NCBI GenBank assembly: GCA_963836235.1
Contig: CAWIIP010000001.1
Span: 448,001-512,000, forward strand
Reading direction: 5' to 3'
DNA length: 64,000 nucleotides
Origin: an uncultured Pseudomonadota bacterium
GTDB lineage: Bacteria; Oederibacteriota; Muellerivitia; Muellerivitales; Muellerivitaceae
A model generated the notes under the pieces. The model searched no databases and was not told the DNA's origin. It saw nothing but the letters and a program-made list of their open reading frames with translations. Made by a program: the position numbers and the translations under genes. Shown here piece by piece: positions 1-64,000 of this stretch (position 1 is the first letter of the stretch; each line of letters starts with the position of its first letter).

Positions 1-1130
1 CCATAAGGATGATAAGCCTGCAATTGGGCTTCCAGCCTTCGAAGTTTTTCACAGAAAGGTTTAATGGACTGCAAGGGCGTGGAGCGGGCCAGGAAATCTG
101 CGAAACGTTGGAAATGAAGCTTCTTTTCTTGGAGCGATTGCCGCAAGGCTTCTTGCAAGTCTTCGGTTATGCGATCCAGGTTCTGGCGGGCTTCGGTGAT
201 CAAATACTCGGGGCGGCGCTCTTGGAGGATGCCGGCCAGTTCCTTAAGGTCTCTTTTCTTTTCTTGAAGCATGTCGTTTAAGGCGTCTTTCAATCTTAAG
301 GCAAGATTGGCAATTTCCGCCTGCACCTTGTCTCGGCCCGGCGCCAGCATGGCCGCCGAGGCGGTCGGGGTCGGAGCCCGTAAGTCCGCCACGAAGTCGC
401 AAAGGCTGAAATCTACCTCGTGTCCCACGGCGCAAATACTCGGTACGGAAGAGGCGGCCAAGGCCCTTACCACGCCCTCGTCGTTGAAAGCGGCCAAATC
501 CTCCTGGCTGCCCCCGCCACGGGTTAAAACCAGAACCTCATGCTCGCCCTTTTCGGAAATTTCTCGGATGGCCGAAATGATTTCGGCGGGAGCTTCCTTT
601 CCCTGAACCTTGACGTCAAAAACATCAAAGTCTTCAATCCCCACGCGGGTGGCGAGGATTTTTAAAAAGTCCTGCAATGCGGCCCCTTGGGCGGAGGTGA
701 TGATGGCAATTCGCCTGGGATATTGCGGCAGGGGTCTTTTTCTGGCGGGATCAAAAAGGCCTTCCTCCGAAAGTTTCTTTTTTAACTGCTCGAAGGCTAA
801 TTGAAGACCGCCCACCCCTTGAGGTTCCAGCAATTGGACATTCATTTGAAATTGGCCGTAACCTTGGTAGATCGTAATAAGGCCGCCGGCCACGACTTTT
901 AGGCCGTTTTCAGGTTTGAAGACCATACCAAAGTTATTGCCTTTGAAAAAAGCGCAGCGCAGAACGCCTTTTTCATCCTTTAATGAAAAATACATGTGGC
1001 CTGAAGAGTGATGCTTGAAGTCGGTGATTTCACCCTGAACCAGGACATTCGTGAACTTGGCTTCTAAAAGCATTCGGGCTGATTGAAGCAATTCGGAGAC
1101 TGAATAAATCATCCGGTTTTCAAGGTTCAT
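1..1130 (-). CDS. xseA: Exodeoxyribonuclease VII large subunit (3' end runs off the window)
   Basis: Manual translation from ATG at 1130: MNLENRMIYSVSEL...VQGEITDFKHHSSGHMYFSLKDE...RGGGSQEDLAAFNDE...CAVGHEVDFSLCDFVADLRAPTPT; classic XseA motifs. Confidence 0.95.
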   Translation of the reverse strand, partial: MNLENRMIYSVSELLQSARMLLEAKFTNVLVQGEITDFKHHSSGHMYFSLKDEKGVLRCAFFKGNNFGMVFKPENGLKVVAGGLITIYQGYGQFQMNVQLLEPQGVGGLQLAFEQLKKKLSEEGLFDPARKRPLPQYPRRIAIITSAQGAALQDFLKILATRVGIEDFDVFDVKVQGKEAPAEIISAIREISEKGEHEVLVLTRGGGSQEDLAAFNDEGVVRALAASSVPSICAVGHEVDFSLCDFVADLRAPTPTASAAMLAPGRDKVQAEIANLALRLKDALNDMLQEKKRDLKELAGILQERRPEYLITEARQNLDRITEDLQEALRQSLQEKKLHFQRFADFLARSTPLQSIKPFCEKLRRLEAQLQAYHPY

Positions 1131-1137
1131 TGAAATC

Positions 1138-2058
1138 CTAGAATCTTTTTACTTTTACGGTTTTAACTAATTGGGAAGCCAGTCTTGGGTCGAAACCCAT
1201 AATTCCTGTCTCCGCTACTGTCGTAGCGGTAGCGCAAGCCAGACGAGCGCATTCAAAAAAACTTTTCCGGGTTTGAAACCCTTTTAAATATCCGGCCATA
1301 AACCCGTCTCCCGCTCCCACCACCATCCGTCCAGAAATCTTTCGGGAAGATTTAACCCAACAGGCTTCAACCCCGTTCCAAAGCAATGCGCCTTCCACCC
1401 CGTTGGTCACGGCTCCGTGCAAAAGGCCGGATTTAAGCAGGATTGGCAAGGATTGACGCACCTGTTGCAATCCCGATAACTTGCGGCCGATCGCTTCCGA
1501 ATATTCAAAAAGATTCACTTTGAAAAACCAGGGTTTGGCCAGGAAGGCATGCCGAAGGGCCGGGCCGGAGCTATCCACGACGGTCCAAAGGCCTCTTCTT
1601 TTGAAGGCTTGGATCCAGGACTGATAAAGGGCTGAGTTCATTCCCTTGGGCAGGCGTCCCGTCAAAACCAATAGATCATTTTTTTTAAGCGCTTTATCTA
1701 ATAGGCCAAAAGCCGTTAAATCCAGTTCGAAGCCCGGATGGTTGTACTTCTTACTTTTCCCATGGGTTTCCACCACGACATTGAGGCGGATTGGAACTTT
1801 CGAACCGAGATATAGGGGCGCCAGCCTTTCTCGTGCCAGCAAGGAACGATAGAGATGGTGCGTCGGGTGGTTTCCTCCACCGGTACCCAGCCAGATTTTG
1901 GATTTTATTTTTTCGGCGTTTAAAAACCGGGCAATGTTGAGGGCTTTGCCGCCAGCTTCCACGTCGGACTCTAAAACCTCTCCGATTTTCCCATGCGTCG
2001 GTTCTGATAGTCGAAGCTCTAGATCTAATGCGGGATTGAGGGTGACGAGATGGATCAT
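1138..2058 (-). CDS. PfkB-family hexose kinase (1-phosphofructokinase-like)
   Basis: N-terminal VTLNPALD, AGGKALNIA and C-terminal VGAGDGFMAG PfkB signatures. Confidence 0.85.
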   Translation of the reverse strand: MIHLVTLNPALDLELRLSEPTHGKIGEVLESDVEAGGKALNIARFLNAEKIKSKIWLGTGGGNHPTHHLYRSLLARERLAPLYLGSKVPIRLNVVVETHGKSKKYNHPGFELDLTAFGLLDKALKKNDLLVLTGRLPKGMNSALYQSWIQAFKRRGLWTVVDSSGPALRHAFLAKPWFFKVNLFEYSEAIGRKLSGLQQVRQSLPILLKSGLLHGAVTNGVEGALLWNGVEACWVKSSRKISGRMVVGAGDGFMAGYLKGFQTRKSFFECARLACATATTVAETGIMGFDPRLASQLVKTVKVKRF

Positions 2059-2143
2059 GACGTTTGTTCAAACCGAGCATCGGCGACTTTGGCGTCTAGC
2101 GAGTGTTTCCACTTTAATAAAAGTGACAAGGCATCAAGACGCT

Positions 2144-2851
2144 TCAAGGTTTGACGCCTTTGGTAAGCAAGTAAAGTTCCTGAAGTTTTTGAGCGGCCTC
2201 AATCCTTTGTGCGTCCGTTTCACCCATTAGAAGCGTTTTTTTCCAAATTCTAATGGCATCCTGGTATCGCCCGACTTTTTTGTATGTGTTGGCCAAAATA
2301 TTTACCAGCATAGGCGGGACATCAGGTCTTTCGGCTTCTTCTTCCAATACGGGAATAATCAAATCATAACGTTCTGTATGCTCGTAGAGAATGGCGGCTA
2401 AGAGAAATTTAAGGCGTTCCGCGTGTGGATTCGACTTTATTCCTTTTTCCAACAGTTTGGCGGCCTCGTCGATTCGGTTCAGGTGAAAAGCGAGGGCCGA
2501 GGCACCGAAGGTATAAATCGAAACAAACTGGGGGTTTAAATCGGAGGTCAAACAACAATAATCGTAGAGTTTGGAAAATCGCGTTCCCGCGTTCGCCGCA
2601 TCACCATAGTACTGAATGACTTGTATCCAAAAAGCGTGACCGACCAAAACCTTGTTTCCGCTTAAAAACGCGATAGCACGCAAAGTCGAGGAAATGGTTT
2701 TATCCATTTGCCGGGTTTCGTTGACCTCAAAAGGTACGGGATGAATCCAAATTTCCAAGCGATCGGAAAGAACGGCCTGGGCAATAAAGAGGACAAAAAT
2801 CAGTATCGGAGACCATTTTAGTGACCGTTCATAAAAGATCGTGGAATTCAC
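2144..2851 (-). CDS. Membrane-anchored TPR protein (PilG/XapA-like)
   Basis: Probable GTG start at 2851 overlaps the upstream stop (GTGA); N-terminal TM, WIQVIQYYG motif, TPR helices (AAKLLEKGIKSNP, LANTYKKVGRYQDAIRIWKK). Confidence 0.6.
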   Translation of the reverse strand: MNSTIFYERSLKWSPILIFVLFIAQAVLSDRLEIWIHPVPFEVNETRQMDKTISSTLRAIAFLSGNKVLVGHAFWIQVIQYYGDAANAGTRFSKLYDYCCLTSDLNPQFVSIYTFGASALAFHLNRIDEAAKLLEKGIKSNPHAERLKFLLAAILYEHTERYDLIIPVLEEEAERPDVPPMLVNILANTYKKVGRYQDAIRIWKKTLLMGETDAQRIEAAQKLQELYLLTKGVKP

Positions 2852-3624
2852 TTGAATTCCCTCTTTTCCAAATTGACCCAGCCGATGAGGAACAAGACGA
2901 AGGAATAGGAAAAAGCGTAAAGCAGGATTTCTTCCCATTGGGACCAACCCAAAATCAAATTTGGATCATAAATCCGGTCTTTGAGATTAAAGGCTTCCAA
3001 ATTCGGAAGGATGAAGTAAATAATTTTTAACAGGGTCTTAACCCAATGCGCTATTTCCTGGTTTAAAAGCCATTCCACCACGCCAATGCAGTGGCCTAGA
3101 AAAATGGTGAAGAAACTGTAAAGCACCACCCCCACCATGGAAGTGGCGATCATCTGGAAAGTCAATCCCAGAACCGTGAGGACGAACATTTCCAAAAGTA
3201 TGAAAACAATACAATCATAAAAAAGAGTCGGGACTTGCCCTCCGCCAGCTAAAACAACCAATCCCATCACCGTGAAACCCATTCCCAGAACAACCAAGGC
3301 AACCACCGCGTAAAATCCAAGAATACGCCCCAGCAAATATTCCCCTTTTGTAAGTGGTTTGGCTAAATGGAGGTAAATGGCTTTTTGATCAATTTCAGTC
3401 GTGTAGGTAACGGCTAGACTTAGGATTAGAACCAAAAGCCCCGAAACTTCCATGCCGGTGAGGCCCAAATCCATGAAAATTTGGAGAACACTGCCAAAGC
3501 TCAGAATGGATAAGAGAAAAGCCAAGCCACAAAGGACCACCACGCTAATGAGCCAAATGAAAAGCATCTTGCTTCGGATCAGTTCCCGAAAAGTGAAGTT
3601 TCCAACAGCGAAGATTCGTTTCAC
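2848..3624 (-). CDS. ABC-2 type permease (PilI-like)
   Basis: About 6 TM segments; TFRELIR...EIDQKAIYLHLAKPL..EYLLGR motif; coupled to the ABC ATPase. Confidence 0.85.
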   Translation of the reverse strand: MKRIFAVGNFTFRELIRSKMLFIWLISVVVLCGLAFLLSILSFGSVLQIFMDLGLTGMEVSGLLVLILSLAVTYTTEIDQKAIYLHLAKPLTKGEYLLGRILGFYAVVALVVLGMGFTVMGLVVLAGGGQVPTLFYDCIVFILLEMFVLTVLGLTFQMIATSMVGVVLYSFFTIFLGHCIGVVEWLLNQEIAHWVKTLLKIIYFILPNLEAFNLKDRIYDPNLILGWSQWEEILLYAFSYSFVLFLIGWVNLEKREFK

Positions 3625-4601
3625 TTTTTTTCTCCTATTAAAGAATGAGCCAAATGGTCTTGAGCCCCGATGGCATTAAGAAAATAGGCTTCCACCAATG
3701 AGGAGAGGGGTCGTACTCCCTTTATATTGGCTTTGCGGGAGTTCAAAAGCGCAAGGGTTTCCGCCAACACCAAACCAGGTATTTCCACTCCGCTATTACG
3801 ATGGATCGCTTCCTGAAACGGCATGCCGGATAGTTTTGAAGCTTCTTCCTTATCCACGTCAATCCAATAATCCACCGGAACCGAAGACTCGAGTATTTTT
3901 GAAATGGGTACCGTTTCTTTCAACATACCGTCATGGAGAATTCCAACACGGTCGCAAACTCGTTCCACCTCGTCCAGGATATGGGTGTTTAGGAAAAGGG
4001 TGGTTCCCGTTTTTTTCAAATCGATGAAAATATCCCGCATTTCCTTGTAGCCGACGGGATCCAGGCCGCTCATGGGCTCGTCACAAATAAGGAGTTTGGG
4101 CTTACCGATGAGGGCTTGCCCGATGCCGATGCGCTGGAGCATACCCTTGGAATAACCGGAAACTTTTTCATTAGCGGACCTCGTCATTCTTACCAATTCC
4201 AGAATTTCGTCTACCCGGTGGCCAAGGGCCGCGCCGGATAAACTGTGCAAAGAGCCGAAATATTCCAACAATTCACGGCCCGTATGCTGCTTTGAAAAAT
4301 AGGGTAATTCCGAAAGGTAGCCGATTTGTTGTCGAACTTGGCGGTTCGAAATTTTACCGCCTAAAACATGGATATCGCCTTTTGTGGGACGTAAAAGTCC
4401 TAGAATCAATTTAATTACTGTTGTTTTTCCAGCTCCGTTCAAACCCATCAGGCCAAAAGCTTGTTTTTCATAAATATCAAGATGAAGATTTTTAAGGGCG
4501 TGAGTAATTTTGGGGGTAAACCAAAACCCGGTTTTATAGGTTTTGGAAAGATCGCGGATTTGAATCGCGCAGGGGAGGGTTGGGTCAAACGGCTCGGACA
4601 T
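3621..4601 (-). CDS. ABC transporter ATP-binding protein (PilH-like)
   Basis: Walker A GLNGAGKT, signature YSKGM, Walker B LLICDEP, H-loop NTHIL. Confidence 0.92.
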   Translation of the reverse strand: MSEPFDPTLPCAIQIRDLSKTYKTGFWFTPKITHALKNLHLDIYEKQAFGLMGLNGAGKTTVIKLILGLLRPTKGDIHVLGGKISNRQVRQQIGYLSELPYFSKQHTGRELLEYFGSLHSLSGAALGHRVDEILELVRMTRSANEKVSGYSKGMLQRIGIGQALIGKPKLLICDEPMSGLDPVGYKEMRDIFIDLKKTGTTLFLNTHILDEVERVCDRVGILHDGMLKETVPISKILESSVPVDYWIDVDKEEASKLSGMPFQEAIHRNSGVEIPGLVLAETLALLNSRKANIKGVRPLSSLVEAYFLNAIGAQDHLAHSLIGEKK

Positions 4602-5431
4602 CAGTTTCCAACCTCCACGTAACTCTCCAAACGCTCAAAAAGCGCGAGCGCGGCCTGGATCGCCAAGGCGCTTGTCCTGGGATTGTCCTTGGAAGGCCGA
4701 TTACGGGTAACGGCGGTGAGCTCACCGAAATCACCCGCGACATGGATCTCGTGTTGATTGGACTTGATCGTCGGATCGACCATAACCCTTACCTTTAGTT
4801 TTTTAGGATTCCCCGACGCTAGGGCTGTCGTCGCGGCCACGTTGACATTGGCTGGAAAACGACGGATTGCCCCCCAGACATCTCCCTGATAAAGATAAAA
4901 AGCGGATTTACTTTTGTAAAGCAGTCGTTTTTGAGAAGAGGTCAAACCGGGAGCCCCCTCAAAACCTCGAGGCGGTTTGGTCGAAGTGATGATCAATTCC
5001 CTTATTTTTCCTATTTGTCGGGCCGCCTTTAGCCCATCCAAACCGCAAAGCGCTCCCGACGGAAGATAAATTTTCGTTTGATAACGACGGGCTAGTTTTT
5101 CTAGTTTTTTTTGATGAAGCAGGAATCCACCGGTGCTCATCATCACCACAGGTATCAATTTTTTCAGGGCGACTTCCGCGACGGAAAGCGCCACCTGAAC
5201 GGAAGCCGCTTCCAAGAGAATGTCGCATTTACCAAGCATCGGACCAATTCCGACGCATACGGTTGGATTTGATTTTAAAAGTTTTGAAAGGTTGACCGCG
5301 GAGGTATGGTTGATATCGAAAAGTGCGGTGACACGAAAGGCGGATTTTTTCTTCTCAAGCAGACGGGCCACCACTGATCCGATGGCCCCACAACCGACGA
5401 TTCCAAGGCGCCTAGGAGGGGCCTTTTTCAC
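4601..5431 (-). CDS. nadX: L-aspartate dehydrogenase
   Basis: GCGAIG Rossmann motif, PSGALCGLD, FPANVNVAA, NPRTSALA; adjacent to nadA. Confidence 0.9.
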   Translation of the reverse strand: MKKAPPRRLGIVGCGAIGSVVARLLEKKKSAFRVTALFDINHTSAVNLSKLLKSNPTVCVGIGPMLGKCDILLEAASVQVALSVAEVALKKLIPVVMMSTGGFLLHQKKLEKLARRYQTKIYLPSGALCGLDGLKAARQIGKIRELIITSTKPPRGFEGAPGLTSSQKRLLYKSKSAFYLYQGDVWGAIRRFPANVNVAATTALASGNPKKLKVRVMVDPTIKSNQHEIHVAGDFGELTAVTRNRPSKDNPRTSALAIQAALALFERLESYVEVGN

Positions 5432-6363
5432 TTCGTGGGCACCGCCGCCAACATGCCGTCAAGCGCTTTGAGAGCCTTAATCCGGATAGGCTCGGGAATT
5501 TCAATGGGATGTTGAAGTTCCTTCAATGACTCGTAGACATCCTCCAATTGAGTCATTTTCATATTGGGACAAATAAGACTCTTGGTGGGAAGAAGGAAAT
5601 TTTTCTCCGGCATGGCCGTTCGCAGACGATGAAGCATGCCCATTTCGGTACCGATGATGAAGGTCTTGGCTGACGAAGCCTGGCAATAGCGAAGCATTTG
5701 GGATGTGGAAAGGATAGCATCCGCCATATTACAAATATCCTCGTTGCTCTCGGGATGGACTACCACGACGGCGTCCGGATGCTCTTGTTTCAGAGCGATG
5801 ATGTCCTTGGGCTTCATACGCTGGTGCGTCGGGCAGCAGCCGGCCCAAAGGATTATTTTTTTATGGGTTTGGGTTTGGACCCAGCGGCCCAAGTGCTGGT
5901 CGGGCACGAAAAGAATTTCTTCTTGAGGCATGGAGTTCACGACTTGCAGGGCGTTCGCCGAAGTACAACAAACATCGGCCATGGATTTGATCTCGGCGGA
6001 GCAATTGACATAGGCCACTACGGCCGCTTTCGGATACTTGGATTTTTCCGCTTCCAACTGTGCGGGCGTAATCATGTCCGCCAAAGGACAGCCAGCTTCG
6101 GCCGCGGGCAAAAGGACCGTCTTTTGAGGCGAGAGGATCTTGGCCGTTTCCGCCATGAAGTGGACGCTGCAAAAAACGATCACATCGGCGTCGGTTTTGG
6201 CCGCCAGTCGGGAAAGTTCCAGTGAATCTCCTACATAGTCGGCGATATCCTGGACTTCCGGGCGCTCATAACTATGGGCGAGAATGATGGCGTTTCTTTC
6301 TTTTTTCAGTTCTTGAATCCGTGCAATTAGTTCGGTGTCGTCCAAAAACAAGTCGAGTGACAT
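5428..6363 (-). CDS. nadA: Quinolinate synthase
   Basis: ILAHSY, GDSLEL, FMAETAKIL, GCPLAD, CPTH, VHPES, CPNMK (Fe-S cysteines). Confidence 0.96.
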   Translation of the reverse strand: MSLDLFLDDTELIARIQELKKERNAIILAHSYERPEVQDIADYVGDSLELSRLAAKTDADVIVFCSVHFMAETAKILSPQKTVLLPAAEAGCPLADMITPAQLEAEKSKYPKAAVVAYVNCSAEIKSMADVCCTSANALQVVNSMPQEEILFVPDQHLGRWVQTQTHKKIILWAGCCPTHQRMKPKDIIALKQEHPDAVVVVHPESNEDICNMADAILSTSQMLRYCQASSAKTFIIGTEMGMLHRLRTAMPEKNFLLPTKSLICPNMKMTQLEDVYESLKELQHPIEIPEPIRIKALKALDGMLAAVPTK

Positions 6364-6365
6364 GA

Positions 6366-6731
6366 TCAGTTTCCTCTCTTCACTTTGGTGACTTTATTCT
6401 TTGCGTTGACCGAAACTACCGTGGGCGCGTAGCCGGTTGGAGGCGTCTGCGGAAAACTCTCGTAGGTCAAGACAATAAGTTTATCGCCGATTTCGGTGTG
6501 CCGGGCCGCGGCTCCGTTCATGCAGACGACACCTGAATTGGGTTTGCCCTCAATAGCATAAGTAGCGATTCGGCTTCCATTGTTAAGATTCAACACGTGT
6601 ACCTGCTCATAAGGGGCGATATCCGCGGCTTTCATTAATTTGGCATCCAGCGTAATACTTCCCTCGTACCAAAGTTCGGTTTGGGTAACGTTGGCGTTGT
6701 GGATTTTGGATTTAACGAATGTACGGGCCAT
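6366..6731 (-). CDS. panD: Aspartate 1-decarboxylase
   Basis: KSKIH...YEGSITLD (Gly-Ser self-cleavage site), NGAAAR. Confidence 0.96.
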   Translation of the reverse strand: MARTFVKSKIHNANVTQTELWYEGSITLDAKLMKAADIAPYEQVHVLNLNNGSRIATYAIEGKPNSGVVCMNGAAARHTEIGDKLIVLTYESFPQTPPTGYAPTVVSVNAKNKVTKVKRGN

Positions 6732-6851
6732 GTTTTCCTCAAACTTAGGTTTAAGAGTGTTTTAGTTTAACCGAAAAGCTGGTGCGCATCCATATCTGGG
6801 AAAGCTTTGTTTTACGGATAAGACTTTGATCCGTTTCGACAACGGGTTCAA

Positions 6852-7694
6852 TTAAAGAACAATATTGTCAATCAAGCGAACATTGTCAAGGTAGGCGGCC
6901 AGCGCGATAAGTGTTCCTGGCTTGATTTCCCTGACTTGCTCCAAGGTTTCGGCATTGACCGCTTCCAAGTATTGAAGCTTAACCTTTCGCTCATCGAAGA
7001 TTACTTTTTTTATTTCACCGAGGACCTTTTCCGCTCCGGTTTCACCCAAGTCGACGATGCTCTTCCCCACTTTCAAGGCTTTAAAAAGAACCGGCGCAAC
7101 TTTTCGCGCTTCCAAGGTCAACTTGACGTTTCGGGAGCTCATGGCCAAACCGTCAAGCTCACGGACAATGGGGCACACCACTGTTTCCACAGCCAGGTCA
7201 AGATCCAGAATGACCTTTTTTAAAACCGCGACTTGCTGGGCATCCTTTTGCCCCAAGTAAAGCCGGTCGGGTTGAACGGCACCCAGGAGCTTGACTACAA
7301 CTGTGGCCACGCCATCAAAATGTCCCGGACGATAGGGTGCGCAAAGACTCGCGACGAGGGAACCCTTTATTTTAATTTCCGTGGAATAACCAAGAGGATA
7401 CATATCTTGGTTATTGGGGCTGTAAAGCAAATGAACTTTTTCATTTTTCAGAAACTCCAAATCTTTTTCCAATGTCCTTGGATATTGGGCAAAGTCCTCC
7501 TTGGGGCCGAACTGGAGCGGATTAACGTAAATCGAAACAACCGTAACGCTGTTTTGCTTGCGACAAGTTCGGATTAATTCCAAATGCCCGGCATGAAGCG
7601 CGCCCATGGTTGGTACGAACCCGATGATTTTCCGAGCTTGACGCCATTTCCGGACAAGCGCATGGGCATCGGAAGGTTTCACGGTGGTTTTCAT
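6852..7694 (-). CDS. panC: Pantoate-beta-alanine ligase
   Basis: FVPTMGALHAGH, RPGHFDGV, GQKDAQQ, GLAMSSRN, RLIDN. Confidence 0.97.
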   Translation of the reverse strand: MKTTVKPSDAHALVRKWRQARKIIGFVPTMGALHAGHLELIRTCRKQNSVTVVSIYVNPLQFGPKEDFAQYPRTLEKDLEFLKNEKVHLLYSPNNQDMYPLGYSTEIKIKGSLVASLCAPYRPGHFDGVATVVVKLLGAVQPDRLYLGQKDAQQVAVLKKVILDLDLAVETVVCPIVRELDGLAMSSRNVKLTLEARKVAPVLFKALKVGKSIVDLGETGAEKVLGEIKKVIFDERKVKLQYLEAVNAETLEQVREIKPGTLIALAAYLDNVRLIDNIVL

Positions 7695-7715
7695 TGGTGG
7701 CCTTTAAGAGAAGTC

Positions 7716-8504
7716 TTACTTGAGGAATTTTCCGGTTTTTACTTCTTGGGTATATTGTTTGACGGCGTCCCGAATGCTTTCGTGCAGTTTCAGGTAGGCC
7801 TTGGCGTGCTTAGGATGGAAATCCGGGAGCAATCCCAGGAGATCATGAAGGACCTGAACCTGGCCGTCGCAATGCGGTCCCGCACCGATGCCGATTGTCG
7901 GGATATGAAGCGTTGATGTGATTTTTTTCGCCACCTCAGGGGGTATCAATTCCAAAACAATGGAGAAAGCTCCCGCTTTTTCCAAAGCTTTTGCTTGTAG
8001 GAGTAACTTGTTGGCCGTTGCCTTATCCTTGCCTTGCGGGTGATATCCCCCCAATTGATGGACATGCTGGGGGGTGAAACCCACATGACCCATGACGGGA
8101 ATGCCGTTTTCAACCAAAAAAGCCGTCACTTCCGGAGCCTGGGGACACCATTCCAGTTTCACAGCCTGGGCTCCGGCTTCGGCGAGGAATGCTCCGGCGT
8201 TATCCAAAGCCTCTTCCAACTCTAACTGATAGGAAAGAAAGGGCAGGTCCCCGATGAGCAGGGCGTTTTTAACGCCTTTCGCGACAGCCTTTGTATGGTG
8301 AATCATCTCCTCCATCGTTGCCGAAAGGGTATTAGGACGGCCCAGCATTGTCATGGAAAGGCTATCCCCAACCAGGACGGCATCCACACCCGCGGCGTCC
8401 ACTGCCAAAGCCAGGGAGTAATCATAGGCTGTTACGACCGCTAGTTTCTCACCCTGGTCACATTTGTTTTGAAAATCCAAGACGGAGGTTTGTTTTAGGG
8501 ACAT
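7716..8504 (-). CDS. panB: Ketopantoate hydroxymethyltransferase
   Basis: TAYDY, LVGDSL, GHVGFTPQ, PTIGIGAGPHCDGQVQV. Confidence 0.97.
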   Translation of the reverse strand: MSLKQTSVLDFQNKCDQGEKLAVVTAYDYSLALAVDAAGVDAVLVGDSLSMTMLGRPNTLSATMEEMIHHTKAVAKGVKNALLIGDLPFLSYQLELEEALDNAGAFLAEAGAQAVKLEWCPQAPEVTAFLVENGIPVMGHVGFTPQHVHQLGGYHPQGKDKATANKLLLQAKALEKAGAFSIVLELIPPEVAKKITSTLHIPTIGIGAGPHCDGQVQVLHDLLGLLPDFHPKHAKAYLKLHESIRDAVKQYTQEVKTGKFLK

Positions 8505-9148
8505 TATTTTTTCACGCTGACCGGCTGGTAATAAACCGTCCCTTTGGTGACTTTGGCCATGTGGGTCAAAAGATCGTCCAAATCCGCGTCCCGATGGACA
8601 AAGTCGATCTCGCTCGTGTTAACCACCATCAATGGCGTTTCCTGATAGTGAAAGAAATAATAGTTATAGGCCTGGTTCAATTCCGCCAGGTAATCTCCCG
8701 TAATTTGATTTTCAAACTTCCGGCCCCGCATCGATATTCGTTTCAAAAGAACGTCGGTAGAAGCCTGGAGATAGATGACGAAATCGGGCTTTAATACCCG
8801 ACCACCGAGGATGGAATGGATCTGTTCATAAAGCTTTAGCTCGTTATCGTCCAGTGTCAGGTTGGCAAAAATCCGGTCTTTGGCAAAGACGTAGTCGCTC
8901 ACAATGCCTTGTTGGAAAAGGTCGCTTTGGGTCATTTCTTGTTGTTGGCGGTAACGTGACAGAAGGAAAAACATCTGGGTTTGGAAGGCGTGTTTTTTGA
9001 TGTCTTTATAGAACTCGGTAATGAATGGATTTTCTTCGGCGCCTTCCAATACTAGGCGGGAATTCAGCTTTTTAGCGAGGATATCCGCCAAACTGGTTTT
9101 TCCCACGCCAATCGGGCCCTCAATTGCGATGTATTTATGATGAAGCAT
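8504..9148 (-). CDS. Deoxynucleoside kinase
   Basis: IAIEGPIGVGKT P-loop, FQTQMFFLLSRY, RGRKFE lid; the usual folK-dNK-panB context. Confidence 0.9.
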   Translation of the reverse strand: MLHHKYIAIEGPIGVGKTSLADILAKKLNSRLVLEGAEENPFITEFYKDIKKHAFQTQMFFLLSRYRQQQEMTQSDLFQQGIVSDYVFAKDRIFANLTLDDNELKLYEQIHSILGGRVLKPDFVIYLQASTDVLLKRISMRGRKFENQITGDYLAELNQAYNYYFFHYQETPLMVVNTSEIDFVHRDADLDDLLTHMAKVTKGTVYYQPVSVKK

Positions 9149-9635
9149 GGAGTTTAACCTGTGCCAAATCTTTTACTTGTTCTAAAGCTTCTCGCACTGT
9201 TTTACGACTTTTTGGAAGAATAGTTTCCGGTGAAAGTTCCATCAAGGGCACCAAAACATGTCTTCGCAGTTCGAGTCGTGGATGGGGCAAAAGAAGTTCC
9301 GCCCCTTCCAAAACCCAATCGCCATAAAGCAATATGTCCACGTCTAAGGTCCGGGGTCCCCTGAGTATTTCCCTTTGACGTCCCGCCTGAACCTCTAAAA
9401 CCCGAACCCATTCTAGCAAGGTTTCCGGCGCCAAGTCGGTCCGCAATTCTACTACTTGGTTCAAAAACCAGGGTTGGTTAACCAAATCCACCGGTTCGGT
9501 CTCGTAAATTTTAGAAAACCGGACTCCTGCAAAGGATTTTTCGATGGCCTTGCGACCCTGCGCCAAGTGCTTTTCTCTTTCCCCAAGGTTTGAACCCAGC
9601 GACAGGTAAACCATGGCCATAGGGGCTTCTTTCAT
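9135..9635 (-). CDS. folK: HPPK (6-hydroxymethyl-dihydropterin pyrophosphokinase)
   Basis: YLSLGSNLG, YETEP, FLNQV, GPRTLDVDILLY, PHPRL. Confidence 0.96.
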   Translation of the reverse strand: MKEAPMAMVYLSLGSNLGEREKHLAQGRKAIEKSFAGVRFSKIYETEPVDLVNQPWFLNQVVELRTDLAPETLLEWVRVLEVQAGRQREILRGPRTLDVDILLYGDWVLEGAELLLPHPRLELRRHVLVPLMELSPETILPKSRKTVREALEQVKDLAQVKLHASS

Positions 9636-10795
9636 TTCAGCTTTGATAACCTTTGAATGGCTTCTTCCAGTCGGGCCTTGTCAACCGTAATAGTCATCCG
9701 AAAATAGCCTTCACCTTCCTTGCCGAAACCGTTACCTGGAGTTACAACAATACCGGCTTCTTCCAGCACCTTACCGCACCAGTCGGAGGAAGACATGCCA
9801 TTGGGCACCTTAACCCAAAAATAAAAGGCCGCTTCGGGCACATGGAACTGCCAACCCAGTTTTTTTAATCCGGCGGCAAAAACATCCCGGCGTTCTTGGT
9901 AGATTTTGCGAATATTTTCCGTAACCGAATCGGGTGCCTCCAGCGCAGCGATCCCGGCATATTGGACCGGGTTGAAAACGCCCGAATCTAGGTTGCCTTT
10001 CACGTCGGCCAAGGCTTTTACCACGCTCTTATTGCCGACGGCGAAGCCCACCCGCCAGCCAGTCATGTTGAAGGTTTTCGAGAGGGAATGAAATTCGACT
10101 CCGATTTCCTTGGCCCCCGGCAGTTCGAGGAAGCTGACGGGTTTTTTGCCGTCATAGTAGATTTCCGTGTAGGCGGCGTCGTTCGCTACGATCAGGCTAT
10201 ATTTTTGGGCGAAAGCGATGACCTTAGTGAAAAAATCTTTTCCCGCTAGGACCGCAGTGGGGTTGTTGGGCGAATTGGTCCAAATCAACTTGGCCTTCTT
10301 AAGAACTTCGGCCGGGATGGCGTCAAAATCGGGCAAAAAACCGTTCTTTTCCAAAAGCGGCATGAAATAGGATTCACCGCCGGCAAAAAGGGTTCCCGCA
10401 TGGTATACCGGATACCCGGGCGACGGCATCAAAACCACATCTCCTGGGTTGATGATCCCGATGGGTAAATGGCCGATTCCCTCTTTGGAACCAATGAGTG
10501 CCACCACCTCATTCTTTGGGTCCAGCTTGACGCCAAATCGACGGTCATACCAATGGGCGATGGCCTCGCGAAACTTGGGAAGTCCCGGTCCCAAGGGATA
10601 CTGGTGGTTGGCCTTATCCCTGGCGGCTTTATAAAGGGCTTCGACGATGAATTCGGGGGTCGCCAGGTCGGGATCGCCGATGGCCAGGCTGATGATGTCC
10701 ACACCCTTTTCAATGGCGGCCTTTTTCTTCTTGTCCATCTCGATAAAAAGATAGGGCGGCAGTTTTTTCATCCGATCGGCTTGAGGGAAATCCAT
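9632..10795 (-). CDS. dapL: LL-diaminopimelate aminotransferase (class I PLP enzyme)
   Basis: LPPYLF, GDPD, GSKEG, SPNNPT, SLSKTFNMTGWRVG; dapA/dapB context. Confidence 0.85.
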   Translation of the reverse strand: MDFPQADRMKKLPPYLFIEMDKKKKAAIEKGVDIISLAIGDPDLATPEFIVEALYKAARDKANHQYPLGPGLPKFREAIAHWYDRRFGVKLDPKNEVVALIGSKEGIGHLPIGIINPGDVVLMPSPGYPVYHAGTLFAGGESYFMPLLEKNGFLPDFDAIPAEVLKKAKLIWTNSPNNPTAVLAGKDFFTKVIAFAQKYSLIVANDAAYTEIYYDGKKPVSFLELPGAKEIGVEFHSLSKTFNMTGWRVGFAVGNKSVVKALADVKGNLDSGVFNPVQYAGIAALEAPDSVTENIRKIYQERRDVFAAGLKKLGWQFHVPEAAFYFWVKVPNGMSSSDWCGKVLEEAGIVVTPGNGFGKEGEGYFRMTITVDKARLEEAIQRLSKLK

Positions 10796-10809
10796 TCCAT
10801 CCTCCGGTA

Positions 10810-11577
10810 TTAAATAGCGGCAACCTGGTTTCGAAGAACGCCGATGCCTTCCACTTCAACCTCAACCATATCCCCCGGTTTTACGGGCCCAATGCCGGCG
10901 GGAGTCCCCGTGGTAAAAACATCCAGGGGTTCCAGGGTCATGACTTTCGAGGCGAAAGAAAGTAATTCGGCGGTGTTCCATATCCTCATTGAAATCTTGG
11001 AAGATTGCTTCACTTCTCCATTGACCCGGCTCAGGATTTTCTGGCCCTTCTCGACGAAATCCGTCACTAACCATGGGCCCAAGGGACAAAAGCTGTCAAA
11101 ACCCTTGGCGCGGGCCCATTGGCCATCGACCTTTTGCAAATCCCGGGCCGTTACGTCGTTGCAACAGGTAAAACCCCATACCGCTTCCAAAGCTTCTTTA
11201 GGTTCCGCGTTGCGCAGGCGGTGTTTCAGGACCACGGCCAACTCCGCCTCGTAATCCACCCGGGAGGATGAGGGAGGATACAGGATTTTACCTTCGGGTT
11301 TCAATAAAGCGGAGGGGGGTTTCAGAAAAAGAACCGGTTCCCTGTGGTCCTCATGCTTCATTTCCTGAATATGCTCCCGGTAATTCAAACCAACCGCGAC
11401 AATTTTACCGGGAATGGCCGGCGCCAGGAGGTGCTCCGTATGGACCGGGTAGGATTTGGGGTCAAAAGTTTGGTCGTTCCAGGGTTCGTCCGAATGGAAA
11501 AGGCGGTAAGTGTCCCCGGATTCCAACATCATGGCCCATCGGGGCTTGTTGCCATGTAGGAGCCGGGCGATTCTCAT
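10810..11577 (-). CDS. Fumarylacetoacetate hydrolase family protein
   Basis: KIVAVGLNY, VDYEAEL, NDVTARDLQ, RAKGFDSFCPLGP, TGTPAG; ATG at 11577 preferred because the longer ORF start lies inside a palindromic repeat. Confidence 0.9.
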   Translation of the reverse strand: MRIARLLHGNKPRWAMMLESGDTYRLFHSDEPWNDQTFDPKSYPVHTEHLLAPAIPGKIVAVGLNYREHIQEMKHEDHREPVLFLKPPSALLKPEGKILYPPSSSRVDYEAELAVVLKHRLRNAEPKEALEAVWGFTCCNDVTARDLQKVDGQWARAKGFDSFCPLGPWLVTDFVEKGQKILSRVNGEVKQSSKISMRIWNTAELLSFASKVMTLEPLDVFTTGTPAGIGPVKPGDMVEVEVEGIGVLRNQVAAI

Positions 11578-11592
11578 TGAACACCCTATCTC

Positions 11593-11686
11593 ACCACAAA
11601 GCCACAGAGGCACGGTTAAAAGCAAAAAGATTCTGGATGAATTCCATCAATTCTTGCCTTTCGCCGTGCCTCTGTGCCTTTGTGGT
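11593..11686. repeat. Intergenic REP/MITE-like palindromic element
   Basis: Arms ACCACAAAGCCACAGAGGCACGG (11593-11615) and CCGTGCCTCTGTGCCTTTGTGGT (11664-11686) are complementary at 22/23 positions. Confidence 0.85.
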
Positions 11687-11701
11687 AAAAATGGTTTTGG
11701 C

Positions 11702-12514
11702 TTATCGAAGACCAAGGACATCCCACATGTCATAGAAACCGTCTTTTTTATTGGAAAGAAACAAGGCCGCTTTCAACGCCCCTTGCGCGAAAGCTTCCCG
11801 GCTATGGGCCCGGTGGGTCAATTCCAGGCGTTCGCCCGGCCCGGCATAAAGAACCGTATGGTCGCCGACGACGTCACCGCCCCGAACCGCGTGAAAACCG
11901 ATTGTCCCCTTTTGACGCTCACCGACCTGCCCTTCCCGTCCGTGGATCGAAATGTCTTTCAAGTTCGCTTTCCAACCCCGGGCGACTGATTCCCCCAGGC
12001 TTAAAGCTGAACCCGAGGGCGCGTCTTTCTTAAAATGATGGTGGGTTTCCAAGATTTCAACGTCATAATCTTGTCCCAGTTTTGCCGCGGCTTCTTCCAC
12101 TAGCGCAAAAAGAAGGTTCATTCCGACGCTCATGTTTGTGGACATAAGAATGGGGATTGTTTTGGCGGCTTCATGAATTTGTTTCTTTTCCGAATCCGAC
12201 AAACCGGTCGTCCCAATCACTAAACCGACACCACAGGCCGCAGCCTCCTTCAAATAACCAAATGTCGCTGCCGGCTGGGTAAAATCGATGAGAACTTGAG
12301 GTTTGGGATTCAGACTGGAAAGGGTAGAATGGATGGAAGCTCTCACGCCAGGCCCTATGGAAGGCAAGGCTTCTGAAAGGTTTTTACCTATGGCCGGATG
12401 AGAGCTGTTTTCCAAGGCCCCGGTGATTTCAAATTGCGGGTTTTTTAAAGCCAGTTCAAGGATGGTGTGGCCCATCCGGCCTGTGGCGCCGGATACGGCG
12501 AGACGAACACTCAT
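11702..12514 (-). CDS. dapB: 4-hydroxy-tetrahydrodipicolinate reductase
   Basis: GATGRMG, IDFT, IGTTG, ETHHHFKKDAPSGSA, REAFAQGA. Confidence 0.97.
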   Translation of the reverse strand: MSVRLAVSGATGRMGHTILELALKNPQFEITGALENSSHPAIGKNLSEALPSIGPGVRASIHSTLSSLNPKPQVLIDFTQPAATFGYLKEAAACGVGLVIGTTGLSDSEKKQIHEAAKTIPILMSTNMSVGMNLLFALVEEAAAKLGQDYDVEILETHHHFKKDAPSGSALSLGESVARGWKANLKDISIHGREGQVGERQKGTIGFHAVRGGDVVGDHTVLYAGPGERLELTHRAHSREAFAQGALKAALFLSNKKDGFYDMWDVLGLR

Positions 12515-13407
12515 CGACTTTTTCCGGCGGTAGCTAAAAGACCATATTTATCCAATAGTTTACGTAATGTTTCTTTTGCATCCGTTGCTAATGGAACCAG
12601 GGGCAGTCGAAACTCTTCGGCTACCTGTTCACGAAGGGCCAATACCGTTTTGATGCCCACTGGGTTTACATCCACATCCCTAATCGCTTTAACCAAATCG
12701 AAATATTTAAAGAAAAGCTCTCGGGATTCATCGATCTTACCTTCAAGGTAACTATGAACGACACGAGAAGTTTCTTGCGGTAAGAGATGGGATGTAACGG
12801 AAATTACACCAACTCCTCCGACCGCCAGAATCGGAAGAGTAATGGTATCGTCACCTGAAATTAAGTCAAAATCCGGTCGGCACAGCGATCTCACTTTAAT
12901 CATTTGTTCTAAATTGCCGCTTGCTTCCTTGACTCCCACAATATTACGGTGACCGGAAAGTTCAGCGATCGTTTCCGGGGTCATATTGATCACTGACCTG
13001 CCCGGAATGTTGTAAAGAACTTGGGGAATATCGACCGCATTGGCAACGGCGGTAAAATGAGCGATTAACCCTTTTTGATTCGGTTTGTTGTAATAAGGCG
13101 AGACTAAAAGGACGGCGTCAGCGCCAGCATCTTTAGCATAGCGGGTGTGATGGATAGCTTCCGCAGTGGAATTGGAACCTGTTCCGGCAATGACTGGTAC
13201 TCTTTTGCGGGCGGTTTTGACCGTGAATGAAATTACTTCATCATGCTCTTTGTCAGTGAGCGTGGGCGACTCGCCTGTTGTTCCACAAGGCACAAGGCCG
13301 TCAATACCTTTAGATATTTGGCTTTCAATCAAGGCTTCAAGGGCGGCGTAGTCTACCTGCCCGTTTTTGAAAGGCGTTACCAACGCCGTGTAAGCACCGC
13401 GAAACAT
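12511..13407 (-). CDS. dapA: 4-hydroxy-tetrahydrodipicolinate synthase
   Basis: ALVTPF, CGTTGESPTL, PYYNKP, LYNIPGRS, GVKEASG. Confidence 0.97.
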   Translation of the reverse strand: MFRGAYTALVTPFKNGQVDYAALEALIESQISKGIDGLVPCGTTGESPTLTDKEHDEVISFTVKTARKRVPVIAGTGSNSTAEAIHHTRYAKDAGADAVLLVSPYYNKPNQKGLIAHFTAVANAVDIPQVLYNIPGRSVINMTPETIAELSGHRNIVGVKEASGNLEQMIKVRSLCRPDFDLISGDDTITLPILAVGGVGVISVTSHLLPQETSRVVHSYLEGKIDESRELFFKYFDLVKAIRDVDVNPVGIKTVLALREQVAEEFRLPLVPLATDAKETLRKLLDKYGLLATAGKSR

Positions 13408-13439
13408 TTGATTTACCGGTCCTTTGTTCCAAAATACAA

Positions 13440-13457
13440 AACCCCCTGACGGGGGTT
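13440..13457 (-). terminator. Terminator-like hairpin in the dapA leader
   Basis: Minus strand AACCCCC-GTCA-GGGGGTT followed by TTGTATTTT. Confidence 0.6.
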
Positions 13458-13474
13458 GGAGTAGAGTGAAAGCT

Positions 13475-13503
13475 ATACTAGGGAATTTTTCCGGCTATCG
13501 CAA
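13475..13503 (-). promoter_or_regulatory. Putative sigma70 promoter for dapA
   Basis: TTGCGA-17 nt-TAGTAT on the minus strand. Confidence 0.5.
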
Positions 13504-13523
13504 GTGAACTTTGTGGGACCGGC

Positions 13524-14771
13524 TTACGGTAGGATTTTTTCTAACCGGACCAAATCCTTCCAAGTCTGCCGTTGGCGCGCCACTTGGAAGCGATTGCCCC
13601 GCACCACAATTTCGGGGGCCAGTGGCCGGGAGTTGTAGGTGCTTCCCATCACACTGCCATAGGCACCCGCGGAAAAGACGACGAACAGATCCCCGCGTTT
13701 TGCCAGGGGAAGTTTGCGGTTTTTCGCGAGGAAATCGGTCGATTCACAAATCGGACCCACCACATCCACCGTTTGAACATGCTTTTGGAAGCCTTCGGCG
13801 GGCGCTAGGTGGTGGTAAGCTTCATAAAGGGCTGGCCGTATTAAATCCCCCATGCCAGCATCGACAATATAAAAGGTTTTCTTGCCACTTTTCTTGACAT
13901 AAATCACCCGAGTCAGGATCACACCTGAATTCCCGGAAATAAACCGGCCCAGTTCCAAAATAAGCCTGGCGTTGAGCCTTTTCATTACGGGCAGGACTAA
14001 AGAAGCGTATTGGGAAGCCTTGGGGGGCTTTTCATCCTGGTAATGGATGCCGTAACCGCCGCCCAGGTTCACGTCATAGATGGGGAACCCTTCCCGGCGC
14101 AGTTTCAAAACGATTTGTTCCACAACCCTGGCCGACTTGCCCAAAGGCGAGGTCTGCGTCATTTGGCTTCCTATATGGGCGTGGACGCCCGTCCAACGCA
14201 CCGAAGTGGATTCGCGGACGGTTTTCATCACCTCATCCAGATCCCCCAAAAAAACCCCGAACTTATTCTCTTTTTTTCCCGTGGAAATATAGTGGTGGGT
14301 CAGTGCGTCAATATTCGGATTAAATCGGATGGCGATGGGCGCGATTTTCTTGAGCCTTTTGGCCACGGCGTTGATCGCCAAAATTTCTGGAATGGATTCC
14401 ACATTAAAGTAGCGAATTTCCTCCTTCAAAGCATAAGCGATCTCATCGTCGGTCTTCCCAACACCCGCGAAGATAATCTTACCCGCCGGAACACCTGCCT
14501 TGCGGGCCTTGAACAATTCCCCACCCGAAACTACGTCCGCACCCGAACCCAGCTTGGCCAGAGAATGGATGACCGACAAGTTGTCGTTGGTCTTGATCGA
14601 ATAGGCGACTAAATGCGGTACGGATTTATAGGCATGGTCGACTTCCCGATAACGTGCTTCAAAGGCCGGCAGACTGTAAACATAGCAGGGCGTCCCCACC
14701 TTTTCGGCGATCTTTGACAAGGCTACTCCATCCGAATACCAGCGGTTGTTTTTAAAATGAAATCCGGTCAT
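13524..14771 (-). CDS. lysA: Diaminopimelate decarboxylase
   Basis: YSIKTN (PLP Lys), DVVSGGE, HAHIGSQ, NLGGG, GPICES, GAYG...YNSRP. Confidence 0.96.
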   Translation of the reverse strand: MTGFHFKNNRWYSDGVALSKIAEKVGTPCYVYSLPAFEARYREVDHAYKSVPHLVAYSIKTNDNLSVIHSLAKLGSGADVVSGGELFKARKAGVPAGKIIFAGVGKTDDEIAYALKEEIRYFNVESIPEILAINAVAKRLKKIAPIAIRFNPNIDALTHHYISTGKKENKFGVFLGDLDEVMKTVRESTSVRWTGVHAHIGSQMTQTSPLGKSARVVEQIVLKLRREGFPIYDVNLGGGYGIHYQDEKPPKASQYASLVLPVMKRLNARLILELGRFISGNSGVILTRVIYVKKSGKKTFYIVDAGMGDLIRPALYEAYHHLAPAEGFQKHVQTVDVVGPICESTDFLAKNRKLPLAKRGDLFVVFSAGAYGSVMGSTYNSRPLAPEIVVRGNRFQVARQRQTWKDLVRLEKILP

Positions 14772-14778
14772 AAATGCC

Positions 14779-16179
14779 TCACAAGGCTAATCTTTTTTTA
14801 ATTTTGAAGATTTCTTTCCTCAGTAGGGCAGCCTGTTTCAGAACATTCTTGGGAGAAGTTCCTCCAATGGATTTTTTCTGATTGACCGAATGGTGAATTG
14901 AAAGATTTTCAGCTGTTCTTTTTGGGAATAAATCGGAAAACTTGTTTAACTCATGATCGTTTAAATCCTGGATGCGTTTTCCGTGTTCCAGGCAATAGTT
15001 CACCACTTGTCCGACGGCCTCATGGGCTCTTCGGAAAGGCATGCCCTGAGTAACCAAAATATCAGCCAAATCCGTCGCCAAAAGAGTCAAATCTGCGTCG
15101 GCCTTCTCGGCCATTGTTTCCCGTTTGAACTTCACCGAGGCCAAAAAACCGGACATGGTTTTCAGGGAAGATATCACCGTGTCCGCCGAGTCAAAAACGT
15201 AATGCTTGTCTTCCTGCAGATCCCGGTTATAAGACAGAGGCAATCCCTTTAAAACTGTTAAAAGTCCGGTCAAATTAGCGATGGTTCGGCCCGCTTTTCC
15301 CCTGATAAGTTCCGCCACATCCGGATTTTTCTTTTGGGGCATCAAACTGGAACCGGTCGTAAAAGCGTCGTCCATTTCAATAAAGTTGAATTCGGTACTC
15401 GCCCAAAGAATGATGTCTTCGGAAAGTCTCGAAAGATGCATTTGGGTGATCGCCGCGGCCGAAAGAAAATCCACATAAACATCCCGGTCGGAAACCGCGT
15501 CCAGGCTGTTTTGAAGAACCGACTTCAACCCAAGCATTTTTGCCGTCAGCTTGCGGTCAAAGGCATGATTGGTTCCAGCCAAAGCGCCCGAACCTAAAGG
15601 CAGAGCATTCGCCCTGTCCCAAGTGGCAAGAAATCGGTCCATGTCCCGTGTCAACATGAAGGCATAGGCGGCCAGATGATGTCCAAGGGTAATGGGCATG
15701 GCCCTCTGGAGATGAGTATAACCTGGCATGAGAGTATCTTTTTCATCAACCGTAAGACGCGTCAAAAGTTCTACCAAAGTGATCCCAGCTTGGACGGCCT
15801 CCCGAACGGCATGCCGTAAATAAAGGCGGAAATCCGTGGCTACCTGGTCGTTACGGGACCTACCGGTATGAAGTTTGCCGCCTATGGGTCCTATAATCTG
15901 GGTGAGCGCCTTCTCAACCGCCGTGTGAATATCTTCCAAACTGGAATCAAGCGGCAATTTGCCTGATTCGAGAAGGCTTTTCACCTTTTGAAGTCCGGAT
16001 GATAATTTTTTGCCCTCTTGGGACTTTAAAAGCTTAGCTTTTACCAGGGTTTGGACATGGGCCAGGCTTCCCTCAATGTCAAAAGGCGCCAACCGCTGGT
16101 CGAAGGAAATCGACTCGGTAAAGGCCTCTACTTGAGGGTCAGTGGATTTTTTAAACCGTCCTCCCCATGTTTTCTTCAT
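14779..16179 (-). CDS. argH: Argininosuccinate lyase
   Basis: [37 protein letters not shown]. Confidence 0.97.
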
Positions 16180-17387
16180 TTGGTTTTCCTTTTCACCATG
16201 CCCACCACCTTTAAAGGCAGGCCGAACAAACGGATGAATCCCTCGGCGTCTTTTTGGTTATAAACAGCGTCCTCGCCAAAAGTCGCCAGGTCCTGTTGAT
16301 AGAGGGAATAAACCGATCTGGCGCCGGTCGCGACGACCCTGCCCGGATTCAGTTCGACCCGGACATCGCCAGTCACATTTTTTTGCATCTCCCGATAGTA
16401 GGCTTCCAACGCGTCCCGCAAGGGCGAAAACCACTGGCCGTTATAAACGAGGTCCGCGTATTTTACCGACATCACCTGGCTGTGATGCAGTATGTCCCTT
16501 TCAACGGTCAGGCTTTGCAAAGCCCGATGGGCTTCATACAGAACGGTAGCACCGGGAGATTCGTAAACCCCGCGGCTTTTCATTCCCACCAGCCTGTTTT
16601 CGACGATATCCATCCGGCCGATACCGTAAACGGCGGCTAGTTTGTTCAGTTTTTCAACCAAAGCGACAGCCGTGAGCTTCTTGCCGCTCAATCCGACGGG
16701 TATTCCGGATTTAAAATGAACAATTGCGTTCAAAGGCTTCTTCGGGGCCAATGCCGGATCTTTTGTCGTCAAGAAAACATGTTTCGATGGCGCGTTCCAG
16801 GGATCTTCCAATTCCCCGCCTTCATGGCTTAAGTGCCAGAGATTCCCATCCATGGAATAAGGCCTTTTTTTGGTGACGGGTATTTCAATGCCATGTTTTT
16901 CGGCGTAATCGATGGCGTCCTCGCGGGACTTGATGTCCCACTCCCGCCATGGGGCGATGATCTTCAAATGGGGGGCTAGGGCCATCACCGTCAATTCAAA
17001 ACGGACTTGGTCGTTTCCTTTACCAGTTGCGCCATGGCAAATAGCGTCCGCGCCTTCTTTCAAAGCGGTTTCCACTAATCCTTTTGCGATGACAGGCCTG
17101 GCCAGCGAAGTTCCCAACAAATAGGTTCCCTCGTATTTGGCTTGGGCCCTCAAGGCTGGAAAACAATATTCCTCAAGGAATTCTTTCCGCTGGTCTTTAA
17201 CAACCACCTTGATGGCTCCCGTGTGCAAAGCTTTAGCCCGGGCGGGGCCGACTTCCTTGCCTTGGCCTACATCGGAAATGAAAGCCACGACTTCACACCG
17301 GTAGTTTTCTTTCAGCCAGGGAATAATGACGGAAGTATCGAGCCCTCCGGAATAAGCCAGCACAACCTTTTTCACTTGTGGTCTCAT
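16176..17387 (-). CDS. argG: Argininosuccinate synthase
   Basis: [38 protein letters not shown]. Confidence 0.98.
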
Positions 17388-18319
17388 TTTTTCCCTCTTT
17401 TACCCATAAGCGTCACCAGCAGGGCCTTTTGGGCATGCAATCGGTTTTCGGCCTGGTCCCAAACCCTCGATTGTTTTCCATCCATCACTCCAGCGCTCAC
17501 TTCTTCCCCGCGGTGGGCGGGCAGGCAATGGAGAAAGATGGCTTTGGGTGACTCGGCCATAAGCTTTTCATTGATTTGAAACCCCCTGAAATCCTTCAAC
17601 CTTTTGGCGCTCTCGGCTTCCTGGCCCATGCTGGTCCAAACGTCGGTATAGACCACATCCGCCCCTTCGACCGACCCATGGACAAGATGAGTGACCTCCA
17701 TCCGGCATCCGTTCTTCTTCCCCTCCGTCCGGGCATAAGCCAGTATGGAATCGTTGGGCACATAGCCAGCAGGACAGACCAATTTAAAATGGATACCAGT
17801 CTTCGCCGAACCCACCATCAGGCTATGGGCGACATTATTGCCGTCCCCGATAAATACAATTTGAAGACCTTTCAGTTTCTTAAAATTCTCTTGGATGGTC
17901 TGTAAATCCGCGAGAGTTTGGCAAGGGTGATGGCCGTCGCTCAATCCATTGATCACAGGCACGGTTGCGTGTTTAGCTAACTCCTCGACCGTTTCCTGGG
18001 CGAAAGTCCGGATCATGATTCCCTGGACGAAACGCGAAAGAACCCGGGCCGTATCCGCCACGGTTTCGCTCTTGCCGAGGTGGAGATCCTGTTTGTTCAT
18101 GAAGAGGGCGTGTCCACCCAGTTGGACCATGCCAACCTCAAAGGAAACACGCGTCCGGGTGGAACTTTTCTCAAAAATCATGGCTAAAGATTGGCCTTTT
18201 AAGACATCAACGTATTTGGCGGGTGTTTTTTTGATCTTGGCGGCCAAAACCAGAAGTTGCGCGACTTCATCCGAGGAAAATTCCATTAACGTCAATAAAT
18301 GTTTTGGAGAAGTGGACAT
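17384..18319 (-). CDS. argF: Ornithine carbamoyltransferase
   Basis: [41 protein letters not shown]. Confidence 0.97.
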
Positions 18320-18329
18320 AGGAGTTTCC

Positions 18330-19532
18330 TTAAGCTGACTTCAGCTCGTCGGCGATGGCTTTTTCCAGCTTATTCAAAGCTTGGTCGATATCCTGTGAGG
18401 TAATAATAAGGGGCGGAAGAAACCGCAGGACATTCTCATGGGCGGAGCCCACCAACAAACCCTGCTTGGCGCAATGGGAAACCATCGGTGCCGCCTTTCG
18501 GGTCATTTCCAAGCCAAGCACCAAACCAATTCCCCTGACTTCGGTAAAAAGTTGCGGGTATTCCCGCAGGATGTCATTTAATCCCTCTTTTAACTTCTCT
18601 CCCATTTTCGCGGCATGGGCCACCAAGTCTTTCATGAGGATGGCCTCAATGGTGGCGATAGACGCGGCGCTCACGATGGGATTACCGCCAAAAGTGGAAG
18701 CATGGTCGCCGGGCTGAAAACCATGACCGACCTGATTGGTGACCAAAAGCGCCCCCATCGGAAGGCCACCGCCCAATGCCTTTGCCGAGACCATCATGTC
18801 AGGCTCAATGCCGTAATGCTCATAGGCCCACATTTTGCCGGTTCGGCCCAATCCTGTTTGGACTTCGTCCAGGATCAGAAGAATTCCTTTTTCCCGGGTT
18901 AAGTCCCGCAATTCCTTTAAGAACTTGGGGTCGGCGGGCTGGATACCACCCTCGCATTGAATGGGTTCAATGAGAACCGCCGCCGTCTTATCGTTGATTA
19001 ACCCTTTGACGCTTTCGATATTATTGAAAGTAGCGAATTTGATGCCCGGTAAAAGCGGTTCCAAGCCTTCCTGGTACTTCATCTGGCCGGTAACCGATAT
19101 GGACCCATAGGTCCTTCCATGGAAGGAGTGGTAAAAGCTGATGATCTCGAATTTGTCTTTTCCCTGCTGCCGGAAATGTTTCCGGGACAGTTTAAGGGCG
19201 GCCTCGACAGCTTCCGTGCCCGAGTTGCAGAAAAAGATTTTTTGAGCGAAGGAAATCTCGCACAGCAATTTCGCTAACTTAACGTTCGGCTCGTTGTAAT
19301 AAACGTTGGAAACATGCCCCAGCTTTTTGGCTTCTTCGATGATCGCATTGACTACTTCCGGATAGGCCTGCCCCAGGCCGTTGACGGCTATCCCGGAAAA
19401 AAAATCCAGGTAAACCATCCTCTCCGAATCATAAACATGCACCCCTTCCCCGCGCATGAGGACGATCTTTTGCCGGTTATAGACCGGCAGGAGATAGTCA
19501 TCGCCATTCTGGATAATTTGGAAGGTTTCCAT
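18330..19532 (-). CDS. argD: Acetylornithine aminotransferase
   Basis: [54 protein letters not shown]. Confidence 0.93.
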
Positions 19533-19558
19533 GATCTTTGTCCTCGCTCAAAATGAAA

Positions 19559-19591
19559 AAGCCCCCGTGAGCCTTTCGCTTACGGGGACTT
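19559..19591 (-). terminator. Terminator-like hairpin in the argD leader
   Basis: Minus strand AAGTCCCCGTAAGC-GAAAG-GCTCACGGGGGCTT followed by TTTCATTTT. Confidence 0.7.
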
Positions 19592-19600
19592 ATGGATGGC

Positions 19601-19629
19601 ATCTTAATGTTAAAGGAATGGGCTGTCAA
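19601..19629 (-). promoter_or_regulatory. Putative sigma70 promoter for the arg operon
   Basis: TTGACA-17 nt-TAAGAT on the minus strand. Confidence 0.7.
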
Positions 19630-19648
19630 CCAGCCCCCTTTTACGCTT

Positions 19649-20794
19649 TTAAACCCGGATGGAAGGTTCGGTCAACTTCTCGAATTCCTCGATCGCATAG
19701 CGATCCGTCATGCCGGCGATGTAATCGCAAATGATTCGTTTAATGGGTTCAGCCTTGTTTTTGATCTTTTCACGAGTGTTCGTCGGCAGGATCGTTGGGT
19801 CGGCTTCATAAAGCTTAAACAGCTCCTGGATCACCTTAGCCGACTTCCCCTCCATCCGGGTGACCCGGTGATGGCGGTACATATTCTGAAAAAGATACTT
19901 TTTCATATCCAGGAACTGCTGGCGGAATTCATTTGAAAAGGACGTCAATTCCTCCGGACATTTACGGACATCCTCGACGGATTGAACCCCAAATTTCTCT
20001 ATTCGTTTTACCGTCTCATCCAGTAAATCCGTTACCTGTTCATCGATCAAAAACCTCACGGTTTGATATTTAATTTTATCTTTACTCAGTTGAGGATGCT
20101 TCGATTTAACTTTTTCCATATTACGCTTCCAAAGCGGAACTTCACTGAGCCCCTCAAAATCCAGGAGTCCGGAAGTGAGTCCGTCATCAATATCATGGGA
20201 GGTATAAGCAATCTCATCGGCCAAATCAACGATTTGGGCCTCCAAGGTATATTGCTCCCCGGCCCCACCCGGACGGTCATAACGCGTGCGATGTTTGTCC
20301 ACTCCTTCCAAAACTTCGTAGGTCAGGTTCAAACCCCGAAAATCAGGGTAACGGTCCTCCAAGTGAGTGACGATGCGGTAGCTTTGGGCATTGTGCTCGA
20401 AGCCGCCATCATTTTTCATGATTTCGTTGAGGACTTTTTCCCCAGAATGGCCGAAAGGGGTATGGCCCAGGTCATGGGCTAAAGCGATGGCCTCTGTCAG
20501 GTCCTGGTTTAAGCCCAGGCTTCTCGCTATGGAACGGGCGATCTGGGCAACTTCCATCGTGTGGGTGATACGGGTGCGGTAATAATCGCCCTCATGATTA
20601 ACAAAGACTTGGGTTTTATATTGGAGACGGCGAAAGGCCGAGGAATGAATGACCCGATCCCGGTCCCTTTGAAAAGCCGTCCGATAAGGATGTTCGGTCT
20701 CCGAATGTTGACGGCCCTTGCTTTGGCCGCACGTTTGACCATAAGAAGTGAGGCTTTGTTCTTCTAGTTTTTCGAGTTCTTCCCTGGTTTTCAT
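19649..20794 (-). CDS. dgt: Deoxyguanosinetriphosphate triphosphohydrolase-like HD protein
   Basis: FQRDRDRVIHSSAFRRLQYKTQV, RTRITHTMEV, AHDLGHTPFGH, DYIAGMTD. Confidence 0.93.
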   Translation of the reverse strand: MKTREELEKLEEQSLTSYGQTCGQSKGRQHSETEHPYRTAFQRDRDRVIHSSAFRRLQYKTQVFVNHEGDYYRTRITHTMEVAQIARSIARSLGLNQDLTEAIALAHDLGHTPFGHSGEKVLNEIMKNDGGFEHNAQSYRIVTHLEDRYPDFRGLNLTYEVLEGVDKHRTRYDRPGGAGEQYTLEAQIVDLADEIAYTSHDIDDGLTSGLLDFEGLSEVPLWKRNMEKVKSKHPQLSKDKIKYQTVRFLIDEQVTDLLDETVKRIEKFGVQSVEDVRKCPEELTSFSNEFRQQFLDMKKYLFQNMYRHHRVTRMEGKSAKVIQELFKLYEADPTILPTNTREKIKNKAEPIKRIICDYIAGMTDRYAIEEFEKLTEPSIRV

Positions 20795-20999
20795 TGCTTT
20801 TTTGCCTTTAAGAACGGAAGGGTAGAATGCCGGATTAAATACTTTAAACCTATATGACGGAAATTTAGATTAAAACGGGGAACCATTCCAGTGGAAGTTA
20901 AGGTGAATTTAAAATTTTTTACTTAAATATCTTATTGTTTTAAACTGGTCGCCCACGCGCGAACCGAATGGTTGAGAAATGCTTTAGAATTCTAAAAAT

Positions 21000-21075
21000 T
21001 GGTGGAGGCGATGGGGATCGAACCCACGACCCCTTCCATGCCATGGAAGTGCTCTCCCAGCTGAGCTACGCCCCC
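21000..21075 (-). tRNA. tRNA-Ala(GGC)
   Basis: GGGGGCGTAGCTCAGCTGGGAGAGC...CTTCC-ATGGCAT-GGAAG...GTTCGATCC...CCA. Confidence 0.96.
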
Positions 21076-21162
21076 AACTTTTGAAAACCCCGGCTTGAAA
21101 CCGAGGAGCAATTTTAATCAAAACCCCTAAAAAAACAAGCCAATCAATCGGTTTGGTTGAAA

Positions 21163-21239
21163 TGGTGGGCGAAACAGGATTTGAACCTGTGACCCCCTGC
21201 GTGTAAAGCAGGTGCTCTAACCAGCTGAGCTATTCGCCC
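21163..21239 (-). tRNA. tRNA-Val(TAC)
   Basis: Anticodon arm CCTGC-TTTACAC-GCAGG, T-loop GTTCAAATC, CCA end. Confidence 0.96.
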
Positions 21240-21261
21240 AAATACCCCATCTACAAAAAAG

Positions 21262-21291
21262 AAACCCTAGCCGTTAAAACGGCTAGGGTTT
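21262..21291 (-). terminator. Intrinsic terminator-like hairpin (probably the original spoVS terminator)
   Basis: AAACCCTAGCCGTT-NN-AACGGCTAGGGTTT perfect 14-bp inverted repeat, followed on the minus strand by CTTTTTTG. Confidence 0.8.
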
Positions 21292-21310
21292 AAAAATTTT
21301 TATTTGAGTC

Positions 21311-22362
21311 CCCCAGTTCAATAGCGAAGTGCAACACTTAGCCCCGGCAGAATCCGGGGGTTATCCTAAGTTTTATGAAACAATCCTACAAGCACCTGTC
21401 GTTGGCCGAACGTGAAGAAATCGCAGTTTGGAAGGCAGAAGGCCTCTCCATACGAGAAATCGCCCGACGCCTCGAACGTGATGTGTCCAGTGTTTCCCGA
21501 GAGTTGAAGCGTAACGCACCACCTTTACGTCCTGGCCGTTATCTACCAGCTCGGGCTCACCTGCGATCTACCCAGCGTAACCAACTCTCTCGGACCCATC
21601 TGCGTCTCAAAAAACCAGGGATCCGACAACATGTTTTGCGTAAGCTTCATCAGGGGTTTTCTCCCGAACAAATTGCTGGTCAGCTTCGCCTTGAGAACTC
21701 CAAACTATTCATTTCCCACGAGGCCGTCTACCAGTTCATTTATTCCGAAGCCCGAAACCTCATCCCTCTCTTGGCTCGTTCCCATCGAAAGCGGCTTCGC
21801 CGATGGCATTCGCACAAACATCGAAAAAGCCATATTCCAGAACGAACTCCGATCACTCAACGACCCGCCATCGTGCAGACGCGGCGTCAATTTGGTCACT
21901 GGGAAGCGGACACCATCATCTCCAGAAAAAGTAAAGCCTCCCTTTTGGTGATGGTCGAACGAAAAAGCCGCCTCGTGAAACTCGCCTGGTTGCCTCAAAA
22001 GTCCGCTTCGAAAACACGAGCAGCTATCAATCGACGGCTCACCCTCTTTCCGAAGGGGTTACGCCGGACCATTACTTACGACAACGGCTCTGAAAACATC
22101 GAGCATCTTCAAGTTAACAATCTCTTAGGAACCCGTTCCTTTTTCTGTCTTCCTTTCCACAGTTGGGAAAAGGGAACCGTCGAAAACACTAATGGTTTGG
22201 TGCGGCGCTTCTATCCAAAGAAAACCGATTTTGCTACCATAACTCCAGCGAACGTGCGACGTGTGGAGCGGGCTCTCAACAGCCGTCCACGCAAGTGCCT
22301 TCGCTTCAAAACGCCGGAGCAGGTCTTTCGTCTAGGTGTTGCACTTACTGGTTGAATTCAGC
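21311..22362 (+). mobile_element. IS30-family insertion sequence (about 1052 bp)
   Basis: Imperfect terminal IRs with core TTCAA-N5-AAGTGCAACAC (21317-21337) and GTGTTGCACTT-N5-TTGAA (22336-22356); 3-bp direct repeat GTC at 21308-21310 and 22363-22365. Confidence 0.9.
21375..22355 (+). CDS. IS30-family transposase
   Basis: N-terminal HTH (LSLAEREEI..SIREIARRLERDVSSVSRELKRN), SPEQIAG, DDE motifs GHWEADT / TYDNGSE / WEKGTVENTNG, LNSRPRKCL. Confidence 0.96.
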   Translation: MKQSYKHLSLAEREEIAVWKAEGLSIREIARRLERDVSSVSRELKRNAPPLRPGRYLPARAHLRSTQRNQLSRTHLRLKKPGIRQHVLRKLHQGFSPEQIAGQLRLENSKLFISHEAVYQFIYSEARNLIPLLARSHRKRLRRWHSHKHRKSHIPERTPITQRPAIVQTRRQFGHWEADTIISRKSKASLLVMVERKSRLVKLAWLPQKSASKTRAAINRRLTLFPKGLRRTITYDNGSENIEHLQVNNLLGTRSFFCLPFHSWEKGTVENTNGLVRRFYPKKTDFATITPANVRRVERALNSRPRKCLRFKTPEQVFRLGVALTG

Positions 22363-22366
22363 GTCG

Positions 22367-22681
22367 TTATTTTTGGATTTTCTCGATGTTTAAAAAAAAC
22401 TTAATCGCGCTTTTCTTTTCACCATCAATCGTTAAGTGGATGAATTCAGGTTTAAAGTTCGCATCCATGCCGTCGCCTTTTAAAAAACCACGGGCAATAG
22501 CAATGGCCTTTACGGTGTTATTAATGCTTTCCGGTCCCATTGCCACGATTTCAACGCTTTTTCCATCTCTCACGTTGTTGGCAATGGCTCCAGCCACGGT
22601 GGAGGGATTACTTTTTGCGGCGACTTTGAGCGTCATTATCCCAACCAAGCGCGGCTCCTTCTTCCCCCGCTCCTCAACCAC
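22367..22681 (-). CDS. spoVS: SpoVS family protein
   Basis: LKVAAKSNPSTVAGAIA...VKAIAIARGF...IDGEKKSAIKF; alternative ATG start at 22636. Confidence 0.88.
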   Translation of the reverse strand: MVEERGKKEPRLVGIMTLKVAAKSNPSTVAGAIANNVRDGKSVEIVAMGPESINNTVKAIAIARGFLKGDGMDANFKPEFIHLTIDGEKKSAIKFFLNIEKIQK

Positions 22682-22693
22682 ATCACCCGGATT

Positions 22694-22722
22694 TTTATAT
22701 CACGGGCCTTCGGGGCTGTCAA
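22694..22722 (-). promoter_or_regulatory. Putative sigma70 promoter for spoVS
   Basis: TTGACA-17 nt-TATAAA. Confidence 0.65.
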
Positions 22723-22738
22723 TCAAGCCCCTCTTCAC

Positions 22739-25078
22739 TCATCCCAGAATGACTTCAACTTCATTCAATTTCTGTGAGCGTTGAGCAGGAATTGTATTTC
22801 CAGAAATTTTCTTTCCGTTAACTAGGACTGATGATACACCTTTACTGACATGATGTGGATTTTTAACGACGATATGGAAAGTAGAACCACGGAATTTTCG
22901 TGTCACCTCATACCTGCCCCAATCCTTGGGGATACAGGGGTCAACCATCAACCCGGAGTAGGTTGGCCTAATGCCCAAGATATACTGGGTTGCGGCGACG
23001 AAATTCCAACTAGCAGCGCCCGTTAACCAAGAATTACGTGCAAAACCGAAATCTCTGTGTTCGCGTGAGGCGATGGCCTGGGCATAAATATAGGGTTCAG
23101 CTCGATGAATCTCTTGAATTTGATCTTTCGTGGTTGGTAGCAATTGCTTGTAATATTTCATAGCGATTTCGGCCCGTCCGAGAATCGTTTCTGCAATGAC
23201 AGCCCATGGATTAGCATGGGAAAAAATTCCGCCGTTTTCCTTGAGCCCGGGAGGAAAAGTGCTAACCCCGCCCAATCGTGAGCTGAAATGTTTAAACCCT
23301 GGAAACATCAAAGCAACACCATATTTGGAATCCAAATGTTCTTTGACCCCATCCATGCAAACGGGCCCTCGTTTGGAATCGGCAACACCTGATATAACTG
23401 CCCAAGTTTGTGTGTTCAAGTATATTTTTCCATCAACCTGTTTACGGGATCCCAACATTGTTCCCCATCCGTCAAAAGCCATGGCATACCAGCCGCCATC
23501 CCAACAAACCTTGTTTGTTCGGGTGGCCATGTCATCTGCAATATGGCGATATTTTTTAGCATCGGCGGTCTTTCCAAGGGTCTCGGCCAACTCGGAAAAG
23601 TCCCGGGCGCATTTTACAAGGAATTCGGCTACCCATACGCTTTCCCCTGGTTTTGGTCCGTTAATATGCAAAGTGTCGTTCCAATCGGCAAAACCCATAC
23701 AAGGAATCTTATGGGCTCCGACATTTTTGTACGTATAGTCCAGAGGCGCCTTCAAATGTTCATACATAGTGGCTGTTCCTCCGTCGGCCCACTTTACTTT
23801 TTCATTGAGGAACTTGAAGTCACCCGTTTCTTTAACGTATGCGGTCGTTGAAAGAATGATCCAAAGTGGGTCATCCGAATAACCCTTGCCGTCACCTTCA
23901 CCTGTCAATCGGAAAAATTGATGGTAAGCAGTCCCATCCTTAAACATGTTTTTAGCCAAATCCGTTATAAGTTTTTTGACCTTACCAGGAACACTGTGAA
24001 TGACACTAAGTACATCCTGGTTGCTGTCCCTAAAACCCATCCCACGACCTATGCCACCCTCATAAATCGAGGGGCCACGGGACATGCTAAAAGTTGTGTG
24101 AACCTGGTAGGCGTTCCATTGATTCAGACAAAGATTAACATCGTTGTCTGGAGTTTTGACTTGAAGGGAACCTAATTTCTCTTCCCAATGTGATTTTAAG
24201 TCTTTCATAACCCTATCGACCGCCCCGGGTTTACGGTAGGTAGCAATAAGTTTAGCTCCGGCAGCAATTGAAGGAGCCACACCCAAAATGTAAGTAACCG
24301 ATTTGGTTTCACCGGGTTTTAAGGTTACCGGAATGGTGGTCGCGGCGACTGGATTTCCGCCGTCGGCCGTTGAACCGGAGCATTTCCCATTCAGGACAGC
24401 CTTTGGATTGGCTTCCGAATGGTACAATCCCATGAAAGCTTCACGATCACAGTCGAAGGACGTAATCTTTTTATCCGCAGTGAAAAAAGCATAGTGACCA
24501 GCGTTTTCAATCATGGTTGTGTGATGAATGACGCCACCTTTTTCATAAGCCTTAGCGATGTTATAGGTGTATTGGAAATTGATCATGTCGTTTTGTGCGA
24601 AGAAAAGGCACAATTCTGCGTAGGAAATCAAAGTTAGGGTTTTAGTCGTGGAAGTGCGGTTTGTTAAGGTAATGTTCCACAATTCTAAATTATCTTTGAC
24701 TGGGACCACATAAAGCGTGTCGGAAGTAATTCCCCGGTAAGTGGAAGTAACCCGAGTGTAACCAAAACCATGCCGAGTCTCGGTTTTATATTCAGAAAGT
24801 TCTTTTAATACGGGTTGCCAGGTGGCAGACCAAAAGTCTTTTGTTTTTTCATCTCGAATGTAGATATAACGCCCGGGTCGATCCATAGGAATGTTATTAA
24901 GGCGATATCTCAAAATGCGTTTGTCACGAGCTGAAAGATGGAAGCTATATCCTCCGCCGTTATTTGAAATTAGCGCACAGTACTCATCATTATGAAGATA
25001 ATTCATCCATGGCACCGGCGTGTCTGGCCGTTCGATAACATATTCCTTGTTTTCAACGTCGAAATAACCGTAACGCAT
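22739..25078 (-). CDS. GH94 glycoside phosphorylase (cellobiose/chitobiose phosphorylase-like)
   Basis: MRYGYFD..KEYVI, GRGMGFRDSNQD, DDPLW, catalytic DWND, KENGGIFSH, SWLTG; ATG at 25078 has an AAGGGG RBS. Confidence 0.92.
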   Translation of the reverse strand: MRYGYFDVENKEYVIERPDTPVPWMNYLHNDEYCALISNNGGGYSFHLSARDKRILRYRLNNIPMDRPGRYIYIRDEKTKDFWSATWQPVLKELSEYKTETRHGFGYTRVTSTYRGITSDTLYVVPVKDNLELWNITLTNRTSTTKTLTLISYAELCLFFAQNDMINFQYTYNIAKAYEKGGVIHHTTMIENAGHYAFFTADKKITSFDCDREAFMGLYHSEANPKAVLNGKCSGSTADGGNPVAATTIPVTLKPGETKSVTYILGVAPSIAAGAKLIATYRKPGAVDRVMKDLKSHWEEKLGSLQVKTPDNDVNLCLNQWNAYQVHTTFSMSRGPSIYEGGIGRGMGFRDSNQDVLSVIHSVPGKVKKLITDLAKNMFKDGTAYHQFFRLTGEGDGKGYSDDPLWIILSTTAYVKETGDFKFLNEKVKWADGGTATMYEHLKAPLDYTYKNVGAHKIPCMGFADWNDTLHINGPKPGESVWVAEFLVKCARDFSELAETLGKTADAKKYRHIADDMATRTNKVCWDGGWYAMAFDGWGTMLGSRKQVDGKIYLNTQTWAVISGVADSKRGPVCMDGVKEHLDSKYGVALMFPGFKHFSSRLGGVSTFPPGLKENGGIFSHANPWAVIAETILGRAEIAMKYYKQLLPTTKDQIQEIHRAEPYIYAQAIASREHRDFGFARNSWLTGAASWNFVAATQYILGIRPTYSGLMVDPCIPKDWGRYEVTRKFRGSTFHIVVKNPHHVSKGVSSVLVNGKKISGNTIPAQRSQKLNEVEVILG

Positions 25079-25164
25079 AATTCCCCTTTGTCCCATGGAA
25101 TTTCGGCTTGGGTTTGATTTATCGAAACCAACAAAATTCTAGCTCAGCAAATCATATTAAATAA

Positions 25165-25240
<76 letters not shown>

Positions 25241-25293
25241 GTTAGATTACTAAAAACAAATTACATCGACTTGTCGCTTAAACATCCAGTAAA

Positions 25294-25370
25294 TGGTACG
25301 CCTGAGAGGGCTCGAACCTCTGACCTACAGATCCGGAATCTGTCGCTCTATCCAACTGAGCTACAGGCGC
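25294..25370 (-). tRNA. tRNA-Arg(CCG)
   Basis: Anticodon arm ACAGA-TTCCGGA-TCTGT, CCA end. Confidence 0.96.
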
Positions 25371-25482
25371 ATTCGCCATCCATACGATCAAATAAAGCTA
25401 GGTCCTGCCTCTCGGTTCACCACACAGCATATGAATAATGAAGTTCTCTCTTGCCAGCATAGTTTTTATTCACTATGACAAA

Positions 25483-25560
25483 TGGGGTGAGAGACGGGAA
25501 TCGAACCCGCAACCCCCAGATCCACAATCTGGTGCTCTAACCGATTGAGCTACTCCCACC
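25483..25560 (-). tRNA. tRNA-His(GTG)
   Basis: Anticodon arm CCAGA-TTGTGGA-TCTGG, encoded G-1, C discriminator plus CCA. Confidence 0.96.
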
Positions 25561-25757
25561 ATATTCTTTCACACCGCCAGATCATCACAGGGGCAACTTT
25601 TCATCCGAAAAATATAATTTAAAAATATTTTGGGCGAAAAGCCCTAAAAGTGTAAAAGTCTGGTAGAAAAATGTAAAGGTTTTATTTGAGTTTTTAACCA
25701 AAATTGAAAGGCTTTAGTGGTTTTTGCCAGGGACAATTTCGTGGCAAGAACAATTAA

Positions 25758-25834
<77 letters not shown>

Positions 25835-25945
25835 CCTATGGTTCAATGGAGCGCCTATTAACCCGCCCCAGGAAAACAATTCTTAACCAATTCATTTCCG
25901 TGCTTTTGTTCTTGACGTAATCGATCAATCGTCCGGTGTCATCAG

Positions 25946-26017
25946 TCGGGGCGGTGAGATTCGAACTCACGGCCCCTTGGTCCCAAACCAAGTGCGCTAC
26001 CGCTGCGCTACGCCCCG
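25946..26017 (-). tRNA. tRNA-Pro(TGG), CCA not encoded
   Basis: CGGGGCGTAGCGCAGCGGTAGCGC, anticodon arm CTTGG-TTTGGGA-CCAAG, GTTCGAATC; ends CCCCGA followed by CTG. Confidence 0.93.
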
Positions 26018-26144
26018 ACTCATGACACCTTTATCATTTTAATTAACACAAAGCATATTCTTAACTTTTATCATTGCAAAAGCGAGCTGGAAAAAAGCAC
26101 TTTCCCGAATTAAAGCCACAGATTTTTGGATTAACCCTTCGTTT

Positions 26145-26738
26145 TTAAGCTCTTTTCATTAAAAGTTCTTTAGCTTTTTGGATAGCTCTTCCCCGATGAC
26201 TAATTTTATTTTTTTCAACGAGTGTCATTTCAGCAAACACTTTAGTGCATCCCAAAGGCAAAAAAACAGGATCATAACCAAAACCTTCACTTCCAATTGC
26301 CTTTAACGTAATGGAACCCTCTACTTCCCCTAATACCTGTTCCTTTTCGGCGGGATGGTGAAAGATAGTGATAATAGTTCGAAAAAAAGCCCTTCTCTGA
26401 TTTTCTGGAACATCCTTGAGTGAGTTTAAAAGTTTATTTACATTATCTAAATAAGTGCAGTTTTCTCCGGCAAAACGAGCGGCATAAATTCCTGGTGCGC
26501 CCTGAAGGGCATCAACATATAAGCCTGTATCATCCGCCAAAGACGAAAATCCGGTAAATTCCGCAATTTCTCTCGCCTTCTTAAGGGAATTCTCTTCGAG
26601 AGTCTGTCCATTCTCTATCACATCAGGAACGCCTGGAAAATCATATGCCGGAATAATCTCCCAACCAATTCCGGCGAGCGCCGCCTTCATTTCAACAAAT
26701 TTGCTTCGGTTATGTGTGGCAATAACTAATTTTTTCAT
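26145..26738 (-). CDS. rdgB: Non-canonical purine NTP pyrophosphatase (RdgB/HAM1)
   Basis: [40 protein letters not shown]. Confidence 0.96.
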
Positions 26739-27433
26739 TTTTTGAGGCTTGCTGTTTGCGCTCGCATGACTTGCTTAATCCCATTTTCGGCAAATTTCAA
26801 AAGAGTGTCCAATTGCTTGCGTGAAAAAGCCTCCTTTTCGGCCGTACCTTGTAATTCTACGAATCTACCTGAAGCAGTCATGACCACGTTAAAATCAACA
26901 TCCGCGTTCGAATCTTCCTCATAACACAAATCTAGAACAGGTTTCCCATTGACAATTCCAACACTAATGGCAGCAACGGACTCCCGAACAGGTGTTTGTG
27001 TAATTATTTTTTTCTTTTCAAGAACCGTCAAAGCGTCTATCAAAGCCACATATGCACCATTAATCGAAGCTGTCCGGGTTCCGCCATCGGCTTGTATCAC
27101 ATCACAATCCAATATTATCTGTCTTTCCCCTAGGACTTTCAGATCAATTATGGCCCTCAGAGATCTTCCAATAAGCCTTTGGATTTCATGTGTTCGCCCA
27201 TTAATTTTCCCTTTGACTGCGTCCCGCTGAGTTCTTTCGAATGTACTTCGCGGAAGCATAGAATATTCAGCGGTTACCCATCCCTTGCCTTTTCCCTTCA
27301 AAAAAGACGGGACTTCCTCTGAAACAGAGGCCGTGCAAAGAACTTTTGTGTTTCCCATAGATGCCAGGACCGAACCTTCAGCATATTTTGTGAAAGCACG
27401 GATAAATTCAATTGGTCTTATTTTTTCTGACAT
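26735..27433 (-). CDS. rph: Ribonuclease PH
   Basis: [48 protein letters not shown]; ATG at 27433 has a GGAG RBS. Confidence 0.97.
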
Positions 27434-27465
27434 TTGTTTTCTCCATATTGCTTTTGACAAAAGAA

Positions 27466-27501
27466 AAACCCTATCTTGCGGTCACAAACAAGATAGGGTT
27501 T
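27466..27501 (-). terminator. Terminator-like hairpin in the rph leader
   Basis: Perfect 13-bp stem AAACCCTATCTTG / CAAGATAGGGTTT followed on the minus strand by TTCTTTTG. Confidence 0.75.
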
Positions 27502-27532
27502 GGGAAAAAATTGTCCTTATAAAAACGGTTGA

Positions 27533-27561
27533 ATTTTATCTTTGGTTTTTTGTATTGTCAA
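27533..27561 (-). promoter_or_regulatory. Putative sigma70 promoter for rph
   Basis: TTGACA-17 nt-TAAAAT. Confidence 0.75.
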
Positions 27562-27624
27562 CTTTGGCCTACAAAAAGCTAAAAAATATTTTTAATGCCT
27601 ATTAGCATAATTTTCAACTTCCTA

Positions 27625-28557
27625 CTAAGTCGCGGCCACATACCCACTCAATCGTTTTAAAAGCGTCTCATCCTTGCCTTCGCTAACAGCTTTTTGTGTT
27701 TTTTCGCTTATCCACTGATACATATGCGCTCGAACCTTGTTCTTAAGTCCAGAACCCAGGCCTTTTTCGACCGCCTGAAGACGAAGCTTTAATAACCCCG
27801 ATAATGCGGCATCTACTACTTCGTCCGCCTTTTTTGGGTCAATAGTTTTTTTATTCTCAATTATTCTTTGGCCGTTCACCGAGCCATCTTCCAACAAATT
27901 TCCAGCCGAATCCCAATTAACGTTTCTTAATACCTCTGGAAATTTTCCACGGGCTAATTCGACAGTTCTTCCCAACATGGTTAGGGTTTTTTTATCCCCG
28001 ACTAGGTCTTTTAACTCATAAAAAATGATGTTTCTAAATTCGTCGTAGAGCATCAAAAATTCATGCTCGGCTTGTAGTTTACTCACTTCGGCAATATTTT
28101 GAGGGGACTCCAGAACCGGAGTTTCCACAGATGATATAGGCTCTTCCGCTTTTGAACCTTGTAGATTGTCAGGATTAGCTATCGCACCCATAAATGGCGG
28201 TACTATAGGAGCATTAAAATCAACCGGTGAATCGGTCGCGGCCGGCATTGTTTCAATAGCGCTTGGAGGTTTTTGAGCTAAGGTTCTTTTCAGATTTTCG
28301 GCTTCTTGGTTTGTCGGAGCAAGAGTCTCAATATATTTATTTTCCACTTCAAGGGTTTCGGCTTCCGGTTCTTGATTTCGCTGATCCATCCACTCTTGGA
28401 ATTGATTTTTCACATCAGGAAGAATTTTCGATGGCACTTGGGAAACCACAGAAGTCTGCTCAAGGGTAATATCGTCCAAAGTTTCAGAAGGACTCGGTAA
28501 ATCTCCTCCAAAGAGTTCAGAAATATTGATTTTTAACTCATCATCCGGCTTACGCAT
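27625..28557 (-). CDS. Hypothetical cytoplasmic protein (acidic, Pro-rich N-half; helical C-domain)
   Basis: 310-aa ORF with its own promoter TTGACA-18-TATGAT (28587-28616); no recognised motif. Confidence 0.75.
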   Translation of the reverse strand: MRKPDDELKINISELFGGDLPSPSETLDDITLEQTSVVSQVPSKILPDVKNQFQEWMDQRNQEPEAETLEVENKYIETLAPTNQEAENLKRTLAQKPPSAIETMPAATDSPVDFNAPIVPPFMGAIANPDNLQGSKAEEPISSVETPVLESPQNIAEVSKLQAEHEFLMLYDEFRNIIFYELKDLVGDKKTLTMLGRTVELARGKFPEVLRNVNWDSAGNLLEDGSVNGQRIIENKKTIDPKKADEVVDAALSGLLKLRLQAVEKGLGSGLKNKVRAHMYQWISEKTQKAVSEGKDETLLKRLSGYVAAT

Positions 28558-28675
28558 TCACCCGCCTTCCGATACATACACATTGCATCATATAAACTGC
28601 CCCGGATTATTGTCAACGGCACTCAAACGAAACACTTAGTTTGGCAAGAGCTATTTTATAATCCAAGCACATCGA

Positions 28676-29767
28676 TCAAAATTTCCTTTCCGCTTCAAAC
28701 GCCAGAATATTCTTGATATAAAATTCACCCGGCTGTGTCGATTCATCCCTCAGACGGCTTAAGCTAAGGTTAGCTATCCATTGCGGAGACCATTCCCAGC
28801 TTGTTTTTATGGATAGTAGATCTTGACTATCCTCGTCCACGTAACCGATTTGAAGGTCGGGATTGACTAGTGGTGGTACGTCATAAATTTTTGAATATAG
28901 CCTAAAAAACAACTGCAAGTATAAAGATGAAGCCGGACGGAGAACCGCTGCCCAGGAAATGCTTTCAACTGTATTAGAAAATCCGTAGCTGTTTGAGTTT
29001 GTCCTTTGGTGCTCAATATTAATGTCTTGAAGTATAGAATCAAAGTAAATATGGGCGTTTAAAATACCTGACCAAGTTTCATCGGTTTGAATTCCCGAAA
29101 AATTAACAAGCGTTCCATTAACGAACCCAACCGGATTTCGATCAAATTGTCGGTTATTATAACTTCCTTCCATCTTCAACGAAATTTTCTCATTGATTTC
29201 CTGTTGAACGTTGAAAAACAACTCTTGGTCCACAAAATTTCTTGATTTGTAGGTGTTGCTAGGATCGAAATAGTCGCGAGAATAATAATTGTAGTCAGTT
29301 TCGTATGAACGCGAACCGGCGGGAGCCCATTGAATTTCCAAATAATTATTGTCATCGTAATAATTAAAATCGGAATACTCGCTTGTTCGTAGATAAAATT
29401 CTTTCTTATAAGAAAAACTCCATTCATTTGGATTTACAGAGATTGAAAGATTAAAATCATTAATTAAATTATTGAGAACCGAGTAAAGTTGATACTGGTC
29501 CGCCCCCAAGTGATATCCCAAATCGCTTTTGAGAATATCAAAATTGGAGTGCGCTTCAGCTCCAAAATTCAACGAATAAACCTCGTCCGGAAGTCGATTA
29601 TCCAAAGAAGCCCCCCGAAAGACGTTATCATCGTATCGTAACCCTACTTCAACTGTTTCGGGAACCGCCTCTAAGTGAAAATAATTTGGAGAAATTGATT
29701 CTTGTGCAAATCCCAAAAATGGCAATAACCAAAAGGTTAACCGGATCAAGAATAGAGTTTGTTTCAT
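28676..29767 (-). CDS. Putative outer-membrane beta-barrel protein
   Basis: Signal peptide (..LPFLGFA/QE), GLRYDDNV start motif, Tyr/Asn/Ser-rich alternating strands, C-terminal Phe (LAFEAERKF). Confidence 0.65.
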   Translation of the reverse strand: MKQTLFLIRLTFWLLPFLGFAQESISPNYFHLEAVPETVEVGLRYDDNVFRGASLDNRLPDEVYSLNFGAEAHSNFDILKSDLGYHLGADQYQLYSVLNNLINDFNLSISVNPNEWSFSYKKEFYLRTSEYSDFNYYDDNNYLEIQWAPAGSRSYETDYNYYSRDYFDPSNTYKSRNFVDQELFFNVQQEINEKISLKMEGSYNNRQFDRNPVGFVNGTLVNFSGIQTDETWSGILNAHIYFDSILQDINIEHQRTNSNSYGFSNTVESISWAAVLRPASSLYLQLFFRLYSKIYDVPPLVNPDLQIGYVDEDSQDLLSIKTSWEWSPQWIANLSLSRLRDESTQPGEFYIKNILAFEAERKF

Positions 29768-30738
29768 TTGGTTCTCTCCTCACTAGAAGTCGCCAATTGA
29801 TTTTGAACTTTTTCAGTGAATTGATCGAGTTGGGCTAAGGATTCTTGACCGTGTTTAATCAAGCCCTGGATCTCGTTAAAATGAGATTCCAAGCTTTTTA
29901 TTTGCTTGCTGAAGGTGATGTCGCTCAAATTATTTTTTTTCATGTTTCCGCTAGCGAAATCTGAATCTTCATTCATTCGCTTGATGCCTTCTAGGAAATC
30001 CTGCATTTCACCCTGAAGCTTTAACTCGTTTTTAATTTCATCCTGCTCAATTGACCATTTTTCAAGTTTTTCTTCCAAATCCTTCTTCCTATCTCGGATT
30101 AGATCTAAAGTCATTTGCAGACCCTCTCGGTCATCGGTTTTAAGTGAACCCAAAGATACAATAGGAAGATTCTCAGCAGGGCTTGGTTTAGTTCGATACT
30201 TTTTCATCAAAATTTGGAGTTGGTTTCTCTTTTGTATTAAAAAGGACAGTGTATTAATCTTTTGCTGAAGCCCGAACGATTCGGAAGCGTTGCTAGATTT
30301 CAGTTCACTTTCTATTTTGTTATTGTAAAGCTCAATAGCAGAAAGAGTTTTTTGTTCAAATTCCTTTTGTTGATCATCCCGATCGTGTTGAAGAACCGAG
30401 CTTTTTTCAAGATCATCTTTTAAATCATTCAATAAACCTTTAAGTCGAATTTCATCAAAAACATTTGATCCACTTTGGGTATTCTGTCGAAGTTCCTCAA
30501 TTTTTACCTCAAGGCGATTAATATTTTTCTGAAGTAAGTTGAAATCGTTTTTATTTTTATCCAGTCGATTTGTGAGGTCTGTGATTGATCCTTGAAACTG
30601 TAGTACAGCTCCTTTCCACTGCGGATCAGATAAAACAACCTCAGCACTGGGGGATGGCAAAACAGAAGGTTCGGAATAACAAAGAGCTGAAACGACAAAA
30701 GTTAAGAAGAATTTGAAAAAAAGAGAAAAATTAGTCAT
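29764..30738 (-). CDS. Exported long coiled-coil protein
   Basis: N-terminal hydrophobic signal, heptad-rich L/E/K/Q helices throughout; ATGA overlaps on both sides. Confidence 0.7.
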   Translation of the reverse strand: MTNFSLFFKFFLTFVVSALCYSEPSVLPSPSAEVVLSDPQWKGAVLQFQGSITDLTNRLDKNKNDFNLLQKNINRLEVKIEELRQNTQSGSNVFDEIRLKGLLNDLKDDLEKSSVLQHDRDDQQKEFEQKTLSAIELYNNKIESELKSSNASESFGLQQKINTLSFLIQKRNQLQILMKKYRTKPSPAENLPIVSLGSLKTDDREGLQMTLDLIRDRKKDLEEKLEKWSIEQDEIKNELKLQGEMQDFLEGIKRMNEDSDFASGNMKKNNLSDITFSKQIKSLESHFNEIQGLIKHGQESLAQLDQFTEKVQNQLATSSEERTK

Positions 30739-32126
30739 TCCGATTGATTGCTTCCTTCATTTCCATCGGTTAACAAACCGTATTTTTTCAGCTTATATAT
30801 AAGGGCAGTACGGTTGATGTCTAAAAGCTTCGCCGCTTTTGTTTGGACATGATCAGCTTTTTCCATAGCTTTTAGAATGAGTTCCTTCTCATAATTCTCA
30901 ACTTTTTCAGTGAGACTTGCGTCTTCTTTTAGATAATGCAGGTACTCATCTTTTTGAAATGTTTGAATATCGAGAGGTAGATTGGAAGGATATATCGTAT
31001 CCGTATCTGATAAAACAACCGCTCTTTGAATAGCATTTTCGAGTTCCCGGACATTTCCGGGCCAATTGTAACGAGTCATTAGTTCCAAAGCTTTTTTTTC
31101 GATTTTAGTTATTTTTTTATTTGCTTCCAGGCTATACCTATTTAAGAAATGAAAACTCATTCGCTCCATGTCCTCTTTGCGATCTCGAAGGGGGGGGACG
31201 TTGATGGGGACGACATTGAGCCGAAAAAAAAGATCCTCCCGGAATTGTCCCTTTTTAATGGCCTCTTCTAGATTTTTATTTGTGGCGGCTATTACTCGCA
31301 CATCGGCTTTGATACATTCGGTGCCACCAACCCGTTCAAATTCTTTTTCCTGCAGAACACGCAAAAGTTTTACCTGTGTGGAAAGGCTTATATCACCTAT
31401 TTCGTCCAAAAAAATGGATCCACCATTCGCAAGCTCAAAACGGCCGATTCTCTTCCCAGCAGCTCCGGTAAACGAACCTTTTTCATGTCCAAACAATTCG
31501 CTTTCCAAAACCCCTTCGGCCAAAACAGCACAATTTACTTTAATAAAGGGTTTATCCTTCCGCCGACTGTTGAAATGAATGGCATGGGCAACTAATTCCT
31601 TCCCCGTGCCTGACTCACCGCGGACAAGGACAGCGGTATCAGTTGGCGATACTTTTTCGATCAATTCGTAGACCGGTTGCATGGCGGGGCTGTTTCCGAC
31701 AATCCGTTTGTAGTTATATTGATCGTTTAGTTTTTCACGGAGGTATTTATTTTCATAAAGCAATTTTTGGCGTTCAATTGCTTTTTCGACCGTCAATTTC
31801 ACTTGTTCCGTTGAGAATGGCTTCGTAATGTAATCATAAGCCCCTAATTTCATCGCTTCAACCGCCGTCTCAATGGTGCCGTAAGCCGTCATAATGATAA
31901 CCACAATTTCGGTATCAAGTTCCCTGATCATTTTAAGAAGGGTCATGCCGTCCAGTTTAGGCATTTTAATGTCCGTAATGACCAGATCCACGTGTTTCGA
32001 TTTTATCGTTTCCAAAGCTTTTTCCCCATCTTCCGCTTCTAAAACATTACGTTGGTCGCTCTCTAGGGTTTGCCGAAGGACTTTTCTCATACTGGATTTA
32101 TCATCTACCAATAATATTGTGCTCAT
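30735..32126 (-). CDS. Sigma54-dependent response regulator (NtrC family)
   Basis: REC domain (LVDD, DIKMP, TKP), AAA+ GESGTGKE, ESELFGHEKGSFTGA, FLDEIG, WPGNVRELEN, Fis-type HTH. Confidence 0.96.
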   Translation of the reverse strand: MSTILLVDDKSSMRKVLRQTLESDQRNVLEAEDGEKALETIKSKHVDLVITDIKMPKLDGMTLLKMIRELDTEIVVIIMTAYGTIETAVEAMKLGAYDYITKPFSTEQVKLTVEKAIERQKLLYENKYLREKLNDQYNYKRIVGNSPAMQPVYELIEKVSPTDTAVLVRGESGTGKELVAHAIHFNSRRKDKPFIKVNCAVLAEGVLESELFGHEKGSFTGAAGKRIGRFELANGGSIFLDEIGDISLSTQVKLLRVLQEKEFERVGGTECIKADVRVIAATNKNLEEAIKKGQFREDLFFRLNVVPINVPPLRDRKEDMERMSFHFLNRYSLEANKKITKIEKKALELMTRYNWPGNVRELENAIQRAVVLSDTDTIYPSNLPLDIQTFQKDEYLHYLKEDASLTEKVENYEKELILKAMEKADHVQTKAAKLLDINRTALIYKLKKYGLLTDGNEGSNQSE

Positions 32127-34000
32127 GAAACCGCCTCTCTCTTTATTTCGCTGATGGGTAAAATGATCAAAAACATCGCACCACCTTCTGAACGGCCAGC
32201 CGCTGACACACTGCCTCCCAAAGATTCAATAATTTTTCGAGTGATCGACAAGCCTAAACCAAATCCTTCTGTTTTGGTCGTGAAAAATGGATTAAATAAT
32301 TTTTTATAGTTTTCAGGCGCGATTCCGAAACCTTGGTCCAAAACCCAAACTCCGGCCCAATATCCCTCGGTTTCCGCCGGCACTAAATCTGTAAATCCTT
32401 TTTCGAACAAAAAATCAATCAGTTCGACGCGAGTAAACCCCTCTATTCCAATTTGTATTTCTTTTTCTCGGGGCGAAGCCTGGATAGCGTTTAAAGCTAA
32501 ATTTAAAATAGCTCTTCGAAATTGTTCAACGTCAAGTCTCAAAAACAATTCCTTCTTTTTTTTGAAAACCACTCTAATCTGCTTTGCTTCCGCTTCTTTT
32601 TCAATCAGTGGAAGAACGCCTTGAACAGCCTCGGACAATTGGGTTTCCTGGGAATCCAAGGAAGTTGGCTTAGCAAAAACCAAGAAATTGGTTACGATTT
32701 TATTCAAAATTTCAATTTCCGAAGCAATATCAGCAACCATCTCTTGGGCATCGGGTAATTGAACAAGTTTTTTTTGAAGAATCTCCGCAAAACCCTTCAT
32801 TGCACCAAGAGGATTTCGGATTTCATGCGCAATTCCAGCCGCCAATTCACCAATCGTTGCCATTTTTTCGGTAGTTTTGATCTGTGTTTGAAGTCGCCGC
32901 AATTGAGTTTCATCCGTAAAAATCATTTCGGTTCCCAACTCCTGGGAATCCGGACCTAACAGAGGCGCACTTCGAAGTCGGATGAATTTCGGGTTTTCTT
33001 CCGATAGATTAATTTCCTGATTTTCAAGACATTCGTGGGTCAAATGAGCGGTTTTAACGGCATTTAAAAAGTTTGGGAACTTGGAAAAAACCTCTTGAAA
33101 ATCTCGGCCCATAGCTATTTCCTTCGGGATTTCAAGGATTTGGGAAGCGGCCTGATTGAAGGTAGTAACCGTTCCGTTTAAGTCCAATACCAACAATCCA
33201 TTCGACATGCTTTCTAAAATATACTCGTTATGGCTTTGAAGTCGTTTTGTCATTTCATTGAAGGCATAGGCCAATGCCCCCAGTTCATTCGTGGAAGTTA
33301 CCGGAATTCGGAGGCTAAAATCGCCTTCCGCAATTTTTTGAGAAGCCCGAGCCATAGCCTCAATGGGTGAAATAAAACGCCTTCCGAATGCAAAAAGAAG
33401 ACCACCCATAAGCATTAGGCAGACAAGCCCGAAAGTGAACAATACTTTCGCAAATTGATCAAGCCCGTCAATGAATTTGGCACTTGCTTCGACTCCAAGG
33501 ACGGCGATGATTTTTTTATTTTTGTAAACCGGCGCGTACCCGATTTTGTATATGCCGCCGTCGCTTTCCGGAAACAGAATGGACGCAGATGGAACACCGT
33601 TTTTGGCTTGGGAAAAGGGTTCAGGATCTAAATCACGAAGCCAATTATTCTCATGAAAGTCATATTGTTCATTAGCGTCAACGAGAACCTGGCCGGATAA
33701 ATCCAGTATAAAAATATTTTTGGCCTGACTTTCTATTTTTTTTTCAGCTAAAAAATTACGAAATTTTTCATAAAGCTCCCCCTTTCCGTCAAGAAAAGGA
33801 AGCCATTCCGCCCGGGTTTGGCCTGAGGATAACCTAGCAATAGCTAAGAGACGGTCCCCCATTTCCCCATCAAAAGTTTTTTTGGATACGTAATAAGCGA
33901 ATCCTCCGTAGACAAAAAGAATGATGATTCCAACGAAGAGGGTACGGCTTACTAATTCGGCAAGGACGCTTCCATGAAAATATGGGGATGTTTTCTTCAT
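32123..34000 (-). CDS. Membrane sensor histidine kinase (Cache-like / HAMP / PAS / HisKA / HATPase)
   Basis: 2 TM segments, HAMP (NELGALAYAFNEM), PAS, H-box AHEIRNPL, N-box NLALNAIQA, DQGFGI, FFTTK..GFGLGL; ATG at 34000 preferred. Confidence 0.95.
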   Translation of the reverse strand: MKKTSPYFHGSVLAELVSRTLFVGIIILFVYGGFAYYVSKKTFDGEMGDRLLAIARLSSGQTRAEWLPFLDGKGELYEKFRNFLAEKKIESQAKNIFILDLSGQVLVDANEQYDFHENNWLRDLDPEPFSQAKNGVPSASILFPESDGGIYKIGYAPVYKNKKIIAVLGVEASAKFIDGLDQFAKVLFTFGLVCLMLMGGLLFAFGRRFISPIEAMARASQKIAEGDFSLRIPVTSTNELGALAYAFNEMTKRLQSHNEYILESMSNGLLVLDLNGTVTTFNQAASQILEIPKEIAMGRDFQEVFSKFPNFLNAVKTAHLTHECLENQEINLSEENPKFIRLRSAPLLGPDSQELGTEMIFTDETQLRRLQTQIKTTEKMATIGELAAGIAHEIRNPLGAMKGFAEILQKKLVQLPDAQEMVADIASEIEILNKIVTNFLVFAKPTSLDSQETQLSEAVQGVLPLIEKEAEAKQIRVVFKKKKELFLRLDVEQFRRAILNLALNAIQASPREKEIQIGIEGFTRVELIDFLFEKGFTDLVPAETEGYWAGVWVLDQGFGIAPENYKKLFNPFFTTKTEGFGLGLSITRKIIESLGGSVSAAGRSEGGAMFLIILPISEIKREAVS

Positions 34001-34256
34001 TGAATTTCCACAATGGCCTCTTGGCAAAAACTTTTAAACCATCTCGCCGTTGGTTTCCACATTCCTGGAGTTCTTGGAAAAGTCGTAGTTTGGTCAGGAA
34101 ATACGGGGAATCTCTTGTAAATGTGGAGTTATGAATTCCTACAAAGTGACTGAGACTCATAATCTGTCACTTAATTGACGATGTGGTTAAATTATAACAC
34201 CAAGGATGGTATTTGTGAAATTTTTGACGATAATTCCCGAGGTAAATTACTCAAGT

Positions 34257-36065
34257 TTATGCGTGAAAAGCCTTGAATAATTCATGGGCCAATTTCCTCG
34301 AAAAGCCAGGGACCGTCTCTAACTCCTCTAACGGAGCCTTTTCAATCTCTTTTACTGAATCAAAACGATTTAAAAGGGACCTCAAACGGCTGGGGCCGAT
34401 TCCTTTAACCTTTTGCAACAAGGAAGTCACTGCCTGACGGTCACGGATAATCCGGTGGTATCCCACGGCAAAGCGGTGAGATTCATCTCGAATTCGCTGG
34501 AGCAAATGCCTGGCTTTTAAATGTCCCGTGAAGTCAATGGGGTTGCTTTGTCCCGGCACAAAGACCTCCTCTTCCCTTTTGGCCAAAGAAGCGAGGCCAT
34601 AAATTTCCTTTAGTTCATCTTCTAAAACCAATTGAACCGCGCTTAACTGTCCTTTTCCGCCGTCGATTAAAAACAGGTCGGGTATAGGATTCCCTTCCCT
34701 TTCCAACAGGCGTAGGTAACGACGCATCATTTCCTGGTGGGAACGATAATCGTCCTGCCCTTCGATTTCTTTGATTTTGAACTTTCGATACCGGCTTTTT
34801 TCAGGCACTCCGTCTCTAAAAAAAATAGCCGAACCTACGTTGAAGGCGCCTTGAAGGGTTGAAATGTCAAAACAGGCAATATTCTGTGGAATACTTTTTA
34901 GATTCAGCAGGTTTTGGATTTCCTTTAATAATGATGTTTGAGCGACATCTTCTTTTAAAGCCATTAATACGTTTTTTTCGGCCATATTCATTAAATTAAG
35001 ACGCCATTCGTCGCGTGCGTTATTAACCTGAACTTGATTTCCCCTTTGTTGTGATAACAGGATTTCAACGCCGGATTCCAACGTCAATTCGGTGGAAATT
35101 AATATCTCTTCAGGGATAAAAACACCTTTGACGTAATACTGGGGGAAAAAAGCGGCCGCCACTTCCTCAAGGCCTAATTCCATTTCGTTGTCCAAAGTGA
35201 GTTTGATGTGATCAATCACTTTCCCTTGCCGAACCTGGAGGACGGAAACCAACACTTTCGCCAGTCCTTGGACAAAGGCAAAAACATCCAAATCTTTTTT
35301 TATCGGAATAATAACAGTGTATCCGGTTTGCATTTGTTGGATTGTTCCCAAAAGATCCCGGAATTTGGCCGCTTCCTCATATTCTTGGTGTTCCGCCGCT
35401 TTTAACATTTCTTTTTGAACATGGTCCATCAAGTCATCATGCTTACCTTCCAAAAACCACTGGAGCTTATCCACCAATTCACCGTAGGCTTTTTTTTCAA
35501 TAATCCCGATGCAGGGCGCGGGACATTGTTTGATCTGGTAACTCAAGCAGGCCCGGTCGGCTTTTCCGTCAATTTCAATGTTGCAATCCCTGATGTTGAA
35601 ATACCGGTAGATCATTTTGATAATCTCCCTGAGTTTCAAATTCGGGTAGGGGCCATAATATTTGGCGCCATCCGCCGAGGGTCGGCGGGAAATTAAAATC
35701 CGTGGAAATTCTTCTTGAGTCGTCAGCTTTAAATAGGGATAGCTTTTATCGTCCCGCAAAACCACGTTATACCGCGGACGATGGCGCTTGATGAGATTGC
35801 TTTCCAGAAGAAGGGCCTGTTTTTCATCCTCCGTCATGACATATTCGAGGTGAAACGCCTGCTCCACTAGGGAGCGGACTTTTGGACTGGACTGGGAGGC
35901 CAGGTTAAAATAGGAAGATGTTCTTTTTTTTAGAGAGACCGCTTTCCCCACATATAGGACGATGTTGGCGGCGTTCTTGAACAAATAGACACCAGGCGCG
36001 TCTGGAAAACCCGCTGCAGTCTTTTTCAACTCTTCCATTTTTCCGAGCGAATTGTTGTCAATCAC
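34257..36065 (-). CDS. uvrC: Excinuclease ABC subunit C
   Basis: GIY-YIG (PGVY..LYVGKA), PRYNVVLRDDKSYPY, Cys-rich region, FDIS, IDGGKGQ, RDESHRFA, HhH. Confidence 0.97.
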   Translation of the reverse strand: MIDNNSLGKMEELKKTAAGFPDAPGVYLFKNAANIVLYVGKAVSLKKRTSSYFNLASQSSPKVRSLVEQAFHLEYVMTEDEKQALLLESNLIKRHRPRYNVVLRDDKSYPYLKLTTQEEFPRILISRRPSADGAKYYGPYPNLKLREIIKMIYRYFNIRDCNIEIDGKADRACLSYQIKQCPAPCIGIIEKKAYGELVDKLQWFLEGKHDDLMDHVQKEMLKAAEHQEYEEAAKFRDLLGTIQQMQTGYTVIIPIKKDLDVFAFVQGLAKVLVSVLQVRQGKVIDHIKLTLDNEMELGLEEVAAAFFPQYYVKGVFIPEEILISTELTLESGVEILLSQQRGNQVQVNNARDEWRLNLMNMAEKNVLMALKEDVAQTSLLKEIQNLLNLKSIPQNIACFDISTLQGAFNVGSAIFFRDGVPEKSRYRKFKIKEIEGQDDYRSHQEMMRRYLRLLEREGNPIPDLFLIDGGKGQLSAVQLVLEDELKEIYGLASLAKREEEVFVPGQSNPIDFTGHLKARHLLQRIRDESHRFAVGYHRIIRDRQAVTSLLQKVKGIGPSRLRSLLNRFDSVKEIEKAPLEELETVPGFSRKLAHELFKAFHA

Positions 36066-36213
36066 GTTTCAACCCCTAAACGGATTAAAAATAAAATAAT
36101 ATTTTATCGTCAAGTTCACCAAAGCCCGAGAAGGATGGAACGCAAAGAGGTTTTCAATTCCATAAACCCGACTTTATTTTTTTTGTGAACGTTGTGCCTT
36201 TAGTGGTTCAAAT

Positions 36214-38202
36214 TTAGTTTGGGCTTTTAATACGTTCCCGCAGCTTTCGAACCTCATCCCGCAACTCAGCGGCCTTTTCATATTCATATTTTTGCGCGAG
36301 TTCAACCATTTCTCTTTCCAGGGCCACTATTTTTCTTGGAACGGCTTCCGGCGTCAAATAAGTACCCGCTTCTTCCTCCGCGATGGGAACTGTATAGTAA
36401 TCCGCTTCATAAACAGTACCGAGGATTTCCCTTATTTCTTTTTTAATTGTCGATGGCGTGATTCCATGTTTTTGATTGTATGTATTTTGTACAGTTCGTC
36501 TGCGTTTAGTCTCCGAAATGGTTTTTCTCATGGACTCGGTTTCCTTATCGGCGTAAAAAATGACTTTTCCCTCAACGTTGCGGGCGGCACGGCCGGCAGT
36601 CTGCATCAAAGAGACTTCCGAGCGCAAAAAACCTTCCTTATCGGCATCCATGATGGCGACCAAACTGACTTCGGGCAGATCCAATCCCTCCCTAAGCAGG
36701 TTGACCCCTACCAAAACATCATAAACACCCAGCCGGAGGTCCCGAATGATACGGATACGGTCTAACGTTTCGACATCTGAATGGAGATAGGCCACTTTAA
36801 CGTTGATTTGTTTCAAATAATTAGTCAAATCCTCCGACATCTTTTTCGTCAAAGTGGTGACTAAAACCCGCTGTTGTTTTTTGACTTTTTCCCGTATTTC
36901 GCCGATGAGATCGTCCACCTGGGAAAGGGCGGGTCTGACCTCGATTTCCGGATCCATCAAACCAGTCGGGCGGATAATTTGTTCGATAATTTCGCCTTTC
37001 GAGAACTTCAGTTCCTCTTTGGCAGGTGTTGCCGAAACATAAACGACTTGGTTTATTTTTTTTTGAAACTCCTCAAACTTCAAGGGACGGTTATCAAAGG
37101 CGCACTTTAATCGGAAACCAAAGTCCACTAGGTTTTTTTTGCGGGCGAAATCCCCATTGAACATTCCATGGAGCTGGGGCAGTGTCACATGTGACTCATC
37201 GATAAAAGTGATAAAATCCTTCGGGAAATAGTCCAAAAGGGTATAGGGTGGCTCCCCAGGCTTGCGTCCCTCAAAATGCCTGCTGTAATTCTCAATCCCT
37301 TGGCAATAGCCCATTTCCTCAATCATTTCCAGGTCAAACATCGTGCGTTGTTCCAACCTTTGGGCTTCCACCAACTTTTCCCCTTTTTTCAGTTCTTGAA
37401 GCCTTTCTCGAAGTTCATCACGGATGTCCCCCAAGGACCTTTTGATCACCGATTCGGGCATAACGTAGTGTTTAGCCGGATAGATAGGAAATACCTTTCT
37501 CCGGTTGAGTGCTGTTCCGGTTACGGGATCAATTTCTGATATTTTTTCCACTTCATCCCCGAAAAACTCGATTCGGAAGGGATTCTCCTCATAAGCCGGA
37601 TAAACCTCGACCACATCCCCCTTCACCCGGAACTTGCCACGGCTGAAATCAATGTCATTTCGGGTATATTGAATCTCAACCAGTTCTTTCAATAACTTTT
37701 CCCGTGGGGTCTCCTGCCCTTCCCGGACCACCAGATGCATGGCCTTGTAGTTTTCCGGTGACCCTAACCCATAAATGCAGGAAACTGACGCCACGATAAT
37801 AACGTCGCGCCTTTCCTGTAGAAGGGCCGTTGCCTCAAGCCGAAGCCGGTCTAATTCCATGTTGATCGAAGCGTCCTTCTCGATGAAGGTATCGGTATGC
37901 GGTATATAAGCTTCCGGCTGGTAATAGTCGTAATAACTTACGAAATAGGCGACAGCGTTTTTGGGGAAAAATTCCTTGAACTCGCTGTACAGCTGGGCCG
38001 CCAGGGTTTTGTTGTGAGAAACAATGAGGGTAGGTCTCTGAAGCTTCTGAATAACATGGGCCATGGTGAAGGTCTTTCCCGAACCCGTCACACCCAAGAG
38101 GGTCTGGTGAGCGGTACCTTTTTCGATGTTCTTCGTGAGTTTCTGGATGGCTTGGGGCTGATCCCCGGTGGGTTTGAAGTCCGAAACGATTTGAAAGTCC
38201 AT
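36214..38202 (-). CDS. uvrB: Excinuclease ABC subunit B
   Basis: [39 protein letters not shown]-terminal UVR domain. Confidence 0.98.
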
Positions 38203-38281
38203 GGTTGGATTGTGGGATACCTGAAGAATTAATTCAAGGGATGAAGTGCTGGCTTGAAGTCAAAAGTTCCTGAAAACAAAA

Positions 38282-38305
38282 AAGCCCGCCTTGAGGAGCG
38301 GGCTT
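38282..38305 (-). terminator. Intrinsic terminator of the lipoprotein gene
   Basis: AAGCCCGC-N8-GCGGGCTT followed on the minus strand by TTTTGTTTT, 16 nt after the stop. Confidence 0.8.
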
Positions 38306-38321
38306 CCTTAAGCCATTAGAG

Positions 38322-39788
38322 TTAATAAACTTCAATGTTGCCAACGACAATATCCCCGGCGGTATAAGGCCCAGGATAGCCACTTTCATTAACGTCGACT
38401 CCAACAGCTGTTATATCCGTCCCATCTGACCCTGCAAAAGCTGGTGCAAAAGTCGCCGTATGCCAGGCTGTTTGAGGGAATCCAGGATAATAACAACTTC
38501 CGGTTGCAGAACATTGCCCAGGCCAACCATTGTAGTCACCGCCATATCTCGTTGCACCAGAACCAGCAGTCACATAAGGATAGGCTGTCCCTCCGGTGGT
38601 GCTCGCACTAACCCAGAATTGGATACTAACCGTGGATAATCCCAAGGAAGTCCAGTTCCAGTTTGCCGGAACTGAAGGCGAACCAGACGCGGTATTACAC
38701 TCGGCTTGAATATCATTCACCGTAGCCCCACCCGGGAAAGAGAAATCCAAAGCACAAGTACTTGTACCGGTCCATCCAGTTGCTAATCCCGTTATAGTCG
38801 TTACTGCCATGTAACTGGGAGGTGCGGCCGGTGAAACTTGCGCCCAATAATCCACAGCGCAATCGGTGAAAGCCCAAGTTACTCCATTCGAAGACGGTGT
38901 TGGGGTCGGTACCGTATTATTCAAAATTTGCACATCAGCAATTTCAATTGTCACGGATTCCGCCCCGCCAGGATTAGGAGAACCTCCATAGAGTAATTGC
39001 AAACCGACCTGCGATACACCCAATGTGTCAGCGGTAAGGGTATAAGTGATCTGTGTCCAGGTAGTGGCCAGGGTATTTTGCCAACCACCTGAAATACCAC
39101 CTCCGGTTCCATTCGCGATAATCTGTGCGTTTTGATTGCCTGTCCCCGCACCGCTTGAAACTTGGTACCAAAGAGAAATGGTACTTCCGACATTCAGTTT
39201 AACACCCGTTGACCAGACAACCGAGACGACCACGGAATCCGTTATGGAAGAAAAAACAACACCTTCCTTTATTGAATTTTGACCAGAGTACGTATCTGTT
39301 GTATCCCATACGGGAGTCGCATCAAATGTCGGGCTTCCACTTCCCGAGGCCTGCCAGCATTCATTGTCACTGGGAAAGGTGTAGTTCGCTTGGAAAGTTG
39401 GATTGCATGCGACTGTAGCCGTTGGAGTGCTCGTTATCGTCGGCGTGAGCGTAAGGGTCGGGGAGCTCGTAATCGTGGCTGTGGGTGTGATCGTCAGTGT
39501 GTTCGTAATAGTCGCAGTTGGGGTGTTGGTTCCCGTATTGGTAGGGGTGCTAGTGGGACCAATAGGCGTATTAGTGATGGTTGAAGTCGCTGTAGCCGTT
39601 TGGGTGTGAGTGGGGGTGATTGTTGGTGAAGAGGTGGGTGTTGAAGTAATAGCTGGCGTTGCGGTAATGGCTACGAAGGAGGGGCTGACAGGAACCGAGA
39701 TTTGCCTTGTACAACCAACGAAAAAACCTGTTCCGGTTAATCCTGTTAAAAGAACTCCCACCAGCAAAACACGCCATGAATTCATCAT
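38322..39788 (-). CDS. Thr/Pro-rich surface lipoprotein with two putative beta-sandwich domains
   Basis: Signal peptide ending FVG-C (lipobox-like), long (T-x)n stalk, two Trp/Cys-containing globular domains linked by PTPTP. Confidence 0.75.
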
Positions 39789-39823
39789 CGCCCCCTAAAA
39801 ATTAAGTAAGTGTTCCGATAATC

Positions 39824-39839
39824 TGCAAATTGGGTGCCA
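39824..39839 (-). promoter_or_regulatory. Sigma54 (-24/-12) promoter
   Basis: Minus strand TGGCAC-CCAAT-TTGCA, exact consensus, 35 nt upstream of the lipoprotein start. Confidence 0.85.
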
Positions 39840-40015
39840 ATCAAAGCGACCTAAATTACCACTTAAAAATGTTGAAATCAATTTCTATTTGGGCCAAAAC
39901 TGCCATTTTAACGGGAAATCAGTTTGGATTTTGACATGATATAAAAATACCTAAGTTAAACCCTTTTAGTCAGAGCTTAACTTAGGTGAAAATAATTGGA
40001 ATGACATAGACCTTA

Positions 40016-40309
40016 ATGGACAACAACTACCTTGCCCGTCTTACTCCGGACGGTTTGTCCATCGTTGGCTTGAATGGAATAAATATAAAGTCCGCTCGCC
40101 ACGACTCCATTCGATGAGTTGCGGCCTTGCCAGGGTAAGGAGTTGTTTCCAACCTGTCCCTCAAGCGTCGTCTGGAAGATCTGCTCTCCCAATAAGGTAA
40201 TGTAACGCCCGAAACCATCACGAAAGACTTAATTAAAAACCTAGGAAGGACGGCCGATTATGAGGAACGAAAAGGCATGAGAAAATTATTTAACGACTTC
40301 ATCAAATAG
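40016..40309 (+). pseudogene. Possible decayed gene remnant
   Basis: One frame reads protein-like from ATG to TAG with three internal stops (40115, 40136, 40193). Confidence 0.25.
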
Positions 40310-40370
40310 GCCTAAAACTAATTAACCGTTTTGGGCACCTGTGGTTCTATCGGTGTTATTTAGTATTTGG

Positions 40371-42584
40371 CTAAATACCCTTTAATCTCAATATGTCCCT
40401 TAACTTCTCCCGGACATCCTCATTGTGGGGTTCTTCGGTCAGGATTCTTTCGTAAATTTTCAGGGCTTCCAGGTAAAGGCCTTGTTTGGCGTAAATCTCA
40501 GCCAAGGTTTGACGGACAAAAGGATCATCCAAGGATTCCTGGGATTCATACTTTGGAGAAGGCGGAGGAGATTGGGCGGAAACGCTTTTAGGCGGCGGGG
40601 ACGTTGGGATGCTTTTCCCTTCCTTCTCTTTTTCAAACCGAAGCCTTTCCATGCCCTGCATAATTTCTTGGTTGATTTTGGCCTTGGCTACTTCCTGTTC
40701 TTTTTTTTGTTCGGTGTATTTCTTTCTTTCCTCTTCCTCCTGGCGCTGCTTCTCCTCCCCCAGCCTTAAAGCCTCTTTTAATTGGACTTCCCGCTCAGTC
40801 CGTTCCTTCAGTTCCTTTTCCACTTGATCACGGATATTGTGCTCAAGTGAATTCTTTGCCGCCTCAAGTTCATTTTGAAGACGGTTGAGGGATTCCGCCC
40901 TTTCTTTTTCAATTTTTTCCCGCTCGAAAGCCAGGCGCCTCTCTTTTTCCTCGAATTCCCTGGTAAACTGTTGTCGCAGTTCCTCTTCTTTGGAACGGTT
41001 AACGTGGGCCAAAATCACGGCTTCGGTTTTTTCTTTCTCAATTCGCTCGCGCTCGGCCGCCAACAGCTTTTGTTTTTCCTCAAACTCATAGGCGATTTTC
41101 TGGCGCAATTCCCCTTCTTTTGATTTTTGTACTTGTTCAAGGAGTTTGGATTCCAATTCCTGCTTCAACCTTATCTGGTCCAACTCTTGTTTATGTTCCA
41201 ATTCACGTTGGCGTTCTTGCGCGGCCCGGGCCTGCTCTTCCAGTTCTTTGCGCATTTGTTCGCGCAGTTCTTTTTCTAATTCGGACTTTATTTCCTCGGC
41301 GGTGGGGTGTTTTTCCGCCGGCTCCATCGCCCGGGCGATTAAGGCGTAAACTTGCTGGAGGCGCATCCGGACCTCCGATGATTGGGGCCACCGCTTCAAC
41401 ATCTCCAAATAAACATCAATCGCTTGTTCGTACAAACCCCGATCCGCGAAAACTTGGGCCTGAACAAGGAAGCCCTGTTGTTCCTCCATTTCCAATTGGG
41501 CTTTTTCCTCAGCCGTTGGTTCGACGGGAGGGGGTAAATCAGGAGAAACTTCTGCCACAAAGACATTTTGGTCCAATGGATACTTTGCCACCATTTCATT
41601 ACTTGGATCTAATTCGAGGATGGTTTGCCGAACTTCACGGGCTTCATCCAGAAGATTTTCATTAAAATAGACGTCCAAAATTCTCAAATAGGCAAGAACG
41701 GCTTCGGGCGTCTGATTCAGGCGCAAATAAGTAAGGGCCAGGTATTTCAAGGCACCCACATGACCTTCCTGTAGTTGCAGGAATTTTTCAAAAGAAGCGC
41801 GGCTTTCCGGGTATTTCTGTTGGTTAAAAAAAATGACGCCCAAATGGTATTGGGTGCTTGGATCGCCTAATTCGATCGCCTTTTGAGCCGCGGTTTCCGC
41901 CTTTAAAAAATCATTTTTACTGATATAAATTTCTATCAAATCTTGGAGGCTTTTCACCGCCGCGGATGTCTGTTTCGCCTTGATAAAAAGGCCAATCATT
42001 TTTTCCCGGGCCTCAATGTTCAAGGGATCCAGCTCGGTGGCCGCCTGTAAAACCTCAACCAGCTTCCCGGTTTGAGTTTCCTCATCCAAGTTAGATGCGA
42101 GGTTCATGAGGGCTTCCACGCCTTCGAATTTTTGTCCCTTTTTGGCGAGGAGTTTTGCGAATGGAATATTCGCGTCGATCCGGTTTGGTTCGGCCTTCAA
42201 AACCGATCGGTAGATTTCAATGGCTTTGTCCGGTTCCGTTTCCTCCAATTGAGTGGCGCGCGAAAGATATTTATCAATTAGATTTTTGACGGCATTCAAC
42301 AACTCGGGATCATTCGGAAGAAACTTCAGCATCCGCTTGTAAACTTGGAGGACTTTATCGACTTGGTTCTTTTGGTCGTACCCTTGGGCCACCAGGTCAT
42401 ACTGTTGGAGGGCTTCCTGGGCATCGCCCTTTTTGGCGTAAATGTCAGCAAGCATATTGTGGACGTTTAGGTCCTTGGTATCTAACTCGGCTAGTTTGTG
42501 ATATTCCTCAATTGCCCTATCCCAATCACCTTTTTGGTAATAGGAATAGGCCGTCTTAATGAGTACGGTTTTATCTTCAGACAC
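40371..42584 (-). CDS. Large TPR protein with a charged coiled-coil region and a terminal TPR
   Basis: Repeated TPR helices (LADIYAKKGD, YHLGVIFFNQQKY), E/K/R/Q-rich middle, C-terminal TLAEIYAKQGLYLEALKIYERIL. Confidence 0.85.
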   Translation of the reverse strand: MSEDKTVLIKTAYSYYQKGDWDRAIEEYHKLAELDTKDLNVHNMLADIYAKKGDAQEALQQYDLVAQGYDQKNQVDKVLQVYKRMLKFLPNDPELLNAVKNLIDKYLSRATQLEETEPDKAIEIYRSVLKAEPNRIDANIPFAKLLAKKGQKFEGVEALMNLASNLDEETQTGKLVEVLQAATELDPLNIEAREKMIGLFIKAKQTSAAVKSLQDLIEIYISKNDFLKAETAAQKAIELGDPSTQYHLGVIFFNQQKYPESRASFEKFLQLQEGHVGALKYLALTYLRLNQTPEAVLAYLRILDVYFNENLLDEAREVRQTILELDPSNEMVAKYPLDQNVFVAEVSPDLPPPVEPTAEEKAQLEMEEQQGFLVQAQVFADRGLYEQAIDVYLEMLKRWPQSSEVRMRLQQVYALIARAMEPAEKHPTAEEIKSELEKELREQMRKELEEQARAAQERQRELEHKQELDQIRLKQELESKLLEQVQKSKEGELRQKIAYEFEEKQKLLAAERERIEKEKTEAVILAHVNRSKEEELRQQFTREFEEKERRLAFEREKIEKERAESLNRLQNELEAAKNSLEHNIRDQVEKELKERTEREVQLKEALRLGEEKQRQEEEERKKYTEQKKEQEVAKAKINQEIMQGMERLRFEKEKEGKSIPTSPPPKSVSAQSPPPSPKYESQESLDDPFVRQTLAEIYAKQGLYLEALKIYERILTEEPHNEDVREKLRDILRLKGI

Positions 42585-42737
42585 CGGGGCAGGACTCCTT
42601 CAAGGAAAACTGTTAACAGGGCGCGGGAAAAGTATTACTAAACGCCCTGTCAAACCAGGTGAAATGCAATTTAACATACCCTTTTTGCTAGACCAAGGGC
42701 TTTGTCCTGAAGGTTTTGGGCGGTTGGGTTCCGCCGG

Positions 42738-45632
42738 TTATTTTGCGGGCGTCATTTCAATGCAAGTAATGGAATAAGGAGGGAAAGTGTATTCAAAGCG
42801 TCCCTTCACCACCTTGGAACCTTTTAAATGGGCGGGTCCAGAGTCGATGACCGCCCGGTAAAGATTCTCGCTCCATTGGTACTCTTTGGAACTCAATTCG
42901 TAAAAGTCTAAATGAAACTTATTTTTGAGGGGTGAGCCGAGATTGATGGCCGTTTGGAAGGCGTATTTCGGCGTTTTATTGATCACCAAAAGGTATTTTT
43001 TTCCTTCACCGGAACTGGCATAGGCGGAAAGCTCATCGGAATCGGAGACCGCTTGGAAAAGCGTGGTCCCAAAATAGTGCTCCATCATATAGAGAGCCCA
43101 ATAATGTGCCCTTGGAGCGAAAGGATGTTGCGGATCGTTGTTGGGGTCAATCATACCGTGTCCCCCGCCCTGTCCAGGCTTCTCGGTAAACATATCCCAA
43201 ATATTGGTTTGATTCACTCCCCAAACCATCATTTGAGCCAGATAATCGGCGCAAAAGATTCCGTTGATGAGTTTGGCCGTAGCGGGAACTTCGTCGCCCG
43301 AATTCCACTCGCTGACGGCGATTTCAATTTTATCCGCGCGGTCTGGAATGTTTTTGGCAATGGCTTCCCTGATTTTCGGGATGTATTCGGCCCAAAGACT
43401 TGTCTTGGATAAGAGGTTGGAGTCGCTGTCATTGCTCCAATAGGGATAAGTGTGAATTGAAACGACATCTACATAAGGTCCGCATTCTTCTAAGAACTTT
43501 TCTACCCACCAAGGCGCGGTTTCAGGCGCCAGCCAGGGAGAACCCTCTTTTCTTTCATGGTTCTGGAATTGAGCGGGGGTCGGTCCCATGATTTTGATGT
43601 CCGGGTATTTAGCCTTAATGGCTTTTGCGAATTCAATAAAATGCTGGCAATAATTGTCGATGACTGTCCAATATTGAGTCTGGCCGTTGTACTGCATGTC
43701 CGCCTCATAATCCGGCTCGTTTCCCAATTCGACATATTTGACCTTAAGGCCTTGGGCTTTGGCGTCCGCGATCCAATCGAGGGTATTCTGGACGTCCATG
43801 GTCATGATATTGGCGATATAGAGGAACTCCCCGTTAGGAAGCCGTTTAATGAAATCAACCATTTGTGGCCAACCAAAAGGCCAAACAGTTTGAACGGTCT
43901 TTCCGTCCTTTTGAAGGGATGAGCTGGTCTTCCACTGCCAGATGTTTCCGTACTCCCCGCCCGGAATTCGGACATAGGAGGTGATATCCGTCATTTCCTT
44001 CATAGCCGTGGGGTCCGTAAACCACTTAGGATCATGCCAAGCGGCGATATTGTTTCCAAACATATAATGGCGATTGATTGTCCGGATTTTTTTATCGAAG
44101 AAAACATCCACGGCAGCCCTTTTCACCAAAGACGTTTCGGGTTCCAAAGCCACCGCCCAATTGTTTGCCTTTGAAGCGGAAACAGTGACGCTCTCTTTAT
44201 CAAGTTTGTACCCAGGCGCGAAAACTTCAGCCGTATAGCTGTCTTCGGGTAAATCCATCTTGAAAGAACCGGCGTCGTCGGCCGTCACTAGTTTTTTGGC
44301 GATGGCCACTTGGGCGCCCGGAATAGGGTTCCCGGTGGTTTTGTTGGTGACTTTCCCTGACAAAGAGGTTGCGGCGCCTTTCATAATCCCACGAATGTTA
44401 TCCAAAACCACCGAACCGACAATGGGTCCGCCCGAATTGAAAACGAGATAAACCTTGTTCACTCCACCTTTAAACTGGGTTGAATCCACATCCTCCTTCA
44501 TGTGATTCCAGCCTTCCCGCATTTTCATCTTGATCTCATTCCAACTATTGGCCGGGCTCTGCGTAATGATGTAAAGTTCCCCGTAACCAGCCTTGGCCAA
44601 ACTCCCCTTGGGATAGTAAATATCAAAAGTAATCGCTTTAAAATTTTCCCACTTATCCCCCATGGGCACGGCGGAACAGATCGCTAAGCTTTGGTTCCAA
44701 CCTTGAGACCCATCGGTATCAATTCGCAAAGCTCCGGTTCCCTCGGTTACGGTCGTGGCTTCGGGTGACACCTTTCCTTCAAAACCACCGACATCACCAT
44801 TAAAACCCCAAATTAAAACACCCTCTGTAGAAGCCTCTTTCTTGCCAACTGTGGGATCCATCTCAGTAGATTGAGACCCCGGCATAGCTTGTTTGGGGGC
44901 GGTATTCGCATACACCGTCTGGCCGTTGAATTGAAGGGTTCCCCAACCGGATGGGTCCTGCCAGCTTTTGTCGCTTTGGGACCAGGATAATTGAAGTGTC
45001 CGGGTCTTCCCCGTAGCGCCCACGTCGTCTAAAGCTACATCAAACCCAATGGTTTTACCGGGCCCCACATTAATCTTATAAAAAAAGGAAAGGGGGATGG
45101 AAACTTCCATCGTATATCCTGTTTTGGTCATCTTAGTGGCGATCTTGGCGTTCGGAATATCCGCTTGGTCGGTCATGCTGTAAACTTCAGCCCCGTCTCC
45201 ATTCTTTCCGGGCGAGATAACAAATTGAACATCGGTTGGGGAGTAAGCCTTTCTTTCGGGATTAGATAAATCCGTGCCGACATAAAATTCCAATGCGTCA
45301 CCGTTATAGATGTCGCTGGCGTTCATGCTGTTGAATTGGGGATTTTTACTGGTGATATCCGCCCCGATATAAAGATTGGTCTGGTCGTAGGTGAGATAAA
45401 TTCGGGCGCTGGCGATATCAGGCCCGGTCCAATCACCCTGTCCGATAACGACATTTTCTTTTTTATCCAGTGTAATAGCCGGTTGAGCCGTCCAATCAGA
45501 CAAGTCCCCATCGACCTGAATAGGAGTGGCGATGTCGGAAATGGAAACGGTCGGGGCCGCGATAATTTTCGCTGGAAAATAAATCAAAACAGTTGCTAAG
45601 AAAAACCAATGGCACAATTTTAGGATTTTCAT
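42738..45632 (-). CDS. Secreted multimodular clan GH-A glycoside hydrolase (CBM9-like + CBM-like + carboxypeptidase-regulatory-like + catalytic domain)
   Basis: Signal peptide; IQVDGDLSDW...YDQTNLYI...GYTMEVSIP (CBM9-like); GKVTNKTTGNPIPGAQV; YVRIPGG, VELGNEPD (acid/base), IAVSEWN (nucleophile). Confidence 0.8.
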   Translation of the reverse strand: MKILKLCHWFFLATVLIYFPAKIIAAPTVSISDIATPIQVDGDLSDWTAQPAITLDKKENVVIGQGDWTGPDIASARIYLTYDQTNLYIGADITSKNPQFNSMNASDIYNGDALEFYVGTDLSNPERKAYSPTDVQFVISPGKNGDGAEVYSMTDQADIPNAKIATKMTKTGYTMEVSIPLSFFYKINVGPGKTIGFDVALDDVGATGKTRTLQLSWSQSDKSWQDPSGWGTLQFNGQTVYANTAPKQAMPGSQSTEMDPTVGKKEASTEGVLIWGFNGDVGGFEGKVSPEATTVTEGTGALRIDTDGSQGWNQSLAICSAVPMGDKWENFKAITFDIYYPKGSLAKAGYGELYIITQSPANSWNEIKMKMREGWNHMKEDVDSTQFKGGVNKVYLVFNSGGPIVGSVVLDNIRGIMKGAATSLSGKVTNKTTGNPIPGAQVAIAKKLVTADDAGSFKMDLPEDSYTAEVFAPGYKLDKESVTVSASKANNWAVALEPETSLVKRAAVDVFFDKKIRTINRHYMFGNNIAAWHDPKWFTDPTAMKEMTDITSYVRIPGGEYGNIWQWKTSSSLQKDGKTVQTVWPFGWPQMVDFIKRLPNGEFLYIANIMTMDVQNTLDWIADAKAQGLKVKYVELGNEPDYEADMQYNGQTQYWTVIDNYCQHFIEFAKAIKAKYPDIKIMGPTPAQFQNHERKEGSPWLAPETAPWWVEKFLEECGPYVDVVSIHTYPYWSNDSDSNLLSKTSLWAEYIPKIREAIAKNIPDRADKIEIAVSEWNSGDEVPATAKLINGIFCADYLAQMMVWGVNQTNIWDMFTEKPGQGGGHGMIDPNNDPQHPFAPRAHYWALYMMEHYFGTTLFQAVSDSDELSAYASSGEGKKYLLVINKTPKYAFQTAINLGSPLKNKFHLDFYELSSKEYQWSENLYRAVIDSGPAHLKGSKVVKGRFEYTFPPYSITCIEMTPAK

Positions 45633-45743
45633 AGGAAGGTTTCCTTTTTTCGGGTTGGGTTCGAGTAGCAGGCATTTATAACATCAATCCCAAGGGCCTT
45701 CAACGCCTTTTCGGAATGTTTGGGCTCAGCAAAAAAGCGCTTT

Positions 45744-46784
45744 TTAGCTTTTTTGATTGTGGGAGTTTTTTAAATAATAGCCACAACTTTCACGTACTAC
45801 CAATTTGGTGGGGAAAAACCGGTGAGTGTATTCAAGGGGCCGTTTTTCAATTTGGGTCCAAAGCATTTTGGCGGCCTCATAACCCATGTCAAAAGCCGGT
45901 TGATGGACTGTTGTTAAATTATTGTCATTGGAGATGTCATCAAACCCGACGACGGCGACATCTTGTGGAACCCTTATACCTTGTTTGCGGAGTTGGCGGA
46001 TAGCTCCTAATGCCATGATATCACTGGAACCTATTATGGCCGTGGGAGGATGTTTGGTTTTCCAAAAGGCTTCAACCGCTTTGGCGCCAGCTTGTTCAGT
46101 CCAGTTACCGAAATAAACATGTTCCTCATGAAACGGAAGATTTCTTTTTTTAAGGATATATTTGAACGCATTAAACCGATCCAGCGAATTTTTAGAATAC
46201 TGGACATCACCCGCAATAAAGCCAATATGTTTGTGATCCAAAGAGACAAGGTGATCCACTACATCGATGATTCCTTGAGTATTCAAACAATCGACAAAAC
46301 AAACATCCGGATCATTGACCTGGTAATTCACCAATACATAAGGCAAGGCGCCTTGTTTAAGATCCTGGAAAAAGCGAGATTCAACTGGAGGCGCGATCGC
46401 GAGGACTCCGTCCACAAGACCGGAATTGATGAAATTCGCGTAAATGCCTTCGTTCTGGACTTGCCTGCTAAATGTGTTCATTAGAATGTTGTAACGTTTA
46501 TCGCTGATATAACTGATAACCCCGTCAAGAACCCGAGTGAGATAGAAATCGGTCAAGGACGGCTTTTCATACCAAAAGAAAACAACCCCAATATTAAAAG
46601 TCTTCCGGGTTTTGAGACCCCGGGCCATGCTATTGGGATAATAACCAAGTTCTTTTAGGATTTTCTCAATTCTTTGTTGAGTTTTAACACCCACCTTGTG
46701 AATGTCTTTTTGATTCACGACTCTCGAAACAGTCGCGACAGATACCCCGGCTTTTTGGGCAACATCTTTAATGGTAATTGCCAT
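45744..46784 (-). CDS. LacI-family transcriptional regulator
   Basis: TIKDVAQKAGVSVATVSRVVN, YYPNSMARGL, VPQDVAVVGFDD, LVVRES. Confidence 0.96.
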   Translation of the reverse strand: MAITIKDVAQKAGVSVATVSRVVNQKDIHKVGVKTQQRIEKILKELGYYPNSMARGLKTRKTFNIGVVFFWYEKPSLTDFYLTRVLDGVISYISDKRYNILMNTFSRQVQNEGIYANFINSGLVDGVLAIAPPVESRFFQDLKQGALPYVLVNYQVNDPDVCFVDCLNTQGIIDVVDHLVSLDHKHIGFIAGDVQYSKNSLDRFNAFKYILKKRNLPFHEEHVYFGNWTEQAGAKAVEAFWKTKHPPTAIIGSSDIMALGAIRQLRKQGIRVPQDVAVVGFDDISNDNNLTTVHQPAFDMGYEAAKMLWTQIEKRPLEYTHRFFPTKLVVRESCGYYLKNSHNQKS

Positions 46785-46869
46785 TTAGTTTCGCCTCTGG
46801 TTTTTAAATACTAAATTCTTTGGTCATTATAATCTTTATTCAACCCAAAGCCCCAATAACTTTTTACAC

Positions 46870-47439
46870 TTACTTCACCACTTTAACTTTTAACATTTTA
46901 TCGCCTTTTCGGAGTTTCAGAACATTGTCCATTCCATCTAAAACTTGGCCAAAAACAGTGTAACCATTGTCCAAAAAATAGGAGTCAGCCAAGCAAATAT
47001 AAAATTGGCAGGAGGCGGAATTGGGATTCTGCGACCGAGCCATTCCCAAAGCCCCCTTAACATGTTTATGATCCGTGATTTCCAAAGGAACCGTTTTATT
47101 CGATCCCCCCATTCCAGTTCCCGTGGGATCACCGCCTTGAATAACAAAGTTGGGTTCATACCGGTGAAAAATCAGGTCGTTGTAAAAACCCGCGGAAACC
47201 AAGCTGATAAAGTTTTCCGCATGAGCCTTCACATCGGAAAAAATCTCCGTTGTAAAAATTCCCTGAGTTGTTTCAAAATGCACTTTTTGATTTACAGGAC
47301 TTTTTTTACTGACTGGTTTAGCTTTTTTCTTTTTTTTCTTCATTTTTTCTCCCGATATTATCGCAGGTCGAAACCATCCAACCGTAAAAAAAACCACTGT
47401 AGAAGAAATCATAATAACGGAGACTCTTACAACCGTCAT
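46870..47439 (-). CDS. Cyclophilin-type peptidyl-prolyl isomerase
   Basis: FYNDLIFHR..FVIQGGDP, GMAR..PNSASCQFYI, YTVFGQV; start uncertain (ATG at 47343 has a GGGAG RBS). Confidence 0.92.
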   Translation of the reverse strand: MTVVRVSVIMISSTVVFFTVGWFRPAIISGEKMKKKKKKAKPVSKKSPVNQKVHFETTQGIFTTEIFSDVKAHAENFISLVSAGFYNDLIFHRYEPNFVIQGGDPTGTGMGGSNKTVPLEITDHKHVKGALGMARSQNPNSASCQFYICLADSYFLDNGYTVFGQVLDGMDNVLKLRKGDKMLKVKVVK

Positions 47440-47544
47440 CTCACTTTCAAAAATTATATGTCATTGATAGACTCATTCAAACTCTCCGGAACGTACTCAA
47501 GGTGAAAAATGACACCTTTTACTTTAATTACGGTTCTTCCTTTC

Positions 47545-47573
47545 TTGACTTCCCAAGCCTCGTCCCCTAGAAT
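47545..47573 (+). promoter_or_regulatory. Putative sigma70 promoter for tRNA-Glu / argC
   Basis: TTGACT-17 nt-TAGAAT. Confidence 0.75.
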
Positions 47574-47610
47574 TTGCTCTCTTTTAAAGGGCTTTTTCAA
47601 AAATCTAGTC

Positions 47611-47686
47611 GACCCCATCGTCTAGAGGCCTAGGACACCGGGTTTTCATCCCGGTAACACGGGTTCGACTCCCGTTGGGGTCGCCA
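47611..47686 (+). tRNA. tRNA-Glu(TTC)
   Basis: GACCCCATCGTCTAGAGGCCTAGGAC, anticodon arm CCGGG-TTTTCAT-CCCGG, CCA end. Confidence 0.96.
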
Positions 47687-47763
47687 ATTACAAGTGGAAA
47701 TTCCAGGAATCTCTAAAGCGGTTGTAAACCCCACCTAAACATAATTAAAAAAGTGAGGATGAT

Positions 47764-48819
47764 ATGATTCGAGCGGGCATTTACGGTGCCACTGGATATA
47801 TGGGTGGCGAGGTTTTGCGGGTACTCATGGATCATCCGGAAGTTGAAATTGCCTGGGCCACCAGCCGAAGCGAAGCCCAAGTCGCCGATTATCACCCAAA
47901 TTTATTTGGTACCGATATTCAGTTTATTCGTCCTGAACACGTTACCCCTTGTGATGTTGTTTTTATGGCGCTTCCTACCGGCGTTCCAATGGAATTAGCT
48001 CCTAAATTTTTAAAAGAAGGAGCCAAAGTCATTGATTTGGGGTCGGATTTCCGTTTGAACGATCGATCGGCTTGGGAAAAGGTCTACAAGAAAAAGCATA
48101 AAAGCTGGAACCTCGCCAAGGAAGCGGTTTATGGGATTTCAGAATTGCACCGGGATGAAATAAAAAAGGCACGCGTTATCGCCAATCCCGGTTGCTTCGC
48201 TTCCGCCGCCATTTTAGGTCTCGCCCCTCTTGTTAAAGCCAATTTGATTGATACACAAAAAATCGCCGTCGACGGTCTTTCAGGAACAGCCGGGATTGGA
48301 GCGGATCTTTCGAGACCCGCGCACCATGCGGAAATCGGAAACAACCTAATTCCTTATAATGTAGTTGGGCACCGCCATACTTTTGAAGCCGAACAAGAAT
48401 TAAGCATTCTTGCGAAGAAAAAAGTAAAAATTGGTTTTACTCCGGTATATGTTCCGATCGTTCGCGGTATTTTGGATATCTGCCATTCTTTCCCCAAACG
48501 CAAGGTTACTCGGAAACAACTAATGGAACTTTACAAGGAATTTTACAAGAAGGAGTATTTCGTAAAAGTTTACGATTTACCTAAAGAAGAAAGTGCGTCC
48601 TGGCAATACAAACCTTACCCTTGGGTGAACAGCGTATCTGGAACCAATTTCTGTTTTATCGGCCTAGATGTGGATGAAGACCGGGGACGAATCGTGGTTT
48701 TCAGTGTTCTGGATAGCATCGGCAAAGGCGGATCGCACGTCGGGGTTCAGAATATGAACCTCATGTTTGGTCTGGATGAAAAAACCGGATTAACTCGCCG
48801 CGGGTTGCATCCGATCTGA
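47764..48819 (+). CDS. argC: N-acetyl-gamma-glutamyl-phosphate reductase family (ArgC/LysY), divergent
   Basis: GATGYMG, FMALP, VIDLGSDFRL, YGISELHR, ANPGCF (catalytic Cys), HRH..E. Confidence 0.8.
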   Translation: MIRAGIYGATGYMGGEVLRVLMDHPEVEIAWATSRSEAQVADYHPNLFGTDIQFIRPEHVTPCDVVFMALPTGVPMELAPKFLKEGAKVIDLGSDFRLNDRSAWEKVYKKKHKSWNLAKEAVYGISELHRDEIKKARVIANPGCFASAAILGLAPLVKANLIDTQKIAVDGLSGTAGIGADLSRPAHHAEIGNNLIPYNVVGHRHTFEAEQELSILAKKKVKIGFTPVYVPIVRGILDICHSFPKRKVTRKQLMELYKEFYKKEYFVKVYDLPKEESASWQYKPYPWVNSVSGTNFCFIGLDVDEDRGRIVVFSVLDSIGKGGSHVGVQNMNLMFGLDEKTGLTRRGLHPI

Positions 48820-48846
48820 TTATTTCTAGGTTATTTCCTAAAAGTT

Positions 48847-49236
48847 TTAGCGCTCCTCGCCCCAATCGATCTTTTCTATTTCCGCGTACAGAAACCCGTC
48901 TTTTTCCAAGATTGGAACTTGGTATAAAGAAGCTCCGCCACAAGGTCCACTTTCACATTGTCCGGTTACCGGGTGATAAAGTGCGCCATGATTTTTACAA
49001 ACAATCCATTCGGAATCTTCTGAAAAAAAATCATTGTCATCAAAATCAAGTCCCACTGTCCAATGACGGCAGAGATTCAGATAAGCGTGATAGTTGTTTT
49101 TTATTTTGATTAAAAACGCTTCGGTTTTACGATCAGGACGCTGGAGAATAAATTTTTTGGATTGTCCATTTTTCAAATCGTGAACAGACCCAATTTTCAA
49201 GAGTTTTAATTTTTTTTCAGGCATTAAAATCTTCAC
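48847..49236 (-). CDS. Rieske [2Fe-2S] ferredoxin
   Basis: NLCRH...VCKNHGALY (CxH / CxxH) plus GQCESGPC. Confidence 0.9.
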   Translation of the reverse strand: MKILMPEKKLKLLKIGSVHDLKNGQSKKFILQRPDRKTEAFLIKIKNNYHAYLNLCRHWTVGLDFDDNDFFSEDSEWIVCKNHGALYHPVTGQCESGPCGGASLYQVPILEKDGFLYAEIEKIDWGEER

Positions 49237-49246
49237 TCCCTATTTA

Positions 49247-50815
49247 TTACAACACTTGTCTGGTATTTCGATAGGCCCGGAAGCAAAAAATAGCAACGAT
49301 AACCCAACAAAGCCGGGGTAACCAGTTTCCCCATCGAGAATAAAGTGTAGGAGAACTATCCGCCAACAGAACATCCGCTTCTAATGTTGTTTCGTCAAAC
49401 AATGTCGTTGAACAAAGAATCTTTCCAAATGGGTTGGTAGCAAGACATACACCGGTGTTAGAAGCCCTTAGGAGCGGTTTTCGTTCTTCGGCAGACCTGA
49501 CCACTGCCATCATGGCATGCTGGTAGGCGGAAGCAGTTCGTCCATACCAGGCATCGTTGCTGATGTTGACCAATGCGTCAGCATTACTTTTAAAAGCCTG
49601 ATAAACATCGCCAGGGAAAATGACTTCATAACAAATCATGGGGGTGTATGAAAACCCAGAAACAGTGAACTTTTTGTATTCCTTTCCAAAATCAAAATTA
49701 CCTAAATCGCCAACAACGGGACCAAGAAAGGTGAGATATTTTTGGAATGGAACGAATTCACCAAAAGGCACTAAATGGCACTTGTGGTAAATGCCATCTG
49801 GTTTCCCTTTCGGTGTGAATTGAATGGCTGCGTTGTAATAATGGGTTCCCCCGCTCTTTTCTTGTGGGGCATCCAGACATCCGACCAGATGGGGTACTTT
49901 TGAATCCCTAACAATCGACTCAACACGGTTTAAGTCTTGGGATGTTCGCAAAAGGTATGAGGGGGCCGCCGTTTCCGGCCAAATTACCAAACTAGGGGTT
50001 AAATTTTTTGTTGTCTGAACAAGTTTTTTTAAACGATTGTAAGTGGCCGTCTCATTCTCCTTACTCCACTTCACGTCCTGGTCAATGCTTGGTTGCAATA
50101 AAACAACCGAACCGACTTTTTTAAGAGGGGTAGATTTTATTGTAAGTTCACCAAAAACGAGCACCACAAACAAAAGAATAAAAGGAAACGCAAAAGATTG
50201 CCATTTGACAGGTTGTGAATTTCCTGAGCTGTCTTTTGAAGATTCCAAAGCCTTAACCGCTAAATGGGCAAGCCAAACGTTGAACCAAACCATCAAGAAG
50301 GTAAGGCCATAAACTCCGGCCCAAGAAGTAAAGGTTAATATGATGGGATATGGAGCTTGGCTATAACCGAGTTCTCCCCATGAAAAACCACCCCATGGGC
50401 GACTTCCCCTAATATATTCCAATGCCACCCAAAGGAAAGGGGCACTCCAAACGCCCCAACCTGATTTCTCCACTAAAATCCTGTACATCCATCCAAATAA
50501 TAAAAAATAAAGGCTCAAATAAAAAACTAAAGCGGCCCAAGCCAATCCGCTTAGTGATTGCGCCGCCTCTAAGAAAGCGATCCAATAGAGAATTCCCCCA
50601 AATTGTACAAATCCGAATACCCAACCAAATAAAGCTCCTTGTCTTGGAGTCGTTTTGTGGAGGGCTATAAAAAAGGGTATTAAGCCAATCCACCCGAATG
50701 GTGCCGTAGAAGGTGTTAGGGTTTTTGCAAGAAAATTTGGAAAAGAAAAGCAGACAAGGAAGCCGCTCAACAGGCACAAAAGGAGCCGGTGAAAAAAGAA
50801 AATGTTAAATTTCAT
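49247..50815 (-). CDS. lnt: Apolipoprotein N-acyltransferase
   Basis: Multiple TM segments; catalytic triad WPET, YHKCHLVPFGE, ICYEVIF; NDAWYG, QH..M, RASNTG. Confidence 0.96.
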   Translation of the reverse strand: MKFNIFFFHRLLLCLLSGFLVCFSFPNFLAKTLTPSTAPFGWIGLIPFFIALHKTTPRQGALFGWVFGFVQFGGILYWIAFLEAAQSLSGLAWAALVFYLSLYFLLFGWMYRILVEKSGWGVWSAPFLWVALEYIRGSRPWGGFSWGELGYSQAPYPIILTFTSWAGVYGLTFLMVWFNVWLAHLAVKALESSKDSSGNSQPVKWQSFAFPFILLFVVLVFGELTIKSTPLKKVGSVVLLQPSIDQDVKWSKENETATYNRLKKLVQTTKNLTPSLVIWPETAAPSYLLRTSQDLNRVESIVRDSKVPHLVGCLDAPQEKSGGTHYYNAAIQFTPKGKPDGIYHKCHLVPFGEFVPFQKYLTFLGPVVGDLGNFDFGKEYKKFTVSGFSYTPMICYEVIFPGDVYQAFKSNADALVNISNDAWYGRTASAYQHAMMAVVRSAEERKPLLRASNTGVCLATNPFGKILCSTTLFDETTLEADVLLADSSPTLYSRWGNWLPRLCWVIVAIFCFRAYRNTRQVL

Positions 50816-50906
50816 TTTTGCAGTATAGCAGTTGGGTCAATAAAATTTCGAACCCACTTGAGTTATGAGAATTCAGAAATTTCGGGGGAAAAAATAAAAC
50901 TCAATT

Positions 50907-51977
50907 TCACTTGGCGGATTTTCGGGGCTTTCCTGTGGATTCGCGGATGATCAATTCAACATCAAACCCACGATGGAGATATTCAATCGGTTTTTTATTC
51001 AAAAAAGCGTGGGCCAAGGAAACCGAGGCTTTCCCCATTTCAAGGAGTGGTTGATGGAGGGTGGTCAAAGAAGGATCGGCTAAACGGGCGACATAGGTGT
51101 CGTCAAACCCGACAATCGACATATCCTCCGGAACGGATTTCCCCCGATGACGGACGGCCTTAATCACCCCTATGGCCATCGTATCGGAAACACAGCAAAT
51201 CGCGGTTAGATCGGGAAAACCTTCCATTAATTCTTTGGCGACTTGGTATCCTGCGTCCATCGTAAAGGCATCGGGTTTTACATGGGAATATCCTACTTGG
51301 TTTTCCTGGTAAGGAATATTGTTATCCCTTAGAGCATCCCGGTAACCCGCCAACCGGTCTTGGCAAATTTTAAGATGTTCCGGACCATTGACGAATCCAA
51401 TTTTTTTGTGCCCAAGAGAAATTAAATAGTTTACCGCTTTATAAATTCCCTTTCTGTCTTCCGCGTGCAAGGTGGGGATTTTTTCCAAAAGATGATTGGG
51501 ACCTTCGATCGAAACTGGCTGGAGAATAATCAATGGGAGTTCTTCCTTTTGGAACCGATCAAGGACGGCATCTTCCATCGGCACCGACAAAGCAATGACT
51601 CCATCAATTCGCCTTTCACCCAATATCCGATCATAAAAATCGTTAAAGTCTTCCAAACTTCCATTGCAATTATAAATTTTCAAATCTACATTGGCGTGTC
51701 GACATTCCATTTCGATACCACGAATGATCTCGTTGTAATAGGGGGAATCAAACATGGTTCCAAAAATTCCAATGGTGTTTGTCCGGGACATCACTAAACT
51801 ACGGGCGGCCACATTGGGGTAATAATTAAATTTTTTAATCGCGGCCATTACCTTTTCACGAGTTTCCGCTGAAATCCTCGGATTTTGGTTGATGACCATC
51901 GAAACGGTAGTGTGGGAGACGCCACAGAATTTAGCTATTTGCTTTAGGGTAGCCCGAGTTTTACTTCCGCTTATCAT
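50907..51977 (-). CDS. LacI-family transcriptional regulator
   Basis: TLKQIAKFCGVSHTTVSMVIN, YYPNVAARSL, VPEDMSIVGFDD, LIIRES. Confidence 0.96.
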   Translation of the reverse strand: MISGSKTRATLKQIAKFCGVSHTTVSMVINQNPRISAETREKVMAAIKKFNYYPNVAARSLVMSRTNTIGIFGTMFDSPYYNEIIRGIEMECRHANVDLKIYNCNGSLEDFNDFYDRILGERRIDGVIALSVPMEDAVLDRFQKEELPLIILQPVSIEGPNHLLEKIPTLHAEDRKGIYKAVNYLISLGHKKIGFVNGPEHLKICQDRLAGYRDALRDNNIPYQENQVGYSHVKPDAFTMDAGYQVAKELMEGFPDLTAICCVSDTMAIGVIKAVRHRGKSVPEDMSIVGFDDTYVARLADPSLTTLHQPLLEMGKASVSLAHAFLNKKPIEYLHRGFDVELIIRESTGKPRKSAK

Positions 51978-52023
51978 ATCGTTTTCATACCTTTTTAATT
52001 ATTTTGACCAGACTAAATAAAAG

Positions 52024-52428
52024 TTACTTGGTTGTTCCAGGTGCAGGTTCAACATTTTTCGAAACACCCGGCACACTTTGCGGCGCGGGATTCACCGGCA
52101 CTTTAGAATTGGGTGCCGATTGCGCGCCTGGAGCAGCAGCTTGAGCTGGCATCGGTGCCGCCTGTTGCTGTTGTTTTTCAATTATGTCCGTAACTGAGCT
52201 CGTTGGCTGTTGGAACCTGGGCAAAGCAGCCATTAACAAACAAAGAGCCATAAAAAAACCGGCCAAAATCGTCGTGAACTTAGTCCAAAAAGATTTTCCA
52301 CTAGTTCCCAAAAGACTTTGTCCTGTACCAGAAAACAACCCCCCCGCCGTTTTGGGTTGTTGAATCAGAACAACCCCTATTAAAAACAATGCGGTCAAAA
52401 CAAAAAGAAGGGTAACGAAGAAACTCAT
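52024..52428 (-). CDS. secG: Preprotein translocase subunit SecG
   Basis: Two TM segments, VLIQQPK..GGLFSG, LLGTSG..FWTKFT; follows tpiA. Confidence 0.88.
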   Translation of the reverse strand: MSFFVTLLFVLTALFLIGVVLIQQPKTAGGLFSGTGQSLLGTSGKSFWTKFTTILAGFFMALCLLMAALPRFQQPTSSVTDIIEKQQQQAAPMPAQAAAPGAQSAPNSKVPVNPAPQSVPGVSKNVEPAPGTTK

Positions 52429-52519
52429 ATAACTCCTTTAAACTGTTTAAGTGTTTTTATTTTAATTGAAACCCAGCCTAATATGCCAACAAAACTTTTC
52501 AACCACAAATGGTTTCCGC

Positions 52520-53272
52520 TTAAAACTGCACGATTGCGGTAAAAGAATCCACTTTTAAACTGGCTCCACCCACTAAAGCACCATCAATATCCGGCTGGGC
52601 CATCAATTGCTTTATATTTTCAGGTTTTACACTCCCCCCATATTGAATACGGATTTTTTCAGCCGCCTCCGAGTTGTACTTTTTGCTTATCAAATTTCGG
52701 ATATAGGCATGTACTTCATTAGCTTGTTCTGGTGTGGCGGTTTTTCCTGTTCCAATCGCCCAAACCGGCTCATAGGCGATTACAATGGAAGACAGGTCGC
52801 CTAACCCGATTCCCTCGAAACATCCATTTAATTGGGATTCAATCACTTTTTCCGTTTTATTCGCTTCCCTCTCCGGCCAAGTTTCCCCCACGCAAACAAT
52901 CGCCCTCATCCCAACGCGAAGCACGCTTTTCAACTTAGCGTTTATTCTTTCGTCCGTATCATTATCAAACTGACGCCTTTCCGAATGTCCTAATATGATG
53001 TATTTAACCCCCTCCGCTTTAAACATCGCAGGGCTCACGTTTCCAGTAAAGGCTCCTTCATGTTCCCAATGAGCGTCCTGGCACCCAACTTGAATACCGG
53101 AAAATCTTAAGACATCCGCAACCGCGGAAACCGCGAGAGCGGTTGGGCAAATTAAAACCTCCCTATCTTTTACATCTTTTAGTTTTTCAATTAGTTGTTT
53201 TGCAAAATCCACGGATTCCTTGACCGTCTTATACATTTTCCAATTACCGGCAATGATGGGAGTACGGAGCAT
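52520..53272 (-). CDS. tpiA: Triosephosphate isomerase
   Basis: AGNWKM, GHSERR, AYEPVWAIGTG, YGGSV, LVGGASL. Confidence 0.98.
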   Translation of the reverse strand: MLRTPIIAGNWKMYKTVKESVDFAKQLIEKLKDVKDREVLICPTALAVSAVADVLRFSGIQVGCQDAHWEHEGAFTGNVSPAMFKAEGVKYIILGHSERRQFDNDTDERINAKLKSVLRVGMRAIVCVGETWPEREANKTEKVIESQLNGCFEGIGLGDLSSIVIAYEPVWAIGTGKTATPEQANEVHAYIRNLISKKYNSEAAEKIRIQYGGSVKPENIKQLMAQPDIDGALVGGASLKVDSFTAIVQF

Positions 53273-53289
53273 TCTAAGATCCTTTCGAG

Positions 53290-54495
53290 TTATTGCTTAT
53301 CTGTCAAAGCTAAAATTCCAGGAAGTTCTTTACCTTCCATAAATTCCAAAGAAGCCCCGCCACCAGTTGAGATATGAGACATTTTGGAAGCCAAACCCAT
53401 TTGGGTTACCGCCGCGACGGAATCCCCGCCGCCCACAATAGTGATGGCTCCTTTTTCGGATGCCTCGGCCAACAACTTGGCAATGGCGAAAGTTCCCTTG
53501 GCAAAAGGTTCCATCTCAAAAACACCCACCGGCCCATTCCAGAAAAGGGTCTTAGCCGGGCGAATAAAATTCGCGTACTTTTCTACCGTTAATGGTCCAA
53601 TATCAACTCCTTCCCATTCCGGAAGAATTCCTCCGCGAGGAACCGTTTTCACGTTAGCCTTGGCGTCAAACTTATCGGCAATCACATGGTCAATCGGCAA
53701 AAGAAGGGGAACATCTGTATCGATGGATTGACCGAGTAATTCTTTGGCCAAATCCATCTTGTCGTTTTCGACAAGGGATTTTCCGATTTCAAATTTTCGG
53801 GCCTTCAAAAAAGTATAGGCCATACCGCCGCCGATAATGAGCACATCCACGATTTTCATCAAATTTTTAATCACATCAATTTTGGATGAAATTTTCGATC
53901 CACCAATAATGGCAACGAAAGGCCGGGCGGGATTCGACAAGGCGCCACCCATGTATTTGATTTCTTTCGTCATCAAAAAACCCGCCGCAGATTGAGAAAG
54001 ATATTTGGTAATTCCTTCGGTCGATGCGTGGGCCCGGTGGGCAGTTCCAAAGGCATCATTGACATAAATATCCGCCAAGGCAGCGAGTTTTTTAGCGAAT
54101 TCGGGATTATTTTTTTCTTCCTCCGAATGAAACCGAACATTTTCCAGAAGGAGAACATCACCACTCTTCATTGCAGAAACTTCCTTTTCTACTTCTGGCC
54201 CGATTGATTCCCTCAAACCCTTTACCGTTTTCTTCAACAATTCCGAAAGCCTATCGGCTACCGGTTTCAAGCGAAGCTTTTCATCAACGCCTTTCGGTCT
54301 TCCTAAATGGGAACAAAGAATGACTTTGGCTCCTTTTTCGATCAAATACTGAATCGTTTTCAAGGACTCTCTGATGCGGGTATCGTCGGTTATTTTCAAG
54401 TTCTCATCCAACGGAACATTGAAATCAACGCGAACTAAAACTCGCTTGCCAGCTGGATTGATGTCCTCAACAGTCAGTTTGTTATAGGAAGCCAT
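53290..54495 (-). CDS. pgk: Phosphoglycerate kinase
   Basis: [49 protein letters not shown]. Confidence 0.98.
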
Positions 54496-54532
54496 TCTTT
54501 TTCCTTTCGAAAAAAAGCGGTTTAAAATTTCA

Positions 54533-55459
54533 TTACTTGGATTTAGGTTTCAAATCCGTCTTGAATGCTTCGGCAATTGAACTGAGCGCACCTAATGTCC
54601 CAGATGCCTCCAAAGGAAGAAATATTTTAGTGGCTTGTCCATTTGCGACATTACCCAACATTTCCATATACTTTAAGGCCAATAAATCTTGAGTCGGATT
54701 GCCATCGTGGATCGCCTTAAACACCGTGAGAATCGCCTGACTGTCGCCCTCAGCTAAAGCAATTTTCTGGAACTTGTTGGCTGTAGCCACGTTTTGAATC
54801 GCTCCCGCCTCACCTTCGGCTTTCAGGATTGCTGATTGTTTATCTCCCTCGGCGCGCGTAATCGCAGCCTGTTTTACCCCCTCCGCTTCAATAATTGCGG
54901 CGCGCTTGGTCCGTTCGGCTTTCATTTGGGCGCTCATGGCATTAACGATGTCCGCCGGTGGATCAATTTTTTGGATTTCAACCCGGGTGACCTTTACGCC
55001 CCACTTGTCCGTCACTTCGTCCAATACTTCCCTCAGCTGGGTATTAATGCGCTCCCGACTGTTCAAAGTTTCGTCCAACGCCAGCTCTCCGATGGTATTT
55101 CGAAGATTGGTTTGGGCCAATTTCATGGCCGATTGCTCAAAATAAAGCACGTTGTAAGCGACTTTAAAGGGGTCGGTCACGTGGAAATAAATAATCGCGT
55201 CAACGGTCACCACCACGTTGTCTTTGGTGATGACTTCCTGGGGCGGTACGCTAATGAATTGCTCTCGCATATCGACTTTCTTCATTTTTTCAAAAGGGGG
55301 TATTAATATCGTAAGGCCTGAATCAGCCGTTCGCGTATATTTACCGAACCGTTCGATCAATCCCTTTTCATATTGCCTGACGATTCGGACGGCTCGGAAA
55401 GCGTAAAACAAGGCGAAAACAACGAGAACAATAAGGGCTGGCCCTGTGATAATATCCAT
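54533..55459 (-). CDS. SPFH/band-7 (QmcA/paraslipin-like) membrane protein
   Basis: N-terminal [43 protein letters not shown] repeats; ATG at 55459 has an AGGAG RBS. Confidence 0.93.
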
Positions 55460-55483
55460 GTTCAAACTCCTTTCCATTAACTG

Positions 55484-55909
55484 CTAAATTTTAACGACTA
55501 AAGTATTTCCCTTCACCGCAACCACACTTACTTTTTCATCGACTTTAAGGGGTTTCTGGTCTTGAGATTCCGCCTTCCAGAACTCACCGCCTACTTTCAC
55601 ATAGCCCGTAAAAGAAGCATGGTCATCAACTTTGGTGATTATGCCTGTTTGGGTAATTAAAGCGTCAATATTGGCAGGTCGTTGGATCTTTCCGGACATA
55701 CGGGGAGCCCAGCGGCGGCTTAGCACGACCAAGAGGATGGAAGATCCGGCAAATGTCGTATATTCGATCCAAGCCGTGTTGACCATGAGGCTCAACAGTG
55801 CGGTTACAACGGCACCGGCACCAATCCAAAGGAAAAAAAAAGAAGCGGTTGTTAATTCAAGGATGAAAAAAACAACCGCTGTCGCTATCCACCAAACAAC
55901 TGGATGCAT
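55484..55909 (-). CDS. Short NfeD-family membrane protein
   Basis: Hydrophobic N-half (W..FFILEL..FFFLWIG), OB-fold GYVKVGGEFWKA..V.VVAVKGNTLVV; partner of the SPFH gene. Confidence 0.9.
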   Translation of the reverse strand: MHPVVWWIATAVVFFILELTTASFFFLWIGAGAVVTALLSLMVNTAWIEYTTFAGSSILLVVLSRRWAPRMSGKIQRPANIDALITQTGIITKVDDHASFTGYVKVGGEFWKAESQDQKPLKVDEKVSVVAVKGNTLVVKI

Positions 55910-55927
55910 AGTTCCCCCGAAAAGGCT

Positions 55928-56935
55928 TTAGCCCTTGGAGGCCATATATTCAATCAGGTCAACAACCCGGTTGGAATAGCCCCATTCATTGTCATACCAG
56001 GAAAGCACTTTGACCATGTTCCCACCAGTTACATACGTGGACAAAGAGTCCACGATGGAGGAATGCGGATTGCCCTTGAAGTCAGCCGAAACGAGGGGCT
56101 CGTCGGTCACGTCCAAGTACTTGTCCAACTTCGCACTCTTGGCGGCTTCCTTCAATGCGTTGTTGACGTCATCCTTGGTCACAGTCTTCCCTAGCTCCGC
56201 CACTAAATCCACCACCGAAACCACGGGGGTAGGGACACGAATGGACAATCCATCCAGTTTACCCTTGAGATCCGGCAAGACCAACCCGATGGCCTTGGCT
56301 GCCCCGGTTGAAGTGGGAATCATGTTCAGGCTGGCCGCCCTTGCCCGGCGCAGGTCTTTATGAGGAAAATCTAGTGTGACTTGGTCGTTCGTGAAGCTAT
56401 GAATCGTGGTCATCAAACCCTTCACAATCCCAAACTTGTCGTGTAACACCTTGGCGAAGGGCGCAAGACAGTTCGTTGTGCAGGAAGCGTTGGAAACTAC
56501 ATGGTGGTTCTTGGGATCATACTTATCTTCATTCACCCCTAAAACAATGGTCAAATCCTCACCCGATGCCGGAGCTGAAATGATGACTTTTTTCACAGAA
56601 TCTTTGAGGTGGGCCACTGCCTTGGCTTTATCAGTGAAATGACCGGTCGATTCGACCACAAATTCGGCGCCAACTCCTCCCCAAGGAATCTGAGCTGGGT
56701 CTCTTTGGGCGAAAACCTTAATTTCCTTGCCGTTGACGATCACGGAATTTTCACCCGCTTTAACGTCGGCATGTAGATTACCCAAAACCGAGTCATATTT
56801 AAGAAGATGAGCGAGGGTTTTAGCGTCGGTGAGATCATTGACCGCGACAATGTCTATGTTCTTGTTGCCCATTGATGCGCGGTACACATTGCGTCCAATA
56901 CGGCCAAAACCGTTGATGCCGACCTTGATTGCCAT
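55928..56935 (-). CDS. gap: Glyceraldehyde-3-phosphate dehydrogenase (type I)
   Basis: [35 protein letters not shown]; ATG at 56935 has a GGAGG RBS. Confidence 0.98.
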
Positions 56936-56970
56936 AAAATTCCTCCGAAAAGTGTGGATAAGTGGGGGGT

Positions 56971-56999
56971 AAGCTAGCACAGGGGTTTTCGGGGGTCAA
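56971..56999 (-). promoter_or_regulatory. Putative sigma70 promoter for the gap operon
   Basis: TTGACC-17 nt-TAGCTT. Confidence 0.6.
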
Positions 57000-57110
57000 G
57001 GGTTGTATGGAAGCTAAAAAGCCAATCTTAAGTTTGGAATTTTTAGTTCCAAATGATAGAAATTTGTAGCCAATGAATATGACGATAATTCAAAATTCAT
57101 GACTACAATA

Positions 57111-57869
57111 TTAAAAATTGGCGCTTTGGCGTGGCGTTCTTCCGAAAACAAGGGCTCCCACCCAGACAATACCGGCTTTCTTCAAAACCCTCGCGCATTC
57201 TTCTAATGTAGCTCCCGTTGTAAAAACATCGTCAACTAAGATAGCTTTCTTTATCGACGAACTCTGCTCCAAGGCATTATAAGCTCCCTTCGGATTCTTT
57301 AATCGCTCCGCCCTGTGAAGGGACATCTGGGGTATCGTTGATTTGATCTTTTGGAGGATCGGTCGCATCGGAATCCGGGTTTGAACAGAGATTTCATCCG
57401 CCAAAAGGGCAGCGGGGTTATACCCTCTTTCCCTTTCCCGTTCAGGGCTTAGGGGAACTGGAATCAAGACCTCCACCCCATCCCAGAATGAAGGAATAAC
57501 CGGACGAACCATTCTCCGGGCAATTTCCGTTTTCAAACTTTCCATACCCTCAAATTTGAATCCATGATGGGTTGTCCGTAAAGCACCGTCATAGGGCCCA
57601 AAAGCCCTAACCCGGTCTAAAAAATAGGGCTCATCGCCGCAGTCTTTACATCTTATAAGTACCGCGCCTTCAAATGCTCTCACCGGTAAAGAAATACCGC
57701 AATGCTCGCAAAGGGGATCCTCATAAGATTCCATGGTTTCAAAACAGGACCTGCACAGAATGTTTGATAGGCCGATATCAAAAAACTCACCGCAATGCTC
57801 GCATTTTTTTGGAAAAAATAGATCAACAAAATTGTTTTTAAGGTTTTCGAAAAAGACGTTTTTTAACAT
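57111..57869 (-). CDS. comF: ComF family protein (double zinc ribbon + PRTase)
   Basis: DLFFPKKCEHC, four CxxC motifs, PVPL..RERERGYN, LVDDVFTTGATL. Confidence 0.93.
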   Translation of the reverse strand: MLKNVFFENLKNNFVDLFFPKKCEHCGEFFDIGLSNILCRSCFETMESYEDPLCEHCGISLPVRAFEGAVLIRCKDCGDEPYFLDRVRAFGPYDGALRTTHHGFKFEGMESLKTEIARRMVRPVIPSFWDGVEVLIPVPLSPERERERGYNPAALLADEISVQTRIPMRPILQKIKSTIPQMSLHRAERLKNPKGAYNALEQSSSIKKAILVDDVFTTGATLEECARVLKKAGIVWVGALVFGRTPRQSANF

Positions 57870-60800
57870 TACTTGATAACAGCAACTTTGCTGAATTCTT
57901 GGTGGCCACCCGGCGATTCGGTCGTGATGAGGTAAACCCCGGACGCCACCAGGTTTCCGTTCTTGTTATGGGCGTCCCAACTCGTCCAGTAGATTCCCGG
58001 CTGATAATAGACCTGGTTCACCAGGGGCTCAATAAAGGTCCCATCCAAGGTATAAACCTTGATAGTGACATTCCCCGGCGTGGTCACGACAAACCGGATC
58101 TTCACCAACTGCTCATTGCTGGCGCCAAAGGGCCGGATCGCGTTCCGGTCCAACGCCGTGTTGGGGCTAATGGGGTAACCTGTCACCGGATTGTAGCCGC
58201 TGAGGTGCACCAAATCCTCCGTCACCGCCTCGGAAAGAGGAACCGGAAGGTCAGGCGGATTATCAAAAGCTTGGACCAAATAGGTATAAGGAATTCCGTT
58301 GATCAAGGTTACCGGGTCAAAGTAACTGGCCGAAGCGGTGGGAAGTCCGTTTACAAAAGTCGCCGGAATGGTACCGATATTTTGGTAAACCCCGCCACCG
58401 TCCATGGACCGGGAAATAGAATAGCCTCCTAAGGGATACATGGTTTGGGGATTAAAGGTTTGGTCAGCCCCTCCCCAAGAAAGGGTGTTCCCTATCAGAG
58501 TCTGGGTATCGCTGGTGTTTTGAGTCAATGTGACCGGCGAACCAGTGACGAGAATGGTCGATCCACCCGATTCCGCGGTTTGTACGATTGGGAGAATAGG
58601 CGCCGCCGCAGGCAAGGCTATGGCTGACGCGTAAGCGTTTGAAGTCATACCTTGAGCATCCACCGTGTAAACATGATAAACATAGTAATTTTTGTCTTGA
58701 ACGCCTGTATCGATGAAGTTCGCGCCCTGGTACCTGTTGGCGATAGTTTGAAAAGACGCAGCTGAGGCTGGCCCCAATTTCCGTTGGATGATAACCGTGC
58801 TGTTGGTGACTCCCTCGGAATTCCAGCGTAATTGAACCAAACTATCACTTGAAACCGCAACGAGGTTGGAAACCGGCTTGGGATAAGTATTTTGGCCGAC
58901 GATGTTCGAAAAGGGGCCCAGGATATTATTTTGCGAGCTTGGGGCAATCTCATAAATATAAGAGACGCCATCGGTTAAATTCGACGTGTCGACATAATTA
59001 GTATTCGAGATTGGTTCGACAATTGATCCAATCGGAGCGAAATTCGGGGTTTGGCTGGGGGTCACCCCTGCCCGGTAAATGGCATATCCGGTCACCGGGC
59101 TGGTGGCGGCCACGGTTATGGGCATCCAAAAAAGCTGGTTACTTTCGGCGAGTGGAGTGAGGTAGAGGGTTGGCACCGGAGCGGGGATAAAGCTTTGGGG
59201 CGCGGAAAGGCCGCTATTCCCAGAGGCATTTTGAGCGTCCATCCAGTAGATATATGCCGTTCCCGTAGTGACTGCCGAATCGAAATAATTATTGATTGGC
59301 GGTGTACTGGAGACCAATGGTGTTGGATTGGGTGTCATCGTCGGATAGAGGCTCCGGTAAATATCATACCCGGTAACGTTCACGTTGTTCCCTGTCGGGG
59401 TGGCCCAGGACACCGTCACCGAGGTGGCGTTTCCCGCAAAGGAGAAATTAGTCGGATTGGGCCAAAGGGTGACCCCCCATTGGGCGGAAACCGCCGGGTT
59501 CGAGTTGAGGCCCAATCCATTATTCGCCACTACTTGGTAACTATTCACGTAACCGGGGGCAAACCCCGTATCGGAATAATAAGAAACCGGTGAATTGACC
59601 GACCCTATGGCGACATAAGTCGGGGTGGTGCTGGGCGTTGGAACGCTGAGCCGATTGATGGAATATCCGCCAACGGCATTGGAATAAGTCAGTCCTGTGA
59701 TCCAGACCGCCGGGTAAAAAGCGGGAGTTTGACTGGGAACCGGGGTCACATAGGGCGGCGGAGTTAATCCGATACTGGGCGTCACGGCAGGCGGCACCAA
59801 GACGCTGACGGCCTGGGAAAGGGTGCTGGGCCCGGCCGAGTTATTGGCCACCACTTGGTAAACCGAAAGATTCCCGGGAGTTTCCACGAAACCCACGGAT
59901 AAAGTGGGGCTTGGGGTGACGGTCATGGTGGGTGTTCCATTTTGATAAATCACGTAACTCAGTACATTTTCCTGGCTTGCGTTCCCCGCCCAATAGAGGG
60001 TCGTCTGATTGGCACCAGAAATGGACGTAAGCCCTGAAGGCGCATTGGGCCATATGAGTACGCTTCCCTGAGGATCCGGCGTCAAAACCGAGTAAAGAGG
60101 GCTTTCCGCCGATTGTCCCGACCTAGCTGTTACGCGATAGTAATAACTCACCCCCGCTGTGGCGGTGGGCGGCACATCCATATAGCCGGTAGTTGAAATC
60201 GGAACGGTCGTCACCGGCGTAAAATTGGCGTCAGGTGTCAGAGACCGGTAGATCCCATAAGAATCGATCACCGGGGTAACGGTCAAAGCCGGAACCAGGT
60301 TCCAACTCACCGAAACTTGCTGGGTTCCAGCCGGGATGACGGCAGTGACATTGTAGGCCGGAACCGGGATGCCATTCATTGTCGCTGGCTGGCTATTACC
60401 GACGGCGTTTTGGGCCACTAAGTAATAATTGTTGGCGGTCCAGGGGGTCGGCGTCGGGGCGAATGTAAAGACCCTTGTGGGTGTCCCGGTGGCTGGCGCC
60501 ACCAGGACGGGAGTTGGAGTGTTGCCGCTCACCGTAAGCCAATCCGAGCCATAAACCAGATAATTGGTCACACTATCGGCCCTTGGATTCGCGGCCCAAG
60601 AAAAGAGAATAGATGTGTCCGACCCCGTGAAAGGCAATACCCGGGGTGTTGCCGGAGGATTCGATAATAAAATGGTCGTAACGGGGTTGGAAGAAGCCGG
60701 GTCAGAGGTATTCCCCAAGGCGTCCGCCAAAGCAACCTGATAACCCAGGAGGGTTCCAGGGGTCAATTCGGGGGCAATATCGGTGTAGCTGAGTTGAGTC

Positions 60801-62506
60801 GCCGGGACCTTGGCGACGAACCGGGGGGTGGGCGTGGGTGTGGTGAAGTTTAAGCGGAAAATCACGTACCTCTGGGCGGAATCAAAAAAACCGGGCGTGC
60901 CGGCCTGCCAGGAGACAGCGATTTGATCATTTCCAACAGGCGCAGCGGCACCCACATTCGTGGGCGGTGTCGGGGCCAGATTCAATGCGGGGGGAACGGC
61001 GACTCCCACCAATCCTCCGTGTCCGGTCGAGTCCAGCGGTTGAACCCAATAGTTCATATGATTTTGGATAGGAGTGTCGATAACCGGAGTAATGGTGTAA
61101 CCGACCGTTGGGTTGAAGGTAACGACATAAAAGGGATTCGGAGTTGCCGTCGCACTGGCAATAGGCGTTGGATTATTCGCTGGCACCCCATACAGGCTCT
61201 TATAAACCTGATAGCCCCCCAACCCATAAGTTCCAGACGTCGCCGGTTGCCAGGTAACGGTAACGGCATTGGTGGTGGCATCAGGCGTGACGATGATGGA
61301 TGCCTCACTACATTCAGCCACAGTAATTGAAATCGGATTGGAATTAGTGGTTCCAAAGGCGTTAGTCGCCTGAACGGTGTAGACGACTGGCTGGCCGGTT
61401 CCCGGAATGGTATTGTCAAAATAAGAAACTGACCCTGAACCTGCGTATGGAATGGTTGTCAGGGTGATCGAACTGTTTTGCAAAACCTGGTAAGCCGTCA
61501 CGTTCTCCGTGGACAATGAACCCGTCCAGGAAAGGCTCACTCCGTAGGTGGTTGTTGAAAGAACCCCGGTAAGGGAGACTGGTCCCGGCGGCGACATATT
61601 TTGGGGCAAAGCGGGGTTGGAAGGAACGGATGGTTGGGCGCTTAAATTTCCCGGGTTATCGCTATCCGCGGCCATCACTACGTAATAATAAGCTTCCGGG
61701 CCCGGGGAACAGGTTGTGTCGGAGTAAGAGGTTCCCGTAACGCTTGCCGCGATTAGATTTATGGGAACAAAAATGGTAGCGACCGATATTGGAGCAATCG
61801 GCGAAAAAACAGCGGTTGCGGTTGAAGTCGGCGTAAATGGTGTGGGAGTGAACGTGGCCGTTGAGGTGTTCCAAGTGCCAATGGGGGTGGAAGTGGCTGT
61901 AGGCGTTATCGTAGGGCTATTTGTGGAAGTGGAAGTCGGAAGGAGTGTCGTCGCCATATAGGCGTACCGATAAACGGAGTAATAAGAAATGGGGTAGCTG
62001 GAGACCGGCACTCCCCAGAAAAGATCCAAGGCATTGGAATGAATGTTCAGGACGCTCACCGGCTGAACGGCCGCCGGAGCAAGGAAAGGAGCCGCCGTCA
62101 CCGCTGACGATATCCCTGGGCCGTTTAGGTCAATTCCCTGCACCTGGTAGAGGTAAACCCGGCCATTGGTCACCTGAAAATCCTGGAAAACAGGCGTTCC
62201 TGCCTCTGGCATCGCGGATAAAAGCACTGTCGCTATGGGGGTCGGGGTGGCATCGGGCGTAAAAGGCCCCGTGGGCGTCGGTGTCGGGGTACAGGTCAAA
62301 TTCAACAATTGCCGGGAAATCGCATAAGCCGTAACACCCGATCCAAGCGTGTCCGGGGTCCATTCCAGGTTTACTTGGCCGTTATAAGGGGAAAGTATGG
62401 TAACCCCACTGGGCGCCGGGGCCTGGGCCCATACCGGCAAAGGCGAAAAAGGCGATAAAAACAAAAAAAGCAACCCTGCCGATGACCAGAAATATGAAAA
62501 TTTCAT
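57869..62506 (-). CDS. Large secreted fibronectin-III-repeat protein with a C-terminal FlgD-Ig / T9SS-CTD-like domain
   Basis: Signal peptide (..VWA/QA); about 13 repeats of pattern L.W...Y.IYR...Y.D...Y.Y.V.A; C-terminus IKVYTLDG...WDAHNKNGNLVASGVYL...KVAVIK. Confidence 0.85.
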   Translation of the reverse strand: MKFSYFWSSAGLLFLFLSPFSPLPVWAQAPAPSGVTILSPYNGQVNLEWTPDTLGSGVTAYAISRQLLNLTCTPTPTPTGPFTPDATPTPIATVLLSAMPEAGTPVFQDFQVTNGRVYLYQVQGIDLNGPGISSAVTAAPFLAPAAVQPVSVLNIHSNALDLFWGVPVSSYPISYYSVYRYAYMATTLLPTSTSTNSPTITPTATSTPIGTWNTSTATFTPTPFTPTSTATAVFSPIAPISVATIFVPINLIAASVTGTSYSDTTCSPGPEAYYYVVMAADSDNPGNLSAQPSVPSNPALPQNMSPPGPVSLTGVLSTTTYGVSLSWTGSLSTENVTAYQVLQNSSITLTTIPYAGSGSVSYFDNTIPGTGQPVVYTVQATNAFGTTNSNPISITVAECSEASIIVTPDATTNAVTVTWQPATSGTYGLGGYQVYKSLYGVPANNPTPIASATATPNPFYVVTFNPTVGYTITPVIDTPIQNHMNYWVQPLDSTGHGGLVGVAVPPALNLAPTPPTNVGAAAPVGNDQIAVSWQAGTPGFFDSAQRYVIFRLNFTTPTPTPRFVAKVPATQLSYTDIAPELTPGTLLGYQVALADALGNTSDPASSNPVTTILLSNPPATPRVLPFTGSDTSILFSWAANPRADSVTNYLVYGSDWLTVSGNTPTPVLVAPATGTPTRVFTFAPTPTPWTANNYYLVAQNAVGNSQPATMNGIPVPAYNVTAVIPAGTQQVSVSWNLVPALTVTPVIDSYGIYRSLTPDANFTPVTTVPISTTGYMDVPPTATAGVSYYYRVTARSGQSAESPLYSVLTPDPQGSVLIWPNAPSGLTSISGANQTTLYWAGNASQENVLSYVIYQNGTPTMTVTPSPTLSVGFVETPGNLSVYQVVANNSAGPSTLSQAVSVLVPPAVTPSIGLTPPPYVTPVPSQTPAFYPAVWITGLTYSNAVGGYSINRLSVPTPSTTPTYVAIGSVNSPVSYYSDTGFAPGYVNSYQVVANNGLGLNSNPAVSAQWGVTLWPNPTNFSFAGNATSVTVSWATPTGNNVNVTGYDIYRSLYPTMTPNPTPLVSSTPPINNYFDSAVTTGTAYIYWMDAQNASGNSGLSAPQSFIPAPVPTLYLTPLAESNQLFWMPITVAATSPVTGYAIYRAGVTPSQTPNFAPIGSIVEPISNTNYVDTSNLTDGVSYIYEIAPSSQNNILGPFSNIVGQNTYPKPVSNLVAVSSDSLVQLRWNSEGVTNSTVIIQRKLGPASAASFQTIANRYQGANFIDTGVQDKNYYVYHVYTVDAQGMTSNAYASAIALPAAAPILPIVQTAESGGSTILVTGSPVTLTQNTSDTQTLIGNTLSWGGADQTFNPQTMYPLGGYSISRSMDGGGVYQNIGTIPATFVNGLPTASASYFDPVTLINGIPYTYLVQAFDNPPDLPVPLSEAVTEDLVHLSGYNPVTGYPISPNTALDRNAIRPFGASNEQLVKIRFVVTTPGNVTIKVYTLDGTFIEPLVNQVYYQPGIYWTSWDAHNKNGNLVASGVYLITTESPGGHQEFSKVAVIK

Positions 62507-62621
62507 AAAAGTTCCTGAGTACCTTTTAAAATGGGGCTTCTCTTAAGTGAATTCTTCTCTTTTCCAGGCAAAGAAGACCCGGACAAGTTCCAGGTCCCGT
62601 ACCTTTTACCCGGCGTCAAAC

Positions 62622-64000
62622 TCAGAACCGCGCTTCCGCGGAAACCTCACCCTGCCACAAGGTATAGCTCAACTGGGAATTCAGGTCGTTCGTGAAATAC
62701 TCGTTGGCCAGGCTGAGGCCGATACGCAAATTTTTGAGGGCGTTGTAATTGAGGTTGATTGTAGCACGGTACCTTTGGGATTGAACCTCGTTGTAAATGT
62801 AGGTCGATTGGTTATTGATGAATTCCATAAGGAAGACCGCTTGCAACTCGATGGCGTCCTGAAGCTTGATCTTTAAATGAGTGAAAGGGATATGGATCTC
62901 CCCGTTGGGAGCGAACTTCTGGTCATATTCGATGGAAGCTTGGTCGTCATACTGAAAGGTCGGAATATTCGTGGTGGACAATCCATTCTGGTAACCAATG
63001 GTGCGTTGGAGCTTGATGTTGCCCTGGGCTTTTTTATTGATGTCATAGGGCAGGGTGATCGTGTAGGTATCGCTTTCGGTGTCGTTGGAAATATTGGCCG
63101 AAGTCGGGTCCGGAACCGAGCTATCGTATTGGATGGTGCCCGTGTGGGTGTACTGAACTTGGGCGGAATCCAGGGAAAAATTCACCAAAGGAAGGGTCAA
63201 TATCTTTTTGTTATAAATGGTGGTCAGTCCCAGGGTGTCCCCATCCTGTTTGACGGGGTTTGTGCCCTGTGACAAAAGGCTTAACTGGTCGGTCCAAGAG
63301 CCCGTGGGCCGGAAATCCCAAACATCGAAAAGGCGGAAACTGGCGTTCAATTGGTGGGCTACGGACTGGTTGCCGGTTAAGGCGACGTCAAAAGCGGGGG
63401 TAGTCAGCCACCGCTCGTTGAAACTTAGAGGTCGGACTTGATCGATATCGGGAATGGCGGCTGTGCCGCTTTCGGTGAGCCCGCCGAAGATGGTTAGGTT
63501 CATTTTCTGGAACAAAGAGAACCAACTGCCGGGAGTCAAGTTGAGGGAATAATTCACGTTGTTGGCGTTGTTGAACCGGGTCCCATCCGGATAGGAAACA
63601 TAGTCGTATTGGTTGCTTCCCGTAAAATCCACCGCGGGAATGAGCCCCGGTATTCCCCGGTAAACCACCCCAATCTTAGGCTGATATCTTTGATTGAAGG
63701 GGGTATAGCCGGAAACACTACCGGGAACTCCGGGCGAATTGGTATTCCCCGTCGCGTCCACCAGGGTCAAAGTATAGCCGGGGGTAAAGACAAGGTTTTT
63801 CACCAATTCGGTGGTGTTCGTCCAAGAATAGTTTTGCGACCGGGTGGTCCGGTCATAGGAAGACAAGGTGATGTTGTCAAAATACTGGGTGTCGTGAGTC
63901 AAACTGTAACTTTCCGTGAATTGGTTCGCGCCCCATGGGATAAAGAAGAAATTTTTCGGCGCGTCATAAGTGGAAGCCAATGTTTCGATCACCTCACCCT
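62622..64000 (-). CDS. C-terminal part of a large outer-membrane beta-barrel, SprA-like (5' end outside the window)
   Basis: Frame stays open to the window edge; continuous amphipathic strands; IHIPF..KIKLQDAIEL segment; C-terminal GEVSAEARF beta-signal. Confidence 0.6.
   Translation of the reverse strand, partial: GEVIETLASTYDAPKNFFFIPWGANQFTESYSLTHDTQYFDNITLSSYDRTTRSQNYSWTNTTELVKNLVFTPGYTLTLVDATGNTNSPGVPGSVSGYTPFNQRYQPKIGVVYRGIPGLIPAVDFTGSNQYDYVSYPDGTRFNNANNVNYSLNLTPGSWFSLFQKMNLTIFGGLTESGTAAIPDIDQVRPLSFNERWLTTPAFDVALTGNQSVAHQLNASFRLFDVWDFRPTGSWTDQLSLLSQGTNPVKQDGDTLGLTTIYNKKILTLPLVNFSLDSAQVQYTHTGTIQYDSSVPDPTSANISNDTESDTYTITLPYDINKKAQGNIKLQRTIGYQNGLSTTNIPTFQYDDQASIEYDQKFAPNGEIHIPFTHLKIKLQDAIELQAVFLMEFINNQSTYIYNEVQSQRYRATINLNYNALKNLRIGLSLANEYFTNDLNSQLSYTLWQGEVSAEARF

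Follow-up and report, generated by a model that had tools for sequence, protein, structure and literature searches.

A divergent SprA-family translocon gene beside a tailed Fn3-array protein in FCPU426 bacteria: a probable T9SS-type export module outside the FCB superphylum

Reviews treat the T9SS as a system found only in Bacteroidota and their relatives; its genes have been stated to be absent outside FCB (PMC11285876, 2024), and CTD proteins to be restricted to FCB (PMC12398890, 2025). The described proteins closest to those considered here are the translocon Sov/SprA (TIGR04189; F. johnsoniae SprA, 6H3I/6H3J/8GL6/8GL8), the T9SS type A CTD (TIGR04183/PF18962), particularly the uncleaved CTDs that PorU and PorZ carry (6ZA2, 5M11), and the Ig domains of FlgD (PF13860), Vpr and ScpA. 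Tails resembling TIGR04183 have also been reported from Poribacteria, where the structural genes were not found (PMC3909097). In the literature searched, we found no paper that reports SprA or a T9SS from FCPU426, Goldbacteria or Elusimicrobia, although supplementary tables of MAG papers could list such annotations. The locus described here, in contrast to the poribacterial case, has a translocon gene identified beside the gene of a protein with a T9SS-like tail, likewise in a candidate phylum.

In the window, a stretch of 64,000 nucleotides of DNA from an uncultured bacterium, the initial annotation had placed two neighboring open reading frames, and both are found there (Table 1): one encodes a 1545-aa Fn3 protein, and the other, open at its 5′ end (62622-63998, minus strand), encodes 458 aa with the C-terminus EARF. 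The proposal that the latter is SprA-like was borne out when the full-length protein of 2028 aa (P0003), of which the window frame encodes the last 458 aa, was retrieved. P0003 scored 226.6 bits against TIGR04189, the curated Sov/SprA HMM with a cutoff of 200, and all 10 full-length family members that were scanned exceeded this cutoff, each with four or five matching stretches; because it is NCBI's own, automatic annotation would already name the protein SprA. When a profile built from 31 family members was compared with the PDB, the first match was F. johnsoniae SprA (6H3I/6H3J; E 1.5e-26), colinear across SprA residues 155-1554. The profile was required for this, since P0003 as a single sequence did not retrieve SprA from the PDB, and the 458-aa piece alone matched no Pfam family, no NCBIfam T9SS family and no PDB sequence. 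Pfam SprA_N (PF14349) left P0003 unmatched and, among 10 family members, was passed by one and matched below the cutoff by one more, and the ESM Atlas neighbors of P0003 (0.87; SprA_N on 12-20% of members) are to be taken only as leads. No SprA relatives were found among the plasmid sequences searched. The segment GEIHIPFTHLKIKLQDAIEL, which had been thought to recall SprA C-termini, does align with the corresponding hairpin in the C-termini of Ignavibacteriales and other SprA-family proteins, and the C-terminal residue is Phe in all 31 rows of the family alignment.

Table 1. Features of the locus, in window coordinates
Feature	Position	Strand	Remarks
3′ part of Sov/SprA-family outer-membrane translocon gene	62622..64000	-	458 C-terminal aa of 2028; 100% identical to full-length P0003
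GEIHIPFTHLKIKLQDAIEL hairpin of barrel	62844..62903	-	From multiple alignment
RNA hairpin with 9-bp stem in 115-nt intergenic gap; weak, not conserved	62575..62597	-	At most a local attenuator
Partner: signal peptide, Fn3-like array, Pro/Thr-rich linkers, C-terminal sorting-type domain	57869..62506	-	1545 aa
Sec signal peptide (predicted), residues 1-27, VWA at its end, Gln at +1	62426..62506	-	By eye; orthologue N-termini
About 13 Fn3-like repeats, residues 28-1430	58217..62425	-	Weak profile hits; count approximate
T9SS type A-like/FlgD-Ig C-terminal domain, longer PorU/PorZ kind	57869..58153	-	HMMs, model, structure comparison
Second, paralogous tail; decayed remnant, no start codon, stops immediately upstream	40013..40228	-	26.7 bits, E 2e-7

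Structure comparison agreed with the profile search. When the modeled C-terminal half of a relative (P0004, 80-84% identical) was submitted to Foldseek, the top four matches were all SprA (E 6e-27 to 8e-23), followed by a best non-SprA match at E 5e-6, and 873-911 residues aligned, reaching SprA residue 2399. Predicted models contain 25 consecutive C-terminal strands, 19 of which lie in the 458-aa window piece, and alignment to SprA would add 7 + 4 more to give a count of 36. Judged on this half of P0004, the predicted fold is SprA-like, with cap domains and a very large barrel. On the curated HMM, the PDB profile search and the structure search, the barrel protein is a true SprA/Sov homologue. 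It shares with the known proteins a similar size class, colinear N-terminal strands, extracellular caps and a C-terminal barrel, whereas it is about 375 aa shorter than F. johnsoniae SprA, with 12-17% identity in structural alignments, and differs from Bacteroidota SprA in its terminal Phe and in carrying a conserved short motif and an Fn3 domain where Bacteroidota have their own N-terminus. An N-terminus rebuilt in this manner suggests periplasmic partners unlike the SprE of Bacteroidota.

The neighboring gene encodes a protein, referred to here as the partner, in which Pfam and NCBIfam scans found no catalytic domain. PF00041 exceeded its cutoff for one repeat only, and the repeats were otherwise marked by a profile made from the Fn3 domain at the N-terminus of the barrel protein itself (best E 1e-8). 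As had been proposed, the last 94 aa form a distinct domain, predicted as a separate seven-stranded β-sandwich (pLDDT 89) and conserved at 65% identity compared with 42.5% in the remainder of the protein (16 orthologues). The further claim that this is a T9SS-type sorting tail is largely supported. TIGR04183 matched 18 of 18 orthologous tails at E<0.01, and the top structural match was the PorU CTD (Z 10.9, rmsd 3.4, 98 aligned), but only four of the 18 exceeded the TIGR04183 cutoff and two that of PF13860 (FlgD_ig), and the window's own copy fell below every cutoff (17.8 versus 23 bits and 17.5 versus 27 bits, respectively). In structural score the tail ties with Ig domains unrelated to it (Z 10.4 for Vpr, Z 9.9 for both ScpA and complement C3), ScpA was the first-ranked match in Foldseek, and the Atlas neighbors of the tail were FlgD_ig/Por_Secre_tail clusters (0.94-0.97). 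The tail is thus a member of the T9SS-CTD/FlgD-Ig clan and, by prediction, a seven-stranded Ig sandwich at the C-terminus of a protein that begins with a signal peptide. With the type A CTDs it has in common a sandwich of about 95 aa at the C-terminus, the SGVY motif, a loop Gly (YTLDG; G49) and a last-strand Lys (KVAVIK; K100), the latter two invariant in 29 alignment rows; judged by motif, these two likely correspond to the functionally tested CTD residues of PMC11285876 and PMC10994853. Unlike the PorU and PorZ CTDs, most of the tails stay under the curated cutoffs, and the Fn3-array passenger is unrelated to the PorU/PorZ bodies. The FlgD, Vpr and ScpA domains share the fold and the W-d-g-x-n-x-x-G-x-x-V-x-x-G-x-Y segment, but the domain described here is terminal on a secreted-type 1545-aa protein instead of belonging to a hook cap or a protease.

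Of 26 GTDB loci, 22 retain the barrel-partner pair, and those 22 are all the loci that contain the 3′ end of the barrel gene. Unlike in Bacteroidota, the barrel gene is coupled to a fixed tailed partner and lies in a lipid A/Lpt locus in a non-FCB host: upstream in related loci are lpxD, lpxC/fabZ, lpxA, lpxI, lptF/G and skp, with bamA and tamB in one of them (L026), and, judged by these genes, the host has an LPS-containing outer membrane. Building on the SprA/Sov homology, the T9SS-CTD-like Ig end of the partner and their adjacency across the lineage, we estimate a probability of roughly 70% that the pair is a T9SS-type export module of an LPS-diderm FCPU426 bacterium, consisting of a divergent SprA translocon and a dedicated tagged partner, outside FCB. 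By analogy with SprA biology, the partner would cross the inner membrane via Sec and fold in the periplasm, its tail would enter the large barrel and bind a PorV-like carrier encoded elsewhere, and the protein would then exit by the lateral opening of the barrel. The partner would most likely be a dedicated scaffold or adhesin of the cell surface, without enzymatic activity, that retains its tail and is co-expressed with the translocon, and further tailed proteins might take the same route.

The idea of translocon and cargo side by side requires one amendment, because the partner is a fixed, phylum-wide neighbor of the barrel and not an arbitrary cargo. The strongest of the rivals, though one that we regard as unlikely, is a reading in which the barrel is a T9SS translocon and the partner a subunit of the machine, such as a plug, a periplasmic tether or a PorZ-like attachment component, rather than a released cargo. 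The fixed adjacency would suit a subunit, as would an apparent translational coupling, with gaps of 17 nt or less in 18 of the 21 loci that have an intact barrel C-terminus, the resemblance of the partner repeats to the barrel's Fn3 domain, and a tail that is unusually conserved and nearest to non-cleaved PorU/PorZ CTDs. Long Pro/Thr-rich Fn3 arrays are, however, typical of surface proteins. The long type of tail is also shared by a decayed paralogue, so it may be the ordinary signal of the lineage, and a PorZ-type hairpin does not determine cleavage (PMC11285876). The weak terminator-like hairpin noted between the two genes does exist, but it was not flagged in a terminator scan of the window, and shuffled versions of the intergenic region fold about as well as the region itself (z -0.90; 43 of 200 shuffles equally good). 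With the short gaps of most loci, this led us to reject it as a general terminator, and it probably does not separate the two genes in general.

It is improbable that the tail is merely a structural Ig domain of the FlgD/Vpr type and that an SprA-derived barrel has been repurposed for a single dedicated passenger or a role other than export. The sub-cutoff HMM scores and the structural ties with ScpA, Vpr and FlgD are compatible with it, as is the lack of a carrier gene nearby: PorV, PorQ, PorU, SprE and GldKLMN families had no match among the 53 window proteins and 43 representative flank ORFs. This absence also weighs against the export-module reading, although the genes could lie elsewhere in the genome; a complete T9SS would need PorV and the motor. 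A 363-aa protein ending in Phe (28676-29767), considered as PorV, was rejected, having no match of any kind. Against repurposing stand the strictly C-terminal position of the tail with its invariant Lys, the fact that it is linked with an SprA homologue in each of the 22 informative loci, and the second, paralogous tail. The latter, the only other tail copy in the window, has Por_Secre_tail and FlgD_ig matches, both sub-cutoff, and its score far exceeds the best of 8.4 bits obtained in 20 shuffles of 747 segments. A word-seeded search for shorter tailed proteins gave 24 matches among 78 candidates; the seven inspected were all fragments of the partner orthologue, with no other intact cargo among them.

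Even less probable is an ordinary FCB system, whether in an FCB-affiliated host or through genes recently acquired from Bacteroidota. Three close loci are labeled 'proteobacterium', but 13 of the 26 are labeled FCPU426, and in a PGK tree of the loci, without outside taxa, the sequence from the window falls among these. In an unrooted FastTree tree of SprA, 14 FCPU426-like and five unplaced proteins are set apart by a long branch from four named FCB proteins. The host groups with candidate phylum FCPU426 and, as the initial annotation had supposed, not with Bacteroidota. According to published placements, FCPU426 is outside the FCB superphylum: its 16S cluster groups with Goldbacteria, beside Firestonebacteria and Elusimicrobia (PMC7031533), all three assigned to the PVC radiation (PMC12057145). 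The lineage is one of uncultured soil bacteria. Finally, identity of the barrel as a TonB-dependent receptor, LptD or porin can be rejected with near certainty. Such barrels do occur in the structure match lists, and small porins lead SprA by Z-score (16.7 versus 13.6) for the P0004 half-barrel, a model with a pTM of only 0.50, but in Foldseek the TonB receptors and LptD come with E-values some 20 orders of magnitude weaker than those of SprA, P0003 matched none of these families in Pfam or NCBIfam, and the protein has 2028 aa, 25 C-terminal strands, SprA-type cap domains, a score above the SprA HMM cutoff and SprA as its first profile match.

Beyond the export module itself, a wider reading is possible but tentative, namely that the T9SS has a deep branch outside FCB, in FCPU426 and neighboring phyla, in which SprA and the CTD signal were kept, the GldKLMN motor/hub is absent, and an Fn3-bearing N-terminus together with a co-encoded Fn3-array protein is used instead. 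If this were true, the T9SS would predate FCB, and the FCPU426 form would be its minimal form. The conserved pair of SprA and a CTD protein across FCPU426 contradicts the FCB-only statements of PMC11285876 and PMC12398890, and it provides a natural comparison for asking which parts of the translocon are indispensable and what energizes export in the absence of the Bacteroidota motor. It may also bear on the unexplained tails of Poribacteria (PMC3909097). For the organisms themselves, the pair offers an export route for the many carbohydrate-binding proteins of the lineage, for which 19 CBMs per genome have been reported (PMC9765126).

The gene upstream of the Fn3 protein, which the initial annotation had read as a SprA-like barrel ending in Phe, encodes a SprA homologue. 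Its frame does end in Phe. Searched by itself, the 458-aa window piece had no counterpart in Pfam, among T9SS families or among PDB sequences. A search for longer proteins with this piece gave 34 matches among 7999 candidates, including P0003 (2028 aa), which is identical to it along the entire piece, and other longer relatives with 44-80% identity; the cluster-representative library gave 15 matches with E up to 0.001. P0003 scored 226.6 bits against TIGR04189, the Sov/SprA family HMM, whose cutoff of 200 was passed by 10 of the 10 full-length family members scanned. Pfam SprA_N was weaker, with one of 10 members above cutoff and no match in P0003. SprA was not found with P0003 as a single-sequence query against PDB, but a 31-member barrel profile retrieved it (E 1.5e-26), with three stretches that align in the same order and span SprA residues 155-1554. 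The segment initially read as SprA-like aligns with the same hairpin of FCB-type SprA C-termini.

Features of the window discussed in the text
Feature	Position	Strand	Basis
IS30-family transposase adjoining tRNA-Val/Ala	21375-22355	+	
Sigma-54 two-component pair, then coiled-coil protein, then 363-aa Phe-ending protein	28676-34027	-	
Pro/Thr-rich probable lipoprotein, without tail	38322-39788	-	
Second tail copy, without start codon, stops just upstream	40013-40228	-	Tail profile search of window
Likeness seeming to extend upstream past two stop codons	40013-40270	-	By eye
Secreted, CBM9-bearing probable glycoside hydrolase, without tail	42738-45632	-	
comF, one-base overlap with partner gene's stop	57111-57869	-	
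Partner tail, last 94 aa	57869-58153	-	
Partner ORF, 1545 aa	57869-62506	-	ORF call
Gln apparently right behind partner signal peptide	62426-62506	-	By eye
Barrel gene, 5'-open frame, 458 aa, C-terminus EARF	62622-63998	-	ORF call

In order to test the barrel part present in the window, the C-terminal 1087 aa of P0004, a close relative of P0003, were modeled from 37 alignment rows (pLDDT 79, pTM 0.50). The top four Foldseek hits were SprA structures (E 6e-27 to 8e-23), the next lying at 5e-6. VIA-align gave a mixed outcome because a half barrel is expected to come out distorted: the model aligned with SprA over 873-911 residues, reaching SprA residue 2399 (Z 13.4-13.6, rmsd 11.5-11.8), and small porins scored higher (Z up to 16.7), yet across ~280 residues only. 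The model contains 25 consecutive long strands (P0003 residues 1428-2026), 19 of which lie within the window; with a putative 7 + 4 strands in the N-terminal half they would form a barrel of 36, the strand number reported for SprA (PMC10994853).

One scan of GTDB genomes yielded 26 loci, 13 titled FCPU426 and 3 titled "proteobacterium". The Fn3 partner is the next gene in all 22 loci holding the barrel gene's 3' region; of the other four, L018, L019 and L021 are cut off and L017, which may be chimeric, turns to unrelated sequence after 725 aa, the break from position 11971 lying inside the barrel gene. Of the 21 loci with an intact barrel C-terminus, 18 have at most 17 nt between the two genes; in the window, where the partner lies downstream, the gap is 115 nt. 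The terminator-like hairpin proposed to separate the genes exists in the window (z -0.90; not flagged by the terminator scan), but those short gaps mean that it is not a general separator. comF lies downstream of the partner in 14 related loci, followed by gap/pgk/tpi/secG. Upstream of the barrel gene are skp, lpxD, lpxC/fabZ, lpxA, lpxI and lptF/G, and in L026 additionally tamB and bamA; the host is therefore an LPS diderm. The rest of the window was initially judged unlike Bacteroidota. In a 14-row tree without outside taxa, the window's PGK falls within the FCPU426 rows; it is 93% identical to that of L002. The "proteobacterium" loci L001-L003 have the same gene order as FCPU426, and the PGKs of L001 and L002, the two in view, nest within FCPU426 rows. 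The placement of FCPU426 relative to other phyla rests on three articles, in which its 16S cluster is grouped with Goldbacteria, adjoining Firestonebacteria and Elusimicrobia (PMC7031533), Goldbacteria, Firestonebacteria and Elusimicrobia are all put in the PVC radiation (PMC12057145), and FCPU426 is listed as a phylum of its own (PMC11382960); further background is found in PMC9765126 and PMC10434106.

The partner's last 94 aa form, as proposed, a distinct domain, with 65% identity versus 42.5% elsewhere in the protein (16 orthologues) and a model of seven strands (pLDDT 89). Among 48,161 chains, the best structural match was the PorU CTD (Z 10.9, rmsd 3.4, 98 aligned), with Vpr (10.4), PorZ, ScpA and complement C3 (9.9) within 1 Z; Foldseek ranked ScpA first and PorZ fifth, and the sequence profile ranked FlgD first and PorZ second. 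Because of these ties and mixed rankings, the fold alone does not prove a sorting role. All 18 tails match TIGR04183, the type A sorting domain HMM, at E <0.01, four exceed its cutoff and two that of FlgD_ig, but the window tail falls below the TIGR04183 cutoff and none of the 18 passes Pfam Por_Secre_tail. The Atlas neighbors are FlgD_ig and Por_Secre_tail clusters (0.94-0.97). The loop Gly and last-strand Lys, invariant in 29 rows, match by motif residues tied to function (PMC11285876, PMC10994853). Considering its position, motifs and linkage to SprA, the tail likely has a sorting role.

The rest of the partner comprises a signal peptide, read by eye, ~13 Fn3-like units, one over the Pfam cutoff and the others weak profile matches, and the TPT motif in 15 copies. 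It shows no match to a catalytic family. Most orthologues also appear by eye to carry Gln right behind the signal peptide, which resembles the Bacteroidetes "Q-rule". The second tail copy scored 26.7 bits, whereas 20 shuffles of 747 segments yielded at most 8.4 bits; it is a decayed paralogue, so the tail was once present on at least one other gene. A search for shorter proteins bearing the tail gave 24 matches among 78 candidates, and the seven examined were pieces of the same partner orthologue. No PorV, PorU, SprE or GldKLMN family was matched among the 53 window proteins or in 43 representative flank ORFs (353 called). The 363-aa Phe-ending protein is a probable outer-membrane barrel without a family match, and the window holds eight tRNA genes.

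Whereas F. johnsoniae SprA has its N-terminus held by SkpA and SprE (PMC10994853), P0003 has, after its signal region, a low-complexity linker with a short conserved motif, plus an Fn3 domain (residues 127-229, 63% identity). The motif at residues 65-80, which lies outside the window, is 53% identical versus 14-19% in its flanks; it is acidic/hydrophobic within an otherwise unconserved linker and is a candidate partner-binding site. An unrooted FastTree built from 59 proteins, with 36 rows unlabelled and uneven composition flagged, contains a long, fully supported branch that parts 14 FCPU426-like and five unplaced proteins from the four named FCB proteins. The SprA homologues P0050 and P0057-P0060 branch with the FCPU426 group, and three of them have N-terminal Fn3 domains, which suggests a wider non-FCB SprA clade.

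T9SS genes and CTD proteins have been stated to be confined to FCB (PMC11285876, PMC12398890), and T9SS to Bacteroidetes among genomes of 2013 (PMC4793230); the available portions of PMC12635249, PMC12204202 and PMC8542988 hold nothing on its distribution. No published account of a SprA/tail system in FCPU426 or its neighbors was found in the main texts of the openly accessible literature. T9SS-like tails were noted in Poribacteria without structural genes (PMC3909097), whereas here the translocon gene adjoins that of the tailed protein. Homology, gene order across loci and the type of envelope are directly supported by the data, and from these we infer that the system most likely operates like T9SS, with transport, a carrier and an energy source: following the model in PMC10994853, the partner would cross the inner membrane by Sec, its tail would be recognized inside the barrel together with a PorV-like carrier, and it would exit via the barrel's lateral opening. 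Of the translocon and cargo proposed to lie side by side, the first is a SprA homologue. The tailed Fn3 partner next to it probably serves as a dedicated surface scaffold that keeps its tail, or it may instead be a subunit of the machine.
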